A stretch of 64,000 nucleotides of DNA, from positions 2,430 to 66,429 of the IMG/VR virus record IMGVR_UViG_3300036781_000806; one strand, written 5' to 3'. Shown one piece after another: positions 1-64,000 of this stretch. The position numbers were made by a program, and so were the translations under genes. This DNA is from a virus. Each line of letters starts with the position of its first letter. Position 1 is the first letter of the stretch. Under the pieces are notes generated by a model. That model was given only the letters and a program-made list of their open reading frames with translations. It searched no databases and was not told where the DNA came from.

Positions 1-88
1 CGTGTCGAGGCTTCCGGAGCCGCAGAACGGGCAACTGAAGGGGTTCGCCATATACTCCGCCAACTGGGCCGGTGTCAGATTCCGTCCG

Positions 89-388
89 CTATTCTTGGCG
101 TCGGTCTTTTTCATGCGTTCCTTCCGCAGGCGCGGGCCATTCTTCGAGGGGAGCGATCCCAACGAGCTGGTACACGTCCTCCCACTGTGCGTTGCAATTC
201 TGGCAGCGCATCTCGGTGCGCCAGTAATGGTTGCCGTCGTCCGGTCCGAAACAGGCGTCCACTGATTCTTCGGTTTCGAGTTCCTCGGATTTACAGAACG
301 GGCAGCACTGGTTGCGGCTGCCCACGTATCCATCAACTTGCTCCTGAGTCCAGGAGCGTTTCTGCGGCGTCATCTTTTTGTCCCTCAT
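89..388 (-). CDS. Small zinc-ribbon phage protein
   Basis: CPFC...CQNC pairs; AGAGAG before ATG. Confidence 0.6.
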   Translation of the reverse strand: MRDKKMTPQKRSWTQEQVDGYVGSRNQCCPFCKSEELETEESVDACFGPDDGNHYWRTEMRCQNCNAQWEDVYQLVGIAPLEEWPAPAEGTHEKDRRQE

Positions 389-582
389 CTCTCTTTCTTG
401 GATTTGAAATGAAATTCACGGCGGAGGGGAGTGTTTCGTCGCCAGGATCAAGGGCTGTCGCAGGATCTCCCTGCGCACTCATGCTCCGCACTCTGCCGCG
501 CCGCGTGGGTGATTCATTTGGGGCACGACGACCCTGTCCGTGGATCTCCCACGGCACCACAGCCCACGCGGAAACTCAACAG

Positions 583-1383
583 CTAAACAGCGCTCATGCG
601 CTCGAAGAAGTCTTCGCCCTCATCGAGCGCTTCCGCCTTGGGCGGGTTGGTCGATGGTTCAGTCGGAGCCGCCGCAGATTTCGACGGCTCAGGCGGAGGA
701 GCGGACGGGATCGTGTATTCGGTCCCAAGGAATTCCTGCAGCTTGTTGGACAATCCCAGGTAGCTCGGGAAAGCGTTTTCGGCAATGAACTCATCGAGTT
801 CGTACGCAGCGTCGAGCGCTGCCGTCATGCGTTCGTCGTTACCGTCGAATAGAACGGACGGCGATTCGAAGAAGCACTTCTCATAGTTGGGGAATCCGTT
901 TTTGGTGCCCAGAATCACCCGCAAGTTCGAGCCATTCATCGGATCGCACGGCAACGCGCGTTCGCACGCCTTGTCGTAGATGTCGAACAGTTGAGTGCCG
1001 AACTGCGCCAGGAAGACCTTGCCGTTGTTCTGCGGAGTGTTGCGATCCGAGAGCACGACCATGTTGCTGACGTAGTTGGAGCGTTTCGCGAAGCGCCGAG
1101 CCAATTCCCAATCCCGATTGTGCAGGTGCGCCGCGTGTTCGCACACCGGGCACTTGCGAAAGACGGTGGCAGGGCACCTGCACACCAGCCACCTGCCGTT
1201 GCGTTGCACGCCGTGCGTAAAGAAGCGGACCAAAGGCACGGCGTCATCTGGAGCTGGAAGAAACCGGATGATATCGCCGTTTTCCAGCTTCTTGATTCGG
1301 GAATCTTCATACTGCGACTTCTCGGGCTTCAACTTCTTAATGGCGTCCCGCATTGCACTGAGCCGACTATTGACCGGACTCAT
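583..1383 (-). CDS. T4 gp32-like single-stranded DNA-binding protein
   Basis: IIRFLPA, H-x-CRCP..CPVC Zn ligands, NNGKVF..FG, DP.NG.N, G.PNY motifs and an acidic C-terminal tail, as in the gp32 family. Confidence 0.85.
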   Translation of the reverse strand: MSPVNSRLSAMRDAIKKLKPEKSQYEDSRIKKLENGDIIRFLPAPDDAVPLVRFFTHGVQRNGRWLVCRCPATVFRKCPVCEHAAHLHNRDWELARRFAKRSNYVSNMVVLSDRNTPQNNGKVFLAQFGTQLFDIYDKACERALPCDPMNGSNLRVILGTKNGFPNYEKCFFESPSVLFDGNDERMTAALDAAYELDEFIAENAFPSYLGLSNKLQEFLGTEYTIPSAPPPEPSKSAAAPTEPSTNPPKAEALDEGEDFFERMSAV

Positions 1384-1967
1384 TGGGACACCGCCTCACA
1401 GGGGTTGCCGTCTTGATCCCAGTCATCTGGGCCGCTTATCACGATCCGATCGAGCAAGGCTTGGTCGGCGTCCGCGACCAAGTCGAGGGATACGAGCGGT
1501 GCTTCTTTGCCGCCGCGATGGATCTCGAAGATGAACCCGGCGTCCTCGGTCTCATGGCTACAGCCTTCGGTGAGACAGCTCGAGTATTCGATGAAGTCGC
1601 CGCTGAAAGCGGGCCGGACGTTGCGATAGTTGCCTTCGAAGCAAATGTCGCTTTCTGAGTCAGAATCAGCCGCTAACTCGGTGTTCGCTCTGCTCATCGT
1701 GACCGAGGCTATGGGCAGCAGCGTCGTCAACGTGGCTATCATGCTGGCCAAGATTCTTTGAGCGGAAAACTCGGCCACACTCTGGTTTTCCGGCAATTCG
1801 TCCATGCTGAAAGTTTTGAACCGTGATAGGAAGACTTCCAACACGGCGATGATTTGGCGGTGGACTTCATGAGTCAGACCGTCATTAAAAACGGGCACAC
1901 AAACGGCGTCGTCTATGGCCGTGGTTTCCACGAGCATAGCTCCGCCCGCAGCAGTTTTCGTCTGCAT
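1380..1967 (-). CDS. Hypothetical phage protein
   Basis: GGAG SD; overlaps the gp32-like start (ATGA-type coupling). Confidence 0.6.
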   Translation of the reverse strand: MQTKTAAGGAMLVETTAIDDAVCVPVFNDGLTHEVHRQIIAVLEVFLSRFKTFSMDELPENQSVAEFSAQRILASMIATLTTLLPIASVTMSRANTELAADSDSESDICFEGNYRNVRPAFSGDFIEYSSCLTEGCSHETEDAGFIFEIHRGGKEAPLVSLDLVADADQALLDRIVISGPDDWDQDGNPCEAVSQ

Positions 1968-2239
1968 TTTTGAATACTCCCTAAGTTGTGATGTGCTGGG
2001 TTCGAGCGGAGTGGCCTAACTTCGGTCGCTTCGGTGGAACGCCCCTTAATGCCGCGCCCACCTCACCTGCTCTGTCGGTCGGCCTCGTGTACCGGAGGCT
2101 CGCAATTACTGGATCTGTTTTCGCATGAAGGGTGCGTTTCGTCAACCCCCCTCTGAAACAACTTTTTACTCCCTATTCTTGTGAGTTACTCGCCTCGCCA
2201 TCGATTGAGCCAAGCTTAAACCCGTTTGTGGAATGACAG

Positions 2240-2263
2240 CAATATCTGCATTTGCAGATATTG
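2240..2263. promoter_or_regulatory. Perfect 11-bp inverted repeat, operator-like
   Basis: CAATATCTGCA-TT-TGCAGATATTG in an intergenic region; adjacent palindrome TTGGAATTCCAA at 2266-2277. Confidence 0.5.
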
Positions 2264-2380
2264 ACTTGGAATTCCAATCCGTGTTATGCGCCCTCGGGGA
2301 TAGCCACGACGTGGCTTCCGGACGCGCTCCGTTGCGCTCAGGAGTAGGGGATAGCTATACCTATAGCCCGGAATACGGAT

Positions 2381-2411
2381 GAGGCCCGCCGCGTGTGTGC
2401 GGGCGGGCCTC
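2381..2411 (-). terminator. GC-rich hairpin downstream of the 2436-2756 ORF
   Basis: GAGGCCCGCC/GGCGGGCCTC 10-bp stem; no clear U-tract. Confidence 0.35.
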
Positions 2412-2435
2412 GTTGGGGGCGGCGCTGAGCGGGGC

Positions 2436-2756
2436 TTACTGTGCGAGCAAGGTGTTGATGAGCCGGTTGACGGCCAAATCGAGTTCCTGAGTCCGGACGG
2501 TCTCAGCTTTCCAAACGACCACGCCGACGCCCACGACCGTGACCAACACCTCCAGTCGCTCCCTGGTCTGCATGGCCATTTGGACCGTAATGGCTCGCTC
2601 GTTCCCGGTCGCCGATTCCTCGATCACGACGAGGCCCCAGTTCTGATACGCGGTCTGCCAACCTCCGCCCGTCTCATCCGCCTCGATGGACCACGGGTCC
2701 ATGACGGAGGTCTCATCAAATGCCAGCTTCAACGGTAGCGCTGTGAGGGCTGGCAT
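2436..2756 (-). CDS. Hypothetical protein
   Basis: Tightly packed minus-strand ORF series. Confidence 0.55.
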   Translation of the reverse strand: MPALTALPLKLAFDETSVMDPWSIEADETGGGWQTAYQNWGLVVIEESATGNERAITVQMAMQTRERLEVLVTVVGVGVVVWKAETVRTQELDLAVNRLINTLLAQ

Positions 2757-2758
2757 TC

Positions 2759-3037
2759 CTACACCAGCCCTTTCAGGGCTTCGAGTTCTCGCGGATCAGC
2801 AGTCGCAACGTGCTTGCGCAGTTGCCGCGCCGTCTCACCTGCCGCCCAGTCCCACTTCTTGGCCTCGGAAATGTTACCGGCCATCCGCCATGCGTCCGCA
2901 GTCGCCCGCTGCGCCTCCATGATCTCCTGGGTCGCCAACGCGCCGTCTGTCGCAATGGCCATCGAGAGCAGCTCGGCGACACGCGCGGCGCGTTGCCGCG
3001 CGATGCTTTTCAGAAGAGCGCTGCTTAGGTTGGCCAT
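2759..3037 (-). CDS. Hypothetical protein (start reassigned to MANLSS)
   Basis: GGAGG SD upstream of ATG 3037; abuts the stop of the preceding gene. Confidence 0.55.
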   Translation of the reverse strand: MANLSSALLKSIARQRAARVAELLSMAIATDGALATQEIMEAQRATADAWRMAGNISEAKKWDWAAGETARQLRKHVATADPRELEALKGLV

Positions 3038-3039
3038 GG

Positions 3040-3387
3040 CTACTTGGCCTCCTTGAGCAGATCCCTCCAGCGGGGTTCCTGAAGGAATGCAACGCTGGCC
3101 TGACGCTCGATGGCTTCCTTGCTGACCTTGCCTCTGATGAGCATGCCCTTGAGCCTCATATCGTGGCCCGGTAAGAAGTTGCGGCCCTTCTTGGTCGTCT
3201 CGCCGCAACCGCAGCAGCACTTCAGTCCCGAGAGAGCGGCAGTGCGCTTCTTTGGGGTCTTGGAGGGACCAGCAGCCTTTTTCGAGGCGCTGGCGTGTCT
3301 AGACGCATTTGCGGCTTTGGCGCGGCGGGTGGCCCACGCCGCCCGCATCGCATCGCTTCTGTTGGTCGTCTTGGTGCTGGTCGTCAT
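3040..3387 (-). CDS. Small basic DNA-binding-like protein with C-x-CGCG...FxxGH motif
   Basis: Lys/Arg/Ala-rich; CCCGCGE...FLPGHD; AGGAG SD. Confidence 0.65.
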   Translation of the reverse strand: MTTSTKTTNRSDAMRAAWATRRAKAANASRHASASKKAAGPSKTPKKRTAALSGLKCCCGCGETTKKGRNFLPGHDMRLKGMLIRGKVSKEAIERQASVAFLQEPRWRDLLKEAK

Positions 3388-3819
3388 TTCGGGTTCTCCT
3401 TATTGGTCCTTATTGTGAGATTTCATCAGTAAAACCTCTACTTTCCATTAAAAATTTGCAAGTCCATTCGGCACAATAACCCTCAGTGCGGTTATTTGGG
3501 AAGGTTTGGGAGACGGCGCGTTCAGCGCCGCATCCACACAACGTTGTTCAGGTCGTCTGCGCTTACCGGCTTCGGATGGACAGCAACCGAGAACAGCGCC
3601 ACGAAACAGGCAGCCAGAAACAGCTCGACCAAATCCAACCCGATGTTCCGTTTGACCCACTGGTTCATAGGTCCCCCTGCATGCTCGATTGCCACGTCTG
3701 AGTGGTATGTTGCGTCAGTCCTTTGAGCCAGCCTGCTAAGGGGTGCGCTGGCAGGTGCTGCCCGAAAAGGACTAGCAGCAGGAGCACCGCCCACATCAGC
3801 ATCTGTTTGTGCTGCGCCG

Positions 3820-4281
3820 TCATCGCGCCGCCCTCCTGTTCTGGAAATTCTGCTGTAAGGTCTTCCAGTAATCCAGGGGTTCAAACTTGATCGGGTGCGG
3901 GATGCCCATCAAGCGGTTGAATGGATAGTTGGCTAAGCGAGCTGGCTGCAGGTATGGCGCGAGCTGAGGGAGCGCAGTCTCGTCAGATGGGGGCGGCGGT
4001 TCGGTAGGAACAGCCAGTCCGAGGCGTGCATCGTGATCCTGCAACCGCGCTACTGCTAGGTCATTGATGACTCTGCTGTCTAGACGGTCGTGGTGGCGTG
4101 AACAGTAGCGGAGTCGATGCAGGCGCAGCCGACACCCGCAATAGACGCAGCGGTAAAACGAGCGAGTACGGCGAAGTCTGCGGAGGCCGAATGCCACCCG
4201 AAGACCGGCCACCAGCACGAACACCAGGGCGCTCATCACGAAGCGTTGGTGATTGGCGATGAAATGGGTGAGAGTCGGCAT
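3820..4281 (-). CDS. Hypothetical membrane-anchored protein with CxxC...C..H motif
   Basis: Hydrophobic N-terminal helix, CVYC...YCSRHH. Confidence 0.45.
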   Translation of the reverse strand: MPTLTHFIANHQRFVMSALVFVLVAGLRVAFGLRRLRRTRSFYRCVYCGCRLRLHRLRYCSRHHDRLDSRVINDLAVARLQDHDARLGLAVPTEPPPPSDETALPQLAPYLQPARLANYPFNRLMGIPHPIKFEPLDYWKTLQQNFQNRRAAR

Positions 4282-4282
4282 C

Positions 4283-4528
4283 CTAGCTGACCTCCACGAC
4301 GAGATAGCCGAGGTCTGGATCGTAGGCGATGGAAGCGACACGGCACAGCAGCGTGCCATCCACCACGACCGCTACGGGTGTGTTGGCGATGGCCGGGAAC
4401 GTCACCTCCCAGCCCAAGAGCATCAAACGAAGTTTGCGAGCTGTGCAGACTTTCTGGATCAGCTCGCTTTCAGGAGATGGCGGAACCTCAGCCGGTTGCA
4501 CCACCTGTAGGGCACTTTGAATTTCCAT
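4283..4528 (-). CDS. Hypothetical protein
   Basis: ORF coupled to the downstream gene. Confidence 0.45.
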   Translation of the reverse strand: MEIQSALQVVQPAEVPPSPESELIQKVCTARKLRLMLLGWEVTFPAIANTPVAVVVDGTLLCRVASIAYDPDLGYLVVEVS

Positions 4529-4614
4529 GCCCCGATTTGAAAATTAAGAAAAATTTGCCCGCAAGGAATACCCGGCAGGTTTGCCGATCCAAGACGGAAC
4601 TGCTACCTAGTTCC

Positions 4615-4959
4615 ATGCAACCCCGCTCACGCCTCCGTGACCCTCTTCAAGACCTCATTGCAAGACAGCGCCGACAGATGCGCAACGACTGGCTGGCCCT
4701 GGATGAGATGAGGTTGCGGGTTCATGAAATGGGTGACCGCGTGGGTGGAAAGGCAGCAAGGCTGGCGGATGAGCTTGCGGGCCAGCTTGTGGCTTTCAAG
4801 ACTGAACTCGGGGTCGCTCAGTTTCGGTCAGAGTATCGGGACGAGTCCGGAGGCGAGAGGCTCTCTAGGGTTGCGATGGAGGACGTATACGAGCAGATCG
4901 AGGCCGAGGCTTTCCCGATTCGTGAGAAAGCGCCCAAGCGTAGCAAGGCGTCTGCGTGA
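4615..4959 (+). CDS. Hypothetical protein
   Basis: ORF filling the gap, convergent with the late operon. Confidence 0.45.
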   Translation: MQPRSRLRDPLQDLIARQRRQMRNDWLALDEMRLRVHEMGDRVGGKAARLADELAGQLVAFKTELGVAQFRSEYRDESGGERLSRVAMEDVYEQIEAEAFPIREKAPKRSKASA

Positions 4960-4969
4960 CTCGCCCTGA

Positions 4970-6079
4970 TTAGTTCCGGGTGTGACCGGCCTCATTGAAT
5001 GCGTAAGACTTCGTGCCGATCCAGGGGACCGCAACCCGCAAGTTCACCTGACTGCAGATGACGTTCATGTCGGTTTCGGTCGTGGACGTGACGACCTCCA
5101 GAAGCGTTTGGCCCAGCAGGATATCGCCGCCATGCCGAAGCACCTGCAAGAGCGTTTGGCCCAGATTGATGCCGGTGGCGGATGTTGCTGGTTGAATGTT
5201 GGCTTGGCCGGTGAGCGGCTGGTTACTGGAAGCGGCGGCAATCGTTTTGCAGACGACTGCCGAGGGTGCCGATTGGTTTCCGGCGTTGTCGACCGCGATG
5301 ATTCGATAGCAGTAGGTGCCCGGTGGTAGCGAAGCATCCGTGTACGTGAGGGTCGAGCTTGACTGTGTCGAGACCGTGATGAAGGATGTACACCCGCCGC
5401 CTGTACACCGTTGCACCAGATAAGACACGACCGCTACATCGTCTGTGGACGCCGCCCAGGTCATCGAGGAACCTGTAATGGTAAGGCCGGTCGGCTGAGT
5501 GGGCGCTGTGGTGTCGATTGCGCCCACGTAAGCTTGGCCCGACAGCGTCTTTGTGGTGGTCGCTTGAATGGAGGCGCTGCCGGTTTGCAGCCTGAGCGTT
5601 GTACTCCGCACCACGGCTTGACCTGCGAGAGTCCGCATCGTGAGCACGGTTCCAACCGGCACCAAAAAGGACTGGCCTGACAAAGTCCTGCTCTGTGAGA
5701 CACCCAGGGTTGTTTGGCCCAGCCGGTAGCGACCAAGCCGGATGCGGGTCTTCCTGGAAACCGGAATGGGCGGAATGATCTGAGCATGCCCGGAGAGCGT
5801 CAGGAATGCCCTTTTCTTAACGTTGGCTGATCCGCAGAGGGTCTGAATGCCCCCCAGGATCATGGCTTGTCCCGAGAGCGTCTGAGATACCACCGTCACG
5901 ATGTACGACTGGCACACCAAGAGCTTCGTGGTTGTGACCTTGATACCGGCCTGACCCGTTAGCGTGCGGGCCGTGGTGTTGCGGATGTCAGCAGCACCCG
6001 CGAGGGTTTGGGTGCTGGAGGTCGTTACCGCCGAGGGTGCGCCCAGCCGATACCGGCCTAGGCGGATTTGGGTCGCCAT
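4970..6079 (-). CDS. Virion accessory protein with fibronectin type III domain and repeats
   Basis: DTTAPTQP..W.ASTDDV.V..Y...Y.YRIIAVDNAGN.SAPS FN3 signature; repeated TLxGQA and IRLGRYRLG. Confidence 0.75.
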   Translation of the reverse strand: MATQIRLGRYRLGAPSAVTTSSTQTLAGAADIRNTTARTLTGQAGIKVTTTKLLVCQSYIVTVVSQTLSGQAMILGGIQTLCGSANVKKRAFLTLSGHAQIIPPIPVSRKTRIRLGRYRLGQTTLGVSQSRTLSGQSFLVPVGTVLTMRTLAGQAVVRSTTLRLQTGSASIQATTTKTLSGQAYVGAIDTTAPTQPTGLTITGSSMTWAASTDDVAVVSYLVQRCTGGGCTSFITVSTQSSSTLTYTDASLPPGTYCYRIIAVDNAGNQSAPSAVVCKTIAAASSNQPLTGQANIQPATSATGINLGQTLLQVLRHGGDILLGQTLLEVVTSTTETDMNVICSQVNLRVAVPWIGTKSYAFNEAGHTRN

Positions 6080-6093
6080 CTGTGAGGCCCCGC

Positions 6094-7083
6094 TTAAGTC
6101 TGCTTGTGGTGGAGAACGTTGAACACTGCCGGTTGGCCGCTCACGGAACCGGAACCATGGAACCCGTAGTGAGTGGGACCCGCAGGCAAGTAGTCATGCC
6201 GAGCACGGCTGTCTTGCTGCATAAAGGTGTTCGGATCGCATCCGTACTTGAAGAGCAGATTTGTACCGTCGTCGGCCACCTGCAGGTACATCATGTTGCC
6301 AACCATCGCGGTGACGTCAGTGTTGGAGTTGTTGTAAGCCGACGCGAATGACGTCAGCGAGGACCATTTGGATACGGTGTAGCCGGGTAGAGCTGAACCT
6401 GTCGCGGAACCACTCCAATGAAAGAGCACCAGCTTGCCGGAGCCGGAATCGTAGAAGAACATTCCAAAGGTCGGCCCCACACCCAAGCCCGTAAAGCCAA
6501 TCGTGATCGTGTATGGCGTTGAGGGTGCGGACCGATAGAATCCCGCAATGGTGGTGTCGGTCCTGGTTTTGAACTGAAGGCCGCCTCCGGTCAGGTCGGT
6601 CAGTACAGCGCTGCCCTGATTCAACCCTGTCCAGTTAGAAGCGGTTGGAGGTTGATTGACGTGCTGGTTGATCCGTAGAAAGGGTTGCCACGCTGAACCA
6701 TCGTAGAGGTACTCGTAATTAGAGTCGCTGTCGGTCGGGACAAAGCGGTCACCGGCCTTCAGGCCGCTCCCTGGAAGGCTGGAATAAGCGGCCATTCCAC
6801 TCAGGTTGCTTCGGATCGCATCGAGCGCACCAGCCGTCAGAATCGAATTGATGGTTGCACCGCTCGTGTGCGAAGCAGCCGTCGTTCCTTCCGCTCCCCT
6901 CGTGACCGTCCAGGTCGTGCCGGAGACGGCAGTCACGATCATAATTTCGGAATCAATCAGGATTCGGAAGTTGCCGCCCGAAGGGTAGCCGATGCTGGAA
7001 GACGCCGTTAGGGACGTGACGGAATTGTTGATGCTCCCGTTAAGCGTCGTGCCGGGATCGTTGACGTATTGTTCGTTTGCCAT
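6094..7083 (-). CDS. Tail fibre/receptor-binding-like structural protein
   Basis: TTLNGSI...IDSEI..VTA...VTRG.EGTTAASH..GA module typical of tail proteins; beta-rich C-terminus. Confidence 0.65.
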   Translation of the reverse strand: MANEQYVNDPGTTLNGSINNSVTSLTASSSIGYPSGGNFRILIDSEIMIVTAVSGTTWTVTRGAEGTTAASHTSGATINSILTAGALDAIRSNLSGMAAYSSLPGSGLKAGDRFVPTDSDSNYEYLYDGSAWQPFLRINQHVNQPPTASNWTGLNQGSAVLTDLTGGGLQFKTRTDTTIAGFYRSAPSTPYTITIGFTGLGVGPTFGMFFYDSGSGKLVLFHWSGSATGSALPGYTVSKWSSLTSFASAYNNSNTDVTAMVGNMMYLQVADDGTNLLFKYGCDPNTFMQQDSRARHDYLPAGPTHYGFHGSGSVSGQPAVFNVLHHKQT

Positions 7084-7114
7084 GTATGCGTCATGCTCCT
7101 ACTGCGTCAATAGT

Positions 7115-7645
7115 TTAGGATTCGTCATAAGACAAGGTCAGCGTTGCCGATGCTGTCGCGCCTGCAGCCGTAGAACTCGTCGTTTGCATCTGGGTGATGA
7201 GGAATTGGGTGTAGCACGGATTTGTAGAGCAAGACGCGCCTGGGCTTGCCGTCTGCGGACCCGTTGCCACAAACAAAACCGTGTCACCGGAGCCAATCGA
7301 GATCGGCGAGGTCATGTCGGTTGTGAGGGCCGAGTTCGTGGCCGTGCTGGGTGTTGTAAAGGTGCTCGAAACGACGCCCTTCAAAGCGATGCCGGTCCCA
7401 AACGTGCCCGCAGTGTGCGCCCACAGCCCATTTGAGATCGTCGTGAAGGTTCCGGAGAACTTGCCGTAGATGAACTTCTCATAGCTGTTGTTGCCAGCCG
7501 TGATCGGAAACGACGTGATAGCGCTGGTGGCGTCGTCGATGTTCTTCCAGTTGCAATCGGTCGTCGTAGCGCCTTGCGTCGTTCCATGGGCCGGTGAGCC
7601 TGTGGCCGCGCCGTTGTCTTGAAGAAAAGTAAATGTAGCTGCCAT
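7115..7645 (-). CDS. Minor structural protein (Thr/Ser/Gly-rich)
   Basis: Position in the tail-tip cluster; composition. Confidence 0.6.
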   Translation of the reverse strand: MAATFTFLQDNGAATGSPAHGTTQGATTTDCNWKNIDDATSAITSFPITAGNNSYEKFIYGKFSGTFTTISNGLWAHTAGTFGTGIALKGVVSSTFTTPSTATNSALTTDMTSPISIGSGDTVLFVATGPQTASPGASCSTNPCYTQFLITQMQTTSSTAAGATASATLTLSYDES

Positions 7646-7656
7646 CTGAAAACCTC

Positions 7657-8748
7657 TTATGAAAACCGTGCGATCCCAAGCCGTAGGCTATTGACCTGCG
7701 TCTGCGTCCATTCCGTTGTCGTGAATGGAAACACCCGCCATGCGTCATAGATGAACTGCCAAGATCCATACGACGGATAGAAAAGCCCCGTCGCCTTGGA
7801 ATCGACATTGTAATAACCGAATGCGGCACCCGCCCCTGCATCGGAGAGCGTCACGTACCAGATTGCGACCGTGCCTTTCACTGTGCCGCTGAACGCTGGA
7901 AGGTCCTGCAAATCGTAAGAGTCTTCCTGTCCCGCTGCGTCAGCGACGTTGTAGGTGGTGCCGTCCGGCGGATGATTGTTCACTTCAACGTAATGGGTGG
8001 AACCACTGATGGGCGTCCACTGAGAATCGCCGTCGCCGTTCGGATACAACGGAACAATTTCAACATCACCCAACGGCGTTGAATCATTGGCGGTGACGTA
8101 GAAATCGGTCATGATGCCCGTAGTGGCATCAAGCAAAACGTTTTTGATGCTCAGGTGGTCGAGCCAGGGATTAGCGCCGACGTTGCCATCTCCGTCTGTC
8201 CTGCGATGGGGCGAATCCAAGACGCCACCCACGACCCACGCCTCCCCGTTGACGTAGAAATCGTAGAAGCAAGTGAGCCAGTACTGCTCGAAGATCTCAG
8301 GAGTCGTCGGGGTGGCCGGAATGTGAGGCTGATACTGACGCACTGTCTGCAAATGAAGCTCGAAGTAGTACCAAGTCCAGTTGCGGATGGACTTCTGAGT
8401 CACGATGCCTGCCGTGGCACTCCCCGCCAAACCCGCCGAGAAGGTAAATCGTCCGTCTCCGACCGGGACCACCGAAAACCCGAAACCCGAATAGTCGTTG
8501 GTAAAGGTGATGGGGGCGTGGCTGAGATTCTGAGTCTGCCAACGGATACCGACTGTAAGTTCGGTGACCTCATCTGGCAACCCAAATTTCAAGGAGCCGT
8601 GAACGCTTCCGGGTAGCAGGGTGCTGCCAGCGATCACGTTGTTTCCCGTGCCCGCCTGCAAATCAGCTGTGGTGTACAGCTGATTCGCTTGAGTTCGCGG
8701 ATCGTAGAACTGAAAGGAATCCGCAAAGACGAGGGTGTTGGAGGGCAT
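7657..8748 (-). CDS. Tail-associated beta-sandwich (lectin-like) protein, paralog B
   Basis: D.F..Y N-terminus, W.YFE, D.Y.T, L.PNG.G motifs shared with 8771-10084. Confidence 0.65.
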   Translation of the reverse strand: MPSNTLVFADSFQFYDPRTQANQLYTTADLQAGTGNNVIAGSTLLPGSVHGSLKFGLPDEVTELTVGIRWQTQNLSHAPITFTNDYSGFGFSVVPVGDGRFTFSAGLAGSATAGIVTQKSIRNWTWYYFELHLQTVRQYQPHIPATPTTPEIFEQYWLTCFYDFYVNGEAWVVGGVLDSPHRRTDGDGNVGANPWLDHLSIKNVLLDATTGIMTDFYVTANDSTPLGDVEIVPLYPNGDGDSQWTPISGSTHYVEVNNHPPDGTTYNVADAAGQEDSYDLQDLPAFSGTVKGTVAIWYVTLSDAGAGAAFGYYNVDSKATGLFYPSYGSWQFIYDAWRVFPFTTTEWTQTQVNSLRLGIARFS

Positions 8749-8770
8749 GCCCTCCTATTTAGCGAGGGCC

Positions 8771-10084
8771 TTACGGAGCCTTCCTGAGGCCGATTTCAAA
8801 GCCGTTGATGTCATCCCGAGTCCACGGAGTGGCGCTAACCTTGAAACGCATCGGCGCGAAGAAGGCGTCGTAGTTTCCTAGACTCGGATACCACGTCCCC
8901 AATACAAACGCACCACCACCCGACATCCGCAGTCCTTGAACCTTGCAAGGGCCAGCGTTGCTCTTCTTAACGTAGAAGTCGGTTTGGCAGCCACGAATGT
9001 CCTGATAGATCGGGGATAACTGTTGGAGCGTGTACGAATCCTGGACCGGCGAGCCATCCAGCTTAAGAGCCGCGTTGCTCGATACGGTGGTCTCGTCGCC
9101 GTCTGGCTGAACGTCGTCAACCATCTCCCAGTTCTGCTTTGTTGGATCGGACGGCGTGAAGTCGCTGTACTGGCCCTGCCCATTCGGACGCAGCGTCTTC
9201 ACTTGAATTCCTTGCTGGCCGTTGTCGAAGAGTCCATCCGCCAGGAACTCGCCGTCTGTGATGTAAAGGTCATCAAAGACGCCCACGACGTTGGTGTTGA
9301 AGTTTGCCGTTGCCCAGTTGAAATCGAACTGGCCGAGATCGTTCTCGTTGGTCGTCAAGACGCTGTCGAGCCAAGTCACGCCGTTGACCTTCAGCACGTA
9401 CGAGACCTCGGCGTAATAGCGCCCCGTGAAGACGTCGAATAGCTGAGTCGCTTGAGCTTGAAACTCGAAATAGTTCCACTGACCCGGCCTAATGGCGTTG
9501 GCGGTCGGTAGTCCAAACTCCGCCGTTCCCAGCATGGATGATGCTACGCGGAAGCCGCGTCCACCCGGAGCAATGAAGACGCTTGGCGGATGCGCGGCGT
9601 CGTAACCGGACGCTCCGTTCACCAGAATTGAGATGACTTGCCCGCCGCTGACGGCCACGTCAATGCTCGTGTAACTGCCGCCCGGTTGACCGTTCACGAG
9701 GTATACCTGCGGGACCTGATCGTAATAGGAGCCGCCATGCGTGACTGTCACGATCACTGAGCTGCCGCCACTGAAGACCGCCGCAGTCGCAGCAGCGTTG
9801 TCGTCGTAGTGGTACAGGTTGAAGTTGAAATTGGTGAGGTTGTTGCTGAACCCACACAACGCGGGCATCGAGATTGCCGGGATGTAGTCGTTCAGGTGAT
9901 ACGCAAAGCCGATGCAGGCGGTCGGTAGCTCTCCCTCGAAGGTCAGCGAAGCGCCGCCCTGTGCGCCTTTGCTGCCCCGACCTGGGTAGGCCGTCAGGCT
10001 GGAAGACGTGTAGTAGTTGTAGCCCTGTCCCGACAGATCGTAGTCTTCAAAGCCGTCGAGGTAAATGAGTCTTGAAACGCTCAT
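8771..10084 (-). CDS. Tail-associated beta-sandwich (lectin-like) protein, paralog A (start reassigned to MSVSRL)
   Basis: ATG overlaps the stop of the hub gene (ATGA); same motifs as paralog B plus a GGSY repeat insert. Confidence 0.65.
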   Translation of the reverse strand: MSVSRLIYLDGFEDYDLSGQGYNYYTSSSLTAYPGRGSKGAQGGASLTFEGELPTACIGFAYHLNDYIPAISMPALCGFSNNLTNFNFNLYHYDDNAAATAAVFSGGSSVIVTVTHGGSYYDQVPQVYLVNGQPGGSYTSIDVAVSGGQVISILVNGASGYDAAHPPSVFIAPGGRGFRVASSMLGTAEFGLPTANAIRPGQWNYFEFQAQATQLFDVFTGRYYAEVSYVLKVNGVTWLDSVLTTNENDLGQFDFNWATANFNTNVVGVFDDLYITDGEFLADGLFDNGQQGIQVKTLRPNGQGQYSDFTPSDPTKQNWEMVDDVQPDGDETTVSSNAALKLDGSPVQDSYTLQQLSPIYQDIRGCQTDFYVKKSNAGPCKVQGLRMSGGGAFVLGTWYPSLGNYDAFFAPMRFKVSATPWTRDDINGFEIGLRKAP

Positions 10085-13000
10085 GGTGCGATGATGTTCG
10101 TGGTGTTGGAGGCCGTCAGATACAAGTTGATGGTGACGCGGCCACCGGGAGACGTCGCGCCAGTTTGGAGCACCTTGGCATAGAACATGTCGCCGGGTGA
10201 AACATTCAACGGTGTGGTTCGGAAGGTCGAGCCGTTCTGGAGTGTGGACAGACCATCCGGGATCAGGACGCCGCCGCCACTGCCCGCGCCCGAAAAAATG
10301 CTTGTGTAGGTTGCGCCTTTGTCGGTTGACTGGAAAATGTCGATGTAGATGGCTTGGCCTTCCGGTGCTTCCTGAGCGTTCGCGGACCACTCGCTGAGGA
10401 CGCCGCCAATGTTCATCATTCCGACAGTCGTCGTGTCGTTTAGCATCAAGTCTGGATTTCCGGACTGTCCTGAGAACACGAGCGTCAACTGCGGCTTGGC
10501 GATGTTGGCCGAGGTTCCGTAGATGTAGACCATCCGGACTGGCGCGTTGACGTCGTCCGATTCGATGCCGTTCTGATCGACGGTGTACCCGCCCACCAGC
10601 ACCGATTGTTTTAGGAAATTCGAGGTCGGTACAGCGATGCTGGTCGAGAGCTGGCTCTGGCTGGTCGTGATTTCGGAGGAATCTGCAAACGGTCCCCATG
10701 CTCCGTCTTCGACAATGATGACGGAGTCTGTGTCGAGAACCAGCGGAACGTCGAACGTAAAAGAGGTAGAAGTGTTCGAGACGATCTTAGCTTTCGTGCC
10801 TCTGTTGGTGCCAGCGATCACGCGCACGATGTGGCCCTTGTCCTGATCCGTTGCAAGGCCACTGTGGGGCGTTGGCAACTTGGTAGCGATGTCATAGTTG
10901 AGCGAGTTGGAGATGCCGGAATCCGTAAAGGTCGTGGGGCTGCCGGAATTATCGTAGCCCTTGAAGGTCACAATGAACGCATCCGTCTTCTGAACGGCGG
11001 AGGCGTCCTGATCGAGCGTGAATGTGCCCGTGGATGGATCGAACGCCGTGATGTTGAAGGAGAGATAGGGCGCGGAGCCTTCCTCCCGACCAATGATGAC
11101 GAGTTGGCGTCCCGTGTAATCGTCGCTCAGCGACCCGTCTACACAATCACTCGAAACAAGACTGGTTCCGGACACGCTTGTGACGCCCGCCCCGAGGATG
11201 CCCCCATGCCACAGGATCTTGGGTTTGACGCGGACCTTCTCGCTGTTTGGATTCGGGAGCGCCCACGTGGAGCGTTTGAGCGGGCCGGTAACGGTGATGC
11301 TGGTGGGCGAGATCGAGTCGCCTGAGCCGGTCAACGTGACGATCTGTTGTTCACAGATCAGGTCATCAAATTCGGAGACGAAGACAGCACAATCGATGAG
11401 ACCACTGACCGGTGGCCAGATGATGCCGTTGATCGTGAAAACGTTGGTGTTGGTTCCAGTGGGAATCTGGACCAGGATGACCTCGGATGGAGGCGTACAG
11501 ACCGCGTCCGCATTACGACCGCAGATCGCCACCCGGTAGGTCTTGCCGCCTTCGAGACTGCCGCCCGTTGTTGCTCTGGAGACGTTGCCGGATGTGATGC
11601 TGGGAGCGCCCACGTTCGGGATGAACTCGTTGGCCGGTTCCTTGCCCTCGGTCACGATGTAGGCTTGTGCCGAACCATCGGCCAGGATGTTGTAAACCTG
11701 CTGACAATCGAAAGTCCATTGGTTCGGCCAAAGAGCATCTGTGCTCGGAGCCTGCACCTGGAACGGTGCCCAGCAGCCCAGAGGTTCCGGATAGAACATG
11801 ACCGGCAACGGCAGCGGTGCCACATCGACCGGCTTCGGCCCAATGTCGAGCTGGTACATCGAGTCGGTGACCGTGCGGCCTTCGATCTGGATGGACCAAT
11901 CCTTCATGAGCTTCCAGCCGGTGATTCTCCAATCAGCGGTTGCAACGCCATAAGCGAGGCCCGAGCCATTGCCCGGTGGAGTGCTCACGACTAAATGCGT
12001 GGCGTCGGTCACAGCCGCAATGGTGACCTGCACGCCGTTGATGACGACCTCCTTGTTGACCAGGGAGGTGTCGCCCGTGTACTGCGTGAACTGATCGCCA
12101 GACGTGAGGGTCACGTTCACACCCGACACGTCGACGGTGCCAGACTTGCCGGGAATGTCCGGATGCGTCATCGAAACCACTTGGCCGACTTCGGTTTCGA
12201 GCGCCAGAATGGTCGTGCCCCATTGGGCAGAGCGGGCAGTCCTCCATTCGGTGGCGTCGATGGAGGTGCCGTTGTTGAAGGTGTTGCCTGATGAGATGCC
12301 GCCGACTTCTTCTCGGGTCAGGGTTGCTGTGACACGGAGCGCCTGACTGAGGCTAGAAATGCCCACGCTGTGCATCTGCTTAACGAGGGGCGAACCGTTG
12401 CGGCCATAGTAGGTCTCGTGGTCCTTGTCCTCGTAGGTGGCGGTGTTGGCTTGGTATTGCGCGGCTTTGTCGGCGAATGAGATTTCGAGGCGCTCAAACT
12501 GGGCATCGACAGGCGCAAGCCGCAAAGACTGATACAGCGTGTTACCAGCCGTGAAGGCCGAAACAGACGCCGCGTTCTCCCGGATGCCCAGCTTCAACTT
12601 GCCGAACTCGAACGTAAAGAATCCGTTGCAACACCGCATGATCTCGGTGAGCCAGTCGCGCACTGGCTTCTGCTGTGCAAAGGTCCCCATGAAACGGAAC
12701 TGCTTTTCAGTGCCGACCCCCAGAAGATCGTCCACCACTAAGTCCGCGATCTGGGCGCAGCCTGAGACGCCGTCTTGATTGACGAGCGACTCCAGCACGA
12801 ACGTATCAAGCTGTGTTGCGGAGTCAGCATTGAAGAGTCCCAGAGCACGGAGATAGACGTTAACGGCAATCCAGAACGGATTCGTTAGGCCGGAAACTGA
12901 CGTTCTGGTCCCGTCAGCGTCCCAAACCCAACCAGAAAGACCCTTCGAGACTGGCACGACCATCGAGTGCGAGTCGGTCGTAGACGGATTGATCCCGGAC

Positions 13001-14577
13001 GGCTTCGCATAGCGCAAATCCACAAACGCTAACCCGGCAGCTTTGTTGTCTCCCTGGATCGCGCCGCCCGCCGTCATCAGGAAATCGTCCACGGTGTCGG
13101 GGTCCTCGCCGTGCAATTCACGCAAACCCAAACTCGTATTCGAGGTCACGACTAGTTGAGAATTGACCTTGAAGCCTTGCGGCAACTGGCCATCGGCCAT
13201 CGGGCTGATGATGTAGTGGTAGCCGTCGCTGTTGGTGTAGACCTGCATCCCGGTGTACTGACCGATGCGGCCCGCGCCCACGATTCCCAGCACATCAAAG
13301 AAGTCGCCCTCGTCACGCACCGCTGCCACGAGGCAGTTCGCAAAGAAAGCGTTGCCGGGGTCACCGTCGTCATCGCAGTAAATCTCCGGGAGGGCCTGAC
13401 CGAAAATCGAATCACTCGCAATCGAGGTTGCCGTCACAGAGTTGCGGTCAAAGCCTAGGAAGCCGGAGCTGTTGTCGAGAATCTGAACGCCCTGCTGCAA
13501 GATGCGGACACCGCCAAAATAGGCCTGCATCCCATGCTGGACACAACCCGATCCGGTGGGATCGTCGTATTGATAGCTGCACTGGTTGGCATCGCCGCCG
13601 CTGCCTGCCGAACCGTACGGGCAATTGGCTCCGTCGTTAAACTTCTTCCAGCAGGTGCGCGAGATCGTTCGGGTCGGATAGGGCTGTGTGACGCGCCACA
13701 GGCCGTCCGAGCAGTGCATCGTGAAAATAGCGGAACCATCGGATTGATAGCTGACTACGAATCCCTTCCACAGTTGCAGCAGGATGCCGGTCTGGACGTG
13801 GTAGAGGCAGAGATCAATCGAGGCGTTCTTGAGTTCCGTGGCGTTGGCAAGCCTGACCATGGCTCGGTCAGCATTGCCGAAGCTGAACTGGACGTTATCG
13901 GCAGCGCCGCTGATGTTCTGCGACATGATGACCGAAGTGCCGGGTTCACCAATGTCGAGCAGGCGCGGCAAATAAACCTTGTCGCCGACCGTGACACGCC
14001 GGTCACTCAGGTAAATGTCGGGTACCGACTCGTCCAGAACTTTGATGTGGACAAGCGGAATGATCTGCTGAACCTGATTGGCCAGGGCGGTGTTGAGAAC
14101 GTCAGATGGGAAGCGTGTAACGACTGCGTTGATCGGTCCACCAAAGCTTGGAGCACCATAGTCCGGTGCGCCCGTGACGGTCGGGGCTTCGAGGAACGTC
14201 AACCCGGCTTGGCACATTGAAGCCAAGTGCTGGATGCTGACTGGTGCAACATCGAACACCACCTCGACGGGTGTGGTCGTATGATCGCCGGTCGGAGCGT
14301 TGTAGATGAAGGACTGATAACTGCCCTGGACGGACTCGTAGAAGTCGAGCAGGAGCGCCGCGTCAAGCTGATTGAGGGCTTGGCGCTTGAAGATGAACTT
14401 GCGCGGGCCAATGCCCGAGAGGAATGTCTGGTTGGCCTTGGTCGCTAGCTCACCAAAACGATGGGTGACGGTCGTATACGGAGACTGCGTGGAATAGCCG
14501 AAATCGGAGACCAGCGGAAATGTCAGGCCGCTGCTTTTGGGCGTAGGGAAGGTGATGGGTCCGAGAGTGTCTGCCAT
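10081..14577 (-). CDS. Large tail tip/baseplate hub protein (Dit-like + gpL/DUF2163-like Cys cluster + gpJ/megatron-like)
   Basis: 1498 aa downstream of TMP/Dit; RTC...CPY...C...GC..H....FGG cluster; LTNP.W and G.LKL.I tail-protein motifs. Confidence 0.75.
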   Translation of the reverse strand: MADTLGPITFPTPKSSGLTFPLVSDFGYSTQSPYTTVTHRFGELATKANQTFLSGIGPRKFIFKRQALNQLDAALLLDFYESVQGSYQSFIYNAPTGDHTTTPVEVVFDVAPVSIQHLASMCQAGLTFLEAPTVTGAPDYGAPSFGGPINAVVTRFPSDVLNTALANQVQQIIPLVHIKVLDESVPDIYLSDRRVTVGDKVYLPRLLDIGEPGTSVIMSQNISGAADNVQFSFGNADRAMVRLANATELKNASIDLCLYHVQTGILLQLWKGFVVSYQSDGSAIFTMHCSDGLWRVTQPYPTRTISRTCWKKFNDGANCPYGSAGSGGDANQCSYQYDDPTGSGCVQHGMQAYFGGVRILQQGVQILDNSSGFLGFDRNSVTATSIASDSIFGQALPEIYCDDDGDPGNAFFANCLVAAVRDEGDFFDVLGIVGAGRIGQYTGMQVYTNSDGYHYIISPMADGQLPQGFKVNSQLVVTSNTSLGLRELHGEDPDTVDDFLMTAGGAIQGDNKAAGLAFVDLRYAKPSGINPSTTDSHSMVVPVSKGLSGWVWDADGTRTSVSGLTNPFWIAVNVYLRALGLFNADSATQLDTFVLESLVNQDGVSGCAQIADLVVDDLLGVGTEKQFRFMGTFAQQKPVRDWLTEIMRCCNGFFTFEFGKLKLGIRENAASVSAFTAGNTLYQSLRLAPVDAQFERLEISFADKAAQYQANTATYEDKDHETYYGRNGSPLVKQMHSVGISSLSQALRVTATLTREEVGGISSGNTFNNGTSIDATEWRTARSAQWGTTILALETEVGQVVSMTHPDIPGKSGTVDVSGVNVTLTSGDQFTQYTGDTSLVNKEVVINGVQVTIAAVTDATHLVVSTPPGNGSGLAYGVATADWRITGWKLMKDWSIQIEGRTVTDSMYQLDIGPKPVDVAPLPLPVMFYPEPLGCWAPFQVQAPSTDALWPNQWTFDCQQVYNILADGSAQAYIVTEGKEPANEFIPNVGAPSITSGNVSRATTGGSLEGGKTYRVAICGRNADAVCTPPSEVILVQIPTGTNTNVFTINGIIWPPVSGLIDCAVFVSEFDDLICEQQIVTLTGSGDSISPTSITVTGPLKRSTWALPNPNSEKVRVKPKILWHGGILGAGVTSVSGTSLVSSDCVDGSLSDDYTGRQLVIIGREEGSAPYLSFNITAFDPSTGTFTLDQDASAVQKTDAFIVTFKGYDNSGSPTTFTDSGISNSLNYDIATKLPTPHSGLATDQDKGHIVRVIAGTNRGTKAKIVSNTSTSFTFDVPLVLDTDSVIIVEDGAWGPFADSSEITTSQSQLSTSIAVPTSNFLKQSVLVGGYTVDQNGIESDDVNAPVRMVYIYGTSANIAKPQLTLVFSGQSGNPDLMLNDTTTVGMMNIGGVLSEWSANAQEAPEGQAIYIDIFQSTDKGATYTSIFSGAGSGGGVLIPDGLSTLQNGSTFRTTPLNVSPGDMFYAKVLQTGATSPGGRVTINLYLTASNTTNIIAP

Positions 14578-14644
14578 TTGCGGGCAGAGGTATTTATGGA
14601 ACAGTCCCTTAGCGTGGCAGTCCGGCGAGTGGTAACTTCAGAGC

Positions 14645-15535
14645 ATGGTCACAAAGCTTGCGGAGTTGGCTATAGTCGCAACTCTACTGACATTGGGCCA
14701 GAGGCTCACCGGCTATGAGAACAAACCGCTCGGCTATTTTCTATTTGTTTTGGCTGCCGCTGCGTTGGGCCATTGGGTATGGAACTTCTATCGTGGTGAC
14801 AAGGACAGTGAGCCGAGCCGAGGGCGCAAAATTGCTACAGTCGCGCTAGCGACGATCTTGATTGGGTGTGTGGGGTATCCGTGGGTCGTCGGGGCGGGAG
14901 CCTCCAAAGATGCGGGTTCGGCCAAGACGCTTGATGGAAGTGCGCTGGAGTTGGCAGCGATTCGTGACGTGGATACGTTCTTCGCCGGTAAGGATGAGGC
15001 CTCTCTTCGGGAGTTTTTTGGCGTCCGGGAGATGTTCGAGGTCAACATGAAGTATGAGACTGAGCGGCTACAGCACTTCATGACGACCGGCAATAAAGAG
15101 TTTCCATTTGGTCCTTATATGGGAGATGGAACCGCAACGATTGATCTTGGGCTGCCCGGTACCCGCGCTTACCCTTTCGGTGGAACTATCAAACTCGACA
15201 CCGACCCTCGGATGGTACATCTTGCGATTATTCCAAGGTCGTACTCTGAAGGGAGGACGCGAATTTACAAATATGAAACACTCATTGGCTTGCCTGATGG
15301 TTTGGTGAGTCCACTGAAGGACCTAGTGGCGGCGCTGGATGCGAACGTGAACACGCTAATTGCGGTTCTGAATGACCAGTTACAATCTAACCGCAACTAT
15401 TACTTGATGCGTGAAGACGGCCTGCCTGAATTCAGATACGCGATAGATCATGCTTATTACCAACGGTTTAAATCGTTAAATCCGATTGCCGACAAAATTC
15501 GTGAATCTGCCAGAGCATCGCTTGGCTTGAAGTGA
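14645..15535 (+). CDS. Moron: membrane protein (N-terminal TM helices + soluble domain)
   Basis: Antisense to the late operon, lower GC, three hydrophobic segments. Confidence 0.7.
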   Translation: MVTKLAELAIVATLLTLGQRLTGYENKPLGYFLFVLAAAALGHWVWNFYRGDKDSEPSRGRKIATVALATILIGCVGYPWVVGAGASKDAGSAKTLDGSALELAAIRDVDTFFAGKDEASLREFFGVREMFEVNMKYETERLQHFMTTGNKEFPFGPYMGDGTATIDLGLPGTRAYPFGGTIKLDTDPRMVHLAIIPRSYSEGRTRIYKYETLIGLPDGLVSPLKDLVAALDANVNTLIAVLNDQLQSNRNYYLMREDGLPEFRYAIDHAYYQRFKSLNPIADKIRESARASLGLK

Positions 15536-15547
15536 AGGCAGGCAGCC

Positions 15548-16003
15548 TTAGGCGATCTCTTGCAGCTCGAACGAAACCGTTGTGAGCGCCATATCGGTCG
15601 TTTCGGTCCACGTCATGCTGGAAAATCGAACGACATGTCTACCGATCTCGTTATCCCCAGCCGGGTCGTAGTTAGAACCAACCGGAGCGTCGTCGGTTTC
15701 GTAGGGGTGGTACCACGTAAACGGAATCAGGCCGCCGTAATGACTGTTGAAGAAGTCACGCAGCGATTGGAGATTCAGTGCCCCTGGTCTGCCGGTGTCG
15801 GCATAGCTCGTGACGCGGGCCGACAACTTCCAAGTGCGGATCGACTCTGGCGCGTTCACGCCATCTTGGATCAGATGCCGCTCGATGGTGTTGTCGTGAT
15901 ACTGCTGGGTCAGCACCGGAAAGATACGGGTTTCCTCGAAGCTCGTATAGAGCATCTGGGGGAGCACGCCAACGGGGACTGCCGCCGCTAGATTTCTCGG
16001 CAT
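15548..16003 (-). CDS. Distal tail protein (DUF2460/gpM-like), left copy
   Basis: Follows TMP; L.DFF..H.G...PF.W, V.F motif; paralog of 55096-55554. Confidence 0.7.
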   Translation of the reverse strand: MPRNLAAAVPVGVLPQMLYTSFEETRIFPVLTQQYHDNTIERHLIQDGVNAPESIRTWKLSARVTSYADTGRPGALNLQSLRDFFNSHYGGLIPFTWYHPYETDDAPVGSNYDPAGDNEIGRHVVRFSSMTWTETTDMALTTVSFELQEIA

Positions 16004-16006
16004 CGG

Positions 16007-19000
16007 CTACACCAACAGCAACGGCTGATTCAGCGTTGCGGAGTTCTGGACGCGCCCAATCGAATACTGATTGGCTTGGCTGGTTTGCTGCTGCACGAAG
16101 TCAGGCGTCACCACTTGACCGGCCATGAAAGCGCCCGCCCCTTGGCCGTCGATGTGAAGGCTGATGCTGGTAGGGGTTGGTAACTGCGTGCTGGGCTGGC
16201 CTCCGTATGTCGGCAAGTTGGAAGCGTAGGTGTACGCTTGGCCGAACATGTAAGAGGCTTGCTGTTGAAGCTGTCCGCCCGACTCCACCAATCCGCCCGC
16301 ATGAGGCATAGTCGAGCTAAGTGGCACTTTCTGCCCGGTGCCCGATGCGTAGACCATCAAACCGTTCCGGATCTCAGGGTCTATCACGGCCAACGAGACT
16401 TTGCCGCCGTATTTCTGTTGCGCGACCTGGACGACCTTCTGGGCAAACTGAGTGTCAATCGTGACGTTGTACCGCTGCTTGACGAGCCGCTTCGCTTCGT
16501 TGATGGGCGATTCCACACCGGCCAGTTTTTCGCCGATACCGGCAAGCGTGCCAGCAGCAGCGCCGATAGCAGCGCCGATTGGTCCACCAAATTTCATGCC
16601 GAGTGCCGCACCGCCGAGGCCAGATTCAAAGATCCCCAGACCGGTGCCACGGCTGTTGCCAAGCAGACCAGCTTCAGCCAGTGATGAACCACCCGCCACT
16701 AAAGCAGTGCCCGCGAGTCCATCGACGCCGGTGATGCGGCCACTGCCGGAAACCTTCGCGCCACCGACGCCTGTGAAATCACCAGCGTGCGTGAACCCAC
16801 CCCAGTTCAGGCCTTTGAAGTTTGAGAGGTTGAAGCCCTTGCCGCCGAGACCCCTGAGGATTCCACCGAAGGCACCAGAACTCGGTAGGGACATACCTGA
16901 GGGGATACCGGCTGATTCAGTCGCGAAACCGCCGCCGCTGCCACCCGTAGGTTCTACGGCTGATGGGAAGAACCCGCCACCACCCGATGCTGGATGGAAT
17001 GGACTGGAGATCCAGCCACCGCCACCAGAAGACGAGACACCGGGAGTGGTCCCGGTACCCACGACTTGGACGAACAGCGGCTTGCTAGCCACAGAGCCGT
17101 CATTCTTACCGAACACCACAGGCTGCAAGAAGCTCGCAGTCACGCTGGCCAAGCCTGATTCGATCGGCTTCAAAGCCGCGTCGCGGACGGTCGTGGTCAA
17201 CTGCTTATTGAAGGCTTTCGGATTCGTGAAGAGCGTGTGATACAGGCCCTCGGCGGTCTTCTTGATTTCGTCAAGCTGGCGCTTCTGTTCGTTGGCAAAC
17301 TCGACGGCTTGCTGGTTTTCAAGCTCGTACACTTCCTTGGCGTTTTTGAGCTTCAAGTCCTTGATGGTGTTTTCGAGCTGGCCATCGTTGAGGTGCTTCT
17401 CTCGCGCCAACTGTAGGTCGTAAGCCAGTTCTTCGTTAGCGAACTTCTTCTTGATTTCGAGTTGCTCTAGGGAGTTCCGGAGCCGCGCTTGCGGCGTGTC
17501 CGCGCCGATGCCTGCCAGCTTGGATTGGTCGAGTTCTTGGGTCTGGCGCAATGACATCTCGGCGCGATCCGCCGCGATGCTGGCTGTCCTAATCCCCTCG
17601 GCCACTTTAAGAAGCTCCCTTACCCGCTCCTCATTAATCTTGAGGCCGCTTTTGATGTTCGAAGCGTTGGGATCTTCTTCGCCCTTGCCATGATTGAAGG
17701 CGAGCTTGTCGAACTCTTCCTGATACTTCTTCTGCTTCGCCGCAACTTCCTGCTGCAACGCGGCGGGTGCTGCCCCCAGCAGAGCCGTAAGGTTGTCACC
17801 CTTGGCCTTGGCGAGTTCATCAAACAGGCGTGTGCTCTCGGGCAACTGGCTGTCTTTCTTGTTAAGACCGGTCTGGACGCTGCCGATCAGTTCCAGGATG
17901 CGCTTGTGCTCAGTTTCGGCTTCTGTCAGCGCCTTGATCTGATGTTCAAGGTCCTGGATGCCCTTGAGGTCACGGGCGAACTCGGCGCGATCCGCGATGG
18001 CGACGATGCCGTTCTTCTTGAGGGCGTCGGCGTCCTCTCGCAGATCCTTGAGCTTCTCCTTGAGCTTGTCGATGGGATCGAGATAGCGTTGCTCGATGGA
18101 AGCGGTGCCTTGGCGGAGGCCAGCTTGAACCGCAAGTTGCGCGTCCGCATCGGCAGCGAAGTTCGGTGGCTTGGGTCGTTGGTTCAACTGGGCAAGCCCC
18201 TCCACGGAATCCATCATGCTGTTGAAGTCCAGGAAGCCGGAAGCCACCGGCCCACCCAGTGCAACTGCTGCCCCCTTCGCACCATTGGCTAGAAAGGACT
18301 TCAGCCAATCTGGTGCCTTGGCAGTGATGTTGATAAGCCCTTCGATGGGAGTAGCGATCTGCCGTTTGAGAGCTTCCCACTCTAGCCCGACCTGCTTGAG
18401 ATGCGTAGCTGCTTCTTCGGCTTGGTGGAGCGGGTCCTCTAGACCAAAGCCCATCGCTTCCACGGCATGCTTTAGATCGCCATACTTCTCAACGAGCACC
18501 TGAACGTCTTTTGCACCTTTCTTGCCGAGGATTTCGTTGGCAAGGGCAATCTGTTCGGTCTTGTTGGGAATTTGGCTGAGCTTCTCCAGAGTCTCCTCGA
18601 TCAACTGCCCGCCTTCTTTCTGTTCACCCGAAAGATCAACCGTAGAGATCTTCAAGCGAGCAAGTGCAGATTCCATGGTGCGGGCCTTCTGCCCGCCCTG
18701 ATCGAGAGACACGGCCATCGTTGCGCCAGCGCGGGCGAGTCCGTCGATCTCGACTCCGACCAACTTGCCCATAGCCTGGAGCTTGTCGAGGTGACCAACA
18801 GAGATGCCTGTCTGGGCCGACAAGATCTTGAGATGCTCTGCGTCTTCCGCGAAGCCTTTGGCGATACTGAATAGGGCGGTGCCCAAGGCAGTAGCGGCGA
18901 TGACGGTTCCGGCAAACACGCTGCCCACCGGTCCGATCTTTTCGAGCAAGCCTGTGATCGCGCCCTGTGCCGCCTCGACCGGCGACTGCACGAACTGCTC

Positions 19001-19393
19001 GATGCCCCGACCAAAACTCTTGAGACCGTTTTCGTCCCCACCCTTCTCGGCAGCGATGAGCTTCTGATAGGCCGCAGTCACGCGGTTAACGGCTTGCTCG
19101 TCCTGCTGATATTTCTTGATGAGCCGGTCTCGGTCTGCGATGAGCTTATCGACGCCGGATCGACCAGCAAGTTCTGCTTGGCGTTCGAGTGACTTTAGAA
19201 ACCGCTCCTGGGACTGGGTGGCCTTGTCGCTGAACTTGATGAGGTCATTCGAGACCTTGGCAAAAGCGGCGCTCAGCTTCTCGTTGTGGCCAGTCAGCTT
19301 GCTTTCGGAGTTGGCAATCCCATCGTTCAGGGTCTGCAACGCTTTGAGCGTTGACCGGGTATCGATTTCATAAACCGCTGTCTCAAGTCCCAT
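16007..19393 (-). CDS. Tape measure protein, left copy (1128 aa from MGLET)
   Basis: Long helical Ala/Gly/Lys-rich protein between chaperones and Dit; start matched to the paralog. Confidence 0.85.
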   Translation of the reverse strand: MGLETAVYEIDTRSTLKALQTLNDGIANSESKLTGHNEKLSAAFAKVSNDLIKFSDKATQSQERFLKSLERQAELAGRSGVDKLIADRDRLIKKYQQDEQAVNRVTAAYQKLIAAEKGGDENGLKSFGRGIEQFVQSPVEAAQGAITGLLEKIGPVGSVFAGTVIAATALGTALFSIAKGFAEDAEHLKILSAQTGISVGHLDKLQAMGKLVGVEIDGLARAGATMAVSLDQGGQKARTMESALARLKISTVDLSGEQKEGGQLIEETLEKLSQIPNKTEQIALANEILGKKGAKDVQVLVEKYGDLKHAVEAMGFGLEDPLHQAEEAATHLKQVGLEWEALKRQIATPIEGLINITAKAPDWLKSFLANGAKGAAVALGGPVASGFLDFNSMMDSVEGLAQLNQRPKPPNFAADADAQLAVQAGLRQGTASIEQRYLDPIDKLKEKLKDLREDADALKKNGIVAIADRAEFARDLKGIQDLEHQIKALTEAETEHKRILELIGSVQTGLNKKDSQLPESTRLFDELAKAKGDNLTALLGAAPAALQQEVAAKQKKYQEEFDKLAFNHGKGEEDPNASNIKSGLKINEERVRELLKVAEGIRTASIAADRAEMSLRQTQELDQSKLAGIGADTPQARLRNSLEQLEIKKKFANEELAYDLQLAREKHLNDGQLENTIKDLKLKNAKEVYELENQQAVEFANEQKRQLDEIKKTAEGLYHTLFTNPKAFNKQLTTTVRDAALKPIESGLASVTASFLQPVVFGKNDGSVASKPLFVQVVGTGTTPGVSSSGGGGWISSPFHPASGGGGFFPSAVEPTGGSGGGFATESAGIPSGMSLPSSGAFGGILRGLGGKGFNLSNFKGLNWGGFTHAGDFTGVGGAKVSGSGRITGVDGLAGTALVAGGSSLAEAGLLGNSRGTGLGIFESGLGGAALGMKFGGPIGAAIGAAAGTLAGIGEKLAGVESPINEAKRLVKQRYNVTIDTQFAQKVVQVAQQKYGGKVSLAVIDPEIRNGLMVYASGTGQKVPLSSTMPHAGGLVESGGQLQQQASYMFGQAYTYASNLPTYGGQPSTQLPTPTSISLHIDGQGAGAFMAGQVVTPDFVQQQTSQANQYSIGRVQNSATLNQPLLLV

Positions 19394-19466
19394 GCCCAGG
19401 TATTTATGGGGTGGGATTGTGGCCAAACGTTCACCCGTGCTGGACTGGAATTTTGGGAGGATTCAC

Positions 19467-19802
19467 ATGAAGTGTTGGCATTGCAATGAAATTATGGCTG
19501 ACGGAATGCAGTTCTGCTCGGGTTGCGGATCGAACAGAAAATCAACCTTGAGGCACCGGCGAACACGGACGCTTGCCTTGGTCATTGGAATCGGTGGCCC
19601 AGTCCTGTTTATGGTGGTGGTGTTCTTCATTGCCGCGTTCACGCCACCTGTACCGCTAACCCCACAGCAAAAGGCGGAGAAGGAGCAGAAGCTAAAGCTG
19701 ATGCGGGAGTGGTGCACCGAAGAGTACGGCTTGATCGGCCCGGAGACTTGCGTGAAGCGCTGGTATGAATCGCAGCGCCAGCTCGAAGAACAGCTTCGCT
19801 AG
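19467..19802 (+). CDS. Moron: zinc-ribbon + TM protein
   Basis: MKCWHC...FCSGCG, one TM helix, GGGAGG SD. Confidence 0.7.
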   Translation: MKCWHCNEIMADGMQFCSGCGSNRKSTLRHRRTRTLALVIGIGGPVLFMVVVFFIAAFTPPVPLTPQQKAEKEQKLKLMREWCTEEYGLIGPETCVKRWYESQRQLEEQLR

Positions 19803-20251
19803 GCCACTTTGCGGAACTGAATTACATTTCCGGTCCGGAACACCGCCGCAACCGCCTGATTCAGCGCCACGGCGTCCTTAGGCGAGATCCCGAACATGCG
19901 ATCGATTTGGTTATTGTAGTGTGCCTTCTGGTCTCCCATCGCATCGACAAACCCGATGATTCCCCGGTTCTGGTTCACCGACAACACCTGGAGTGATCGC
20001 AGCGTGCGCCCCGTCCAGGTCCAATCCCTCAGAGGTTGGAGGCCCCGCGCAGTTTTCGACTCAGGATACCCTCGTTTGTAAGTGCCGTCTTTCCTCATCC
20101 GACCCGGTTTCAGCGGCTTTGCTCGTTGGTCGTTGGCATCGATGCCCGAGGCGATCCTGGAGCGCATGCTGTCGGCAAGGGCTTTGCCGATGCCCGCCAT
20201 CTGATCTGAACTGAACGGGGACAACGTGAATCGGGCGCGAGTTACCTTCAC
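19799..20251 (-). CDS. Virion morphogenesis/tail completion-like protein, left copy
   Basis: RI.SG.DA....KPL...Y...K...TG.TL.SL pattern; paralog of 50010-50447. Confidence 0.65.
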   Translation of the reverse strand: MKVTRARFTLSPFSSDQMAGIGKALADSMRSRIASGIDANDQRAKPLKPGRMRKDGTYKRGYPESKTARGLQPLRDWTWTGRTLRSLQVLSVNQNRGIIGFVDAMGDQKAHYNNQIDRMFGISPKDAVALNQAVAAVFRTGNVIQFRKVA

Positions 20252-20255
20252 GCCT

Positions 20256-20723
20256 TTATTTACCGAGCGGCTTCACTCTGGCCCAGTCAATCGGCTTCTG
20301 CTTCGTGGCTTCGATCCGTTCGCCCTGGTGCTTCTGCTGCTCCTGCTTCAACACATCCAAAGCCTGAGCCATAACCGCCGACACATCTCCCCAGTCCACT
20401 TTGAAACTCTCGGTTGCCCGCTGCAAAATGATTGCGGCCTGTAGCAGCTTGCCCGCGTCGGAGTTCATTAGCTCTTGCGTTCGCTTGACCGGGCAGTCAT
20501 CGCACTGAATGACGGTTGTGTCCGGGGAGCTACAGACCGGGCAGTCCTGATTGCGTGCCTTGGTAGTTGCGCCGCAGTCATCACACATCATCAGCGGATC
20601 CTGGAGGCGGAACGGACACTGGACAGGCCCGCCAGGGCAAAGCTCATCGGTACGCAGAAGCCTGTTGATTAGGAAGCGGAGAGTCGGCGGGTCCGGATAA
20701 TCAGCAGGCTCTAGGCGTTTGGG
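20256..20723 (-). CDS. Tail assembly chaperone T extension (-1 frameshift product), left
   Basis: The -1 frame opens at slippery C_CCA_AAC (20717-20723) and reads DYPDPPTLRFLINR, identical to the right copy. Confidence 0.75.
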   Translation of the reverse strand, partial: PKRLEPADYPDPPTLRFLINRLLRTDELCPGGPVQCPFRLQDPLMMCDDCGATTKARNQDCPVCSSPDTTVIQCDDCPVKRTQELMNSDAGKLLQAAIILQRATESFKVDWGDVSAVMAQALDVLKQEQQKHQGERIEATKQKPIDWARVKPLGK

Positions 20724-21268
20724 TCAACATTGACGTACGGGTCGATGGCGCTATGGACTTCATTAATCGCACCCAGAGCCAGCGACTTGTGCAGGAGTGG
20801 GACGTCACAGCATTCCGCGTATCCTTCCCGACGCAGGAACAGGGCATCGAACAACTGCTGATTGGTCTTGAGGATGCTGGCTTCTTTGAAGGTAGGAAAG
20901 CGAAGAGTGAGGCCGACATTGCAGAGCGGCGTCTTGATCGAGACCACTAGCTCGTCGTTGACCGTCTCGGCTGACGTGACGGCAGCAGAGATGACCCAGC
21001 CAATGATGTGCTCGGCTTCGTATTCGTCGAACTCGTCGCCGTCTGGATCGAGCCGGATCGAGTTGAAGAGATCAAGGTAAGGGATCTTATCTTCGCTGTC
21101 CGGATTCTTCCGCTTGAGCTTTGCAAACTTATCGGTCGTAGCCGCAAGCTCCTTGTCGGTCGGACGCCGGATAACAGCAACCTTAGAAGGGTGCGGTACT
21201 TTGACCTTCAAGCCCTGCACCGTCTCTCCTGAATCGAGCTTGATGGTGTTTAATTCGCCGTAGAGCAT
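20711..21268 (-). CDS. Tail assembly chaperone G, left
   Basis: Between tube and TMP; ends DPNA* at the slippery site. Confidence 0.75.
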   Translation of the reverse strand: MLYGELNTIKLDSGETVQGLKVKVPHPSKVAVIRRPTDKELAATTDKFAKLKRKNPDSEDKIPYLDLFNSIRLDPDGDEFDEYEAEHIIGWVISAAVTSAETVNDELVVSIKTPLCNVGLTLRFPTFKEASILKTNQQLFDALFLRREGYAECCDVPLLHKSLALGAINEVHSAIDPYVNVDPNA

Positions 21269-21567
21269 TTCGTATTCCTTAGCAACCGCAAAGCGCAGTC
21301 ACTTTTATGTAGGGAGGCGGCGGAGAGAAGCGGTGCGTTGAACCAGTTTCAACGTTGTACTTTGCGCTACTACACCCACCCCCATGCCTAAATGGTGGTT
21401 TCAAAGGTATTTGCGTTCGGTCACCGCAATGCACAAGGGGTATACGCGGGGAGCGCGAACGGAAGCAATAAGGAAGCCGATCAGCGCGGCTACTTTGTAA
21501 ACTCCAGGGCCGTCCCCCGCGCACTCAGTCTAACCCAACAAAGTGAAGTCTGCTACCGCTGTATATT

Positions 21568-21771
21568 ATGAACATGGAGGAAGTATTCCCTGAACCATGT
21601 GAGGAGGGAAGCCAGCTCCGGGAACGTTACAGCCACGCTGTTTCCGTGTGGCTTACCGTGGGTGGCGCTGATTCCTGCCGGATGCATTTCCCTATGGCTA
21701 TAGAGGCTAAGGAGCGCCTAGACCACGCAGCAGAAAGGCTGATCCAGCACCGCAAGCAGCACGGTTGTTGA
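21568..21771 (+). CDS. Small CxE...HxxxHGC protein (moron)
   Basis: Same terminal motif as 58046-58255. Confidence 0.55.
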   Translation: MNMEEVFPEPCEEGSQLRERYSHAVSVWLTVGGADSCRMHFPMAIEAKERLDHAAERLIQHRKQHGC

Positions 21772-21773
21772 AG

Positions 21774-22175
21774 TTAGACGTTCAGGATTGAATCGATAAA
21801 GATGTTGGCTGCCGAAACGCCTGCGTTAGTGATGTACAGGCTGGTCACATCGGCGGAGAACGGGCACTTTCCGATTAGATCGGTTGCGAGCGTCCAAACC
21901 ATCACTTGACCCGCCGCGACTGCGATTGTGTCTGTCGGGCTGCTACCTGACGCAGCATTGGTGTAGATCGTGATGGCCTGATCGCTGGTGATGCTCAGGC
22001 TCTGCAAGTCGGCTTGAACCCACCCGATCACAACGTGATGGTTAGTGGTCGAGGCCGCAACCTGTACAGCGAGGTTACGCTCCGTGTTGCCGGTGACGGT
22101 TTCGGTGAGAGACCGCGCGGTCGAGCCTTGGTTCTTGTAAGTGCGGATGACGGTGTGGTTAATCGTGGTTGCCAT
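21774..22175 (-). CDS. Tail-associated structural protein, left copy
   Basis: Very similar paralog at 48456-48857. Confidence 0.7.
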   Translation of the reverse strand: MATTINHTVIRTYKNQGSTARSLTETVTGNTERNLAVQVAASTTNHHVVIGWVQADLQSLSITSDQAITIYTNAASGSSPTDTIAVAAGQVMVWTLATDLIGKCPFSADVTSLYITNAGVSAANIFIDSILNV

Positions 22176-22431
22176 TGCTGTTGCTCCGTTCCAATGCTCT
22201 AACTCGTTCCTTCACGTCTGAGATTTCCTCTCTCATCTCGTACCGGTGTTCCTTGAAGTCCTGCGCCAAGTCGTCAACGGCATTGCGGAGCGTTCTCGTG
22301 TCGCCGTTGGTGGTCTGGGTCTTCATGACCTTCAAGAGCTTCACCAGCAACGCCACGATAAAGCTAGCAACGCCTGTTCCGATAGCGACCGAGACGCCGA
22401 TCAACGACTGAACTTGCGATAGATCGACCAT
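22159..22431 (-). CDS. Holin-like single-TM coiled-coil protein
   Basis: One TM helix followed by a coiled coil ending RVRALE; left module only. Confidence 0.5.
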   Translation of the reverse strand: MVDLSQVQSLIGVSVAIGTGVASFIVALLVKLLKVMKTQTTNGDTRTLRNAVDDLAQDFKEHRYEMREEISDVKERVRALERSNSNGNHD

Positions 22432-22434
22432 GTC

Positions 22435-23442
22435 TTACTGGGCCAAGCCCGTAACTCCGCATTTACTGGTCACGACGAGCGGGTTGCCGGTTCCATCTGA
22501 GTCCTGGACCGCGCACACGACTTTCACAGCGGCGATTCCATCGACCACCGTATTGGTGACAGACTCAAACGTGACCTTTTCAAATGTGAACGTCGTGGTG
22601 TGGGTCGAGTCCTTGGTGACCGTGAGAACAGCGGAACCGCCAGTCAGTCCTACGAGCTTGGTGAACTCAGCGGAGCTTGCTAGCAAGCGCACCGTGAATT
22701 CAAAGGTGTACTGACGGACGCCAATTTCCATGCGGCCCCGAACCGCCGCGCCGTTCTGGGTGCCCGATCCGGGGAAGAAGCCAGCGTTGAGTAACAGATT
22801 GTTCTTGATTCCGACCGTGGCATTCAGGAGCGTCTTAGCGCCCACGTAGTCAACACCGATGATCGTTAACGCAGCGGAAGCACCGGGCATGAAGTGCTGG
22901 GCCGTTAAATCAGGCAGGCTCACGCTAGACGGGCTGGTGTAGTTTCCGGAGCCAACCCAGTTCGCCACGACCTTCGTGGATTGCAGACCAGGGCCGCTAT
23001 TCACCGTGAAGGTCACGTCCTCGACGGCGCAGCCCACATAAAGGTTGTCGATGGCAGAACTGCCGCCCTCGGGGAGCTGTTCGCAGATCGAGAAATAGGG
23101 GAGTTCTAGTGTGGTTCCGTTCTGGATCGGTTTTAGGGTGTACAGGCCGGTCGCTTCCGTTACATGGCCGAGGCCGTACGCAAAGGCCCAGGTCGTCAGT
23201 TCAGCAGAGCCGAACATTTCGACGCGGTTCGAGGGAGTCTGACTGACGGGAAACACGCCAGAGGTTGAAACGAACTCGTTCCCTTTGCCGATCCACGCTG
23301 CGTCGTTCTCGGTCGTGAAATTGACGCTGGTGATGTCTTCGTTGGTCTTTTCGATGTGCATGAACGACGAGCTAGCCGTTGCGATGTCGGCCTGCTTGTC
23401 GATCCCGAGACCCATGTTGAGTGCCTGTACACGTGTGGCGAT
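22435..23442 (-). CDS. Major tail tube protein, left copy (ATC at the paralogous start position; first ATG at 23415)
   Basis: Position after the terminator-like gene; highly similar to 47434-48444. Confidence 0.75.
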   Translation of the reverse strand: MATRVQALNMGLGIDKQADIATASSSFMHIEKTNEDITSVNFTTENDAAWIGKGNEFVSTSGVFPVSQTPSNRVEMFGSAELTTWAFAYGLGHVTEATGLYTLKPIQNGTTLELPYFSICEQLPEGGSSAIDNLYVGCAVEDVTFTVNSGPGLQSTKVVANWVGSGNYTSPSSVSLPDLTAQHFMPGASAALTIIGVDYVGAKTLLNATVGIKNNLLLNAGFFPGSGTQNGAAVRGRMEIGVRQYTFEFTVRLLASSAEFTKLVGLTGGSAVLTVTKDSTHTTTFTFEKVTFESVTNTVVDGIAAVKVVCAVQDSDGTGNPLVVTSKCGVTGLAQ

Positions 23443-23511
23443 AAGGTTACCTCTGAGGGGTGCGCTAAGCTGTGCTTGCGACAGACCCGTCTTCGAGGAA
23501 CTATTTAGCGG

Positions 23512-23982
23512 TCAGTTGTCGCCGATCTCTGGAAATACGAAGTCGATCTTGAAGAAGTCCGTTCGGGTCTCGTCCGTGAGGCGCGTGATGGTGGGCGTGT
23601 CCATGATCTGTAGATCCGGGAGCACGCTGACTTGGCGGATGTTCAAAGCCGTGCCGTTCACTGGGCCATTCACGACGAGCCAGACCAAATCTTCGTAACC
23701 GAGAGGATTCTGGACGGTCGCTTGGTTTGGGGCTTTCAGGTAGACGGTGACATGGTGCTTCCACATCGTCATACCGTCGAAGTTGCCGCCCAGCGTACCT
23801 TCATAGACGACGAGACAGCTTGGGGCTGTCATCTGGTAAATGTCCTCGAAGACGGGCACGACTTGGCCGTTCACGAAGGTGTGGGCGCGGATGTTCTGCG
23901 TGCCATTCATAGCGGTCACGAAATCTTCAATGGTTTGCAGTGTCGAGATGGTGGCGTTGACGATGAGCGAGGGTTTCAACAT
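23512..23982 (-). CDS. Tail terminator-like protein, left copy
   Basis: Position before tube; AP..LV.Y.G pattern; paralog 46385-46858. Confidence 0.65.
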   Translation of the reverse strand: MLKPSLIVNATISTLQTIEDFVTAMNGTQNIRAHTFVNGQVVPVFEDIYQMTAPSCLVVYEGTLGGNFDGMTMWKHHVTVYLKAPNQATVQNPLGYEDLVWLVVNGPVNGTALNIRQVSVLPDLQIMDTPTITRLTDETRTDFFKIDFVFPEIGDN

Positions 23983-24294
23983 TTAGGAAGCCCTCCTGAG
24001 GTGCAGCATGGCCGAACCCATCGAATCGACGTTGACCTTATCAAGGTTGTACAGGATGCCGTCGAGCGTGATAGTGTCGCCGATCATGGGGCTAGGCTGA
24101 ATCTCGACGAACCGAACCCAGAAGTAAACGATGCTGGTTCCGTGAGTGGAGCCGGGGATGACTTGCTCTTCAAGCGGGGGAGGCGAGATGATGCCGGTGA
24201 TGCTTTGCGGACCTGAATAGTCCTGCGGAACCCACAGCGCCGAGACGCCCCAGATGCTTAGACAGGTGTTGTCGAGTGACGTTGTGAATGCCAT
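23983..24294 (-). CDS. Head-tail joining (FII-like) protein, left copy
   Basis: P..GDT.TLDG..Y.L..V..D..G...L.LR motif; start matched to the paralog. Confidence 0.7.
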   Translation of the reverse strand: MAFTTSLDNTCLSIWGVSALWVPQDYSGPQSITGIISPPPLEEQVIPGSTHGTSIVYFWVRFVEIQPSPMIGDTITLDGILYNLDKVNVDSMGSAMLHLRRAS

Positions 24295-24311
24295 GTGGAC
24301 CGCATGGCCGG

Positions 24312-24623
24312 TTATGCAAATGCGATGACGTCGAACTTCTTGGTGCTGGAGACCGTCACGACGACGTTGGTGCCTGTATGGGTGCCATAGCTGACGGTTC
24401 CGCCGTCTGTTGGCACACAAACCACGAACGTCGGAGTCGTGCCGAGGCCGTGTGCAATGTTCTGAGATGAACCGGTCCCGGTCTGAGCGTTCGCGGTGAA
24501 GACCGCCAGCTTTGCTTTGGTGACCTTGCCAGCGCCGATGCTGGTTGTACCCGTGTTGCTGTCCAGGGTCACGTCCCCTGTGTTGGGAATTACGATCGGT
24601 CGGTTGAATTTCTGGATGCCCAT
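24312..24623 (-). CDS. Small head fibre/decoration-like protein, left copy
   Basis: AHGLGTTP motif; paralog 45343-45759. Confidence 0.6.
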   Translation of the reverse strand: MGIQKFNRPIVIPNTGDVTLDSNTGTTSIGAGKVTKAKLAVFTANAQTGTGSSQNIAHGLGTTPTFVVCVPTDGGTVSYGTHTGTNVVVTVSSTKKFDVIAFA

Positions 24624-24856
24624 TACTGTTTCACCCTCTTTGTCTTCTTCTGTTCCGGGACCACGCCGAAGTTCTCAGCGGTGGTGATCTTGTTCAGATC
24701 CCATAGCTGCCTTGCAACGTGCTGGGTGCCCTCGATTGGGAAGCGGTCGCCCGCTTTGAGGACACGTCCGTCGATGGTCAACGGGGAACGCCAGACGACT
24801 AGATCTGGCGTTCCCGTCTTCCGGAGTGCATCCCACGGTTGAGTGTTCAAGAACAT
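24623..24856 (-). CDS. Small post-capsid protein (FI-like position), left copy
   Basis: PL..G..L..G..FP...RQL....KI shared with 45083-45340. Confidence 0.55.
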   Translation of the reverse strand: MFLNTQPWDALRKTGTPDLVVWRSPLTIDGRVLKAGDRFPIEGTQHVARQLWDLNKITTAENFGVVPEQKKTKRVKQ

Positions 24857-24860
24857 CTGG

Positions 24861-25856
24861 TTAAGCAATAGCTGAGATGAAGAACCCACCGAGATCGCCG
24901 GAAACCTTCTGATAGGTGTAGGCAATTTCGATCTCGACTTCGGTGCTGCGAGTCGGCAGCCATTCGTAAGTGACGATGCGGCTGCCCGTAGCATTGGAAC
25001 CTTCCAGGCCGGTCCAGGAGAAATTCAGGCCAGCAGCCGGAGTGTTGAGTCCTACGGTCTTAGGTACGTACGCCAGCATTGCGGTCTTGCCGCCGATGAA
25101 TGCGTTGCTCTCGCTTGCGCCTTCTACTGCGCTGTTCTGAATTGCGGACATCACCAGCACTTCCTCGACTTCGAAGAGAGAGGCCAGAGTCTGCTTGGCC
25201 ACAACAGCGGGGTCGCCGTCGCCAGCCTTTTGGTTGTATAGAACACGAGCCACAATGTCCGGATGCTCCAGCAGCGTGTCATAAACCTGACGGCCCAGTA
25301 CGAGCTTGTTCGGCTCGCCGACGTTGCCCGAGGCCAACACAATGCTGCGCTTCATGCTGCGCACGTCGGTGATCGGCGTGCTGCTTGAGTTGTTCCACTG
25401 GAGGAACTGAGAGCCAGACGGACCTGAAGAGACGCCCGTCGACTGTGAGGTCCAAACGCCGCTTGTGAAGAACGCATTCGACCATGCAACCTCTTTCTGG
25501 AGGAGAACCTGATTGTTCAGCAGGATGGTGGCGTTCATGTCGAGATCGATCATGGCGTCGGCATTCGCCCGCACCTGCTCGTCAATCGAATGGCCGAGCG
25601 CAAACACCTTGGCGTTGTAGGTGGCGGTTGACGTGGTGTAGCCGATGCGCTCAACCCGCGTGCCGGGTGCCCGCTCCTTCATCTGTGGCCGATTGAACGA
25701 ACCACGGTCGTACGTGTAATACACATTGCTCTGGTGCTGGACCGGAACAACCGGAAATACTTTGTCTGCTACGAACCCATCAGCGCTCTGTTGAAACATC
25801 AACGAGAAATCTGTTAGGGGTGCGTTTACGTGAACTGAATTTGCTGTTGGGTTCAT
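24861..25856 (-). CDS. Major capsid protein (lambda gpE-like), left copy
   Basis: 331 aa after the decoration gene; PLT..S, F.A..VFP.VPV, P..D, PN.LV.G..V...L..HP.I motifs. Confidence 0.9.
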   Translation of the reverse strand: MNPTANSVHVNAPLTDFSLMFQQSADGFVADKVFPVVPVQHQSNVYYTYDRGSFNRPQMKERAPGTRVERIGYTTSTATYNAKVFALGHSIDEQVRANADAMIDLDMNATILLNNQVLLQKEVAWSNAFFTSGVWTSQSTGVSSGPSGSQFLQWNNSSSTPITDVRSMKRSIVLASGNVGEPNKLVLGRQVYDTLLEHPDIVARVLYNQKAGDGDPAVVAKQTLASLFEVEEVLVMSAIQNSAVEGASESNAFIGGKTAMLAYVPKTVGLNTPAAGLNFSWTGLEGSNATGSRIVTYEWLPTRSTEVEIEIAYTYQKVSGDLGGFFISAIA

Positions 25857-25874
25857 AGTTCTGTGTCCTCGAAA

Positions 25875-26240
25875 CTAGGCGTAGAGGCCGTTGTTTGGCA
25901 GCATCAAGACGCTGATGATGTTTCCGGTTGCGCCAGCTTCCATCGCCGTCGCCACCGCCACGCCAGACGCAAGATTGACGAGCGTTCCACCGCTTGCGAT
26001 TTCAAGCTGTGCGCCGATAGAAATGGTGTCGGTGATCTTCGCCTTCGTGATGCCCGATACCGCTACCGTCGCGGTCTGACCCGAGGTCGGATCGTTCTGC
26101 AGGAACCCGATGCAGTTCTTGGCGGCGGTCGCGAGCACGGCCTGCTTGGAACTGTTCATCGAAACGGCGTAGTACTGCTTGGTGCTCAGATCGCTGCCGG
26201 TCAAGAGCGAGATGTTTGTTAGATTCTGTTCTGTTGCCAT
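25875..26240 (-). CDS. Head decoration/capsid cement protein, left copy
   Basis: G.LQ..P..G....V...G..K..., A.AM..G..G..ISV pattern. Confidence 0.8.
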   Translation of the reverse strand: MATEQNLTNISLLTGSDLSTKQYYAVSMNSSKQAVLATAAKNCIGFLQNDPTSGQTATVAVSGITKAKITDTISIGAQLEIASGGTLVNLASGVAVATAMEAGATGNIISVLMLPNNGLYA

Positions 26241-26245
26241 GTAAA

Positions 26246-27631
26246 TTAACCCCTGGTGTAACGCTCGGTGAGATAGGCGGCGTACGCTTCCGAATTCGCT
26301 TTTAGAAACCGCTTGTATTCCTCAGCGGTGGTCTTGGGAGTGGCGCCAGCTTTTAGGCGGTCCCGTGCCGACATACCGCCCATGCTGGGCAATGTGGTGC
26401 TGACCTTGGTGCTGCTCGACCTCGCGGCACGCCGTTCCAGCAAGTGCTTCTGAACATCGGCCACGGTGTGACCCTGATTGATGAACTCCGCAGCCGTTTT
26501 CAGATCAACACCGGCCAAAGTGCAGAGGTTCATGATCTGCTTCAAGTCGGTAGCGCTCATGGCCGGATCGCAGGATTCATCCTGGTCGTCTTCCTCGTCG
26601 TCGTCCGGTTCGTCGTCTTTCGGCTTTGCAGCCTGTGCTGCGGCGTCCGGTTCAACGGCGTCCTCTTTCTTCATTTCCTCGTCGGCCTCGGCTTTGATTT
26701 CGGGCTTTGCTGCTTCCGTCTGTGATTTCTTTCGCATTGGTTCGATACCTTGGGTTGCCTGATTATTTAGGAGTGCTGGCTGTGCTGAGGGAGCTACGAG
26801 GGCGGTGATGGCTTGGAGAGCGTCGTCGAAAGTGCCTATCTCGTCGGCCAGAAGCGGAACCGCATTCTCGCCGAAGTAGCAACCGGCTTCTGTGTCGATG
26901 ACTGACTGCACGCTGACGCCGCGATTGCGTGCGACCAGTGAAACAAACATCTGATACTCCCGGTCGACTTCAGCTTGCGAGTCGCTCATCGCCGTATCTG
27001 AGAGCGGCTCGTGCGGGTTGCCTTCGGTCTTCTTGGCACCGGCCTTGATGTACGTGTATTTCATACCGGCCTTGGCATCCGCTGCCGATTGGTCGGCGTG
27101 CAGACAAAAGACTCCAACCGAGCCGACGCCTGCAGTACGAGTCAGAAAGATTTTCTCGGCACACGACGCGATGGCATAGGCCGCGCTAAATGCGGCGTCG
27201 TTCGAGACTGCGAAGATCGGCTTGCCAGTCTCAGCGGCGTTGTAGATCTTGTCGGCAAGATCGAACAGGCCGCTGACTTCTCCGCCAGGGCTGTCGATGT
27301 CGAGCAAGACGCCTTTGATGGCTGGGTTGCTCATGCATTCGTCTAGCTGGTTCGCCAACGCCTCGTATGAGGTGCAGCCACTCATCGCCATCAGACCGGA
27401 GGTCTTCTTCATGATCGTGCCTTGCACGGGAATCACTGCGATACCGTCGCGCGTAACGCTGTAAGCCTTGGGAGCGGCTGATGCCTGGGTTTTCGCGGCC
27501 TCTGTAGGGAACGCTTCCAGCCCAACCAATCCGAGGCGCGGCCCGATGGCCTGTAGAATCACCTCCAACTTGGAGGGCTGGATAGCAAGCGGCGTATCGA
27601 AGATACGGCCATGCAAATGCACGTAATTCAT
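26246..27631 (-). CDS. S49 head maturation protease with C-terminal scaffold, left copy
   Basis: IDSPGGEV, SAAYAIAS, GSVGV motifs; acidic linker; internal ATG at 26737. Confidence 0.92.
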   Translation of the reverse strand: MNYVHLHGRIFDTPLAIQPSKLEVILQAIGPRLGLVGLEAFPTEAAKTQASAAPKAYSVTRDGIAVIPVQGTIMKKTSGLMAMSGCTSYEALANQLDECMSNPAIKGVLLDIDSPGGEVSGLFDLADKIYNAAETGKPIFAVSNDAAFSAAYAIASCAEKIFLTRTAGVGSVGVFCLHADQSAADAKAGMKYTYIKAGAKKTEGNPHEPLSDTAMSDSQAEVDREYQMFVSLVARNRGVSVQSVIDTEAGCYFGENAVPLLADEIGTFDDALQAITALVAPSAQPALLNNQATQGIEPMRKKSQTEAAKPEIKAEADEEMKKEDAVEPDAAAQAAKPKDDEPDDDEEDDQDESCDPAMSATDLKQIMNLCTLAGVDLKTAAEFINQGHTVADVQKHLLERRAARSSSTKVSTTLPSMGGMSARDRLKAGATPKTTAEEYKRFLKANSEAYAAYLTERYTRG

Positions 27632-27640
27632 TGCCGCTAT

Positions 27641-29185
27641 TTATTCGTCGTCGCCTTCGGTGGCGTCTGCGTCCGTGTCGGAATCCGTTTCAACTGGCTC
27701 TTCGGTCAGGGGCTGACTCTCACGGCCAATGAGGACTTTATTCGGGTCGGAATCATAGATGATTCCCAGCGATTCCGCACGCTGTCTCTCTTGTGCCTGC
27801 TGTGCGTCGATGATTTCTGGATCGAAACCCTGTTCACGCACAACCTGCGTGCGTGATGTGAAACCCGAGCGCACCGCCATTTGATAAGCGGCCATTTCTT
27901 TCGCCGGGTCGATCCAGTTCCAGGACGGAGGAACCCATGTGGCCATCTCGTACGGCGTCGGATCGTTGAAGTAGTCGTCTGGTAATTCGAGAGCGCCAGT
28001 CAGCACGGACTCACGGAGCCACCGCTTCATGACCGGCTCGGCCATCTGATGGATGATGACGTTGGCTTGGTACTGCTCACACGCGCGGCGGAACTCCAGA
28101 ACACCCGCGCGGATACTGGAGTAGTTCACACCCCTGAGGTCTCCGGTTAGCTGCTCGTACGTCAGCCCTACACCGGCTGCGAACTTGTGAAGCTCCTGGT
28201 ACATGAACTCCGCATAACCCTTGCTCTCCGGCAACGTAGGGAAGGTGATGTTCTCACCCGGCATCAGGTATTGAAATGAGCCGGGTTCCATCTTGGCGAG
28301 ATCGGTTCCGGGATCGGGGTTAGGATCGGACGGACTGACGGGAGCCATCGGCAGGATCGCGTCGTCCGTGGTCAGCCGGGTGATGAAGCCTGCAAACATG
28401 GACGCAACCTTCTTGCGTTCACGCTCGGAGTCCGAGTAGTCGTCGATCTGCTTGAGTAGCGTGAGAACCGAGACCATATGAGGCTCGCCTCGGAGCTGGC
28501 CCGCCCGCGTCGGTCGCATGACGTGCAACATCTCGTCAGCCGGGACGAACATCAAGGTCGTGGCATCATAGCTTCCGGCTATCGTGTCGAAGGGCTGGCC
28601 TTTGTACATCTCATAGCCGATGCGCCGGTCGTTCTCATCAAAGACGATCCCGAACTTGACGACATTCTTCCGGCCTTCCTGCGTGGCCTGCTGAATCTTG
28701 TAAATGGGCAGTTGTTCGGACTCAATCAACTGGATCGAGAAGGAGCCGTCCCGGTCAACGTGGAATCTGACAAAGCACTCCCCCGCTTCGAAGAGTTCAC
28801 GGGCCAGCAGCGCTTGCAGGCCATAAAAGTTGAGTTGCCCGTTGTAGTCGGCGGTCTTGACCCACCTGTCCCAAGCGGTTTGAATGGCGGTTCTGATCTG
28901 CTCATCCGGATGCAGAAAATGAGGAGCGATACCGGACCCGATAACGTTCGACTCGAATTTGTCGATGGCGCTTCTCGCTATGGCCGAGTTGCGCACGGCG
29001 TCCCTGGAACGCCGCGTGAGCGTTGGCAGGTTGTTGGCGAGAAGTGTGTTCGGGCCGAGTGGTGAAGCATTCCAGCCGAATGCCCGCCTGCCGTGGCCAC
29101 CGGCGTCGTAGCCGGTTGCAGTGGAGGCTTTGGCTTTCGGTGGTTCAACCAGAAACGCCCTGCGAAGGAACGTGAACAGGCCCAT
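27641..29185 (-). CDS. Lambda-family portal protein, left copy
   Basis: RSRD..RN, GQLRG.P, YEQLTGD...VNYSSIRAG, WIDP.KE. Confidence 0.95.
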   Translation of the reverse strand: MGLFTFLRRAFLVEPPKAKASTATGYDAGGHGRRAFGWNASPLGPNTLLANNLPTLTRRSRDAVRNSAIARSAIDKFESNVIGSGIAPHFLHPDEQIRTAIQTAWDRWVKTADYNGQLNFYGLQALLARELFEAGECFVRFHVDRDGSFSIQLIESEQLPIYKIQQATQEGRKNVVKFGIVFDENDRRIGYEMYKGQPFDTIAGSYDATTLMFVPADEMLHVMRPTRAGQLRGEPHMVSVLTLLKQIDDYSDSERERKKVASMFAGFITRLTTDDAILPMAPVSPSDPNPDPGTDLAKMEPGSFQYLMPGENITFPTLPESKGYAEFMYQELHKFAAGVGLTYEQLTGDLRGVNYSSIRAGVLEFRRACEQYQANVIIHQMAEPVMKRWLRESVLTGALELPDDYFNDPTPYEMATWVPPSWNWIDPAKEMAAYQMAVRSGFTSRTQVVREQGFDPEIIDAQQAQERQRAESLGIIYDSDPNKVLIGRESQPLTEEPVETDSDTDADATEGDDE

Positions 29186-29187
29186 CG

Positions 29188-29436
29188 CTACCAACCGCCT
29201 TCTGTGTAGAGCCGCGTCTGGCGAGTGCGGACGGTTGCATTCTGGGCATCCAGATAGGACTTGATGACTTGACGAGCGGTCAACAGGTCCGTGATGGAGG
29301 CGTAGCGGATGGTGCGATCTGCGAAGCGGACTTCGAGAGCGCCTAGCGCAATCGCCTTATTGATGGCCGTTAAATCAGCCGCCGTGAAGTCGGGCGTGTC
29401 GACGACCAAGTCATCTTGAATCCAGTTGTCAGCCAT
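29188..29436 (-). CDS. Head completion protein gpW-like, left copy
   Basis: AIA.G..EV...DRT..Y.S..DL..A. Confidence 0.85.
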   Translation of the reverse strand: MADNWIQDDLVVDTPDFTAADLTAINKAIALGALEVRFADRTIRYASITDLLTARQVIKSYLDAQNATVRTRQTRLYTEGGW

Positions 29437-29467
29437 GTGTGCATGGCTATTTAGGTTGGCCGCGTCT

Positions 29468-31450
29468 CTAGCGATTCATCCACGCTGGCGCGACTTTGCG
29501 CGGCGCTCGAATAACCTGCAAGGGTCTTGGGATTTCAGGCTCTTGCTCAACAACGCAACGCGGCGCGAGTGCCTCTTCCAGGGCCTTCCAGTGGTGCTCT
29601 TTGAACCTGTCGGCGCAGAGAGCGTACATGGCGCGGTTGTAGACCGCTAGGTCAAGAGGCTCGTTGCGTTCAAAGCGCTTCTGCCAGACCGCGAGACCCT
29701 TCTCGGTAATGACGCGCCGCTCACTGCATAGCCCCAGAAAGTACTGCATATCGTAACGGGGAAAGTGAATACGGTTCGGAGTCGGCTCGCTGGCTGACTT
29801 GGAGTATCTGAGGTTGTCGAACAGTTCCGCCTTGATGCACTGCGTGCCGACGTGGACGATTCGGACGCCCTGCTTTCGCCGTGCCGCCGATTCGTTGGTC
29901 ACCGAATGAATGATCTTGTTCTCATCGTTGCCACCCTTCACGGGCACGACCGTTTTCTGTGAATGGATCGAAACGCCCCCGGCGATGTTGTAGGCCGGTT
30001 GTGGATGCGTCAGGGCAAAGTTGTAGACCGGCTGAGGATTCATGCCAGTGTCGATCCCGATGGCCCAAATCGAGAGTGTGTTTCCGGACTCATGCCGGTA
30101 TTCGCGCTGTAGGACTCGCCTGTCGAGTTCGGCCCAGACTTCGGGAGAGTTCACCGGGAGAGGCGTGCGGTGGGCGTCTGTCGAGAACGCTTGGATGATC
30201 TGATAGTCAACGCTCCACGACTCCCGGTCACGTCCCCAAGCTCTAACCTCGACTTCTAGGCGTGGTGGTGATTCCTGAACGTCCACAGCGGCGGTCAGGA
30301 ATAAGCCGCGCTGTGGCACGACGGCGTTCTCACCGAACGGATAGCTTTCGCGGCGCTTGTAGAGAAGCTCCTCATCGGGGGTCACACCTAACTCGATCCA
30401 AGGCTCAGCGAGAACCGTGTTGATGAAGGTCTTGTGCTTGGTGCGATCCTTCCTGACCCTGAGATAGTGAGCGACGATTTCCTGGATGCTCTTCTTGGGT
30501 GAGTAGAGGTGTGAGATGTGGAATCCGGCTTTACCGGCGAAGGGTCTACGGGCCTTCCAAACGCCTTTCTCGCAAGCGTTGATCCGTTGCAAGTCGGTCC
30601 ATCTGGCGTGGCAGTGGATGCACTCATATCGGGCTGACTTGGCCCGCTCCAGGTTCGTGAGCTTCACGCCGTGCTGATCGAACTTGTCGAACTTCACGCC
30701 GGTCCAAAAGTCGAGCACCTGGGACTCCCCGCATGTGTGGCACGGAACCCAGTACTGGCGCATGTCGGTCTGGTTGTATTGGCGGAGGATCTTGGAGCTG
30801 TGTTCGAGCGTGGGCGAGCAGGCCATGATGACCTTGTGCCGAGGCTTAAACTGCATGACCCGGTTCATGGCGAGTTCGATAGGATCGCCCTCTCGGTCGA
30901 CGTCGGCGGCATATCGATCGATCTCGTCCATCAAGAGGTACTGAATCGTTTTCGAGGCGAGGTTGCCGCCGACCTGGGTGCCGGTCAGCGATAGCGAGCC
31001 GTTCGGGAAGGTCTTGCTGAGGATTGTGTTGGTGGCTTTCTTGGCTCCAGGACCGTGGGAGGTCTCGAGGACCTTGCCAGTCAGAATCGGGCTGTCGCGC
31101 AGCATCGGAGCCAGCCGCTTCGTCGAGAACTCGGCCCCGTCGCGATCCTTCTCAAAAAGCATTAGGACCGGACCCGGAACGCACGCGATGATATAGGCAA
31201 GCGCGGCCTGCATCGTGAGGGTCTTGACCATTTGGGTTGAGGACATCAGCACGATTTCTTGCGTGTTCTCGTCCGTGAAAGCGTTGAAGACTTCCCGTTG
31301 GAAGTTGTAGAGGCGAATCGGGCCGGTTCGGGGCGCGTATTCGGAGGACAGGTAGAAGTGCTTCTCCGCCCACTGATCTAATGGCAGGCGCTCAGGTGGG
31401 CTGAGCAACCGCAGCCACTCTCTGAACTGCTTCTTTAGATCGTTAGACAT
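29468..31450 (-). CDS. terL: Terminase large subunit (lambda gpA family), left copy
   Basis: Q..KT Walker A variant, LLMDEID Walker B, EGDP, SPT, VPC..CG, DVQ, RNEPLD. Confidence 0.95.
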   Translation of the reverse strand: MSNDLKKQFREWLRLLSPPERLPLDQWAEKHFYLSSEYAPRTGPIRLYNFQREVFNAFTDENTQEIVLMSSTQMVKTLTMQAALAYIIACVPGPVLMLFEKDRDGAEFSTKRLAPMLRDSPILTGKVLETSHGPGAKKATNTILSKTFPNGSLSLTGTQVGGNLASKTIQYLLMDEIDRYAADVDREGDPIELAMNRVMQFKPRHKVIMACSPTLEHSSKILRQYNQTDMRQYWVPCHTCGESQVLDFWTGVKFDKFDQHGVKLTNLERAKSARYECIHCHARWTDLQRINACEKGVWKARRPFAGKAGFHISHLYSPKKSIQEIVAHYLRVRKDRTKHKTFINTVLAEPWIELGVTPDEELLYKRRESYPFGENAVVPQRGLFLTAAVDVQESPPRLEVEVRAWGRDRESWSVDYQIIQAFSTDAHRTPLPVNSPEVWAELDRRVLQREYRHESGNTLSIWAIGIDTGMNPQPVYNFALTHPQPAYNIAGGVSIHSQKTVVPVKGGNDENKIIHSVTNESAARRKQGVRIVHVGTQCIKAELFDNLRYSKSASEPTPNRIHFPRYDMQYFLGLCSERRVITEKGLAVWQKRFERNEPLDLAVYNRAMYALCADRFKEHHWKALEEALAPRCVVEQEPEIPRPLQVIRAPRKVAPAWMNR

Positions 31451-31919
31451 GGAACTCTTGAAGCTCCGCTAGTGCCCTCCTGATCTCGTCGTCGAGCAGA
31501 CGACGCACGTTGCCCTGGTCGGTCTCGGCTGCCAGCCGTTCGGAGAGTTCGGTCGGAATCCTGAGCAGGATGTCGCGGAACCGGATCAACATTCCGGACA
31601 CCCACAGGTTGATTTCGTTGACGTCGGCGAGCTGGCCCAGCTTGGTCCGGTGCTCCAACTCACGGAGATCGGCTAGCGCCCGTTCTTTTCTGGTCTGAGC
31701 AGCATGGAAGGATTCCAGGGCTTCGCCTTCGAGCGCCGGGTTTGATTCGCGCTTCTTCCGACGCGCTTCTTCACCGGCCAGCCACGCTTGACCCTCGTCG
31801 ATGATTTGTTGGGGTGTCTTACTGGCCTTGAGCTTCTTCCGGACTAGGGTCGTCGAACAGTGGGCTTGTAGGGCAATGTCGAGCGCCGACATGCCGTCTA
31901 CGCAAATCTTTGGTTTCAC
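31443..31919 (-). CDS. terS: Terminase small subunit (Nu1-like), left copy
   Basis: N-terminal HTH-like segment; A..RKE.A...LRELE....G.L; directly upstream of terL. Confidence 0.85.
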   Translation of the reverse strand: MKPKICVDGMSALDIALQAHCSTTLVRKKLKASKTPQQIIDEGQAWLAGEEARRKKRESNPALEGEALESFHAAQTRKERALADLRELEHRTKLGQLADVNEINLWVSGMLIRFRDILLRIPTELSERLAAETDQGNVRRLLDDEIRRALAELQEFHV

Positions 31920-31966
31920 CCAACTATGTAGGCAAATACCTTTCGAATACCCGAGGCTCTATAGAA

Positions 31967-32016
31967 TGCGCCGTAGTGCCAACCGCTTGCGGGGGTGGGT
32001 AGGGAAGGACCCTGGA
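31967..32016 (-). other. Putative cos site of left module (cosQ-like GGGTCCT at 32006-32012)
   Basis: 50-nt block aligning without gaps to 37013-37062, just upstream of terS. Confidence 0.7.
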
Positions 32017-32052
32017 ATAGCGGAACGGGTGCACGGATGTTAGGCTGTTCGC

Positions 32053-33066
32053 ATGGCAAAAGCGCTCCGTACGGCCGGGTCTGTCCTGCTTAGCGTATTC
32101 ATCGGAATCATTATCGCCAAGGCGCAGACTGACCCGACCCTTCCTTACGGCTGGATCTTACGAGATCCACGAGTAGTTCCTGTTCTAATCGCCGCGTTGA
32201 TCGTATGCGTTTTAGTCTTCGCGGGGCAGTTTGCGCCGGTTGCTACTGTTTACTGGAAGCTATTTCGCAGCGTAGTTCCACTTCAAGCGGCGGATGGCAC
32301 GCCACTTCCGCTAATGGGATTGACGATCAAATCAGCACGCTGGTATTGCACGGTTCGCGGGACCGAGCAAGACGTGACGAGAGCACTCCAAGGAAAGGTG
32401 GCTGGCGGCTATCTTAAAGTTCATGCTCATGACAATGTTCTCGGCGACGTTTGTAAACTGCATGGCGGCACCGGCGACCCCAAAACACTAGAAGTCGAGT
32501 TCGTCTATCATTCACGGGCTACTGCGACCCACGATGAATGGCTGACTATTCCCTGCCAAGAAGACCGCACACGGGAACTCCTACGAGAAATAGAGCGACG
32601 CTCAAGCGATGTCGAAACCCATCGAATTGAGTTACTGAATTGCAGGCACACTGCACAAGAACAGGCGGCCACGGCCCAGAAAATGTCTCGAGACCTTCAG
32701 GCAGAACGCGACTCGAACGAGAAGCTTTCAGCCAAGGTCCAGGACCTGCAGGCCCGCATTCCGGTTGTCGAAGACCCGGCCAAGGATATCGATCCGAACA
32801 CCTACCAACTTCTTCGAAATGCGTTTCCGCAGGATTGGAGGCAGCGGCTCGCTCTAAAGTGGATCTGGCAGCAATCTAGCTGCCCATTGGAGCAATTTCG
32901 CCTTACGTGCGAGAATAGCGGTTTTGCCGACTTCGAAGAGAAGATGGTTAAGCCAATACTGGGTAATCGCGTCCTTGTCGATTCTGATGACAAGGCTGCG
33001 TGGATAAAAACCCAAGAGGCAAGGAAGGTCCTCACGCAGTTGTTCAGAGAGTTCCCGCTATGTTGA
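32053..33066 (+). CDS. Moron: membrane protein with SUEL/DUF3395-like domain and coiled coil
   Basis: Two TM helices; I.SA.W...DVT..L...V...L.V....N.LGD....PK.L.V.F. Confidence 0.6.
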   Translation: MAKALRTAGSVLLSVFIGIIIAKAQTDPTLPYGWILRDPRVVPVLIAALIVCVLVFAGQFAPVATVYWKLFRSVVPLQAADGTPLPLMGLTIKSARWYCTVRGTEQDVTRALQGKVAGGYLKVHAHDNVLGDVCKLHGGTGDPKTLEVEFVYHSRATATHDEWLTIPCQEDRTRELLREIERRSSDVETHRIELLNCRHTAQEQAATAQKMSRDLQAERDSNEKLSAKVQDLQARIPVVEDPAKDIDPNTYQLLRNAFPQDWRQRLALKWIWQQSSCPLEQFRLTCENSGFADFEEKMVKPILGNRVLVDSDDKAAWIKTQEARKVLTQLFREFPLC

Positions 33067-33123
33067 CGATATGCAGATTGCGCTGAAGCCCGAACAGTTC
33101 CTCGCCATCAAAATAGGTGACCT

Positions 33124-35832
33124 TCAGTACGTCTTCATGACCAGCACACGAGCGTTGCCCGCTGACGCGCCTGTGTCCAGGAACAAGACATAGCTGCCGC
33201 TGCTGGGTGTGGTGGTTCCGGCGTCGTGCAACTTGCCACCTGACGTGCTCGATAAGATCCCGAAGTCGCCCGCCGTCCACGCGCCATCCGTTGCCCAACC
33301 TTGTACCTCAGTATCCCTTGAACCGGCAATGTAGAGGTTGCCTGATGTCGAGGTCTTGCCCGACAACGCCCAACCGATAAACGTCGTATCGCTGGTGCCA
33401 TTGTTGGCGACGTTACCGGTACCATCGAGCTTTACTCCAAGGCCTTGCGTGATCACGTTCGTTGACGCCGGAAAGTCCAACAACCGGCCCATAGCTGGAA
33501 CCGCCGTTCCCGCAGTTGAGGTATTGTTCCATTTCACCTGTCCGTCGATGTTACGGATCGTGAGGTTTTTTGACGGGTCGGTGGTGCCGTAGGTCAGGAT
33601 GCCGGTCGGGATCTGCACGTCCGAGATCACGCCCTGCATGGTGGAGGCGTCGAGGGCTTTCAAGCTCGAAGAAACCATCGTGATCACGCAGTCATGAATC
33701 CTGACGCCCGTGACGGCTTGGGTCGCATAGATCCCGATTGAATCAGACGTGCAATGCAGCCCGCTCACTTCATCGAGGTTTGCGTTGATCGCTAGACACC
33801 GGCTCGCTACCGTCTGCGATCCGTTGACGGCGTCGCCGTGCGAGGCCACATTGGTGGCGTTCAGCTTGATGGCCCCAGTTCCCTGGTTCCAGTTCGAGAT
33901 GCTGTTGTGATTCGATTCGCAAAAGCTTTGGCTGAGTGAGATTGCAGTTTGATTCTTTCCGGAGTTGGCATTCAAGACGCTGACGAAGTTGTTGCTTATC
34001 GCGCACGTTGCACCTGTGCCGCCCGAGGTGCCGGACAGCCAAATGCAGCTGGATGTATTGCCGCACGCATCCTCTAAGAGGTTACCTTCCACCACGGCAG
34101 GAGCCTGAAACACGATGCCACCCACAAGGCTTGCGCCGGAGTTCACGCGTTGACGGCACGTGTTCTTGGTGATGGTTCCATATCGATTCAGGGGCGTGCC
34201 GTTCGGGACCTCGGGGTTTACGCCGTCAGAATTGATCGAGTCGAGGATGATGCACGCCGTGTTGTAGTTCACAATGACGTTGCTGTCATAGACGGCTCCG
34301 CTCGAATCTTCCTGCGGGACGGCCTTGTGGCCATGGATGCCGTATCCGAAGACACCCTCGATGTAATTGCTTTCAACTCGGTTGCCTGCGCCCTGGTCGT
34401 AGATGCCGTGCTGGGTGGTTGATGAGCCGACGTTGATGATGCGGCAGCCTCGGACCACGTTGCTAGAGCTGTTCAGTACGATTGCCGTGGCCTTGAAGGA
34501 ATCATGGATGTAGCAGTTCTCGATGATCGCGCCTTGGTAGCCCTGGCTGTTCGAAGTGACGGTGTCGGAGCTGGAATGAGCGTTCGCGAACGTCGCCGTG
34601 AAGGTGGCGGCGGTCTTCGCGGTCACCGTGACAGCCTCGGACGTTCCCCCAATCAAAAGCCGCTGGCCGACATAGATGAACCCCATGTTGCCCGGTGTGA
34701 CGGTTTGGGAGCCAGTTGAAACGGACCCGCCCACGGTTGTGTTGACCATCGTCTGTGTGTACGGCTGAAAAGTCGAGATCCCGGAACCGCCCGACGTGAG
34801 GTTGTTGCCATAGATGCCCGAGATCTCAATGTTGTAGAGGTGCGGGCTGAAAGCGCCGTTGTTGATCGCTATCCCGGTCCAGTCAAACGATCCGGACATG
34901 CCGGAACCGTTCAGGATGCTCAGATCGTGAATACACTGGTTCGTGCCGTTGACCTGGAACACAGTGGTTGCGCCCGTTAGGGTGACGTTAGCGGCGTACT
35001 GAAGAATCGTGACTCCGGGTCCGTCGCCGTAGACGCACAGACCGTTCGATGAAGAAGTCAGATTCAGTATCGTTCCGGTGGTGCCGGTGATCGAATAGGT
35101 TCCGGCTGGGATGTACAGGGCTTTCTTGCCTGATGCGATAACGGCTGACAGAGCATTCGTAAGCGCTGTGGAAGCATCCGATACGCCTGTGCTGTCGGCT
35201 CCGAAATCGGTTTTGGCGTTGACGGTGTCACGCGCCCGCGCGTCGAGTGTCGTGGCAGCGGCTCCTGTGCCGGGATTCGTGAAGGCCACGTCGCCTGCTA
35301 CAGGTTGCGCCGCCGAGACCGTGCCATCTGTCGCAATTTGCATCAAAAACTGGTGTGTGACCTGAGAGAAGGACTTGACGCCGCCCAACGAAGATGGTCC
35401 TGGATTGGGAAGACGGCCAGCCGGAAGCGTTCCGTTCGAAATGTTCGATGCGTTTGTGGTGTCGGTCGAGCACGAACTGGCAGCGTTAGAAAGATCACCG
35501 CAAGCTGGCTGCTGCTTCGTGATTGATCCGTCTGCGTTGATGGCAGTCAGAAAGCTATGAAGCGTCGCCGGACTCGTCATGATTCCACCAAGCGTTGAGA
35601 CCGTGGGCGCGGGCATTTGGCCGGAGGGCAGTTTGCCGGAACCGTCGAGCGAGGCGTAGCCGTTCGATTGCCCTTTCTGAGCAATGCTTTGCTTGGCAGA
35701 CAGATCCGTGGTCAAGTTGGTGACGGCGGATTCAGGAACGTTGGAAACGGTGGCACGGTTGCCGTTGATGGTGGTCTGGCTGAACACAGCGCTCGTGATG
35801 AGCAGCCCCAGGGTGAGAAGTTTCTTAGTCAA
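33124..35832 (-). CDS. Right-handed beta-helix (pectate lyase 3-like) spike/depolymerase with signal-peptide-like N-terminus
   Basis: VNAK.DFGA...G..D...A, LYIPAGTY, PbH1-like repeats; KG..NGYASLD.SGK.P fibre motif. Confidence 0.75.
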   Translation of the reverse strand: MTKKLLTLGLLITSAVFSQTTINGNRATVSNVPESAVTNLTTDLSAKQSIAQKGQSNGYASLDGSGKLPSGQMPAPTVSTLGGIMTSPATLHSFLTAINADGSITKQQPACGDLSNAASSCSTDTTNASNISNGTLPAGRLPNPGPSSLGGVKSFSQVTHQFLMQIATDGTVSAAQPVAGDVAFTNPGTGAAATTLDARARDTVNAKTDFGADSTGVSDASTALTNALSAVIASGKKALYIPAGTYSITGTTGTILNLTSSSNGLCVYGDGPGVTILQYAANVTLTGATTVFQVNGTNQCIHDLSILNGSGMSGSFDWTGIAINNGAFSPHLYNIEISGIYGNNLTSGGSGISTFQPYTQTMVNTTVGGSVSTGSQTVTPGNMGFIYVGQRLLIGGTSEAVTVTAKTAATFTATFANAHSSSDTVTSNSQGYQGAIIENCYIHDSFKATAIVLNSSSNVVRGCRIINVGSSTTQHGIYDQGAGNRVESNYIEGVFGYGIHGHKAVPQEDSSGAVYDSNVIVNYNTACIILDSINSDGVNPEVPNGTPLNRYGTITKNTCRQRVNSGASLVGGIVFQAPAVVEGNLLEDACGNTSSCIWLSGTSGGTGATCAISNNFVSVLNANSGKNQTAISLSQSFCESNHNSISNWNQGTGAIKLNATNVASHGDAVNGSQTVASRCLAINANLDEVSGLHCTSDSIGIYATQAVTGVRIHDCVITMVSSSLKALDASTMQGVISDVQIPTGILTYGTTDPSKNLTIRNIDGQVKWNNTSTAGTAVPAMGRLLDFPASTNVITQGLGVKLDGTGNVANNGTSDTTFIGWALSGKTSTSGNLYIAGSRDTEVQGWATDGAWTAGDFGILSSTSGGKLHDAGTTTPSSGSYVLFLDTGASAGNARVLVMKTY

Positions 35833-36379
35833 GGTCTTGTACTCCGTATGTGTCCGCGATCAGCGACAGGCCGTCAGGAGAGACGAATGTCTGAACGTTC
35901 CGTTTACCGGCCAGCGTTCCAAGCTCCATACCGCCCGAGACGTTATCTGGCCATGTAACCGACCGTGGGCCATCGGGATCGACCGTAATGATAACGGTAA
36001 CCCTTTGGCCAACCGTCATGTTCACGAAGGACGGGTTTGTGATGTCGCCGTTCGTGGTGAATAGTTGAACGTCGCCCCGCTGACAGTCGAAGACCGGTGA
36101 AGATGGATCGGGTGTGTTGGGAACCGCGTAAGCGCCGCCACTGCCTGAGAACGGTACGCCGTTGTTCAGGATCTGGCCAATGAAATTCAGGTCGCCCAGA
36201 ACGTCAAGGTCCGCTCCAAAAGTATGGTTGCCGGTCCACTCGTAGTCGCCATCGAGTTGGTCTGGGCCGAGGGTGCCTTGAACGGCGTGCGGAGCGTTCC
36301 AGTCGGAAGGCCGGATTACAGAGCTGTCTGCGCGGTCAGGCTTGTGACTGACCTTTTGGTGAATGATCGTGAGAGCCAC
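35825..36379 (-). CDS. Fibre-associated structural protein
   Basis: H.KVS..PD..D....PSDWNA.H N-terminal motif and G.RSVTWP C-terminal domain seen in phage fibre proteins. Confidence 0.6.
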   Translation of the reverse strand: MALTIIHQKVSHKPDRADSSVIRPSDWNAPHAVQGTLGPDQLDGDYEWTGNHTFGADLDVLGDLNFIGQILNNGVPFSGSGGAYAVPNTPDPSSPVFDCQRGDVQLFTTNGDITNPSFVNMTVGQRVTVIITVDPDGPRSVTWPDNVSGGMELGTLAGKRNVQTFVSPDGLSLIADTYGVQDLD

Positions 36380-36406
36380 ATGAAGTATGTAGCTCTAACT
36401 TGCTCG

Positions 36407-36652
36407 TCAGCAGGCCGAACGCTTGCGCTTGTACCGCCGAGGTGCCGAGGATGTGAACGCTTGCCGCACCACCTCCTTCGCAGCTTCTTGTGCCACCGTT
36501 TTGACAAATTCCTCAAAGAACAGACTGAGCAGGCTGGGAGGCTGGGCGTTTTGAACTGGAAGAGCACGTGGAACCACGATGACCCGAGGCTGCTGCATTG
36601 GCCCCGGCTTCATAACAGGCATACCGTTGTGTGAACGAGTTGAAACGTACAT
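36407..36652 (-). CDS. Hypothetical protein
   Basis: GGAGG SD. Confidence 0.5.
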   Translation of the reverse strand: MYVSTRSHNGMPVMKPGPMQQPRVIVVPRALPVQNAQPPSLLSLFFEEFVKTVAQEAAKEVVRQAFTSSAPRRYKRKRSAC

Positions 36653-36683
36653 CTTGCTAAACCCTCCTTGCTCGAAATCTGGC

Positions 36684-36932
36684 CTATGGCAAAACGTCGA
36701 AGGCGCGATCTCCGACCTTTATCCGTGCGACCTTTGCGCATCGCTTGCAGCCGACCCGCTTACCGGGCGCGGCCTTCACTGGCTGGCTCGAAGGTTGCGT
36801 AGAGCACCCGCACAACGTCGAACCAACTGGACCATCCTCGGCTTTGTTGGACTCCGCAAAATGGCTGAGCGTACCGGATGCGGTTTTAACGACCCAAAGC
36901 GGCTGTCTGTGATATAGCGGCACTCGCCCCAT
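36684..36932 (-). CDS. Small putative Zn-binding protein
   Basis: H...LCG...CKRC. Confidence 0.5.
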   Translation of the reverse strand: MGRVPLYHRQPLWVVKTASGTLSHFAESNKAEDGPVGSTLCGCSTQPSSQPVKAAPGKRVGCKRCAKVARIKVGDRAFDVLP

Positions 36933-37012
36933 TTTAGACCGTCGTCCCGTTCATGCAAAGGGGTATTTGGAAATCCGAAGAGCGAGAGCAGCTAAGTATT
37001 CCAGCAACGATC

Positions 37013-37062
37013 TCCAGGGTCCTCTCCGCAAACCCCGCGCTCGCGGTTGGTCTTACGGCGCA
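37013..37062 (+). other. Putative cos site of right module (cosQ-like GGGTCCT at 37017-37023)
   Basis: Homologous to 31967-32016 in inverted orientation; ends 16 nt upstream of terS. Confidence 0.7.
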
Positions 37063-37078
37063 CAAACAGCCTCCTTAC

Positions 37079-37549
37079 ATGGTCGAAACCTCACAACAAC
37101 TAACCGTTTCTGAACTCGCGATGCAGGCCGACATCAATGTCGGCACCGCCTCCAGGAAATTGAAGCAGGGTAAGTCGCCAGAGCAGATCATCGAAGAAGC
37201 CCAACAGTGGCGGCACCAGATGAGCCAGCGGAGCCAGAAAAGGGCGTCTGAAAAGGCCGCTCCTGACGGTGACATCTCTTACATCGAGGCTCAGCGCCTG
37301 AAGGAGATCGCCCTCAAGAATCTGCGCGAGTTGGAATATCAGGTCAAATCCGGTGACTTGGTTCCTGTGGCTGAGGTCAACGCTTGGGTTGCCGGAATGA
37401 TTATCGAAGCTCGTAACATCCTGCTCCGCATAGCTCCGGAGCTTCGAGACCGGCTGTGCATCGAGCAAGACCCGGCAGAGATCGACCGGCTTATCAGTCA
37501 AGAGGTTGACCGGGTCCTGCAGAGGCTGGCTGAATTCAAACCGAATTAA
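37079..37549 (+). CDS. terS: Terminase small subunit (Nu1-like), right copy
   Basis: Paralog of 31443-31919. Confidence 0.85.
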   Translation: MVETSQQLTVSELAMQADINVGTASRKLKQGKSPEQIIEEAQQWRHQMSQRSQKRASEKAAPDGDISYIEAQRLKEIALKNLRELEYQVKSGDLVPVAEVNAWVAGMIIEARNILLRIAPELRDRLCIEQDPAEIDRLISQEVDRVLQRLAEFKPN

Positions 37550-37577
37550 GAATGCGATACTAGACACTGGAAATCGC

Positions 37578-38369
37578 ATGCTCGTGTTCTATGGAGACGA
37601 TAGCGGGTCAAGTCCAAGGGACGGCGTTTGCCTCGTTGGAGGTTATCTTGCCACGCAATCGACGTGGTTCTACGATATCGAGATCCCGTGGAGACGTGCC
37701 TTGGCCGAGGATCCGCAAATCCACTATTTCAAAGCTTTTGAATGTGAAAAACTCGTCGGGGAGTTTAAAGGATGGGATCGCCTAATGGCAGACGAGAAGT
37801 TAGAACGTCTCGTTGGTGTTGTGGCATCCCAGGCCGTGAAGCTGCGGGAGTTCAGCTCCTCCATCCGTTGGAGTGAGTTTGAAAACAGCGTCACCGGTGC
37901 TGTCCGCTCGGTCTACAATCATCCTTATTACTTCTGCGTGCACGGCGTCGTGAGCTTGATTGCTCGTGAATATCTACTTGAGATTGCAAAGGTGTCTGGC
38001 GTTCCAACAAGGGCCACCCGAGCGGTCGCTTATGCCTTTGATCTGCAGGCTCAGCAAGCGGAAATGTCCAAACAGTATCACCACGTTGGAGAGACCGTGG
38101 ATTCGTATATTTCCTCCACAATGGGGTCGATATCGTTTTATGACGACTTGGAAGTGGTGCCACTCCAAGTGAGCGACCTAATCGCGTGGCACCTGCGTCG
38201 AGATATTTTGAAGCCTAAGCGCGATCTCGGAGTGACGCGACCTGCACTTGTGACCTTGAGGAAACATTATGCATTTGAGACCAAAGAGGCCCGATGGAAT
38301 CCTAACAAACTCGAGGAGTTTTGCGATAAGGTAGACGCGGGATTAAAGGTGCCTCATTTATGGGACTAA
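37578..38369 (+). CDS. DUF3800-like (RNase H fold) moron between terS and terL
   Basis: FYGDDSG...VGGY, PLQ.SD.IAW motifs; lower GC; absent from the left module. Confidence 0.75.
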   Translation: MLVFYGDDSGSSPRDGVCLVGGYLATQSTWFYDIEIPWRRALAEDPQIHYFKAFECEKLVGEFKGWDRLMADEKLERLVGVVASQAVKLREFSSSIRWSEFENSVTGAVRSVYNHPYYFCVHGVVSLIAREYLLEIAKVSGVPTRATRAVAYAFDLQAQQAEMSKQYHHVGETVDSYISSTMGSISFYDDLEVVPLQVSDLIAWHLRRDILKPKRDLGVTRPALVTLRKHYAFETKEARWNPNKLEEFCDKVDAGLKVPHLWD

Positions 38370-38422
38370 AAAGCTTGCTCTGCTAAGCCTGAAAAACTCA
38401 TCGGCTCATTAAATAGCCGTGC

Positions 38423-40405
38423 ATGCTTTCAATTGATACCCTGTCCGGCCAGTGGTCTAGCCTTTGGACACCGCCCGCACGTCTACCGCTCAGCCAGTGG
38501 GTTGAGCAGCACTTCCATCTCACGACCGATTTTGCGACCCGCAACGGGTTGCTCCGTCTGTACGGCTGGCAGCGTGAAATCTTCGACGCCTTCACGGACC
38601 CACGCACGACCGAGATTACTTGCTGCGTGGCGATTCAGCTTGTCAAGACGCTTTTCATTCAAGCTGCCCTGGCGTACGCTATCGCGGAAGACCCTGGCCC
38701 GGTGCTGCTCGTGGAGCCAAAAGAGCAGGACGCCATGGCGTTCTCGAAGAAGCGCCTAAAACCCATGATCGAGGCCAGCCCGTTGCTGCGCCAGATCATC
38801 CGGAAGGACGTTAAGCGTGACAACACAATCCTCTCGATGGACTTTCCAGGGGGGAACTTTACGGCTGTCTCAGCCCTGGTGCCCGGTAACTTAGCTGGCC
38901 GCACGATCCGCTATCTGTTATGCGATGAGACCGACAAATACGAGGTCTCAGCCGGTAACGCCGGTGATCCAATCTCGCTTGCGAAAGGCCGCACTACCAA
39001 CTTCGGGTCGCTCCGCAAGATCGTGCAGGTCTGCTCGCCCACCAACGAGGGTGAATCCAGGATCGCTCTTGCGTATGATGGCTCCGACCAACGCAAGCCG
39101 TGGGTGCCATGCCCACATTGCGGCCAGCACCAGATTCTAAAGTTTGATTCCGTGAAGTGGGGCGAGAAATTGCCTCCTGCACTCCGTGGTTCCGGCGATG
39201 CGGTGCCGGGTCCGACCTACTATCAATGCCTCCATTGCGAAGGCTTCTGGAACGATCTTGAACGCCGGAAAGCTTGTGAGCTTGTGGAATGGAGAGCCGA
39301 CAAGCCCTTCAAAGGTCACGCTGGCTTCTGGATCTCCCACCTGTATAGCCCGTGGAACTCGCTGGAAGATCTGGCCTCAGACTTCTTAATCGCCAAGCGG
39401 AACAAGGAGACTTTAAAAGTCTTCATCACGGAACGTCTCGCTGAACTTTGGAAAGAGGACGGCTCCGTTCCGGACGATCAACGCCTTTACGCGCGTCGGG
39501 AAGAGTACGGGTGGGGCGAGGACGCCGTGGTGCCAGAACGCGGCTTGTTCCTGGTGGCCTCCGTGGACGTGCAAGAAAACCCGCCGCGTCTCGAAGCCTC
39601 CGTGATGGCTTACGGTCGTGAGAAAGAATGCTGGCTGATCGACTACCAAGTCATACAGGCCCACGCCGACGATAGGGCGCGGACGCTGTTGCCGGTGACG
39701 GCTCCGGAACTCTGGAAAGAGCTTGACCGGCGTGTCCTTCAACGTGACTATCAGCACGCCTCCGGTGCCCTGATGCCGGTTTGGTTGATGGCCATCGACA
39801 CCGGCATGCGGCCACAGCCTGTTTACAGCTTTGCTTTGCGTCATCCTCAACCGCTCTATAACGCGGCAGGCGGTCTATCCGTGCCTAGTCACCGCTCCGT
39901 CGTCCCCGTCAAAGGTAATGACGACCCGCTCAAAGTCATTTCGTTGATCTCGAAGGAGGACGCCGCCAGAAAGCGGCAAGGCGTCCGGATTGTCAGCATC
40001 GGTACGCCGCGCTGTAAGACCGAGATTTTCGACAACCTCCGATACGTTAAGCCCGATCCGGACGGAAAGCCCGTCGCCAACTGTTGGCACTTCCCAAAGG
40101 TGGAGCGGACCTATTTTGAGGGTCTGTGCTCTGAGCGTCGTGTCGTCCGGAACAACTCCGAGGTTGTTTGGCAGAAGATCAATCCACGCAACGAACCGTT
40201 GGATTTGGCTGTGTACTGCAGAGCAGCGGCCAGCATGGTGGGAATCGACCGCTTCAAAGAGCACCAATGGGCGGAGCTTGAACGACGCTTGAAGCCGATC
40301 GTTCAGCCGGATCAGGACGATTCGGAGCCAGACGCCGCGCCAGCCCTAAAGGTACCGCCGCCGCCCCAACGCCCGCGCCGCCTAGCTGGTTTCTCGCTCT
40401 CCTAA
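38423..40405 (+). CDS. terL: Terminase large subunit (lambda gpA family), right copy
   Basis: QLVKT, LLCDETD, GDP, SPT, VPCPHCG, DVQ, RNEPLD. Confidence 0.95.
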   Translation: MLSIDTLSGQWSSLWTPPARLPLSQWVEQHFHLTTDFATRNGLLRLYGWQREIFDAFTDPRTTEITCCVAIQLVKTLFIQAALAYAIAEDPGPVLLVEPKEQDAMAFSKKRLKPMIEASPLLRQIIRKDVKRDNTILSMDFPGGNFTAVSALVPGNLAGRTIRYLLCDETDKYEVSAGNAGDPISLAKGRTTNFGSLRKIVQVCSPTNEGESRIALAYDGSDQRKPWVPCPHCGQHQILKFDSVKWGEKLPPALRGSGDAVPGPTYYQCLHCEGFWNDLERRKACELVEWRADKPFKGHAGFWISHLYSPWNSLEDLASDFLIAKRNKETLKVFITERLAELWKEDGSVPDDQRLYARREEYGWGEDAVVPERGLFLVASVDVQENPPRLEASVMAYGREKECWLIDYQVIQAHADDRARTLLPVTAPELWKELDRRVLQRDYQHASGALMPVWLMAIDTGMRPQPVYSFALRHPQPLYNAAGGLSVPSHRSVVPVKGNDDPLKVISLISKEDAARKRQGVRIVSIGTPRCKTEIFDNLRYVKPDPDGKPVANCWHFPKVERTYFEGLCSERRVVRNNSEVVWQKINPRNEPLDLAVYCRAAASMVGIDRFKEHQWAELERRLKPIVQPDQDDSEPDAAPALKVPPPPQRPRRLAGFSLS

Positions 40406-40424
40406 ATACCCATGAGGCGCACTC

Positions 40425-40667
40425 ATGGATTGGCAAGACCATTTAGCGGAAGACGAATTAGTAGACGGCCGTCCTGAGTTTACGCGGCGCGATCTCAAAA
40501 CGATCAACCATGCGATTGCGGCAGGCGTGTTGGAAGTCCGTTACAGCGACCGCACCGTTCGTTATAACTCCACCTCGGATCTGTTGAAGGCGCGGCAGAC
40601 GATCCAGACCTACCTCGATTCACAGAACGGTACTGCTCGCATTCGGCAAGCACTGCTGTACAGCTAA
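40425..40667 (+). CDS. Head completion protein gpW-like, right copy
   Basis: Paralog of 29188-29436. Confidence 0.85.
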   Translation: MDWQDHLAEDELVDGRPEFTRRDLKTINHAIAAGVLEVRYSDRTVRYNSTSDLLKARQTIQTYLDSQNGTARIRQALLYS

Positions 40668-42236
40668 ATGGGACTCCTCGACAAAATCAAATCTGCGTTC
40701 GTATTGCGTCCAAACGCTGATGAGTCCGCACCCTTCAAAACCGGTGCGCTCGGATCTCCGAACGGCTACAGCGCTGGCGGCTACAACCGCCAGACGAAGA
40801 CCTGGAACGCCTCGCCCCTCGGACCGAATACGCTCGCCGAGGTCAATCTCCAGACGATTCGCCGCCGCTCACGTGATGCGATCCGCGATTCAGTGATTGC
40901 GGAGTCGGCCTTCTTGAAGTGGACCAGCAACGTTATCGGCTCCGGCATCGTTCCGCACTTTCTACATCCGGACCCCAACACCCGCAAGACCATTCAAGCG
41001 GCGTGGGACTCGTGGATTCAGACCGCTGACTACGACGGCATCGACTCGTTCTACGGCCTGCAAACGCTGGCCGCAATGGAACTGTTCGCAGCCGGTGAAG
41101 TGTTTGTTCGCTTCCATACCCGCCGCGATGGTGGGTTCACGATCCAGTTAATCGAGTCAGAACAGCTTAACGAGTTCCGCAACATCGCCATGACGAGCGA
41201 CGGTCACGTCATCAAGATGGGCATCGTCTTCGATCAGGAAGACCGGCGACTTGGTTACGACCTCTGGGCTGTAAATCCGTACGACACCGTTGTGGTGACC
41301 GAAGGCGTCGGCCAGTACATCTTTGTTCCGGCTGACGAGATGTTGCATGTCATGCGGCGCACCAGGGCGGGACAGCTTCGCCCCGTTGGTGGCCACATGT
41401 CATCCAGCCTGATCCTGCTTCAGCAGATTGAGAAGTATTGCGAAGCAGAACGCCTCCGCAAGGAAATGGCGGCGTGCTTTGCCGTCTTCATCACGAAGCT
41501 CACGCTGGACGACCAAGTTTTACCGCCCGACAACACGATCACGCCGTCAAGCGATCCGATGATGAGCGGCAAAGAAGAATCTCTGATTCAACCCGGAACC
41601 GCTCAATACCTGCTGCCCGGTGAGGACGTGAAGTTTTCGGAGCCGCCCGAGTCTGGCGATTTCAGCTCGTTCATGTCGCAGCAGCTCCACTTGTTCGCGG
41701 CTGCCGTGGGCGTGACCTACGAGCAACTGACCAACGATTTCTCGAAAGTGAATTTCAGTTCGATCCGTGCTGGGGTTCTGGAATTCCGCCGCGCGGTCGA
41801 GCAATACCAAGCCAACATCATCGTTCACCAGATGCTTGAGCCGATCAAAAAGCGCTGGATGAAGGAATCCGTACTTAATGGCTCGCTGGTTCTGCCGGAG
41901 GACTACTTCGTGGACCCGGCTCCGTACGAGGCCGCGAAGTGGGTTGCACCCGGCTGGAACTGGGTCAATCCGAAAGACGAGGTAGATGCCTACCAGACGG
42001 CGGTGCGGGCTGGCTTCATCTCCCGCACGCAAGTCGTGCGTGAGCAGGGCTTCGATCCCGAAATCATCGACGCGCAGCAGGCCGAAGAGCGGAAGCGTGC
42101 GGCTGAGTTGGGGATCATTTACGACTCCGACCCCAACAAGGTCCTGATCGGGCGTGAGACTCAACCGCTCACTCCGACCAACGTGGAGCCGGACTCGAAC
42201 AGCAGCCAAGAGTCCGAGGAAGACGTTTCCAACTAA
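40668..42236 (+). CDS. Lambda-family portal protein, right copy
   Basis: RSRD, GQLR, YEQLT.D.S.VNFSSIRAG, WVNP.DE. Confidence 0.95.
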   Translation: MGLLDKIKSAFVLRPNADESAPFKTGALGSPNGYSAGGYNRQTKTWNASPLGPNTLAEVNLQTIRRRSRDAIRDSVIAESAFLKWTSNVIGSGIVPHFLHPDPNTRKTIQAAWDSWIQTADYDGIDSFYGLQTLAAMELFAAGEVFVRFHTRRDGGFTIQLIESEQLNEFRNIAMTSDGHVIKMGIVFDQEDRRLGYDLWAVNPYDTVVVTEGVGQYIFVPADEMLHVMRRTRAGQLRPVGGHMSSSLILLQQIEKYCEAERLRKEMAACFAVFITKLTLDDQVLPPDNTITPSSDPMMSGKEESLIQPGTAQYLLPGEDVKFSEPPESGDFSSFMSQQLHLFAAAVGVTYEQLTNDFSKVNFSSIRAGVLEFRRAVEQYQANIIVHQMLEPIKKRWMKESVLNGSLVLPEDYFVDPAPYEAAKWVAPGWNWVNPKDEVDAYQTAVRAGFISRTQVVREQGFDPEIIDAQQAEERKRAAELGIIYDSDPNKVLIGRETQPLTPTNVEPDSNSSQESEEDVSN

Positions 42237-42245
42237 ATACCCCTA

Positions 42246-43673
42246 GTGAATTTCATCCATCTACAGACGCGCCTGTTCGACACGCCGCTCGCGATCCTGG
42301 AATCCAAGTTCGAAGTGATCGTGCAGGCTATCGGTCCGCGTCTTGGGCTGGATCTGCACGGCTCCGCTATTGAAGCCGCGATCCAGACGCAGGCGGCTCA
42401 ACAGAAGAGCTACAGCATGACTCCGGACGGAATCGCCGTCATTCCCATTCAAGGAACGCTGCTCAAGAAAGCCAGCGGATTGATGGCAATGAGCGGCTGC
42501 ACCAGCTATGAATCGCTGGGCATGGTGCTCCAGGAGTGCATGAGTTCGCCCTCAGTAAAGGGCATCCTGCTCGACATTGACAGCCCTGGCGGTGAAGTCA
42601 GCGGGCTATTCGACCTAGCGGACTCCTTCTACTCCGCCAAATCCAAGAAGCCCAGCTATGCGGTAAGCAACGATTCAGCGTTTAGCGCCGCCTACGCGTT
42701 GGCAAGTTGCGCCGACAGGATCTTCATCACCCGCACTGCGGGCGTTGGTTCGGTGGGTGTGTTTTGTTCCCACGTGGATCAGTCAGCCGCCGACCAGAAG
42801 GCCGGTCTTAAGTTCACCTACATCAAGGCTGGTGCCAAGAAGACGCAAGGCAACCCGCATGAGCCGTTGACCGAGCAGGCCACCAGCGATTTGCAGGCCG
42901 AGGTCCAGCGGGAATACCAGATGTTCGTTGAACTCGTGGCCCGCAACCGTGGCGTCGGCGCTCAATCCGTGATCGATACAGAGGCCGGTTGTTTCTTTGC
43001 CGAGAACGCCATTCCGCTGCTCGCCGATCAGGTCGGCACGTTCGATGATGCGCTCGCCGCACTGACGGCCCTAGTCGCGGCGACACCGCAAGCGGCTTTT
43101 ATAAATAGCTCTACCAATCAAGAGGCATCCATGAAGAAGAAAGCAACCACCACCGCGACCTCGGAAGAGACACCGCTCGTAGCAGCAATCGAGGCCGAGG
43201 ACGAAATGGAGAATCCGGAACAATGCGCCACTCCGGACGCCGATCCGGACAACGACGACGAGGACGACGAAGACGAAAAGAAGCCCGAAGCCACCGACGT
43301 TAAGCAGATTCTCAATCTCTGCAAACTGGCCGGTGCCGATCTCTCCACCGCTTCCGACTTCATCACCAACGGCTTCTCGACCCAACAGGTAATTGACGCA
43401 CTGGCCACAGAGCGTTCCACACGGAGCAACAAAACCAAAGTGAACACCACGATCAACACCGCAACCACCACCGTTGATGCTCTCCAGGAGCAGGCGCTCG
43501 CAAGCGCCGACAACCCAAAGAAAGTTCTTGAGAACTTCAAGGCTCTCTTGCGAAAGAACCCGTCAGCGTACGTGAACTACGTGGACAGCAAGCTCGAAGC
43601 GATGGCGCTGCCTTCTACCAAGCGCAAGTACGTTGCAGAGCTTGAAGCAAAGTACGGCCAGAAGTTGGCCTAA
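42246..43673 (+). CDS. S49 head maturation protease with C-terminal scaffold, right copy
   Basis: IDSPGGEV, SAAYALAS; internal AGAGG + ATG at 43131. Confidence 0.92.
   Translation: MNFIHLQTRLFDTPLAILESKFEVIVQAIGPRLGLDLHGSAIEAAIQTQAAQQKSYSMTPDGIAVIPIQGTLLKKASGLMAMSGCTSYESLGMVLQECMSSPSVKGILLDIDSPGGEVSGLFDLADSFYSAKSKKPSYAVSNDSAFSAAYALASCADRIFITRTAGVGSVGVFCSHVDQSAADQKAGLKFTYIKAGAKKTQGNPHEPLTEQATSDLQAEVQREYQMFVELVARNRGVGAQSVIDTEAGCFFAENAIPLLADQVGTFDDALAALTALVAATPQAAFINSSTNQEASMKKKATTTATSEETPLVAAIEAEDEMENPEQCATPDADPDNDDEDDEDEKKPEATDVKQILNLCKLAGADLSTASDFITNGFSTQQVIDALATERSTRSNKTKVNTTINTATTTVDALQEQALASADNPKKVLENFKALLRKNPSAYVNYVDSKLEAMALPSTKRKYVAELEAKYGQKLA
43100..43107 (+). promoter_or_regulatory. 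Perfect T4-type late promoter TATAAATA upstream of the internal scaffold start
   Basis: Matching TAAATA at the equivalent position in the left copy (26764-26769). Confidence 0.6.
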
Positions 43674-43691
43674 ACGGAGAAACACCCAACC

Positions 43692-44066
43692 ATGGCATAC
43701 GAACAGGTTTCACACAAAATCAGCGCTCCGGCAGCCAGCGACCTTTCTGCTTTGCAGTACACCGCTGTCATTTTCGACACAACGGCGGGGGGCAGCAAGA
43801 TCGCCGCCGCTACAGCCGCCAAAAATATGGACGGCATCCTGCAGGACGCACCTAAGAGCGGTCAGGCTGGCAACGTCGCGATTGACGGAGTCTCGAAGGC
43901 AAAGCTTTCGGGCAGCGTCACGGCTGGCGATCAGCTCGAAATCGACACGGGCGGCACATTCGTTACCAAGGCAAGCGGTCAAGCAATCGCAAAGGCTTTG
44001 ATGAGCGGTTCGTCGGGCGATGTCATCTCGGTCCTGCTCTACAAGAGCAACGGACTGTACGCCTAA
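43692..44066 (+). CDS. Head decoration/capsid cement protein, right copy
   Basis: Paralog of 25875-26240. Confidence 0.8.
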   Translation: MAYEQVSHKISAPAASDLSALQYTAVIFDTTAGGSKIAAATAAKNMDGILQDAPKSGQAGNVAIDGVSKAKLSGSVTAGDQLEIDTGGTFVTKASGQAIAKALMSGSSGDVISVLLYKSNGLYA

Positions 44067-44090
44067 GAGAACCACGAGGAATAGAACCAA

Positions 44091-45080
44091 ATGAATCCCA
44101 CAGTAAACGCAGTCCACTACGACAGCCCGTTGACCTTCGTATCAAACATGTACGCACAAAGCAACGATGCTTTCGTGGCGTCTAAGATCTTTCCGCTGGT
44201 TCCGGTGCCTCAGGCGTCCGACTTGATCTACACGATCAACAAGGGCGATTTCGCACGCAACTCGATGTTGAAGCGTGCACCCGGCACTGAGTCGGCAGGC
44301 ATCGGCTACAACGTGGATACCAACAAGTCGTATCGCTGCGGCGTGTGGTCGATCCATCACGACATTCCGGATCAGATTCGCGCCAACGCGGACGCTGCTC
44401 TGAATCTGGAGATGAACGCCTCAGAACTCCTGACCAAGGCAGCACTTATCAACCGTGAGGTCTCGTTCACGAGCACCTTCTTAGCCTCCGGCATCTGGAA
44501 CACCCAGTGGACCGGCGTTGGCTCCAGCCCCTCCACCAACCAGTTCGTACAGTGGAACGATCCAGCCAGCACCCCGATTGAGGACGTTCGCGCCGTTGCC
44601 ACAAAGGTACATCTGAACTCCGGTGGTTTCATGCCGAACAAGATGGTGATCGGAAAGACGGTTTACAACGCCCTCCGCAATCACCCGGACATCCTGGACC
44701 TTATTAAATACCAGGGCACTCCGGCCAGCCCCGCACAGGTCACACTGAACGCGCTGGCTGCGTTGTTCGACCTGGACGAAGTTGTGGTGACCGAGGCTGT
44801 TTACAACACGGCTGCGGAAGGTCAGACCGCCACGTTCAGCTACGTGAGCGATAAGACAGCGCTTCTGGCTTACACGCCCTCATCTCCCGGCCTGAACGTT
44901 CCGGCCAGTGGCTATACCTTCAACTGGACCGGCCTGTTCGGAACTGGCGCAGCGGGCACCCGCGTTAAGGCGTTCCGGATGGAATGGCTCGATTCGCTCC
45001 GCATTGAAGTTGACCAAGCGTATGACATGCAGATCATGGACAACACCTTGGGCGGCTACTTCGTTACTGCCGTTGCCTAA
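44091..45080 (+). CDS. Major capsid protein (lambda gpE-like), right copy
   Basis: Paralog of 24861-25856; GAGG SD. Confidence 0.9.
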   Translation: MNPTVNAVHYDSPLTFVSNMYAQSNDAFVASKIFPLVPVPQASDLIYTINKGDFARNSMLKRAPGTESAGIGYNVDTNKSYRCGVWSIHHDIPDQIRANADAALNLEMNASELLTKAALINREVSFTSTFLASGIWNTQWTGVGSSPSTNQFVQWNDPASTPIEDVRAVATKVHLNSGGFMPNKMVIGKTVYNALRNHPDILDLIKYQGTPASPAQVTLNALAALFDLDEVVVTEAVYNTAAEGQTATFSYVSDKTALLAYTPSSPGLNVPASGYTFNWTGLFGTGAAGTRVKAFRMEWLDSLRIEVDQAYDMQIMDNTLGGYFVTAVA

Positions 45081-45082
45081 AC

Positions 45083-45340
45083 ATGAGACTCGCCGAAACA
45101 AAAAACCGGGAAGACTGGCGCACAATCGCCAGTCTTGCCATTCCTGCGATGCAAGTTCGGAACCACCCGTTGCTTTGGAACGGCGAGATGCTCCCCATCG
45201 GCGCAATGTTCCCGGTAGAAAACGTACTGCCTCGGCGCATCAGGCAATTGTTTGAGCAGAACAAAATCGGCGTTGCCGTCGAGAGCGAGACGAAGCCAAA
45301 GAAAAGCAAGACTGGCCATCAGGCTGGCAAGAGGAAATAG
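45083..45340 (+). CDS. Small post-capsid protein, right copy
   Basis: Paralog of 24623-24856. Confidence 0.55.
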   Translation: MRLAETKNREDWRTIASLAIPAMQVRNHPLLWNGEMLPIGAMFPVENVLPRRIRQLFEQNKIGVAVESETKPKKSKTGHQAGKRK

Positions 45341-45342
45341 AG

Positions 45343-45759
45343 ATGGGCGTACAAAAATTCAAAAGAAAGGTCCTGGCTCCGTCGTTCGTACCGGAAACCA
45401 CGGGCATCGCGCTTGCTGACCTCGCACAGGGAACAAACGGACAGGTGTTGATTGCCAACACTGGCGCGGCGACCGCCTATCAAACCTTGTCAGGCGACGT
45501 GACTGTAAACCAGACCGGTGTTACGGCTGTGGGATCGGGCAAAATCACGAAGGCCAAAATCAAGATGTTCACGGCGAACAGTGTAGCTGGAACAGGTTCG
45601 GCTCAGAATGTGGCACACGGTCTCGGCACCACCCCAACGTACGTGATCATCTCATCTCCGGATGGCGGAACCCTGACGTATGGGACGCATGACGGAACCA
45701 ACGTGAAGTTCACAGCGGGCGACAACTCGCACCACTTCGACGTTATCGCTTTCGCTTAA
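45343..45759 (+). CDS. Small head fibre/decoration-like protein, right copy
   Basis: MG.QKF.R...AHGLGTTP...FDVIAFA; about 35 aa longer than the left copy. Confidence 0.6.
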   Translation: MGVQKFKRKVLAPSFVPETTGIALADLAQGTNGQVLIANTGAATAYQTLSGDVTVNQTGVTAVGSGKITKAKIKMFTANSVAGTGSAQNVAHGLGTTPTYVIISSPDGGTLTYGTHDGTNVKFTAGDNSHHFDVIAFA

Positions 45760-45764
45760 CCAAG

Positions 45765-46052
45765 ATGGCAAATTTCAGACAAGTGACGCCCTCGGTAAAA
45801 ATCCAGGGATCGACAATTTCAGCCAGTTACACCGGAACGGCAGGACTTACGGCTGTTACCGGTGCATCCCTTGTCATGGTCTGCGCTACCACCGATTGCC
45901 ACATTCGAGTAGGTTCGGCACCAACCGCCGTTTCAACCGATTTCTTCCTACCAGCAAAGACGGTCATCTATTTGACTTGCAACCCTACCGACAAGATCAG
46001 CGCCATTCAGGACGCATCGGGTGGAACGATCTTCGTAAATCCATGCGGATAA
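45765..46052 (+). CDS. Small beta-rich structural protein unique to the right module
   Basis: Tightly packed in the head operon; no left counterpart seen. Confidence 0.6.
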   Translation: MANFRQVTPSVKIQGSTISASYTGTAGLTAVTGASLVMVCATTDCHIRVGSAPTAVSTDFFLPAKTVIYLTCNPTDKISAIQDASGGTIFVNPCG

Positions 46053-46053
46053 A

Positions 46054-46392
46054 ATGGCCTTCAATGATCTCATCCGGCATGCATACGACACCTGCCTAAA
46101 CGTCTTCGGCGTTCAGCAGGAAGGCATCACGGCTGTTTTCACTCCCCAAGACTACTCAGGTCCACAACGCATCAACGGCATCATCTCGCCTCCCCCACTC
46201 GAAGAACAAGTCATTCCCGGTTCAATGACCGGCACGAGCATCGTTTACTTCTGGGTCTCGACTTTCGACATGCTTCCTGTGCCGAAAATCGGCGACACGC
46301 TGACGCTCGATGGAGTGCTTTACAACTTGGACAAAGTGAACGTCGATGTGTACGGCGGAGCGATGCTCCACCTGAGGCGTTCCAATGCTTAA
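46054..46392 (+). CDS. Head-tail joining (FII-like) protein, right copy
   Basis: Paralog of 23983-24294. Confidence 0.7.
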   Translation: MAFNDLIRHAYDTCLNVFGVQQEGITAVFTPQDYSGPQRINGIISPPPLEEQVIPGSMTGTSIVYFWVSTFDMLPVPKIGDTLTLDGVLYNLDKVNVDVYGGAMLHLRRSNA

Positions 46393-46858
46393 ACCCAGCC
46401 TCGTTGTGAACGCCGTGATCTCGACGCTGCAAACCATCGCGCCGTTTGTGGCCGCTATGAACGGGCCACAGAACATCAAGGCGCACAGCTTCGTCAACGG
46501 CCAAGTCGTCCCGATCATGACCGACATTTACGAGATGACAGCGCCCAGTTGCCTAGTCGTCTACGAGGGCACGCTGGGCGGCAACTTCGACGGAATGACG
46601 ATCTGGAAGCACCTCCTCACGATCTACCTGAAAGCGCCGAATCAAGCGACCATTCAAACGCCGTTGGGCTATGAAGACTTGGTCTGGATGGTCGTAAACG
46701 GCGAAGTCAACAGCACGCAGCTCAACATCCGGCAAATCTCCGTCATTCCCGAAGTCAGCTTGATGGACACGCCCACCATAACCCGGATGACGGATGAATC
46801 GAGGACTGACTTCTTCAAGGTCGAATGCGTGTTTCCGGAGATCGGGGATTCGATGTGA
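46385..46858 (+). CDS. Tail terminator-like protein, right copy
   Basis: Paralog of 23512-23982. Confidence 0.65.
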   Translation: MLKPSLVVNAVISTLQTIAPFVAAMNGPQNIKAHSFVNGQVVPIMTDIYEMTAPSCLVVYEGTLGGNFDGMTIWKHLLTIYLKAPNQATIQTPLGYEDLVWMVVNGEVNSTQLNIRQISVIPEVSLMDTPTITRMTDESRTDFFKVECVFPEIGDSM

Positions 46859-46897
46859 CCTGTTGCGGTGTGCGGGCCTGCTCCATACATATGGCCG

Positions 46898-47377
46898 ATG
46901 CAAGAGCAGTGGAAAGCGATACCGGGTTTTGAAGGCGTTTATGAGGCAAGCGACCAGGGGCGAATACGGGGCCTGTCGCGCGTGGTCAGGAGGGGGCGCG
47001 GTTTCACCCGCTTGCCTGAACTGATCATCAAACCGGCAGGTTCAAGGTACCTGCACGTTTCCCTGGGGCGAGATGGAGTTCGCACCAATGCTTTCGTTCA
47101 TCGGCTCGTCATGTCGGCCTTCTATGGTCCGAGCGACTTGACTGTGAATCACCGCAACCGGATCAAAACGGACAACAGGCTCGCCAACCTTGAATACATG
47201 ACGCAGACCGAGAACACGAGGGACGCATCGTTTCTGACACAGCAACAAGCTCAGGAAATTCGAGAGCTTTATGCTTCCGGTGCAGGTTCCCAGCGGGCAT
47301 TAGCAGTGCAATACGGAGTCTGCCATGCCACCATCTGGCTCATCGTGCACGGCCTCCGCTGGCAAGATGCCGCGTGA
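46898..47377 (+). CDS. NUMOD4-HNH homing endonuclease
   Basis: EQWKAIPGFEG.YEASD.GRIR, VHRLV..AF, VNH.N..K.DNRL.NLE, C-terminal HTH. Confidence 0.9.
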   Translation: MQEQWKAIPGFEGVYEASDQGRIRGLSRVVRRGRGFTRLPELIIKPAGSRYLHVSLGRDGVRTNAFVHRLVMSAFYGPSDLTVNHRNRIKTDNRLANLEYMTQTENTRDASFLTQQQAQEIRELYASGAGSQRALAVQYGVCHATIWLIVHGLRWQDAA

Positions 47378-47433
47378 CACCCATAGCTAAATAAGGTTTC
47401 GGGGCTACTGGCCCAGAGAGGACAACACATCTT

Positions 47434-48444
47434 ATGGCAACCCGTGTTCAGGCCCTGAAATTGGGACTCGGTAAAGCAAAGCAGGCCGACATTACGACCG
47501 TGGCTGGCTCCTTCCTGACGTTTGAAAAGACGAACGAGGACGTTACCTCAGTAAACTTCACGACCGAGAACGATGCAACGTGGATCGGCAAGGGCAACGA
47601 GTTCGTATCGAGCGCTGGTGTGTTCCCCGTAAGCCAGACTCCGCAGAACCGAATCGAGATGTACGGTTCAGCCGAAATGACCGTGTGGGCGTTCGCCTAC
47701 GCGCTTGGTCACGTAGCAGAAGCCACCGGCCTTTACACCCTGAAGCCAATCCAAAACGGAACCACGCTCGAACTCCCGTACTTCAGCATTTGTGAACAGA
47801 TGCCAGAGGGAGGATCGGAAGCGATTGACAACGTTTACGTCGGTTGCGCGATGGAGGACGTCGTTTTCACGCTCAACAGCGGGCCGGGTCTTCAATCCAC
47901 CAAGGTTACGGCGAATTGGGTAGGCTCCGGCAATTACACCAGTCCTTCCGCCGTCAGCCTTCCAGGTTTGACGGCTCAACACTTCATGCCGGGTGCCAGC
48001 GCCGCGTTGACGATTCTTGGCACCGATTACGTTGCCGCCAAGACCCTGTTGAACGCCCAGATCGGCTGGAAGAACAACCTGCTTTTGAACGCTGGCTTCT
48101 TCCCCGGCTCCGGAACTCAGAACGGCGCGGCTGTCCGTGGCCGAATGGAAATCGGCGTCCGTCAGCCAAGCTTCGAGTTCACAGTGCGCTTGCTGAATAG
48201 CTCCACCGAGTTCGCTTCCTTGGTCGGCCTGACCAGCGGAACCGCAGTCTTGACGGTCACCTACGATTCGACCCACACCGTTACCTTCACGTTCGGCGAG
48301 GTTACGTTTGAGTCAGTCACCAACACCGTGGTCGATGGCATCGCCGCCGTTAAGGTCGTCTGCGCCGTCCAGGACAGCGACGGAACGGGCAACCCCTTGG
48401 TTGTCACGGGCAAAGCGGGCAGCATCACCGGAATCGCGCAGTAA
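47434..48444 (+). CDS. Major tail tube protein, right copy
   Basis: Paralog of 22435-23442; GAGG SD. Confidence 0.75.
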   Translation: MATRVQALKLGLGKAKQADITTVAGSFLTFEKTNEDVTSVNFTTENDATWIGKGNEFVSSAGVFPVSQTPQNRIEMYGSAEMTVWAFAYALGHVAEATGLYTLKPIQNGTTLELPYFSICEQMPEGGSEAIDNVYVGCAMEDVVFTLNSGPGLQSTKVTANWVGSGNYTSPSAVSLPGLTAQHFMPGASAALTILGTDYVAAKTLLNAQIGWKNNLLLNAGFFPGSGTQNGAAVRGRMEIGVRQPSFEFTVRLLNSSTEFASLVGLTSGTAVLTVTYDSTHTVTFTFGEVTFESVTNTVVDGIAAVKVVCAVQDSDGTGNPLVVTGKAGSITGIAQ

Positions 48445-48455
48445 CGAGGTCACAA

Positions 48456-48857
48456 ATGGCAACCACCATCAATCACACAGTCGTCCGCACCTACAAGAAT
48501 CAAGGCTCCACTGCCCGCACGCTTTCCGAGACAGTGAGCGGCAACACGGAGCGCAACCTAGCGGTGCAGGTCGCAGGCACCACCACCAACCATCACGTTG
48601 TAATCACTTGGGTACAGGCCGACATTCAGAGCCTCAGCATCACCAGCGACCAAGCCATCACGATCTATACGAACGCGGCCTCGGGTAGCAGCCCACAGGA
48701 CACGATTGCGATTGCAGCCGGTCAGGTGTTGATCTGGACGCTGGCAACCGACTTAGTCGCACGTTGCCCATTCAGCGACGACGTGACCAGCATCTACATC
48801 ACCAATTCCGGTTCGACCGCTGCCAACATCTTTATTGACAGCGTGCTCTCGATCTAA
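48456..48857 (+). CDS. Tail-associated structural protein, right copy
   Basis: Paralog of 21774-22175. Confidence 0.7.
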   Translation: MATTINHTVVRTYKNQGSTARTLSETVSGNTERNLAVQVAGTTTNHHVVITWVQADIQSLSITSDQAITIYTNAASGSSPQDTIAIAAGQVLIWTLATDLVARCPFSDDVTSIYITNSGSTAANIFIDSVLSI

Positions 48858-48880
48858 ATACTCACAACTCCTTAGACTGC

Positions 48881-48914
48881 GGGCCACATCGCCGACCAGC
48901 GTGTGGCCCTTTTT
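48881..48914 (+). terminator. Rho-independent terminator
   Basis: GGGCCACA...TGTGGCCC followed by TTTTT. Confidence 0.7.
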
Positions 48915-48980
48915 CATATCCAGCTACATAGTTCACGAACGAGCAGTTCTGCTCGTCAGCAAGGAGCATCCAACCATCAC

Positions 48981-49532
48981 ATGTTGTACGGCGAATTGAA
49001 TACAATCACGCTTTCTGACGGCTCAGCCATTCAAGGTCTCAAGGTTCAGATTCCGCATCCCCGGAAGACCGCCGTTATCCGGCGTCCGACCGATAAGGAG
49101 CTAGACGCCACAAAGGAGAAATTCCGTAAGCTGCTCAAAAAGGACCCGGCCAGCACCGACAAGATGCCGTACCTGGATCTGTTCAACGGTATCCGGCTGG
49201 ATCAAGACGGGGAGGACTTCGACGAGTATGAAGCCGAGCACATCATCGGGTGGGCCATTCAAGCGACGGCGGATTCAGAAACAATAGGTGAGGAACTGGC
49301 CGTTACGATCACGACGCCCACCTGCACGGTTCGCCATTTCCTACGCTTCCCAACCTTCAAAGAAATGCAGACCAAGACGGGCGCGGCGTTGTTCGATGCC
49401 CTGTTCCTGCGTCAGGAAGGCTACGCGACGGGCTGCGAGATCCCAGCACAGCATCGGGAGCTTGCGATGCGCGAAGTCATCAAGAATCATCTGTCGATTG
49501 ACCCGTTCGTCTCGACGGACCCAAACGCCTAA
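48981..49532 (+). CDS. Tail assembly chaperone G, right
   Basis: MLYGELNTI...DPNA*, paralog of 20711-21268. Confidence 0.75.
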   Translation: MLYGELNTITLSDGSAIQGLKVQIPHPRKTAVIRRPTDKELDATKEKFRKLLKKDPASTDKMPYLDLFNGIRLDQDGEDFDEYEAEHIIGWAIQATADSETIGEELAVTITTPTCTVRHFLRFPTFKEMQTKTGAALFDALFLRQEGYATGCEIPAQHRELAMREVIKNHLSIDPFVSTDPNA

Positions 49533-50005
49533 AGCCGGAAGATTATCCGGACCCGCCAACCTTGCGGTTCCTCATCAACCGGCAACTCCGACGCGACTCC
49601 CTGTGCGCGGGCGGTCCAGACGGCGCGGTGCGCTGCCCTGTCAGGATGCAAGATCCGCTCATGATCTGCGACGATTGCGGAGCACGACACCGACGGTACA
49701 ACCAGGACTGCCCATCATGCGGATCGCCCGACACCACCACCGTGCAATGTGACGACTGCCCGGTGAAACGCCTAGACGAACTTATGCGCTCTGACGCGGG
49801 TGCGTTGCTGCCACAGGTGTATGAACTCAACCGAGCAGCCGAAACATTCAACATCGACTGGGGCGACGTGTCGGCCACGATGGGCAAAGGGTTGGACATC
49901 CTCAAGCAGGAACTCAACAAGCTGCACTCCGAACACATGGAGTCGGCCAAGCAGAAACCGGCCAGCATCGACTGGGCTAAGGTGAAGCGCTCAAACGGTA
50001 AATAA
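49520..50005 (+). CDS. Tail assembly chaperone T extension (-1 frameshift product), right
   Basis: C_CCA_AAC at 49520-49526; -1 frame reads DYPDPPTLRFLINR... Confidence 0.75.
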   Translation, partial: PKRLKPEDYPDPPTLRFLINRQLRRDSLCAGGPDGAVRCPVRMQDPLMICDDCGARHRRYNQDCPSCGSPDTTTVQCDDCPVKRLDELMRSDAGALLPQVYELNRAAETFNIDWGDVSATMGKGLDILKQELNKLHSEHMESAKQKPASIDWAKVKRSNGK

Positions 50006-50009
50006 CGGT

Positions 50010-50447
50010 GTGAAAATAACCAGAGCGCGTTTCACCCTGAGTCCGTTTTCCTCCGAGCAAATGGCTGGCATCGGCAAGGTGCTCGCCAAATCGATCCGGG
50101 ATCGCATCGGATCGGGCCTCAACGCCCTCGACCAATCAGCCAAGCCTCTGAGACCAGGACGGCGCGGCAAGAAGGGCTACCCAGAGTACAAACAAGCCCA
50201 TGGGATCGCGCCCGTTCGCAACTGGACCTGGACCGGGCGCACGTTGCGGAGCCTGCAGGTGCTCTCCGTCAATCAGAACCGTGGAACGATCGGCTTCGTA
50301 GACGCGATGGGCGACCAGAAGGCGCACTATAACAATCTGATTGAAAAGGCGTTCGCAGTCAGCCCCAAAGATGCGGTGGCGCTGCGCCAAGCCGTTTACG
50401 ACACGTTCCGATCAGAAAAGCCAATTCAATTCCGGCGCGTAGCCTGA
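50010..50447 (+). CDS. Virion morphogenesis/tail completion-like protein, right copy
   Basis: Paralog of 19799-20251. Confidence 0.65.
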   Translation: MKITRARFTLSPFSSEQMAGIGKVLAKSIRDRIGSGLNALDQSAKPLRPGRRGKKGYPEYKQAHGIAPVRNWTWTGRTLRSLQVLSVNQNRGTIGFVDAMGDQKAHYNNLIEKAFAVSPKDAVALRQAVYDTFRSEKPIQFRRVA

Positions 50448-50487
50448 TGCTTCCGGAAGTGTTGGCGAATGATAGCATTCAAAGGTA

Positions 50488-51174
50488 ATGTCTATAAGCG
50501 TCTCATTCGGGAATCCAACCATTCTGATGCGATCTTACTTTTCCTCTCACCACCTGTGGGCGGCGCGGTACTTCGTCGTCCGAGCAATAGAAGTCGAAGC
50601 TCGCCAAAAAGACATTCCTCGATTCGACTTGGAGCAGCGGGCCTTTGTTACGGGTGCGATCCTTTCATCTGTGGCGTTCCTAGAAGCAGCCATTAACGAG
50701 GTGTTAAAGGATGTGGCCGATGGACATGAGAGCTACATTTCTCCTATTGCTCCTACCGCCAGTGCTGAAATAAAGGCTTTCTGGGAGTCAGCAGGGAACG
50801 GCGCTCGGTTGTCGGGGCCGGTTCTGGATAGGTATCAGGCCGTCCTACGGTTTTGTGGCGAAGCGGAATTCTCCAAAGGGCAAGCGCCCTATCAGGACGC
50901 GGATTCAGTGACAAAGCTCCGTAATGAATTAATACACTACATGCCCGAAACTCTCGGGGGCGAGAATCAACATAAGCTCGGGCAACGGCTCTCAAAAAGT
51001 TTCCCAACGAACCCTCTGTTAGTTGGTTCGGGGAATCCCTACTTCCCTGACCACTGCCTAGGCAGTCCTTGCGCGGACTGGGCCGTCAATTCTGTGCGGG
51101 CCTTTGCTGACAGCTTCTTCAACAAGATTGGCGTTTCCCCCAACTACATGCGTGTCAACTTTCCTGCGGTCTAG
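50488..51174 (+). CDS. HEPN-like protein (moron)
   Basis: AI..SVAFLEA.INE helix and RNELIH (RxxxxH); lower GC. Confidence 0.6.
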   Translation: MSISVSFGNPTILMRSYFSSHHLWAARYFVVRAIEVEARQKDIPRFDLEQRAFVTGAILSSVAFLEAAINEVLKDVADGHESYISPIAPTASAEIKAFWESAGNGARLSGPVLDRYQAVLRFCGEAEFSKGQAPYQDADSVTKLRNELIHYMPETLGGENQHKLGQRLSKSFPTNPLLVGSGNPYFPDHCLGSPCADWAVNSVRAFADSFFNKIGVSPNYMRVNFPAV

Positions 51175-51206
51175 TCGCACCAAGCACCTTTCCCATAAAT
51201 ACTCCT

Positions 51207-54200
51207 ATGGGTTTGGAAACGGTTGTCTATGAAATCGACACACGGTCAACGCTAAAAGCGTTACAAACCATCAATGATGCGGTCACGCAGGGCGAAGGCA
51301 AGCTCAGCGAGCATAACCAAAAGCTCAGCGATGCGTTTTCCAAAGTTTCCAACGACCTAGTAAAGTTCTCCGACAAAGCAACCCAATCACAGGAGCGGTT
51401 TCTAAAATCGCTAGAGCGGCAGGCTGACTTAGCGGGCAAGTCGGGCGTCGATAAGCTGATTGCAGATCGTGACCGGCTCATCCGGAAATACCAGGACGAT
51501 GAAAAAGCGGTGGATCGCGTCACCGCTGCCTACAAGAAGCTGATCGCCGCCGAACAGGGCGGAGGCCAGAACAATCTCCAGAAGTTTGGCCAGAGCATCA
51601 CCCAGTTCATTCAAAACCCGCTACAAGCGGCTGGTGGTCAGGCCACCACGTTCCTGGAAGGCATCGGACCCGTAGCGGCTGGCATCGCCTCCGTCGCGAC
51701 GGCTGCTGTCGCTCTTGGCGTCGCTCTTTATAAGGATGTGGAAGCGTTCGGCGAAGCATCGGAACGGCTTATCAATCTGTCTGCCTCAACCGGCATCGCG
51801 GTCGGAGACCTGGACAAGCTGCAGGCGATGGCGAAGTTGACCGGCACCGACATTTCCTCGATCACTCGCGCCGCGACCACCATGGACGAGGCCCTGGAAG
51901 AAGGCGGCGAGAAGGGCAAGAAGCTCGCCGACAATCTGGCTAAGCTCCATGTCTCCACGATTGATTTCAATGGTGCGCAGAAGCAGGGCGGCGAGATCCT
52001 AGGTGAAGTGTTCCACCGGCTGGCGCAAGTTTCAGACCAAACGGAACGGATCGGCCTAGCAGCCGAAATCATGGGACCGAAGGTCTCCCGTAACTTCCTG
52101 CCCATCATCCAGAACCTGGATGCTCTCAACCAGAAAGCAGAAGAGCTTGGTTTCGGGATGCGCGACGGCCTGATTAAAGAGGGAGCCGAGGCCGCTGAAA
52201 CGCTGCATGAAATGAGCTTACGCTTTGACATTCTCGAAGGCAAGATAGCCGGGTTTGTGATTGGCGCGGTCAAATGGCTGGCACCGTTTAAGGACAGCAT
52301 CCTAGAGGCGTTTAGTCCGTTGCTCGAAGCGCTCAGCCTGTTGGACCGCTACAACGCAGCGGTTCGAGACGCCGAGTCAAAGAAGTACGACCTGTCAGGC
52401 GGTAGCAAGACCCTCGATGTTTTCAAACAGAAGAACATCGCATCTGCGCAAGCCTTCAATTCCGCGCAGGGCTTGAATCAGGAAGACGCCATCAAGCAGA
52501 AGATCAAGGACCTGGAAGAGCAGAAGCAAAAGGCCCAACTCATCATCGACACCGCCGCACGTGGCCAGCTTGCAGACCGGCCATCGCTTGTTAAAGCCGA
52601 GCACGATGTTACCAAGTCGAATCAGCAGATCGAAGCCAACAAGAAGCTGTTGGAGCAGATCAGCCAGCGCAAAGAGTTTTTGAAACAGTTGCACGAGCAG
52701 GAGCTTGGCGCTGGCGATTCTGAACTCTCCGCGTACGACCGCATCATCGCCAAGCGTGACGAGCAGATCCAGAAGGCGAAAGAACTCGGTTTCGTGGGTT
52801 CGCAGCTTGCCCAAGTCACCGCGACAGAAAACAAGAATGCCATTCGTGACATCGACCTGTTGAATCAGCGGCTGGACGCTCAGCAGGCTAAGGAGCTAAA
52901 AGCAATCGCGGTAACTGAGGCCCGCGCCAACTTGCACCAGCAGCAGGCACGCCAGCTACAGATTCCCATTCGTGATCTTGGTCAAAAAGGCGTCACGGCA
53001 TCAGACATAGAGGCCGACATTGCAGCGGCCACGCAGCAAAAGCTGTTATTTGCTCAGCAGGAGCACGACCAAGAGATTTCGCTCGCCAATGAATTGAAGC
53101 TGTCGAACGGCCAAACAGACGAGCGAGCAAAACAGCTAGCCATCGCGCACGCCGACTCGCAGTTGCGTCAGGAAGCGGGCCAGATCGAGACGGATCGAGA
53201 GAAGCATCTCAGCGATCTGCGCCAGAAGCAGATAGACCAGCACCGAGCCTTCCAGGAAGAGCTATCCAAGATCACGTCGGGCGGAGCCGCCGACGATGTG
53301 AAGTCGCGCTCTGGCCTACTCTCAAAGCTCTCAACGCTCAACCGGAAAGACGACCGGCAAGGCGTCATCGAAGACGAACTCAAAATCAAGATTGACGAAG
53401 CCAACCAGCTTGCCAAGATTGAGCTTGACCGGATCAGCCGAGAGGAGGACGGCTATCAGGCCAGCCTCAGCGCCGAAAAAGCATTGCGGCAACTCAAAAA
53501 GGAAACGGACGACGCCCACTCTGAGGCGATCTTGCAACAGGCAGAGCTTCAGCACCAGCAGTTTGAACAGGTGAAGTCCGAAGCTGAGAAGCTCTACAAC
53601 ACGCTCTTTACTAAGCCCAAGGATTTCGGGAAGGATTTAGCCAGCACGCTGCATTCAGCGTTTTTGAAGCCAGTCACGGAAGGCTTCGCAGGCGTCACGT
53701 CGCGTGCGCTCCAGCCGTTGATTTACGGTCGGGATGGAAAGTCAGGAATCGCGGGCGCGTTCGGTAACTTGTTCGGCGGAGCCGACAAGCCTGACAAGCT
53801 CACGCTGTCCAACGACCAGAACACCAGGGCCACGGATCAGAACACCGCTACTCTGTACGGACTCACCACCATTATGTCTCGTGGGTTGGGTCTTCCGGCT
53901 CCTCCCGCACCATCCGGCCTCGCAGGAGCCTCAGTATCCCTGTCGGTATCCGGGAGTGGCTCCGGAGGTTCTTCTGGGCCTCTCTCGATACTCGGACGGC
54001 TGGCCGGGATCGGCTCAGCGCCCATCGTGATCCCGCCGTCCTCGAACGGTAACTTCGGTGGTGGGTCATCGGGTGTGGCGGCGATCTCCAGCGGCATCAG
54101 CTTTCCAGAGCTAGGCACGGGTGAAGACCTCGGCACCAGCATCACCACGCCTTCCGCGCCGATGTTCGGCTCCGAGAGTCTCGGTCTGCCTCCGGGTCTC

Positions 54201-55094
54201 AGGATTCCCAGCGGCACGGGCGGCTTTGGCAGCGTTCTAAACGGCCTCGGCGGGAAAGGTGGGTTCAACCTCTCCAGCTTGAAAGGCATCAACTGGGGTT
54301 CATTCTCACACGCGGGTGATTTCACGGGCGCGGGCGGTGCCAAGGTCTCAGGTGGTGGCCGCATAACGGGCGTTAACGGTCTTGCAGGAGCGGCGTTGTT
54401 CGCGGGTGGATCGCAGTTAGCCGAGGCTGGCTTGCTAGGTAACGCACGCGGAACTGGCCTAGGCATTTTGGAGGCGGGTGCCGGTGGTGCTGCACTCGGC
54501 ATGAAATTTGGTGGTCCTCTCGGCGCGGCTATCGGCGCTGCTGCTGGTGTGTTGGCTGGCGTTGGTGAAAAGCTGGCGGGTGTTGAATCGCCGGTCAACG
54601 AAGCCAAGCGCCTTGTGAAGCAAAAATACAGCGTCACGATTGACACGCAGTTTGCGCAGAAGATCGTGCAGACTGCACAACAGAAGTACGGCGGCAAAGT
54701 CTCGCTGGCCGTCATGGATCCGGAAATCCGGAACGCTCTCATGGTCTACGCTTCGGGCACCGGCCAGAAAGTGCCGTTGTCGAGCACGATGCCGCACGCA
54801 GGCAACTTGGCGATGTCTGGAGGCCAGCTCCAGCAGGAAGCCTCCTACATGTTCGGGCAGGCGTACACATATCAATCGAATCTGCCCAGCTACGGCAACG
54901 TCAGCAGCACCACGCTACCCAACACGAGTCCTGCCATCAGCCTGCACATTGATGGTCAAGCTGCTGGTGCATTCATGGCCGGTCAGGTAGTGACGCCCGA
55001 TTTCGTGCAGCAGCAAGCCAGCCAAGCTGCAAACTACTCGAATGGACGAGTCCAGAACTCAGCAACCTTGAACCAGCCGTTGCTCTACGTCTAA
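51207..55094 (+). CDS. Tape measure protein, right copy (1295 aa)
   Basis: N- and C-termini very similar to the left TMP. Confidence 0.85.
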   Translation: MGLETVVYEIDTRSTLKALQTINDAVTQGEGKLSEHNQKLSDAFSKVSNDLVKFSDKATQSQERFLKSLERQADLAGKSGVDKLIADRDRLIRKYQDDEKAVDRVTAAYKKLIAAEQGGGQNNLQKFGQSITQFIQNPLQAAGGQATTFLEGIGPVAAGIASVATAAVALGVALYKDVEAFGEASERLINLSASTGIAVGDLDKLQAMAKLTGTDISSITRAATTMDEALEEGGEKGKKLADNLAKLHVSTIDFNGAQKQGGEILGEVFHRLAQVSDQTERIGLAAEIMGPKVSRNFLPIIQNLDALNQKAEELGFGMRDGLIKEGAEAAETLHEMSLRFDILEGKIAGFVIGAVKWLAPFKDSILEAFSPLLEALSLLDRYNAAVRDAESKKYDLSGGSKTLDVFKQKNIASAQAFNSAQGLNQEDAIKQKIKDLEEQKQKAQLIIDTAARGQLADRPSLVKAEHDVTKSNQQIEANKKLLEQISQRKEFLKQLHEQELGAGDSELSAYDRIIAKRDEQIQKAKELGFVGSQLAQVTATENKNAIRDIDLLNQRLDAQQAKELKAIAVTEARANLHQQQARQLQIPIRDLGQKGVTASDIEADIAAATQQKLLFAQQEHDQEISLANELKLSNGQTDERAKQLAIAHADSQLRQEAGQIETDREKHLSDLRQKQIDQHRAFQEELSKITSGGAADDVKSRSGLLSKLSTLNRKDDRQGVIEDELKIKIDEANQLAKIELDRISREEDGYQASLSAEKALRQLKKETDDAHSEAILQQAELQHQQFEQVKSEAEKLYNTLFTKPKDFGKDLASTLHSAFLKPVTEGFAGVTSRALQPLIYGRDGKSGIAGAFGNLFGGADKPDKLTLSNDQNTRATDQNTATLYGLTTIMSRGLGLPAPPAPSGLAGASVSLSVSGSGSGGSSGPLSILGRLAGIGSAPIVIPPSSNGNFGGGSSGVAAISSGISFPELGTGEDLGTSITTPSAPMFGSESLGLPPGLRIPSGTGGFGSVLNGLGGKGGFNLSSLKGINWGSFSHAGDFTGAGGAKVSGGGRITGVNGLAGAALFAGGSQLAEAGLLGNARGTGLGILEAGAGGAALGMKFGGPLGAAIGAAAGVLAGVGEKLAGVESPVNEAKRLVKQKYSVTIDTQFAQKIVQTAQQKYGGKVSLAVMDPEIRNALMVYASGTGQKVPLSSTMPHAGNLAMSGGQLQQEASYMFGQAYTYQSNLPSYGNVSSTTLPNTSPAISLHIDGQAAGAFMAGQVVTPDFVQQQASQAANYSNGRVQNSATLNQPLLYV

Positions 55095-55095
55095 G

Positions 55096-55554
55096 ATGCC
55101 GATGAACCTTGTAACAGCGAGTCCGCAGGGCGTTTTGCCCCAGATGCTCTACACAGCATTTGAGGAATCGCGCGTCTTCCCGATGTTGAGCCAGCAGTAC
55201 CACGACAAAACCGTGGAGCGCTCGTTGATCCAGGATGGTGTGAACGCGCCCGAGTCGATCCGATCCTGGAAACTATCGGTGCGCCTGACGAGCTACCAGG
55301 ATCTCGACGGACCGGGAGCGCTACAGCTTGCCACGCTCCGAGACTTTTACGCCGCCCATCTCGGAGGCTTGGTTCCGTTTTACTGGTACCACCCGTTTGA
55401 ACAGTCGGATGGAACGCCGGTTGGCTCCAACTACGACCCAACCGGCGACTCGGAGCCGGGACGTCACGTCGTGAAGTTTCGGAACCAAAGCTGGCAGGAG
55501 ACGACCGACATGTCGATGACCAATGTGTCGTTTGAGCTGCTGGAAATCGCCTAG
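55096..55554 (+). CDS. Distal tail protein, right copy
   Basis: Paralog of 15548-16003; last structural gene of the right module. Confidence 0.7.
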   Translation: MPMNLVTASPQGVLPQMLYTAFEESRVFPMLSQQYHDKTVERSLIQDGVNAPESIRSWKLSVRLTSYQDLDGPGALQLATLRDFYAAHLGGLVPFYWYHPFEQSDGTPVGSNYDPTGDSEPGRHVVKFRNQSWQETTDMSMTNVSFELLEIA

Positions 55555-56010
55555 CCACAGTACCGTACTAGATTACACATAGAAATGCGGTGGCAGTAGC
55601 CTTGGAACCATCATCTATATCACTGTTTAATAAGCCACTTATTAGCTTGCAGCAGAACTAGTCTCGATGCTAGGACTGTGATTGCGTAATCTATTGTGGT
55701 AGTAACTAGACAAAGGTAAGTCCGACTGTCCCTATTGAAATTCCAGATTTGGAGAAAACGCCGTTACGCCTCTATTTTACATACTGTTACAGGCTTGCTT
55801 GGTAGCTGAACCCATGGATTCCGGTCCAGGCCATCGACGATTTTTCGGGGAAAAAGAGAGAAAGAGGAATTTTAATCTTGAGGGCAGGAGCAAAGTTGTG
55901 CTCCTGCATATTTCGTATAACTGATTGGTTATCTGCATGATACGTGTAAGCACTCGGTTCTCTCCGCCCAAGACGGCTCGCCATGGCTGTCTATGAGGAC
56001 GGACATGGTA

Positions 56011-56039
56011 TTGAACAAAGTCCAAGTGTCGTGTACGAT
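56011..56039 (+). promoter_or_regulatory. Sigma70-like promoter
   Basis: TTGAAC-N17-TACGAT upstream of the 56078 ORF. Confidence 0.45.
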
Positions 56040-56077
56040 GGATCACGTTACGGGAAAATTCGTGGAAGTCCGTAGAG

Positions 56078-56800
56078 GTGGTCATGACTGAAACCAACAC
56101 CAAGAAGCTGGCGACGCCACCATATGTTGCCTATCGCACCTTAAGGAATTTCCTGGAGGGATTTCAACAGGGAACTCCGGGAAGAATCGAGCGAAGCGCA
56201 ATGGGTGGGAAGTCGGGCGCTGTTCAATCGCAGTTGATGACGGCGTTGAGATTTCTCGGCTTTGTCTCGGAGAACAATGTTCCCTTAGACGTAATGAAAA
56301 AGTTTGTTACGGGAGATGCGGCGGCGCAGGGCCAGATGATGGGATCTATTCTTCGGCAGCACTATCCGTTCATCTTTTCCGACGATTTTGATTTTGCGAC
56401 CGCTACAGGCTCCATGGTCAGGGAACGTTTTGAGGAACATACGTCGGCAACCGGCGAGACCGTAGCGAGGTGCATCAATTTCTTGAAGGACGCGGCTCAA
56501 GATGCCGGAATTCAGGTTTCCCCATTTCTCTCACACAAAAACGCAAATGGCCCAAAGAAGCGAAGCGCAACTGCGGGAGGGCAACGCAAGACCGAGAGAC
56601 CTGCCGAGCGCCCAACGAATGAGAGTGGAACTGGCCCCTCAGTAACGAATCAACCGCAAATCGCTGCTCAAAGCAGCTTATTACTCTGGGGGCTGTTCCA
56701 GCGGCTTCCTAAGCCTGGGTCAGTTTGGCCAAAGACTGATCGCGATCAATGGACGGAAACGCTTAACAACGTCCTGATGCTGGAGTACAAGGAGCAATGA
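56078..56800 (+). CDS. DUF5343-like protein
   Basis: PPY....TL..FL......P.RI.RS......G....L..AL.FLG...Y...F pattern. Confidence 0.6.
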   Translation: MVMTETNTKKLATPPYVAYRTLRNFLEGFQQGTPGRIERSAMGGKSGAVQSQLMTALRFLGFVSENNVPLDVMKKFVTGDAAAQGQMMGSILRQHYPFIFSDDFDFATATGSMVRERFEEHTSATGETVARCINFLKDAAQDAGIQVSPFLSHKNANGPKKRSATAGGQRKTERPAERPTNESGTGPSVTNQPQIAAQSSLLLWGLFQRLPKPGSVWPKTDRDQWTETLNNVLMLEYKEQ

Positions 56801-56895
56801 GCGCGTCGGCCTACTACAAGTTTCTGCCTTCCAAAAGCAGAGAACCCCGTCGTCACCCAGCTTCCAAAACCGGGGCGGCGACGGGGCTTACACAC

Positions 56896-56983
56896 GGAGG
56901 GTGTCTAGCTGGCGCTAGGAGCGGCCTTATAAACCGCAAATGTCTGTCCGGGCATTGGGGTCCGATCCCCCCACCCTCCGCCA
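56896..56983 (+). tRNA. Allo-tRNA-like gene: 8/4 cloverleaf, anticodon UAU, long variable arm, G73, encoded CCA
   Basis: Acceptor GGAGGGTG/CACCCTCC (8 bp); D-arm CTAGC-TGGC-GCTAG; anticodon loop CTTATAA; V-arm AATGTCTG/CGGGCATT; T-arm GGGG-TCCGATC-CCCC (4 bp); ends GCCA. Confidence 0.85.
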
Positions 56984-57005
56984 GTTATTTTAGCAGGGAG
57001 ATCAA

Positions 57006-57491
57006 ATGCCAACAAACTTTTTAGCAGGGCTTAGCGCGTTGAAAACCGGTACCGATCTATTGCGCGTCCTCAGGGACGCCGCAAAATCCGGCGAGTTGAA
57101 GCCCGACGAGTTTGCCTCGCGCGTCGGAGAGATCTACGACTACATCGTTGACTCGAAGGACGCGCTGGTCGATGCCAAGGATGAAATCCAAGAGCTTAAA
57201 ACTCGGATTCAAGCTCTCGAAAATCATCAACAGATTGATGGCGAGCTAAAGCATGACGGCTACGTCTATTGGCGCGATCACCCCGATGGGAAGCGGACTG
57301 GTCCCTACTGCGTTTATTGCTGGACCAGGGATGGCACGCTAGTTCCAATGACGCACATTTCTGGCACGTTTGGCGGCACGAAACCATCGCGCCGTTTCGA
57401 TTGTGCTATTCACGAGACCGTCCTCGTTCCTACTGGGGAGCCAGTACCGGAGTCGCCGCCGTCAGTGCGGAGAAGACCATATGGCCGCTAG
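57006..57491 (+). CDS. Hypothetical coiled-coil + Zn-ribbon protein
   Basis: GGGAG SD; GPYC..CW...C..H. Confidence 0.7.
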   Translation: MPTNFLAGLSALKTGTDLLRVLRDAAKSGELKPDEFASRVGEIYDYIVDSKDALVDAKDEIQELKTRIQALENHQQIDGELKHDGYVYWRDHPDGKRTGPYCVYCWTRDGTLVPMTHISGTFGGTKPSRRFDCAIHETVLVPTGEPVPESPPSVRRRPYGR

Positions 57492-57514
57492 ATCCCGTGT
57501 TACGCTTTTCTTGA

Positions 57515-57763
57515 ATGTCGATTGACGAGATTGTAGCTTTACTGATCCAAGAACGTGACCGGCTCAACGCCGCCATCGCAGCTCTCCAAGGACCGCTTAA
57601 ACGCCGTGGGCGACCGCCCCGGAATGCCGCCGCGCCAGCCACGGTTGCACCGACCGCCTCCGCGCCCGCGTCCAAGAAGCGCATCAAGCGCACAGTAGCG
57701 CAGCGGAAGGCTCAGGCCGAGCGCATGAAGCAGTATTGGGCAGCTAAGAAAAAGAAAAGCTAA
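57515..57763 (+). CDS. Small basic AT-hook nucleoid-associated-like protein
   Basis: ERDRL..AI.AL coiled coil, KRRGRPP, ...RK..A.RM...WA.KK. Confidence 0.7.
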   Translation: MSIDEIVALLIQERDRLNAAIAALQGPLKRRGRPPRNAAAPATVAPTASAPASKKRIKRTVAQRKAQAERMKQYWAAKKKKS

Positions 57764-58045
57764 GACAGGCCGTCAACTATCGACGTTTAAACAGTGGGGG
57801 TCTTGGATGATGGTTTCAATATCCACTTTAGGGATTGGGACCACGGGCAAGCGGCGGCGGCTCGTTGTCGTTCAGGAGGTTGTTTTCGTGCTCCTGAACG
57901 CTTTTGAGGTCATCCACAAGGCCCCGCGCACGTCCGATGGATTCAGCAATATTGTCCCGCAGTTCGTCGGGATCAGCGCCAACATCTTGGGAGTTCATTG
58001 CACTTAACGAGACCGCTGTAGCTGCCAGAACGTTACATCAAACCG

Positions 58046-58255
58046 TCAGCAGCCGTGTTCCTTCTGGTGTTGGTGGAGCGCCCCGAAAGATCTCTCTTTC
58101 AGGCCGACGAGTTGTTCAAGTTCCTTGTCGAGTTGCTGGATTGCTCGGAGGTTGTTCGCTTTGTTCGCATCGAGCATTTTCTGAGTGATGGAAATGATTT
58201 GGCTGAGGGCATCGGTCGCGGACTTCGACAGGCGATCTCGTTCTTGGCAGTGCAT
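58046..58255 (-). CDS. Small CxE...HxxxHGC protein
   Basis: MHCQERDRL...HQKEHGC. Confidence 0.6.
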   Translation of the reverse strand: MHCQERDRLSKSATDALSQIISITQKMLDANKANNLRAIQQLDKELEQLVGLKERSFGALHQHQKEHGC

Positions 58256-58367
58256 CCATACGAGGATCGCACACGGGGAAATGGGTGCTGCGCTCGGAGA
58301 AGTGCACAGCAACCTCCGCCGATCCATAAACTTCTGGACAGTCACTCAATTCCACAATTAGGTCCCT

Positions 58368-58401
58368 AAGAGTACTGCATCAACAAGAGTACTGCATCAA
58401 C
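58368..58401 (+). repeat. 17-bp perfect tandem duplication
   Basis: AAGAGTACTGCATCAAC x2. Confidence 0.9.
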
Positions 58402-58645
58402 TTCCCAGCCCCGAAGAGGGGAATTGAATGCCGCCCGTTCACAGCGTTATGCTCTGTGTGGGAGTGCGACACGATCCCATCGGAGGGCGGGTTGCACTCC
58501 TGGACTCGCTGGCCAACGAGTGCGACCACCTCGTTACCTTAAAGGGAACGATCCAGTACGGTGAGACGCCAGAAATCAGGTAACGAACCTGGACGACCGA
58601 GTTTCGGTATCCTTTAATGCGCGGGGGGACGGCCCTGGAGTTTAC

Positions 58646-58671
58646 AAGCAGACCGCGCTATCGGTCTGCTT
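58646..58671. terminator. Hairpin, possible terminator
   Basis: AAGCAGACCG-CGCTAT-CGGTCTGCTT. Confidence 0.5.
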
Positions 58672-58825
58672 ATTGCTTCCGTTCGCGTTCCTCCGCGCTC
58701 AACTCTACTGCACAGTGCTGACCATCGACAAGGCCTTACTAATCAGGCGGTCGTCATCTGGATTGGGTGTAGGCACGCAAAACGGAAGCCCGGAACTGGC
58801 CCAAGGCACGCTACTCTTCTTTACG

Positions 58826-59165
58826 CTTAGTGCTGAGCGCAGGTGTATAGGCTTAGTGCTCAGTTAGTGCTGAGGGGGGTCCCCCCGAGCCGTCGCTCGA
58901 CGGCACCCCTCTATGAGTCCGGGAGACTCAGATGTTGCTTGTAAAGCGGTTCGACGGGCCTCAGAGTGCGATTGGCGCGGATTCCGTAAAGTCGCTTTTT
59001 TGCGCCCTCCGGAAGATCGAGTAGCTTAGAAGGCTGATGCTCTATCCACCTGAGCTACGCGCCCGCAAATGACGTCGAACGCCCGTCGTTACGTGTTTCC
59101 ATGATAGCAGCGGTGTCTTCCACAACCGTCGCTTCCCGGGCTCTTCGTGCTGAGTGAGTGCTGAA
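58826..59165 (+). repeat. Direct repeats (T)TAGTGCTGAG-like, putative integrase arm sites
   Basis: Copies at 58826-37, 58852-63, 58864-74, 59143-54 and 59155-65. Confidence 0.6.
59023..59064 (-). pseudogene. 5' half of tRNA-Arg(UCU), truncated just after the anticodon loop (att-like)
   Basis: GGGCGCGTAGCTCAGGTGGATAGAGCATCAGCCTTCTAAGCT, then non-tRNA sequence; no T-arm follows. Confidence 0.85.
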
Positions 59166-59172
59166 AAAACGC

Positions 59173-59265
59173 TCAAGCGCGCCGGCTACCGGAGGCGCGG
59201 ACCGCGAACGCTAGAGCTGCCAGTCCGAGTCCGCAAAGCGTAAAGCTTCCCGGCTCCGGAGTCGA
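59173..59265 (-). pseudogene. Orphan PEP-CTERM sorting-signal remnant
   Basis: TPEPGSFTLCGLGLAALAFAVR..RR* without a credible upstream domain. Confidence 0.55.
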
Positions 59266-59490
59266 GAGTGGCGGAAGATCGGCGATACCCTCGATACGTC
59301 GGTGCCCAAGGCGCCTACCAGTGTTGCGGCTGCGCTGAATGTCGACGGCGGCGGCGCTTGACGGTTTAGACCTCAGATCTCCCTGTGGAGCCCACCGGCC
59401 CTTCGTCGAATGGTGGCAATCGCTAAACATTTCTTTCCGTCCTGTGCTCCCCTCCTGCATAATGGTACTGTTGCTAAATCGGGAGGACGG

Positions 59491-60090
59491 ATGAAGCCAA
59501 CTGCTCGCAGTTGCGCCTGCGCGGTCGTCTTGCTGTTGATCAATCTGCTCCAGGCAACCGCCTCGGGCCAGGACGCCGCGCAAGCCAAACTGAATATCGT
59601 CATTGTTGAAGGCGAAGGCGCGATTAATAACGTGAAGGATCGCGTGAATCGCGAGCCTATCGTTCAAATCGAAGACGAAAATCACAAACCGGTGGCCGGA
59701 GCGGCCGTGATTTTCTTCCTGCCGAATTCCGGCGCCAGCGGAGTCTTCTCGAACGGCACCAAGACCCTCACCCTGACTTCCGATGCCCAGGGACGCGCCG
59801 CCGCCCTCGGCATCAAGAGGAATAACGTTTCCGGGCAAATGCAGATTCGCGTAACCGCCTCCGCCTCCGGAGCCACTGCCAGCGCCGTGATCACGCAGAC
59901 CAACGTCGCGGCCACTTCTTCAGCCGGCCTCAGCACTACGGCCAAGGTCCTGATCATTGCCGGACTCGCGGGAGGCGCGATCGCCGGCGGCATCATCGCC
60001 ACGCGCGGCGGATCGAGCCCCGGTTCCACTCCGCCCCCGCCTTCGATCACCATTACCGCGGGAACTCCCAGTGTAGGAGCGCCGAAATGA
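59491..60090 (+). CDS. Host secreted/membrane protein with Ig-like domain
   Basis: Signal peptide, V...DE...PV.GA.V.F...SD.QGRA, C-terminal TM; GGGAGG SD. Confidence 0.75.
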   Translation: MKPTARSCACAVVLLLINLLQATASGQDAAQAKLNIVIVEGEGAINNVKDRVNREPIVQIEDENHKPVAGAAVIFFLPNSGASGVFSNGTKTLTLTSDAQGRAAALGIKRNNVSGQMQIRVTASASGATASAVITQTNVAATSSAGLSTTAKVLIIAGLAGGAIAGGIIATRGGSSPGSTPPPPSITITAGTPSVGAPK

Positions 60091-61028
60091 CGCGCCTGAC
60101 GGCGGTACTCGCTTTGACGGCCTGCACGGGCGCTTTCGGGCAAGTGGCGGCGCCCTTGTTCGGCTATCTCCCGGACGGAGCGCATCTGCGTCCGGTGTAC
60201 GGCATCGCGGCTTCGGCGTCTATCGGCGCGGCGGCGGATTTTGGGCGGGATTTCTCGCGGATTGCGGTTTCTCCCCGGCAGGATTTTGCGGTGGTGGCGG
60301 CGGCGGATACCGGCGCGGTCTTCGTCGCGTCGCCCACCGGCGCGATGGCGGCGATTCGCGGCGCGGATCCGAATCCGGACCGCATTTTCCTGAGCCCGCG
60401 AGGATCGGCGGCGCTGTTGTGGTCGGCGTCCAGCGGGCGGCTTCAATTCGTCACCGGCTTCTCCGGGTCGCTCTCCGTCCGCAATGCCGATGCCACGTTT
60501 CTGAAGACGCTGCCGCACGCCTTCGCCGTGAGCGACGATGGGCAGTTCGCCGCCGCGGCCTTTGGAAACGACGTCTGGCTCTTCGGCCCGCAAGGACAAG
60601 CCACGCTGCTGCCTTCGCCGGAGCGCGCGCAATCGCTGGCGTTCTTCGGCGGCCGCTCGGATTTGGCCATCGCCACGGCCACTCATATTTTCTCGATCAA
60701 AGATGTCGGTGGACAGCCCGCGGTCTCCACGTTGTATGAAGGACCGGAGATGGCTCCCTTGGGCGTCGGGATTTCGGCGGACAATCAGCGGCTGGTCGCC
60801 GTGGACATCTCCGGCAGCTTGCTTTCGCTGGACCTTTCGTCCGGCTCCTCGGCCAAGTTCGATTGCGGATGCTTCCCCGAAGGCTTGTTCTCGATGGGAC
60901 GCTCTGTGTTCCGGTTCACCGGCTTGCAGGGCGCCGTGTTCAAGGTCTTTGACGCATCCACCGGCGAGATCTTCTTTGTGCCGCTGGCGCAAGCCTCCGT
61001 CGATTCCGCTTCGGGAGGCCAGAAGTGA
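60087..61028 (+). CDS. Host secreted beta-propeller-like protein
   Basis: Signal peptide; repeated A.SP.G/AVS.DG. Confidence 0.65.
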   Translation: MTRLTAVLALTACTGAFGQVAAPLFGYLPDGAHLRPVYGIAASASIGAAADFGRDFSRIAVSPRQDFAVVAAADTGAVFVASPTGAMAAIRGADPNPDRIFLSPRGSAALLWSASSGRLQFVTGFSGSLSVRNADATFLKTLPHAFAVSDDGQFAAAAFGNDVWLFGPQGQATLLPSPERAQSLAFFGGRSDLAIATATHIFSIKDVGGQPAVSTLYEGPEMAPLGVGISADNQRLVAVDISGSLLSLDLSSGSSAKFDCGCFPEGLFSMGRSVFRFTGLQGAVFKVFDASTGEIFFVPLAQASVDSASGGQK

Positions 61029-64000
61029 GCGCGCGCAAAGTGGTCCTCCTTCTGCTGTTGCTGGCCGCGGCTACGGCGGCCTTCGGTCAGTCCGTCACCA
61101 TTACCACCACCTCGCCGTTGCCGGACGGCTATCTGAACTTGTCTTACGGCATTCCGCCCGGATTCCAGGGACTTCAATTCACTGCCACCACCAATCCGAA
61201 TCCGCCCACCCCGCCCAACATCACTTGGAATATCGTGTCCGCCGCCGGCAGCAATGCGCCCCCCGGACTCTCCATGACCACCGGTGGTTTTCTCTCCGGC
61301 TCGCCCACCACCGCGGGCGATTTCAGTTTCCAGGTCCATGCGAACTGGCAAGGCTTCACCGACACCAAGACATTTACCATTCACGTCACGGTGCCGCAGG
61401 TCAAAGTAACGACCTCTTCGCCCATTCCCGATGGATTTTTGAACCAGCAGTACAGCTTTGCTCTTTCGGCGAGCTCCAACACTCCTATTGGAGTGACGTG
61501 GTCCGCTCCGCAGGGGATGCCTCCCGGGTTGTTCCTGAGCACCGCGGGGCTGGTCTTCGGGACTCCCACGCAGGGTGGCAATTTTTCGATCCCGGTCACG
61601 GCGTCGCTCACCGGGACCGAAGTGACGAACACCGCCACCATCGGCTTGACTATTTATGCAGGCCAAGTCTCCATCCTGACGCCCGCGGTTCTGCCCGTCG
61701 GCTCCATTACGCAGGGGTATCAGGTGCAGCTCATGGCGAATTACGCCGGCGTCACGTGGCAGCTTGCGGGCAGCAGTCTGCCCACCGGCATCAATCTCAA
61801 CACCACCACCGGCGTGGTCTCCGGTGGAACCAGCACGCCCGGGACGTACAAATTCGCGGTGCAGGCCAGCCTGCCGGGCTATCTCTCCGGCACCACCATC
61901 TTCACGCTCTATGTGACCAATGGCCCGCTGACGATTCTCGAAACCACCTTGCCCATCGCCATCCAGAACCAGCGCTATCAAACCTCGCTGACGCCGCAGG
62001 GCGGCCTCGCGCCGTTTTCGTGGTCTTTGGCTACCAATACGCTGAGCCTGACGATCGACCCCGTGACCGGCATCATCAGCGGGACTCCCACCGTCACTCC
62101 GGGCAGCTACCCGTTGACCGTGATCCTCAGCGATGTCACCGGGACGCAGTTCCGCGCGCCGTACACCTTGTTCGTCTCCGGACCGCTGACCATCACCACC
62201 ACCAGCCTGCCGAACGCTACCGTGGGCTTGTCCTATGTGCAGCCGGCCACCTCGCAATTCCCCGGTCAGCCCGTGACGCTGTCGGCCACCGGCGGACAGC
62301 CGCCTTACACCTGGATCGCCCTGACCACCCCGGGACCGCTGCCTCCGGGCCTCGCGCTGGGCACCGATGGAGTGCTGCGCGGCACGCCCACCACCAACGG
62401 CGTGTATCCGATTCTGGTGCAAGTCACGGATTTCGGCAAGCGCGTGGCGCAGGCCACCCTGTCCATCACCGTGGGCGCGAACATCACGCTCAGCATCGGA
62501 CCCAATACGCTGCCGGACGGGAATCCTTCGGTCCTGTACCCGCCCAAGGCGGGAGGTGGAGTGCAACTCACCGCCGTCGGAGGCACGCCTCCTTATGTTT
62601 TCGCCGTCAACCAAGCCAACTTGCCTCTGGGGCTCTCGCTCTCTTCGAGCGGCCTGCTAAGCGGTACTCCCGTGGGACCGCCGCAGGCTCCCCTGGGCAC
62701 CAGCACGTTCACCGTGACAGTGCACGATTCGTCGTCCGTCGCCCTGCCTCTTACGGGGCAGAAGACGTACACGTTGAACATCACTCTGCCCCTCAACATC
62801 AGTACCACTTCGATTCCCAATGGAACGGTGGGCGTGGCGTATCCGCAGACCACGATTCAGGTGAACGGCGGCCAGCCTCCCTACAACTACACGGTGGCAT
62901 CCGGCACACTGCCCGCAGGCATCAATCTCGATTCCAGCGCCGGTACGCTGACCGGCAAGCCCACGGGTCCGGCGCAGGTTTCTACGTTCACGATTCTGGT
63001 GCAGGACGCGGGCGGACAATCCGCGCAGCAGCAGTACAGCATTACTGTATCCGCGGGCACCGCGCCCCCGGTGATTTCGAACGGAGATGCGTCCGGAACA
63101 GTCGGTACTCCGTTCTCCGTAACGCTGGCCGCGACGGGCGGCACTTCCCCGTACACCTTCGCCCTGACCAGCGGCACGCCGCAGGCGGGACTCGCCTTCG
63201 CCAACGGCGTTCTCAGCGGAACTCCCTCAGCGGCCGGCTCCGCGGCGCTCACGTTCAGCGTGACCGATGCCCAGAAGCAGACGGCTTCGAAGACCATCAA
63301 CGTCATCATCAACCTGCCGCCTCCGCCTCCCGTCACCTTAACAACCACTTCCAACAGTCCGGCCGCGCAGCCCACCATTGCTCTCACGTTGAGCAGCGCG
63401 TATCCGGTGGATATCAACGGAACGCTCACTCTGACGTTCCAGTCCAGCGTGGGCGGCAATCCGACGGAAGTCCAATTCGTCACTTCTTCCGGCGCGAGCT
63501 CCACCGTGAACTTCACCATTCCCAAGGGACAACTCACGGCGCCCACCTATCAGATCGCCACCGGAACCGTCGCGGGAACCATCGCCGTCACCGCGAAGTT
63601 CGTAGCCGCGGGCGTGGACGTGACGCCGACCCCGGCGCCCGTGCAACTGATCCAGATCAAGCCGGCCGCTCCCGTGATCACGAAAGTGACATTCACCAAC
63701 ACCAACGGAGTCGTCACCGTGACGGTGAACGGCTACTCGACCACACGCGAAGTGGTCAGCGGAGACTTTGTCTTCTCAGTCTCCAGCGGCAACACCGTGA
63801 CGAATGGCGGCGATGTCTCCGTGCCGCTGACGTCCGCGTTTACGACCTGGTACGGAAGCACGGCGTCGAACCCGTTCGGAGGCCAGTTCGGGCTCACGAT
63901 TCCGTTTAACGTGGCCAACGGCACCTCGACTCAAGTCACATCCGTCAGTGTGAAATTGACCAACACCGTGGGAACGTCCGCGGCGGCGAGCCCCCAGTAG
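61025..64000 (+). CDS. Host putative Ig (He_PIG) repeat surface protein
   Basis: Signal peptide; many LP.G.VG..Y...L.A.GG..PY.W...LP.GL.L...G..SGTPT repeats. Confidence 0.9.
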   Translation: MSARKVVLLLLLLAAATAAFGQSVTITTTSPLPDGYLNLSYGIPPGFQGLQFTATTNPNPPTPPNITWNIVSAAGSNAPPGLSMTTGGFLSGSPTTAGDFSFQVHANWQGFTDTKTFTIHVTVPQVKVTTSSPIPDGFLNQQYSFALSASSNTPIGVTWSAPQGMPPGLFLSTAGLVFGTPTQGGNFSIPVTASLTGTEVTNTATIGLTIYAGQVSILTPAVLPVGSITQGYQVQLMANYAGVTWQLAGSSLPTGINLNTTTGVVSGGTSTPGTYKFAVQASLPGYLSGTTIFTLYVTNGPLTILETTLPIAIQNQRYQTSLTPQGGLAPFSWSLATNTLSLTIDPVTGIISGTPTVTPGSYPLTVILSDVTGTQFRAPYTLFVSGPLTITTTSLPNATVGLSYVQPATSQFPGQPVTLSATGGQPPYTWIALTTPGPLPPGLALGTDGVLRGTPTTNGVYPILVQVTDFGKRVAQATLSITVGANITLSIGPNTLPDGNPSVLYPPKAGGGVQLTAVGGTPPYVFAVNQANLPLGLSLSSSGLLSGTPVGPPQAPLGTSTFTVTVHDSSSVALPLTGQKTYTLNITLPLNISTTSIPNGTVGVAYPQTTIQVNGGQPPYNYTVASGTLPAGINLDSSAGTLTGKPTGPAQVSTFTILVQDAGGQSAQQQYSITVSAGTAPPVISNGDASGTVGTPFSVTLAATGGTSPYTFALTSGTPQAGLAFANGVLSGTPSAAGSAALTFSVTDAQKQTASKTINVIINLPPPPPVTLTTTSNSPAAQPTIALTLSSAYPVDINGTLTLTFQSSVGGNPTEVQFVTSSGASSTVNFTIPKGQLTAPTYQIATGTVAGTIAVTAKFVAAGVDVTPTPAPVQLIQIKPAAPVITKVTFTNTNGVVTVTVNGYSTTREVVSGDFVFSVSSGNTVTNGGDVSVPLTSAFTTWYGSTASNPFGGQFGLTIPFNVANGTSTQVTSVSVKLTNTVGTSAAASPQ

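Follow-up and report, generated by a model that had tools for sequence, protein, structure and literature searches.

Two predicted lambda-type cos sites, one for each of two prophages joined head to head in an acidobacterial virus record

The whole stretch of DNA analysed here (the window, 64,000 nt) carries two inverted blocks of 50 nt, each of which is probably the cosQ-to-cosN segment of a cos site that belongs to a separate lambda-type temperate phage, rather than one half of a single paired device. The record combines parts of two prophages that meet at a repeat, be it as an assembly chimera or as a recombination isomer, and most likely the two sites do not work as a pair at all and stand head to head only because prophage arms have been joined through that repeat. 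The feature is of an ordinary kind; the host phylum is new for it.

Two matching blocks upstream of two terminase modules

The blocks and the elements recognised within them are the following.

31967..32016, minus strand: left block of 50 nt, covering cosQ to cosN in the left phage's predicted cos site
32006..32012, minus strand: cosQ-like heptamer GGGTCCT of the left phage, from the motif search of the window and the comparison with lambda
31971..31984, minus strand: predicted cohesive-end core GGTTGGCACTACGG of the left phage; contigs of relatives begin at GGT
37013..37062, plus strand: right block of 50 nt, covering cosQ to cosN in the right phage's predicted cos site
37017..37023, plus strand: cosQ-like heptamer GGGTCCT of the right phage, from the motif search of the window
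37045..37058, plus strand: predicted cohesive-end core GGTTGGTCTTACGG of the right phage, from the comparison of cos layouts

A preliminary description of this DNA had reported gap-free homologous blocks of 50 nt upstream of each small terminase gene, and the exact strings were recovered as an ungapped inverted pair identical at 36 of 50 positions (72%), with no alignment of the flanking sequence on either side of the two blocks. When the two 400-nt regions upstream of the terS genes were compared by their best ungapped 50-nt window, 500 mononucleotide shuffles yielded a mean of 26.3 matches and a maximum of 30, and none of the 500 reached 36; a window of 36 matches is far above chance. Taken by itself, the heptamer is no commoner in the window than chance predicts (6 found vs 7.6 expected). 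The composite pattern GGGTCCT-N18-24-GGKTGG matches in the window at these two blocks only (2 vs 0.05 expected), and two matches occurred in 0 of 100 shuffles.

Each block lies immediately upstream of a terminase module.

31443..31919, minus strand: terS-L, Nu1 family (phrog_57, profile match 3.1e-17)
29468..31450, minus strand: terL-L with GpA ATPase and nuclease domains (Pfam), 28% identical to lambda gpA
37079..37549, plus strand: terS-R, Nu1 family (phrog_57, profile match 4e-17)
38423..40405, plus strand: terL-R with GpA ATPase and nuclease domains (Pfam)

The left small terminase gene starts with GTG at 31919, 47 nt from its block, and the right one with ATG at 37079, 16 nt from its block. 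An in-frame ATG at 36953 upstream of the latter would make the right block coding; homology to other TerS proteins begins near 37079. In each TerL the GpA_ATPase and GpA_nuclease matches stand above the Pfam cut-offs (E 1e-62 to 1e-69; family size about 640-660 aa). Lambda Nu1 falls in phrog_57 (1.3e-76), as do both TerS proteins, which gave no significant BLASTP match to lambda Nu1 and matched no Pfam family. On both sides the genes run from terS and terL through an Ad1/gpW-like adaptor, a lambda-family portal, an S49 protease, a cement protein and an E-type capsid to an FII-like protein, and the head module of each side is complete and in lambda order. Between the left and the right phage, TerL is 50% and TerS 42% identical, and the DNA of the arms 71-77%.

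In the lambda record, GGGTCCT is followed by 23 nt ending in CG, the 12-nt cohesive end and a further CG; in both blocks it is followed by 22 nt ending in CG, 13 nt and a further CG. The left core starts 21 nt past the heptamer and has CG directly after it, and the right core departs from the left at three positions, 7-9. The identification of GGGTCCT with lambda cosQ, as first proposed, therefore stands as to position, 23 nt before lambda's left cohesive end, and that these particular letters are cosQ is something we presume, in agreement with that place. To call the two cores cosN variants, as was done at the same time, is a reasonable reading of a cosQ-spacer-core layout that stands upstream of Nu1/GpA-type genes with cores differing in this way. 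Cleavage at the blocks, the exact nick positions and a 5' overhang of 12-13 nt are all predicted by analogy with lambda. A 7-bp cosQ is described as highly conserved in the part of PMC4669245 used here, a part in which the letters of the heptamer do not appear.

A lambda-type cosN has two nick sites 12 nt apart between conserved CG flanks, with partial two-fold symmetry; inspection of the predicted cosN revealed no clear symmetry beyond GCG...CGC, with the flanking CG...CG present 13 nt apart. A search for TerS-binding repeats of the cosB kind around three cos regions (the two blocks and that of the third prophage described below) gave nothing convincing, a result with which a simple single-site cosB like that of N15, or a cosB lying inside terS, may be compatible.

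The same layout in related phages

The cos layout is found again in a third prophage of this host, whose TerL is 53% identical, and there it fits exactly into the 100-nt gap between an upstream ORF and terS; across the three prophages of this one host, TerS is 42-63% and TerL 50-53% identical. Among 47 distant IMG/VR loci with enough sequence upstream of a GpA terL, GGGTCCT occurs on the coding strand 500-1500 nt upstream of terL in 12, against 1.4 expected, and all 12 heptamers are followed 19-23 nt later by a core led by GG(G/T); from the other 35 of the 47 the heptamer is absent in the expected zone. In a set of Bryobacteraceae prophages (29 loci examined, in 27 of which the whole 1500 nt before a GpA terL was available), the exact heptamer was present in 1 of 27, and GGGACCT with a similar core in one more. 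The layout recurs, then, in a share of the IMG/VR loci, and the GGGTCCT heptamer is not general among GpA-terminase prophages.

Contig ends bear on the cut itself. Seven of 20 related contigs that start no more than 1500 nt upstream of terL begin with GGT, the predicted left nick, and one such start maps 19 nt past the cosQ of a longer relative. These starts are as expected for physical genome ends and support a left nick before GGT. The long IMG/VR relatives that were checked for a right genome end, and with it the size of the overhang, were fragments, only about 55% complete. Searching with a profile of the aligned cos regions returned its training members, one near-duplicate and one weak match, with nothing else new, and a scan with a cos-specific pattern added no further IMG/VR record.

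The two phages are most likely prophages in the chromosome of a soil bacterium of the Bryobacteraceae (Acidobacteriota). By inference from lambda, after excision and concatemer formation the Nu1-like TerS and GpA-like TerL of each would nick that phage's own cos, at or beside the GGTTGG... core. Packaging would then proceed toward the phage's own terS and terL and end when that phage's next cos is reached, the final cut there requiring the cosQ heptamer.

The junction between the two phages

Between the two sites, and at the far end of the right prophage, the following features matter for how the arms came to be joined.

33124..35832, minus strand: 902-aa ORF whose N terminus resembles a signal peptide and which weakly matches a tail spike
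33835..34439, no strand: two-copy repeat core inside the 902-aa gene, the point at which an independent assembly has four contig ends
35825..36932, minus strand: short ORFs of 184, 81 and 82 aa that lie upstream of the 902-aa gene and read away from the right cos site
59023..59064, minus strand: att repeat, the first 42 nt of tRNA-Arg(TCT), marking the far end of the right prophage

The repeat core is the sole link between the left and right phage arms. The 902-aa ORF has a paralogue elsewhere in the host genome, adjoining which is a paralogue of the 184-aa gene (56-61% identical), and the two copies of the long gene are 94-100% identical per 100 nt in their centre and 19-77% in their flanks. 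In an independent MAG that is 99.97-100% identical to the window, contigs C49 and C51 end at 33834 and contigs C11 and C48 start at 34440. tRNA-Arg(TCG) comes after the left integrase, and C48 repeats the first 42 nt of this tRNA; tRNA-Arg(TCT) comes after the second integrase, on C51, and the window repeats its first 42 nt at the far end of the right prophage. The left phage is accordingly paired by its att repeats with another contig and not with the right phage. Given that the join passes through a two-copy repeat and that the att repeats pair the arms with different contigs, the 5-kb distance given in the preliminary description is uncertain. The opposite orientation of the sites stands, as does their separation by 4996 nt within the record.

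The Logan contigs of sequencing run X1 include no listed piece across 33351-34987 and are uninformative on the arrangement, and the Logan depths (about 14.7 and 14.9 for the window arms, 11.9-13.3 for pieces of the C51 type) are not usable as evidence. Read-pair support may lie behind the bridging of the repeat by the record's assembler. The right phage itself looks rearranged: its gpJ-like gene, on C51, is broken, and for these reasons the right cos site may be a relic. Further, no single inversion was found that converts the internal order of the right prophage (C51 with C11) to that of the left.

Assembly chimera or real inversion

The arms are joined via a repeat of at least 605 nt in paralogous 902-aa genes, and an assembly chimera and a real inversion are about equally likely. 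Homologous recombination rearranges resident prophages, and that both cos sites are real and the junction genuine, the outcome of inversion between the 902-aa paralogues of two oppositely oriented prophages, falls only slightly short of being as credible as its converse. The path from C49 through the core to C11 is exactly the one-inversion product of the two gene copies, given the contig orientations; the near-identical centre between divergent flanks is as it would be after a recent exchange; and the record's assembler did bridge the repeat. Against this, neither the independent assembly nor the listed Logan contigs of run X1 pass unbroken through the repeat, both att pairs are direct and complete only in the alternative arrangement, and a search of viral_contigs and metagenome_contigs with words specific to the window or to C48 found no other assembly spanning the repeat (one window-specific word in the viral_contigs scan lay at the repeat edge, not inside). 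Such an inversion would have swapped the arms and mismatched the att pairs, leaving the prophages locked in.

A stronger version of the same idea is unlikely, namely that the junction is real and forms a composite of about 61 kb with mismatched att ends, without clean excision, in which two intact, outward-facing terminase and cos modules could cut in situ. If it were true, on induction each terminase could drive DNA out by way of its own late genes and on toward the chromosome beside them, in effect a two-directional, cos-driven analogue of lateral transduction.

Readings in which the blocks are not separate cos sites

Also unlikely is the view that the blocks are a conserved regulatory element of the late or the terminase operon, such as a promoter, an operator or a terS leader, with cleavage elsewhere or headful packaging. 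The closeness of the blocks to the terS starts (16-47 nt), the possibility of reading the right block as part of an ORF extension from 36953, the failure to find a cosB and the absence of the heptamer from most family relatives would all suit it. Yet the blocks have no promoter-like or terminator-like match and no unusual, stable or shared fold (z-scores +0.81, +0.95 and -0.32), the heptamer and its spacing agree with lambda cos, and contigs of relatives start exactly at the predicted nick. Terminases of the GpA/Nu1 kind are known from cos phages. No Rfam family matched within 31000-38000, and no tRNA was found in the window.

That the inverted sites cooperate, with two terminases packaging in opposite directions to give imperfectly matched cohesive ends, is very improbable: intact terS and terL genes do accompany each of the two closely spaced inverted sites, and lambda with mismatched cohesive ends can be made and is viable, but mismatched ends arise, as far as the relevant part of PMC4669245 describes them, only from cos sites that point the same way, with one lying downstream of its partner, whereas with the diverging directions found here neither motor ever reaches the opposite site, each site is that of a different phage with its own att repeats, and their adjacency rests on a path through a two-copy repeat. 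In lambda-type packaging, as that same part of the source has it, the direction is from cosQ-cosN toward terS, so that packaging from inverted sites diverges outward and no molecule is bounded by both. The initial proposal of imperfectly matched ends from this pair consequently fails, given two phages as different as their terminases indicate and packaging that runs outward.

Implications

The analysis offers testable predictions of cos sites in prophages of the Acidobacteriota, with the cuts placed to a base or two; few phages of this soil phylum have been studied at all. The retention of the cosQ heptamer and its spacing between lambda of E. coli and acidobacterial prophages whose TerL is 28% identical might, on a more speculative reading, point to an ancient direct contact between GpA and cosQ. 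In practice, the lambda cosQ heptamer with its spacing can locate cos in some, not all, distant phages with GpA terminases. More broadly, an IMG/VR 'provirus' rated 94% complete and yet composite calls for caution against its use as a single genome.

Comparison with known systems

Lambda cos is the closest counterpart. In both, a near-constant distance separates GGGTCCT from the cut site downstream of it, CG dinucleotides stand on both sides of the core, and the genes that come directly after are terS of the Nu1 family, terL of the GpA family and then a head module in lambda order. The spacer is 21-22 nt in the blocks and 23 in lambda, and the gap between the CG flanks 13 nt rather than 12. 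The core sequences are unrelated (GGTTGG... vs GGGCGG...), the gap to terS is 16 nt on the right and 47 nt on the left compared with about 180 nt in lambda, lambda's cosB with its R-site or IHF site found no counterpart at the blocks, and the host is an acidobacterium instead of E. coli.

Dilysogens of the Feiss type, which give mismatched cohesive ends, similarly place two cos sites that differ in cosN in one chromosome; in the portion of PMC4669245 considered here those sites are direct and packaging runs from the start to the other site, which is impossible with inverted sites. Rearrangement of prophages by homologous recombination likewise involves related prophages with a near-identical segment and swappable flanks, except that here the swap may have taken place in cells or only in the assembler. 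Lambda, 21 and N15, as that portion of PMC4669245 presents them, are related cos phages of separate packaging specificity that share cosQ and a general cosN layout while their TerS proteins have diverged, as in the present prophages, with the difference that here the cores themselves diverge in their middle, at positions 7-9.

Two related phages, each with a cos-like site

The source record (66,429 nt; IMG/VR class provirus, completeness rating 94%; the window spans its positions 2430-66429) carries within the window two lambda-order structural modules, head to head, whose parts (suffix -L, left phage; -R, right phage) are as follows.

First 1458 bases of the record: left integrase
10081-14577 (-): left gpJ-like protein
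16007-19426 (-): left tape measure
29468-31450 (-): terL-L, GpA domains
31443-31919 (-): terS-L
31967-32016 (-): left 50-nt block, cos-L
33124-35832: 902-aa ORF, signal-peptide-like start, core 33835-34439
37013-37062 (+): right 50-nt block, cos-R
37079-37549 (+): terS-R
37506-38369 (+): 287-aa ORF, weak DUF3800 match
38423-40405 (+): terL-R, GpA domains
51207-55094 (+): right tape measure
After terL-L (-): left head genes (Ad1/gpW-like, lambda-family portal, S49 protease, cement protein, E-type capsid protein, FII-like protein)
Left phage (-): fibres and gp32-like SSB
Right phage (+), as far as the tape measure: the same head gene set as left

With identities of 50% between the TerL proteins (314/634), 42% between the TerS proteins and 71-77% between the DNA arms, the phages are related but different. 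The left terminase genes overlap; between terS-R and terL-R sits the 287-aa ORF, and the corresponding place in a third prophage is taken by a 259-aa antisense ORF (L069 7221-8000). NUMOD4/HNH_3 homing-endonuclease-like genes occupy differing sites in the related prophages (window 46868-47377, +; L078 2879-3490; L079 721-1536). Past a partial tRNA, at 60087-64000 (+), GC reaches 64% and large proteins with eight He_PIG Ig-like repeats start; this is probably host DNA taken into the "provirus" record.

Both 50-nt strings of the preliminary description are present exactly. They match gap-free at 36 of 50 positions, and no alignment continues into the flanking sequence. When the two 400-nt stretches upstream were shuffled, the best score was 30 matches, and 0 of 500 shuffles reached 36. 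Each block consists of GGGTCCT, 22 nt ending in CG, 13 nt (GTTGGCACTACGG or GTTGGTCTTACGG) and CG. By itself GGGTCCT is no commoner in the window than chance predicts (6 matches, 7.6 expected); followed 18-24 nt on by GGKTGG, it occurs twice, only at the blocks (0.05 expected). The blocks gave neither an Rfam family nor a tRNA, neither a promoter-like nor a terminator-like match, and their fold is neither unusual nor shared. The sole sigma-70-like match in 31850-37150, by consensus only (TTTGCA-17 nt-TAAAAT, 36931-36959, -), lies directly upstream of an 82-aa ORF, about 60 nt from cosQ-R and directed away from it.

Conservation of the block and the predicted nick

The host has a third prophage, with TerL 53% identical, which is present as IMG/VR record L004 and as MAG locus L069 (100% identical to each other). 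It has GGGTCCT, 22 nt ending in CG, GGTGGGACGATGG and CG, a layout lying precisely within the 100-nt gap between the end of the upstream ORF (6648) and the terS start (6750). For 47 of 61 IMG/VR loci with relatives of the GpA-type TerL, sequence is available from at least part of a zone that begins 500 nt and ends 1500 nt upstream of terL. In 12 of the 47 this zone has GGGTCCT on the coding strand, where the heptamer's density outside the zone of these loci predicts 1.43 (Poisson P ~4e-8, some of the 12 being close relatives: L027/L028, L007/L008, L039/L044). All 12 have, 19-23 nt past the heptamer, a GC-flanked core that opens with GG(G/T); in the zone of the other 35 loci the heptamer is absent. 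Of three matches beyond the zone, those in L013 and L063 fit the layout and that in L059 does not. Within the host family, 51 of 201 sampled genomes have a GpA-like TerL; for the best 29 loci from other genomes, 27 of them with the full 1500 nt upstream, the exact heptamer occurs in only one of the 27 (L095, with a similar core), and L089 has GGGACCT, 22 nt and GGGTGGATATGG upstream of an HTH-type terS. Taken together, the third prophage and these two surveys indicate that conservation of the block extends to the nearest relatives and to a scatter of distant ones but is not general.

Contig starts bear on the position of the nick. The comparison covered 20 loci that open at a contig end upstream of terL and less than 1500 nt from it; seven of these begin with GGT. 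L021 starts 19 nt past the heptamer of its longer relative L022, and L024, L029 and L040 open with sequence similar to the cores of L027, L020 and L039. The GGT starts are the pattern that would be expected of physical left ends of virion DNA, and they place the predicted left nick just before GGT, which in the window blocks would be directly ahead of GGTTGG (31984, 37045), give or take one base. The L034 group starts at GGT, yet has no exact heptamer upstream. Among distant GpA phages, a group (L023, L025, L030-L035, L041) has contigs starting GGTAATG, upstream of which longer relatives have GGTACTCC, not GGGTCCT; GGTACTCC may be a diverged cosQ.

The junction between the two phages

The same DNA is carried by a Bryobacteraceae MAG of about 7 Mb. 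Its contig C49 is 99.98% identical to the window from 33834 down to 21471 and 100% identical from there to the record's first base and past it, and C11 is 99.97-100% identical over 34440-64000. The 605 nt between them are missing from the MAG where four contigs meet (C49 and C51 end at 33834, C11 and C48 start at 34440), and Logan contigs of the sole run holding this stretch break at the same place. The missing segment lies inside the 902-aa ORF, of which the host genome has two paralogous copies (see also L078 1-1141 and L079 2-716); a 184-aa gene precedes both copies. Between copies, identity per 100 nt is ~94-100% over the central ~1.1 kb (~33,800-35,000; the second assembly lacks the 605-nt core) and falls to 19-77% outward, a mosaic suggestive of recent inter-prophage exchange.

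A complete tRNA-Arg(TCG) (L081 4308-4384) comes after the left integrase. Its first 42 nt, as part of an exact repeat of 46 nt, are found again in C48 (L078 6976-7021), some 7 kb into the contig and directly before host-like CYTH and TPR genes. C51 carries primase, helicase, integrase, a complete tRNA-Arg(TCT) (L082 9402-9478) and then biotin-synthesis genes, and the first 42 nt of this tRNA recur at window 59064-59023. The two related prophages are thus associated with tRNA-Arg genes of different anticodon, TCG and TCT; both att duplications comprise exactly the first 42 nt, the 5' part to the anticodon loop, and the integrase reads toward the full tRNA. Judged from contig orientations, both att pairs are direct and prophage-enclosing only with the joins C49-C48 (~44 kb) and C51-C11 (~47 kb). 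The window's own join, C49 to C11, is what an assembler's wrong turn would give, and equally what a single genuine inversion between the gene copies would give; the two explanations are about equally probable. Scans of viral and metagenome contigs with window- or C48-specific words found no other assembly of the junction. That the record is a composite is a second, modest outcome.

Right phage and joint packaging

With three GpA terL genes (C49, C11, C1) and three gpJ-like genes (C49, C1, C51) in the MAG, C51 presumably supplies the distal tail genes of the right phage. Given that its gpJ-like gene is split, with an in-frame TGA, and that the tail-fibre block there has the opposite orientation to the adjoining early, primase-helicase and integrase block (all in C51, L079 7700-12165 and L082 955-9390), the right prophage looks rearranged and is possibly defective. 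No single event was found that derives its order from that of the left phage. Its cos-R may be a relic.

It had been proposed that both sites act in packaging and produce imperfectly matched ends. Packaging from cos-L would run toward lower coordinates and from cos-R toward higher, and this divergence contradicts joint packaging: because packaging of the lambda type starts at cos and heads for terS and terL, the two sites do not work together. Nor do mismatched ends follow from an inverted pair, since these require two sites in direct orientation, as in the PMC4669245 dilysogens. Whether the junction is chimera or inversion, each cos belongs to a different phage.

Comparison with lambda cos

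In the lambda record GGGTCCT stands at 48473-48479; next come a 23-nt spacer whose last two bases are CG, the cohesive end of 12 nt and a further CG, and Nu1 starts at base 191. The heptamer is presumably the one named cosQ, in agreement with this position. Nu1 shares its PHROG with both TerS proteins, both TerL proteins have GpA domains, and TerL-L is 28% identical to lambda gpA. The preliminary description was right on two points: the cos-like sites are real, and so is its reading of the heptamer. According to PMC4669245, which does not spell out the heptamer, conservation is high for the 7-bp cosQ and extends to the CG pairs either side of the nicks, termination requires cosQ and cosN (the nick region), and packaging proceeds from cosQ through cosN to cosB (the TerS-binding region) and onward. 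The window blocks differ in having 22 nt plus 13 nt where lambda has a 23-nt spacer plus a 12-nt cohesive end, and lie far closer to terS than lambda's cos does. No cosB-like repeats were found at the window's cos regions, and this, with the short space before terS, is the main departure from the lambda model. As a modest addition, the cosQ layout of lambda extends to acidobacterial prophages.
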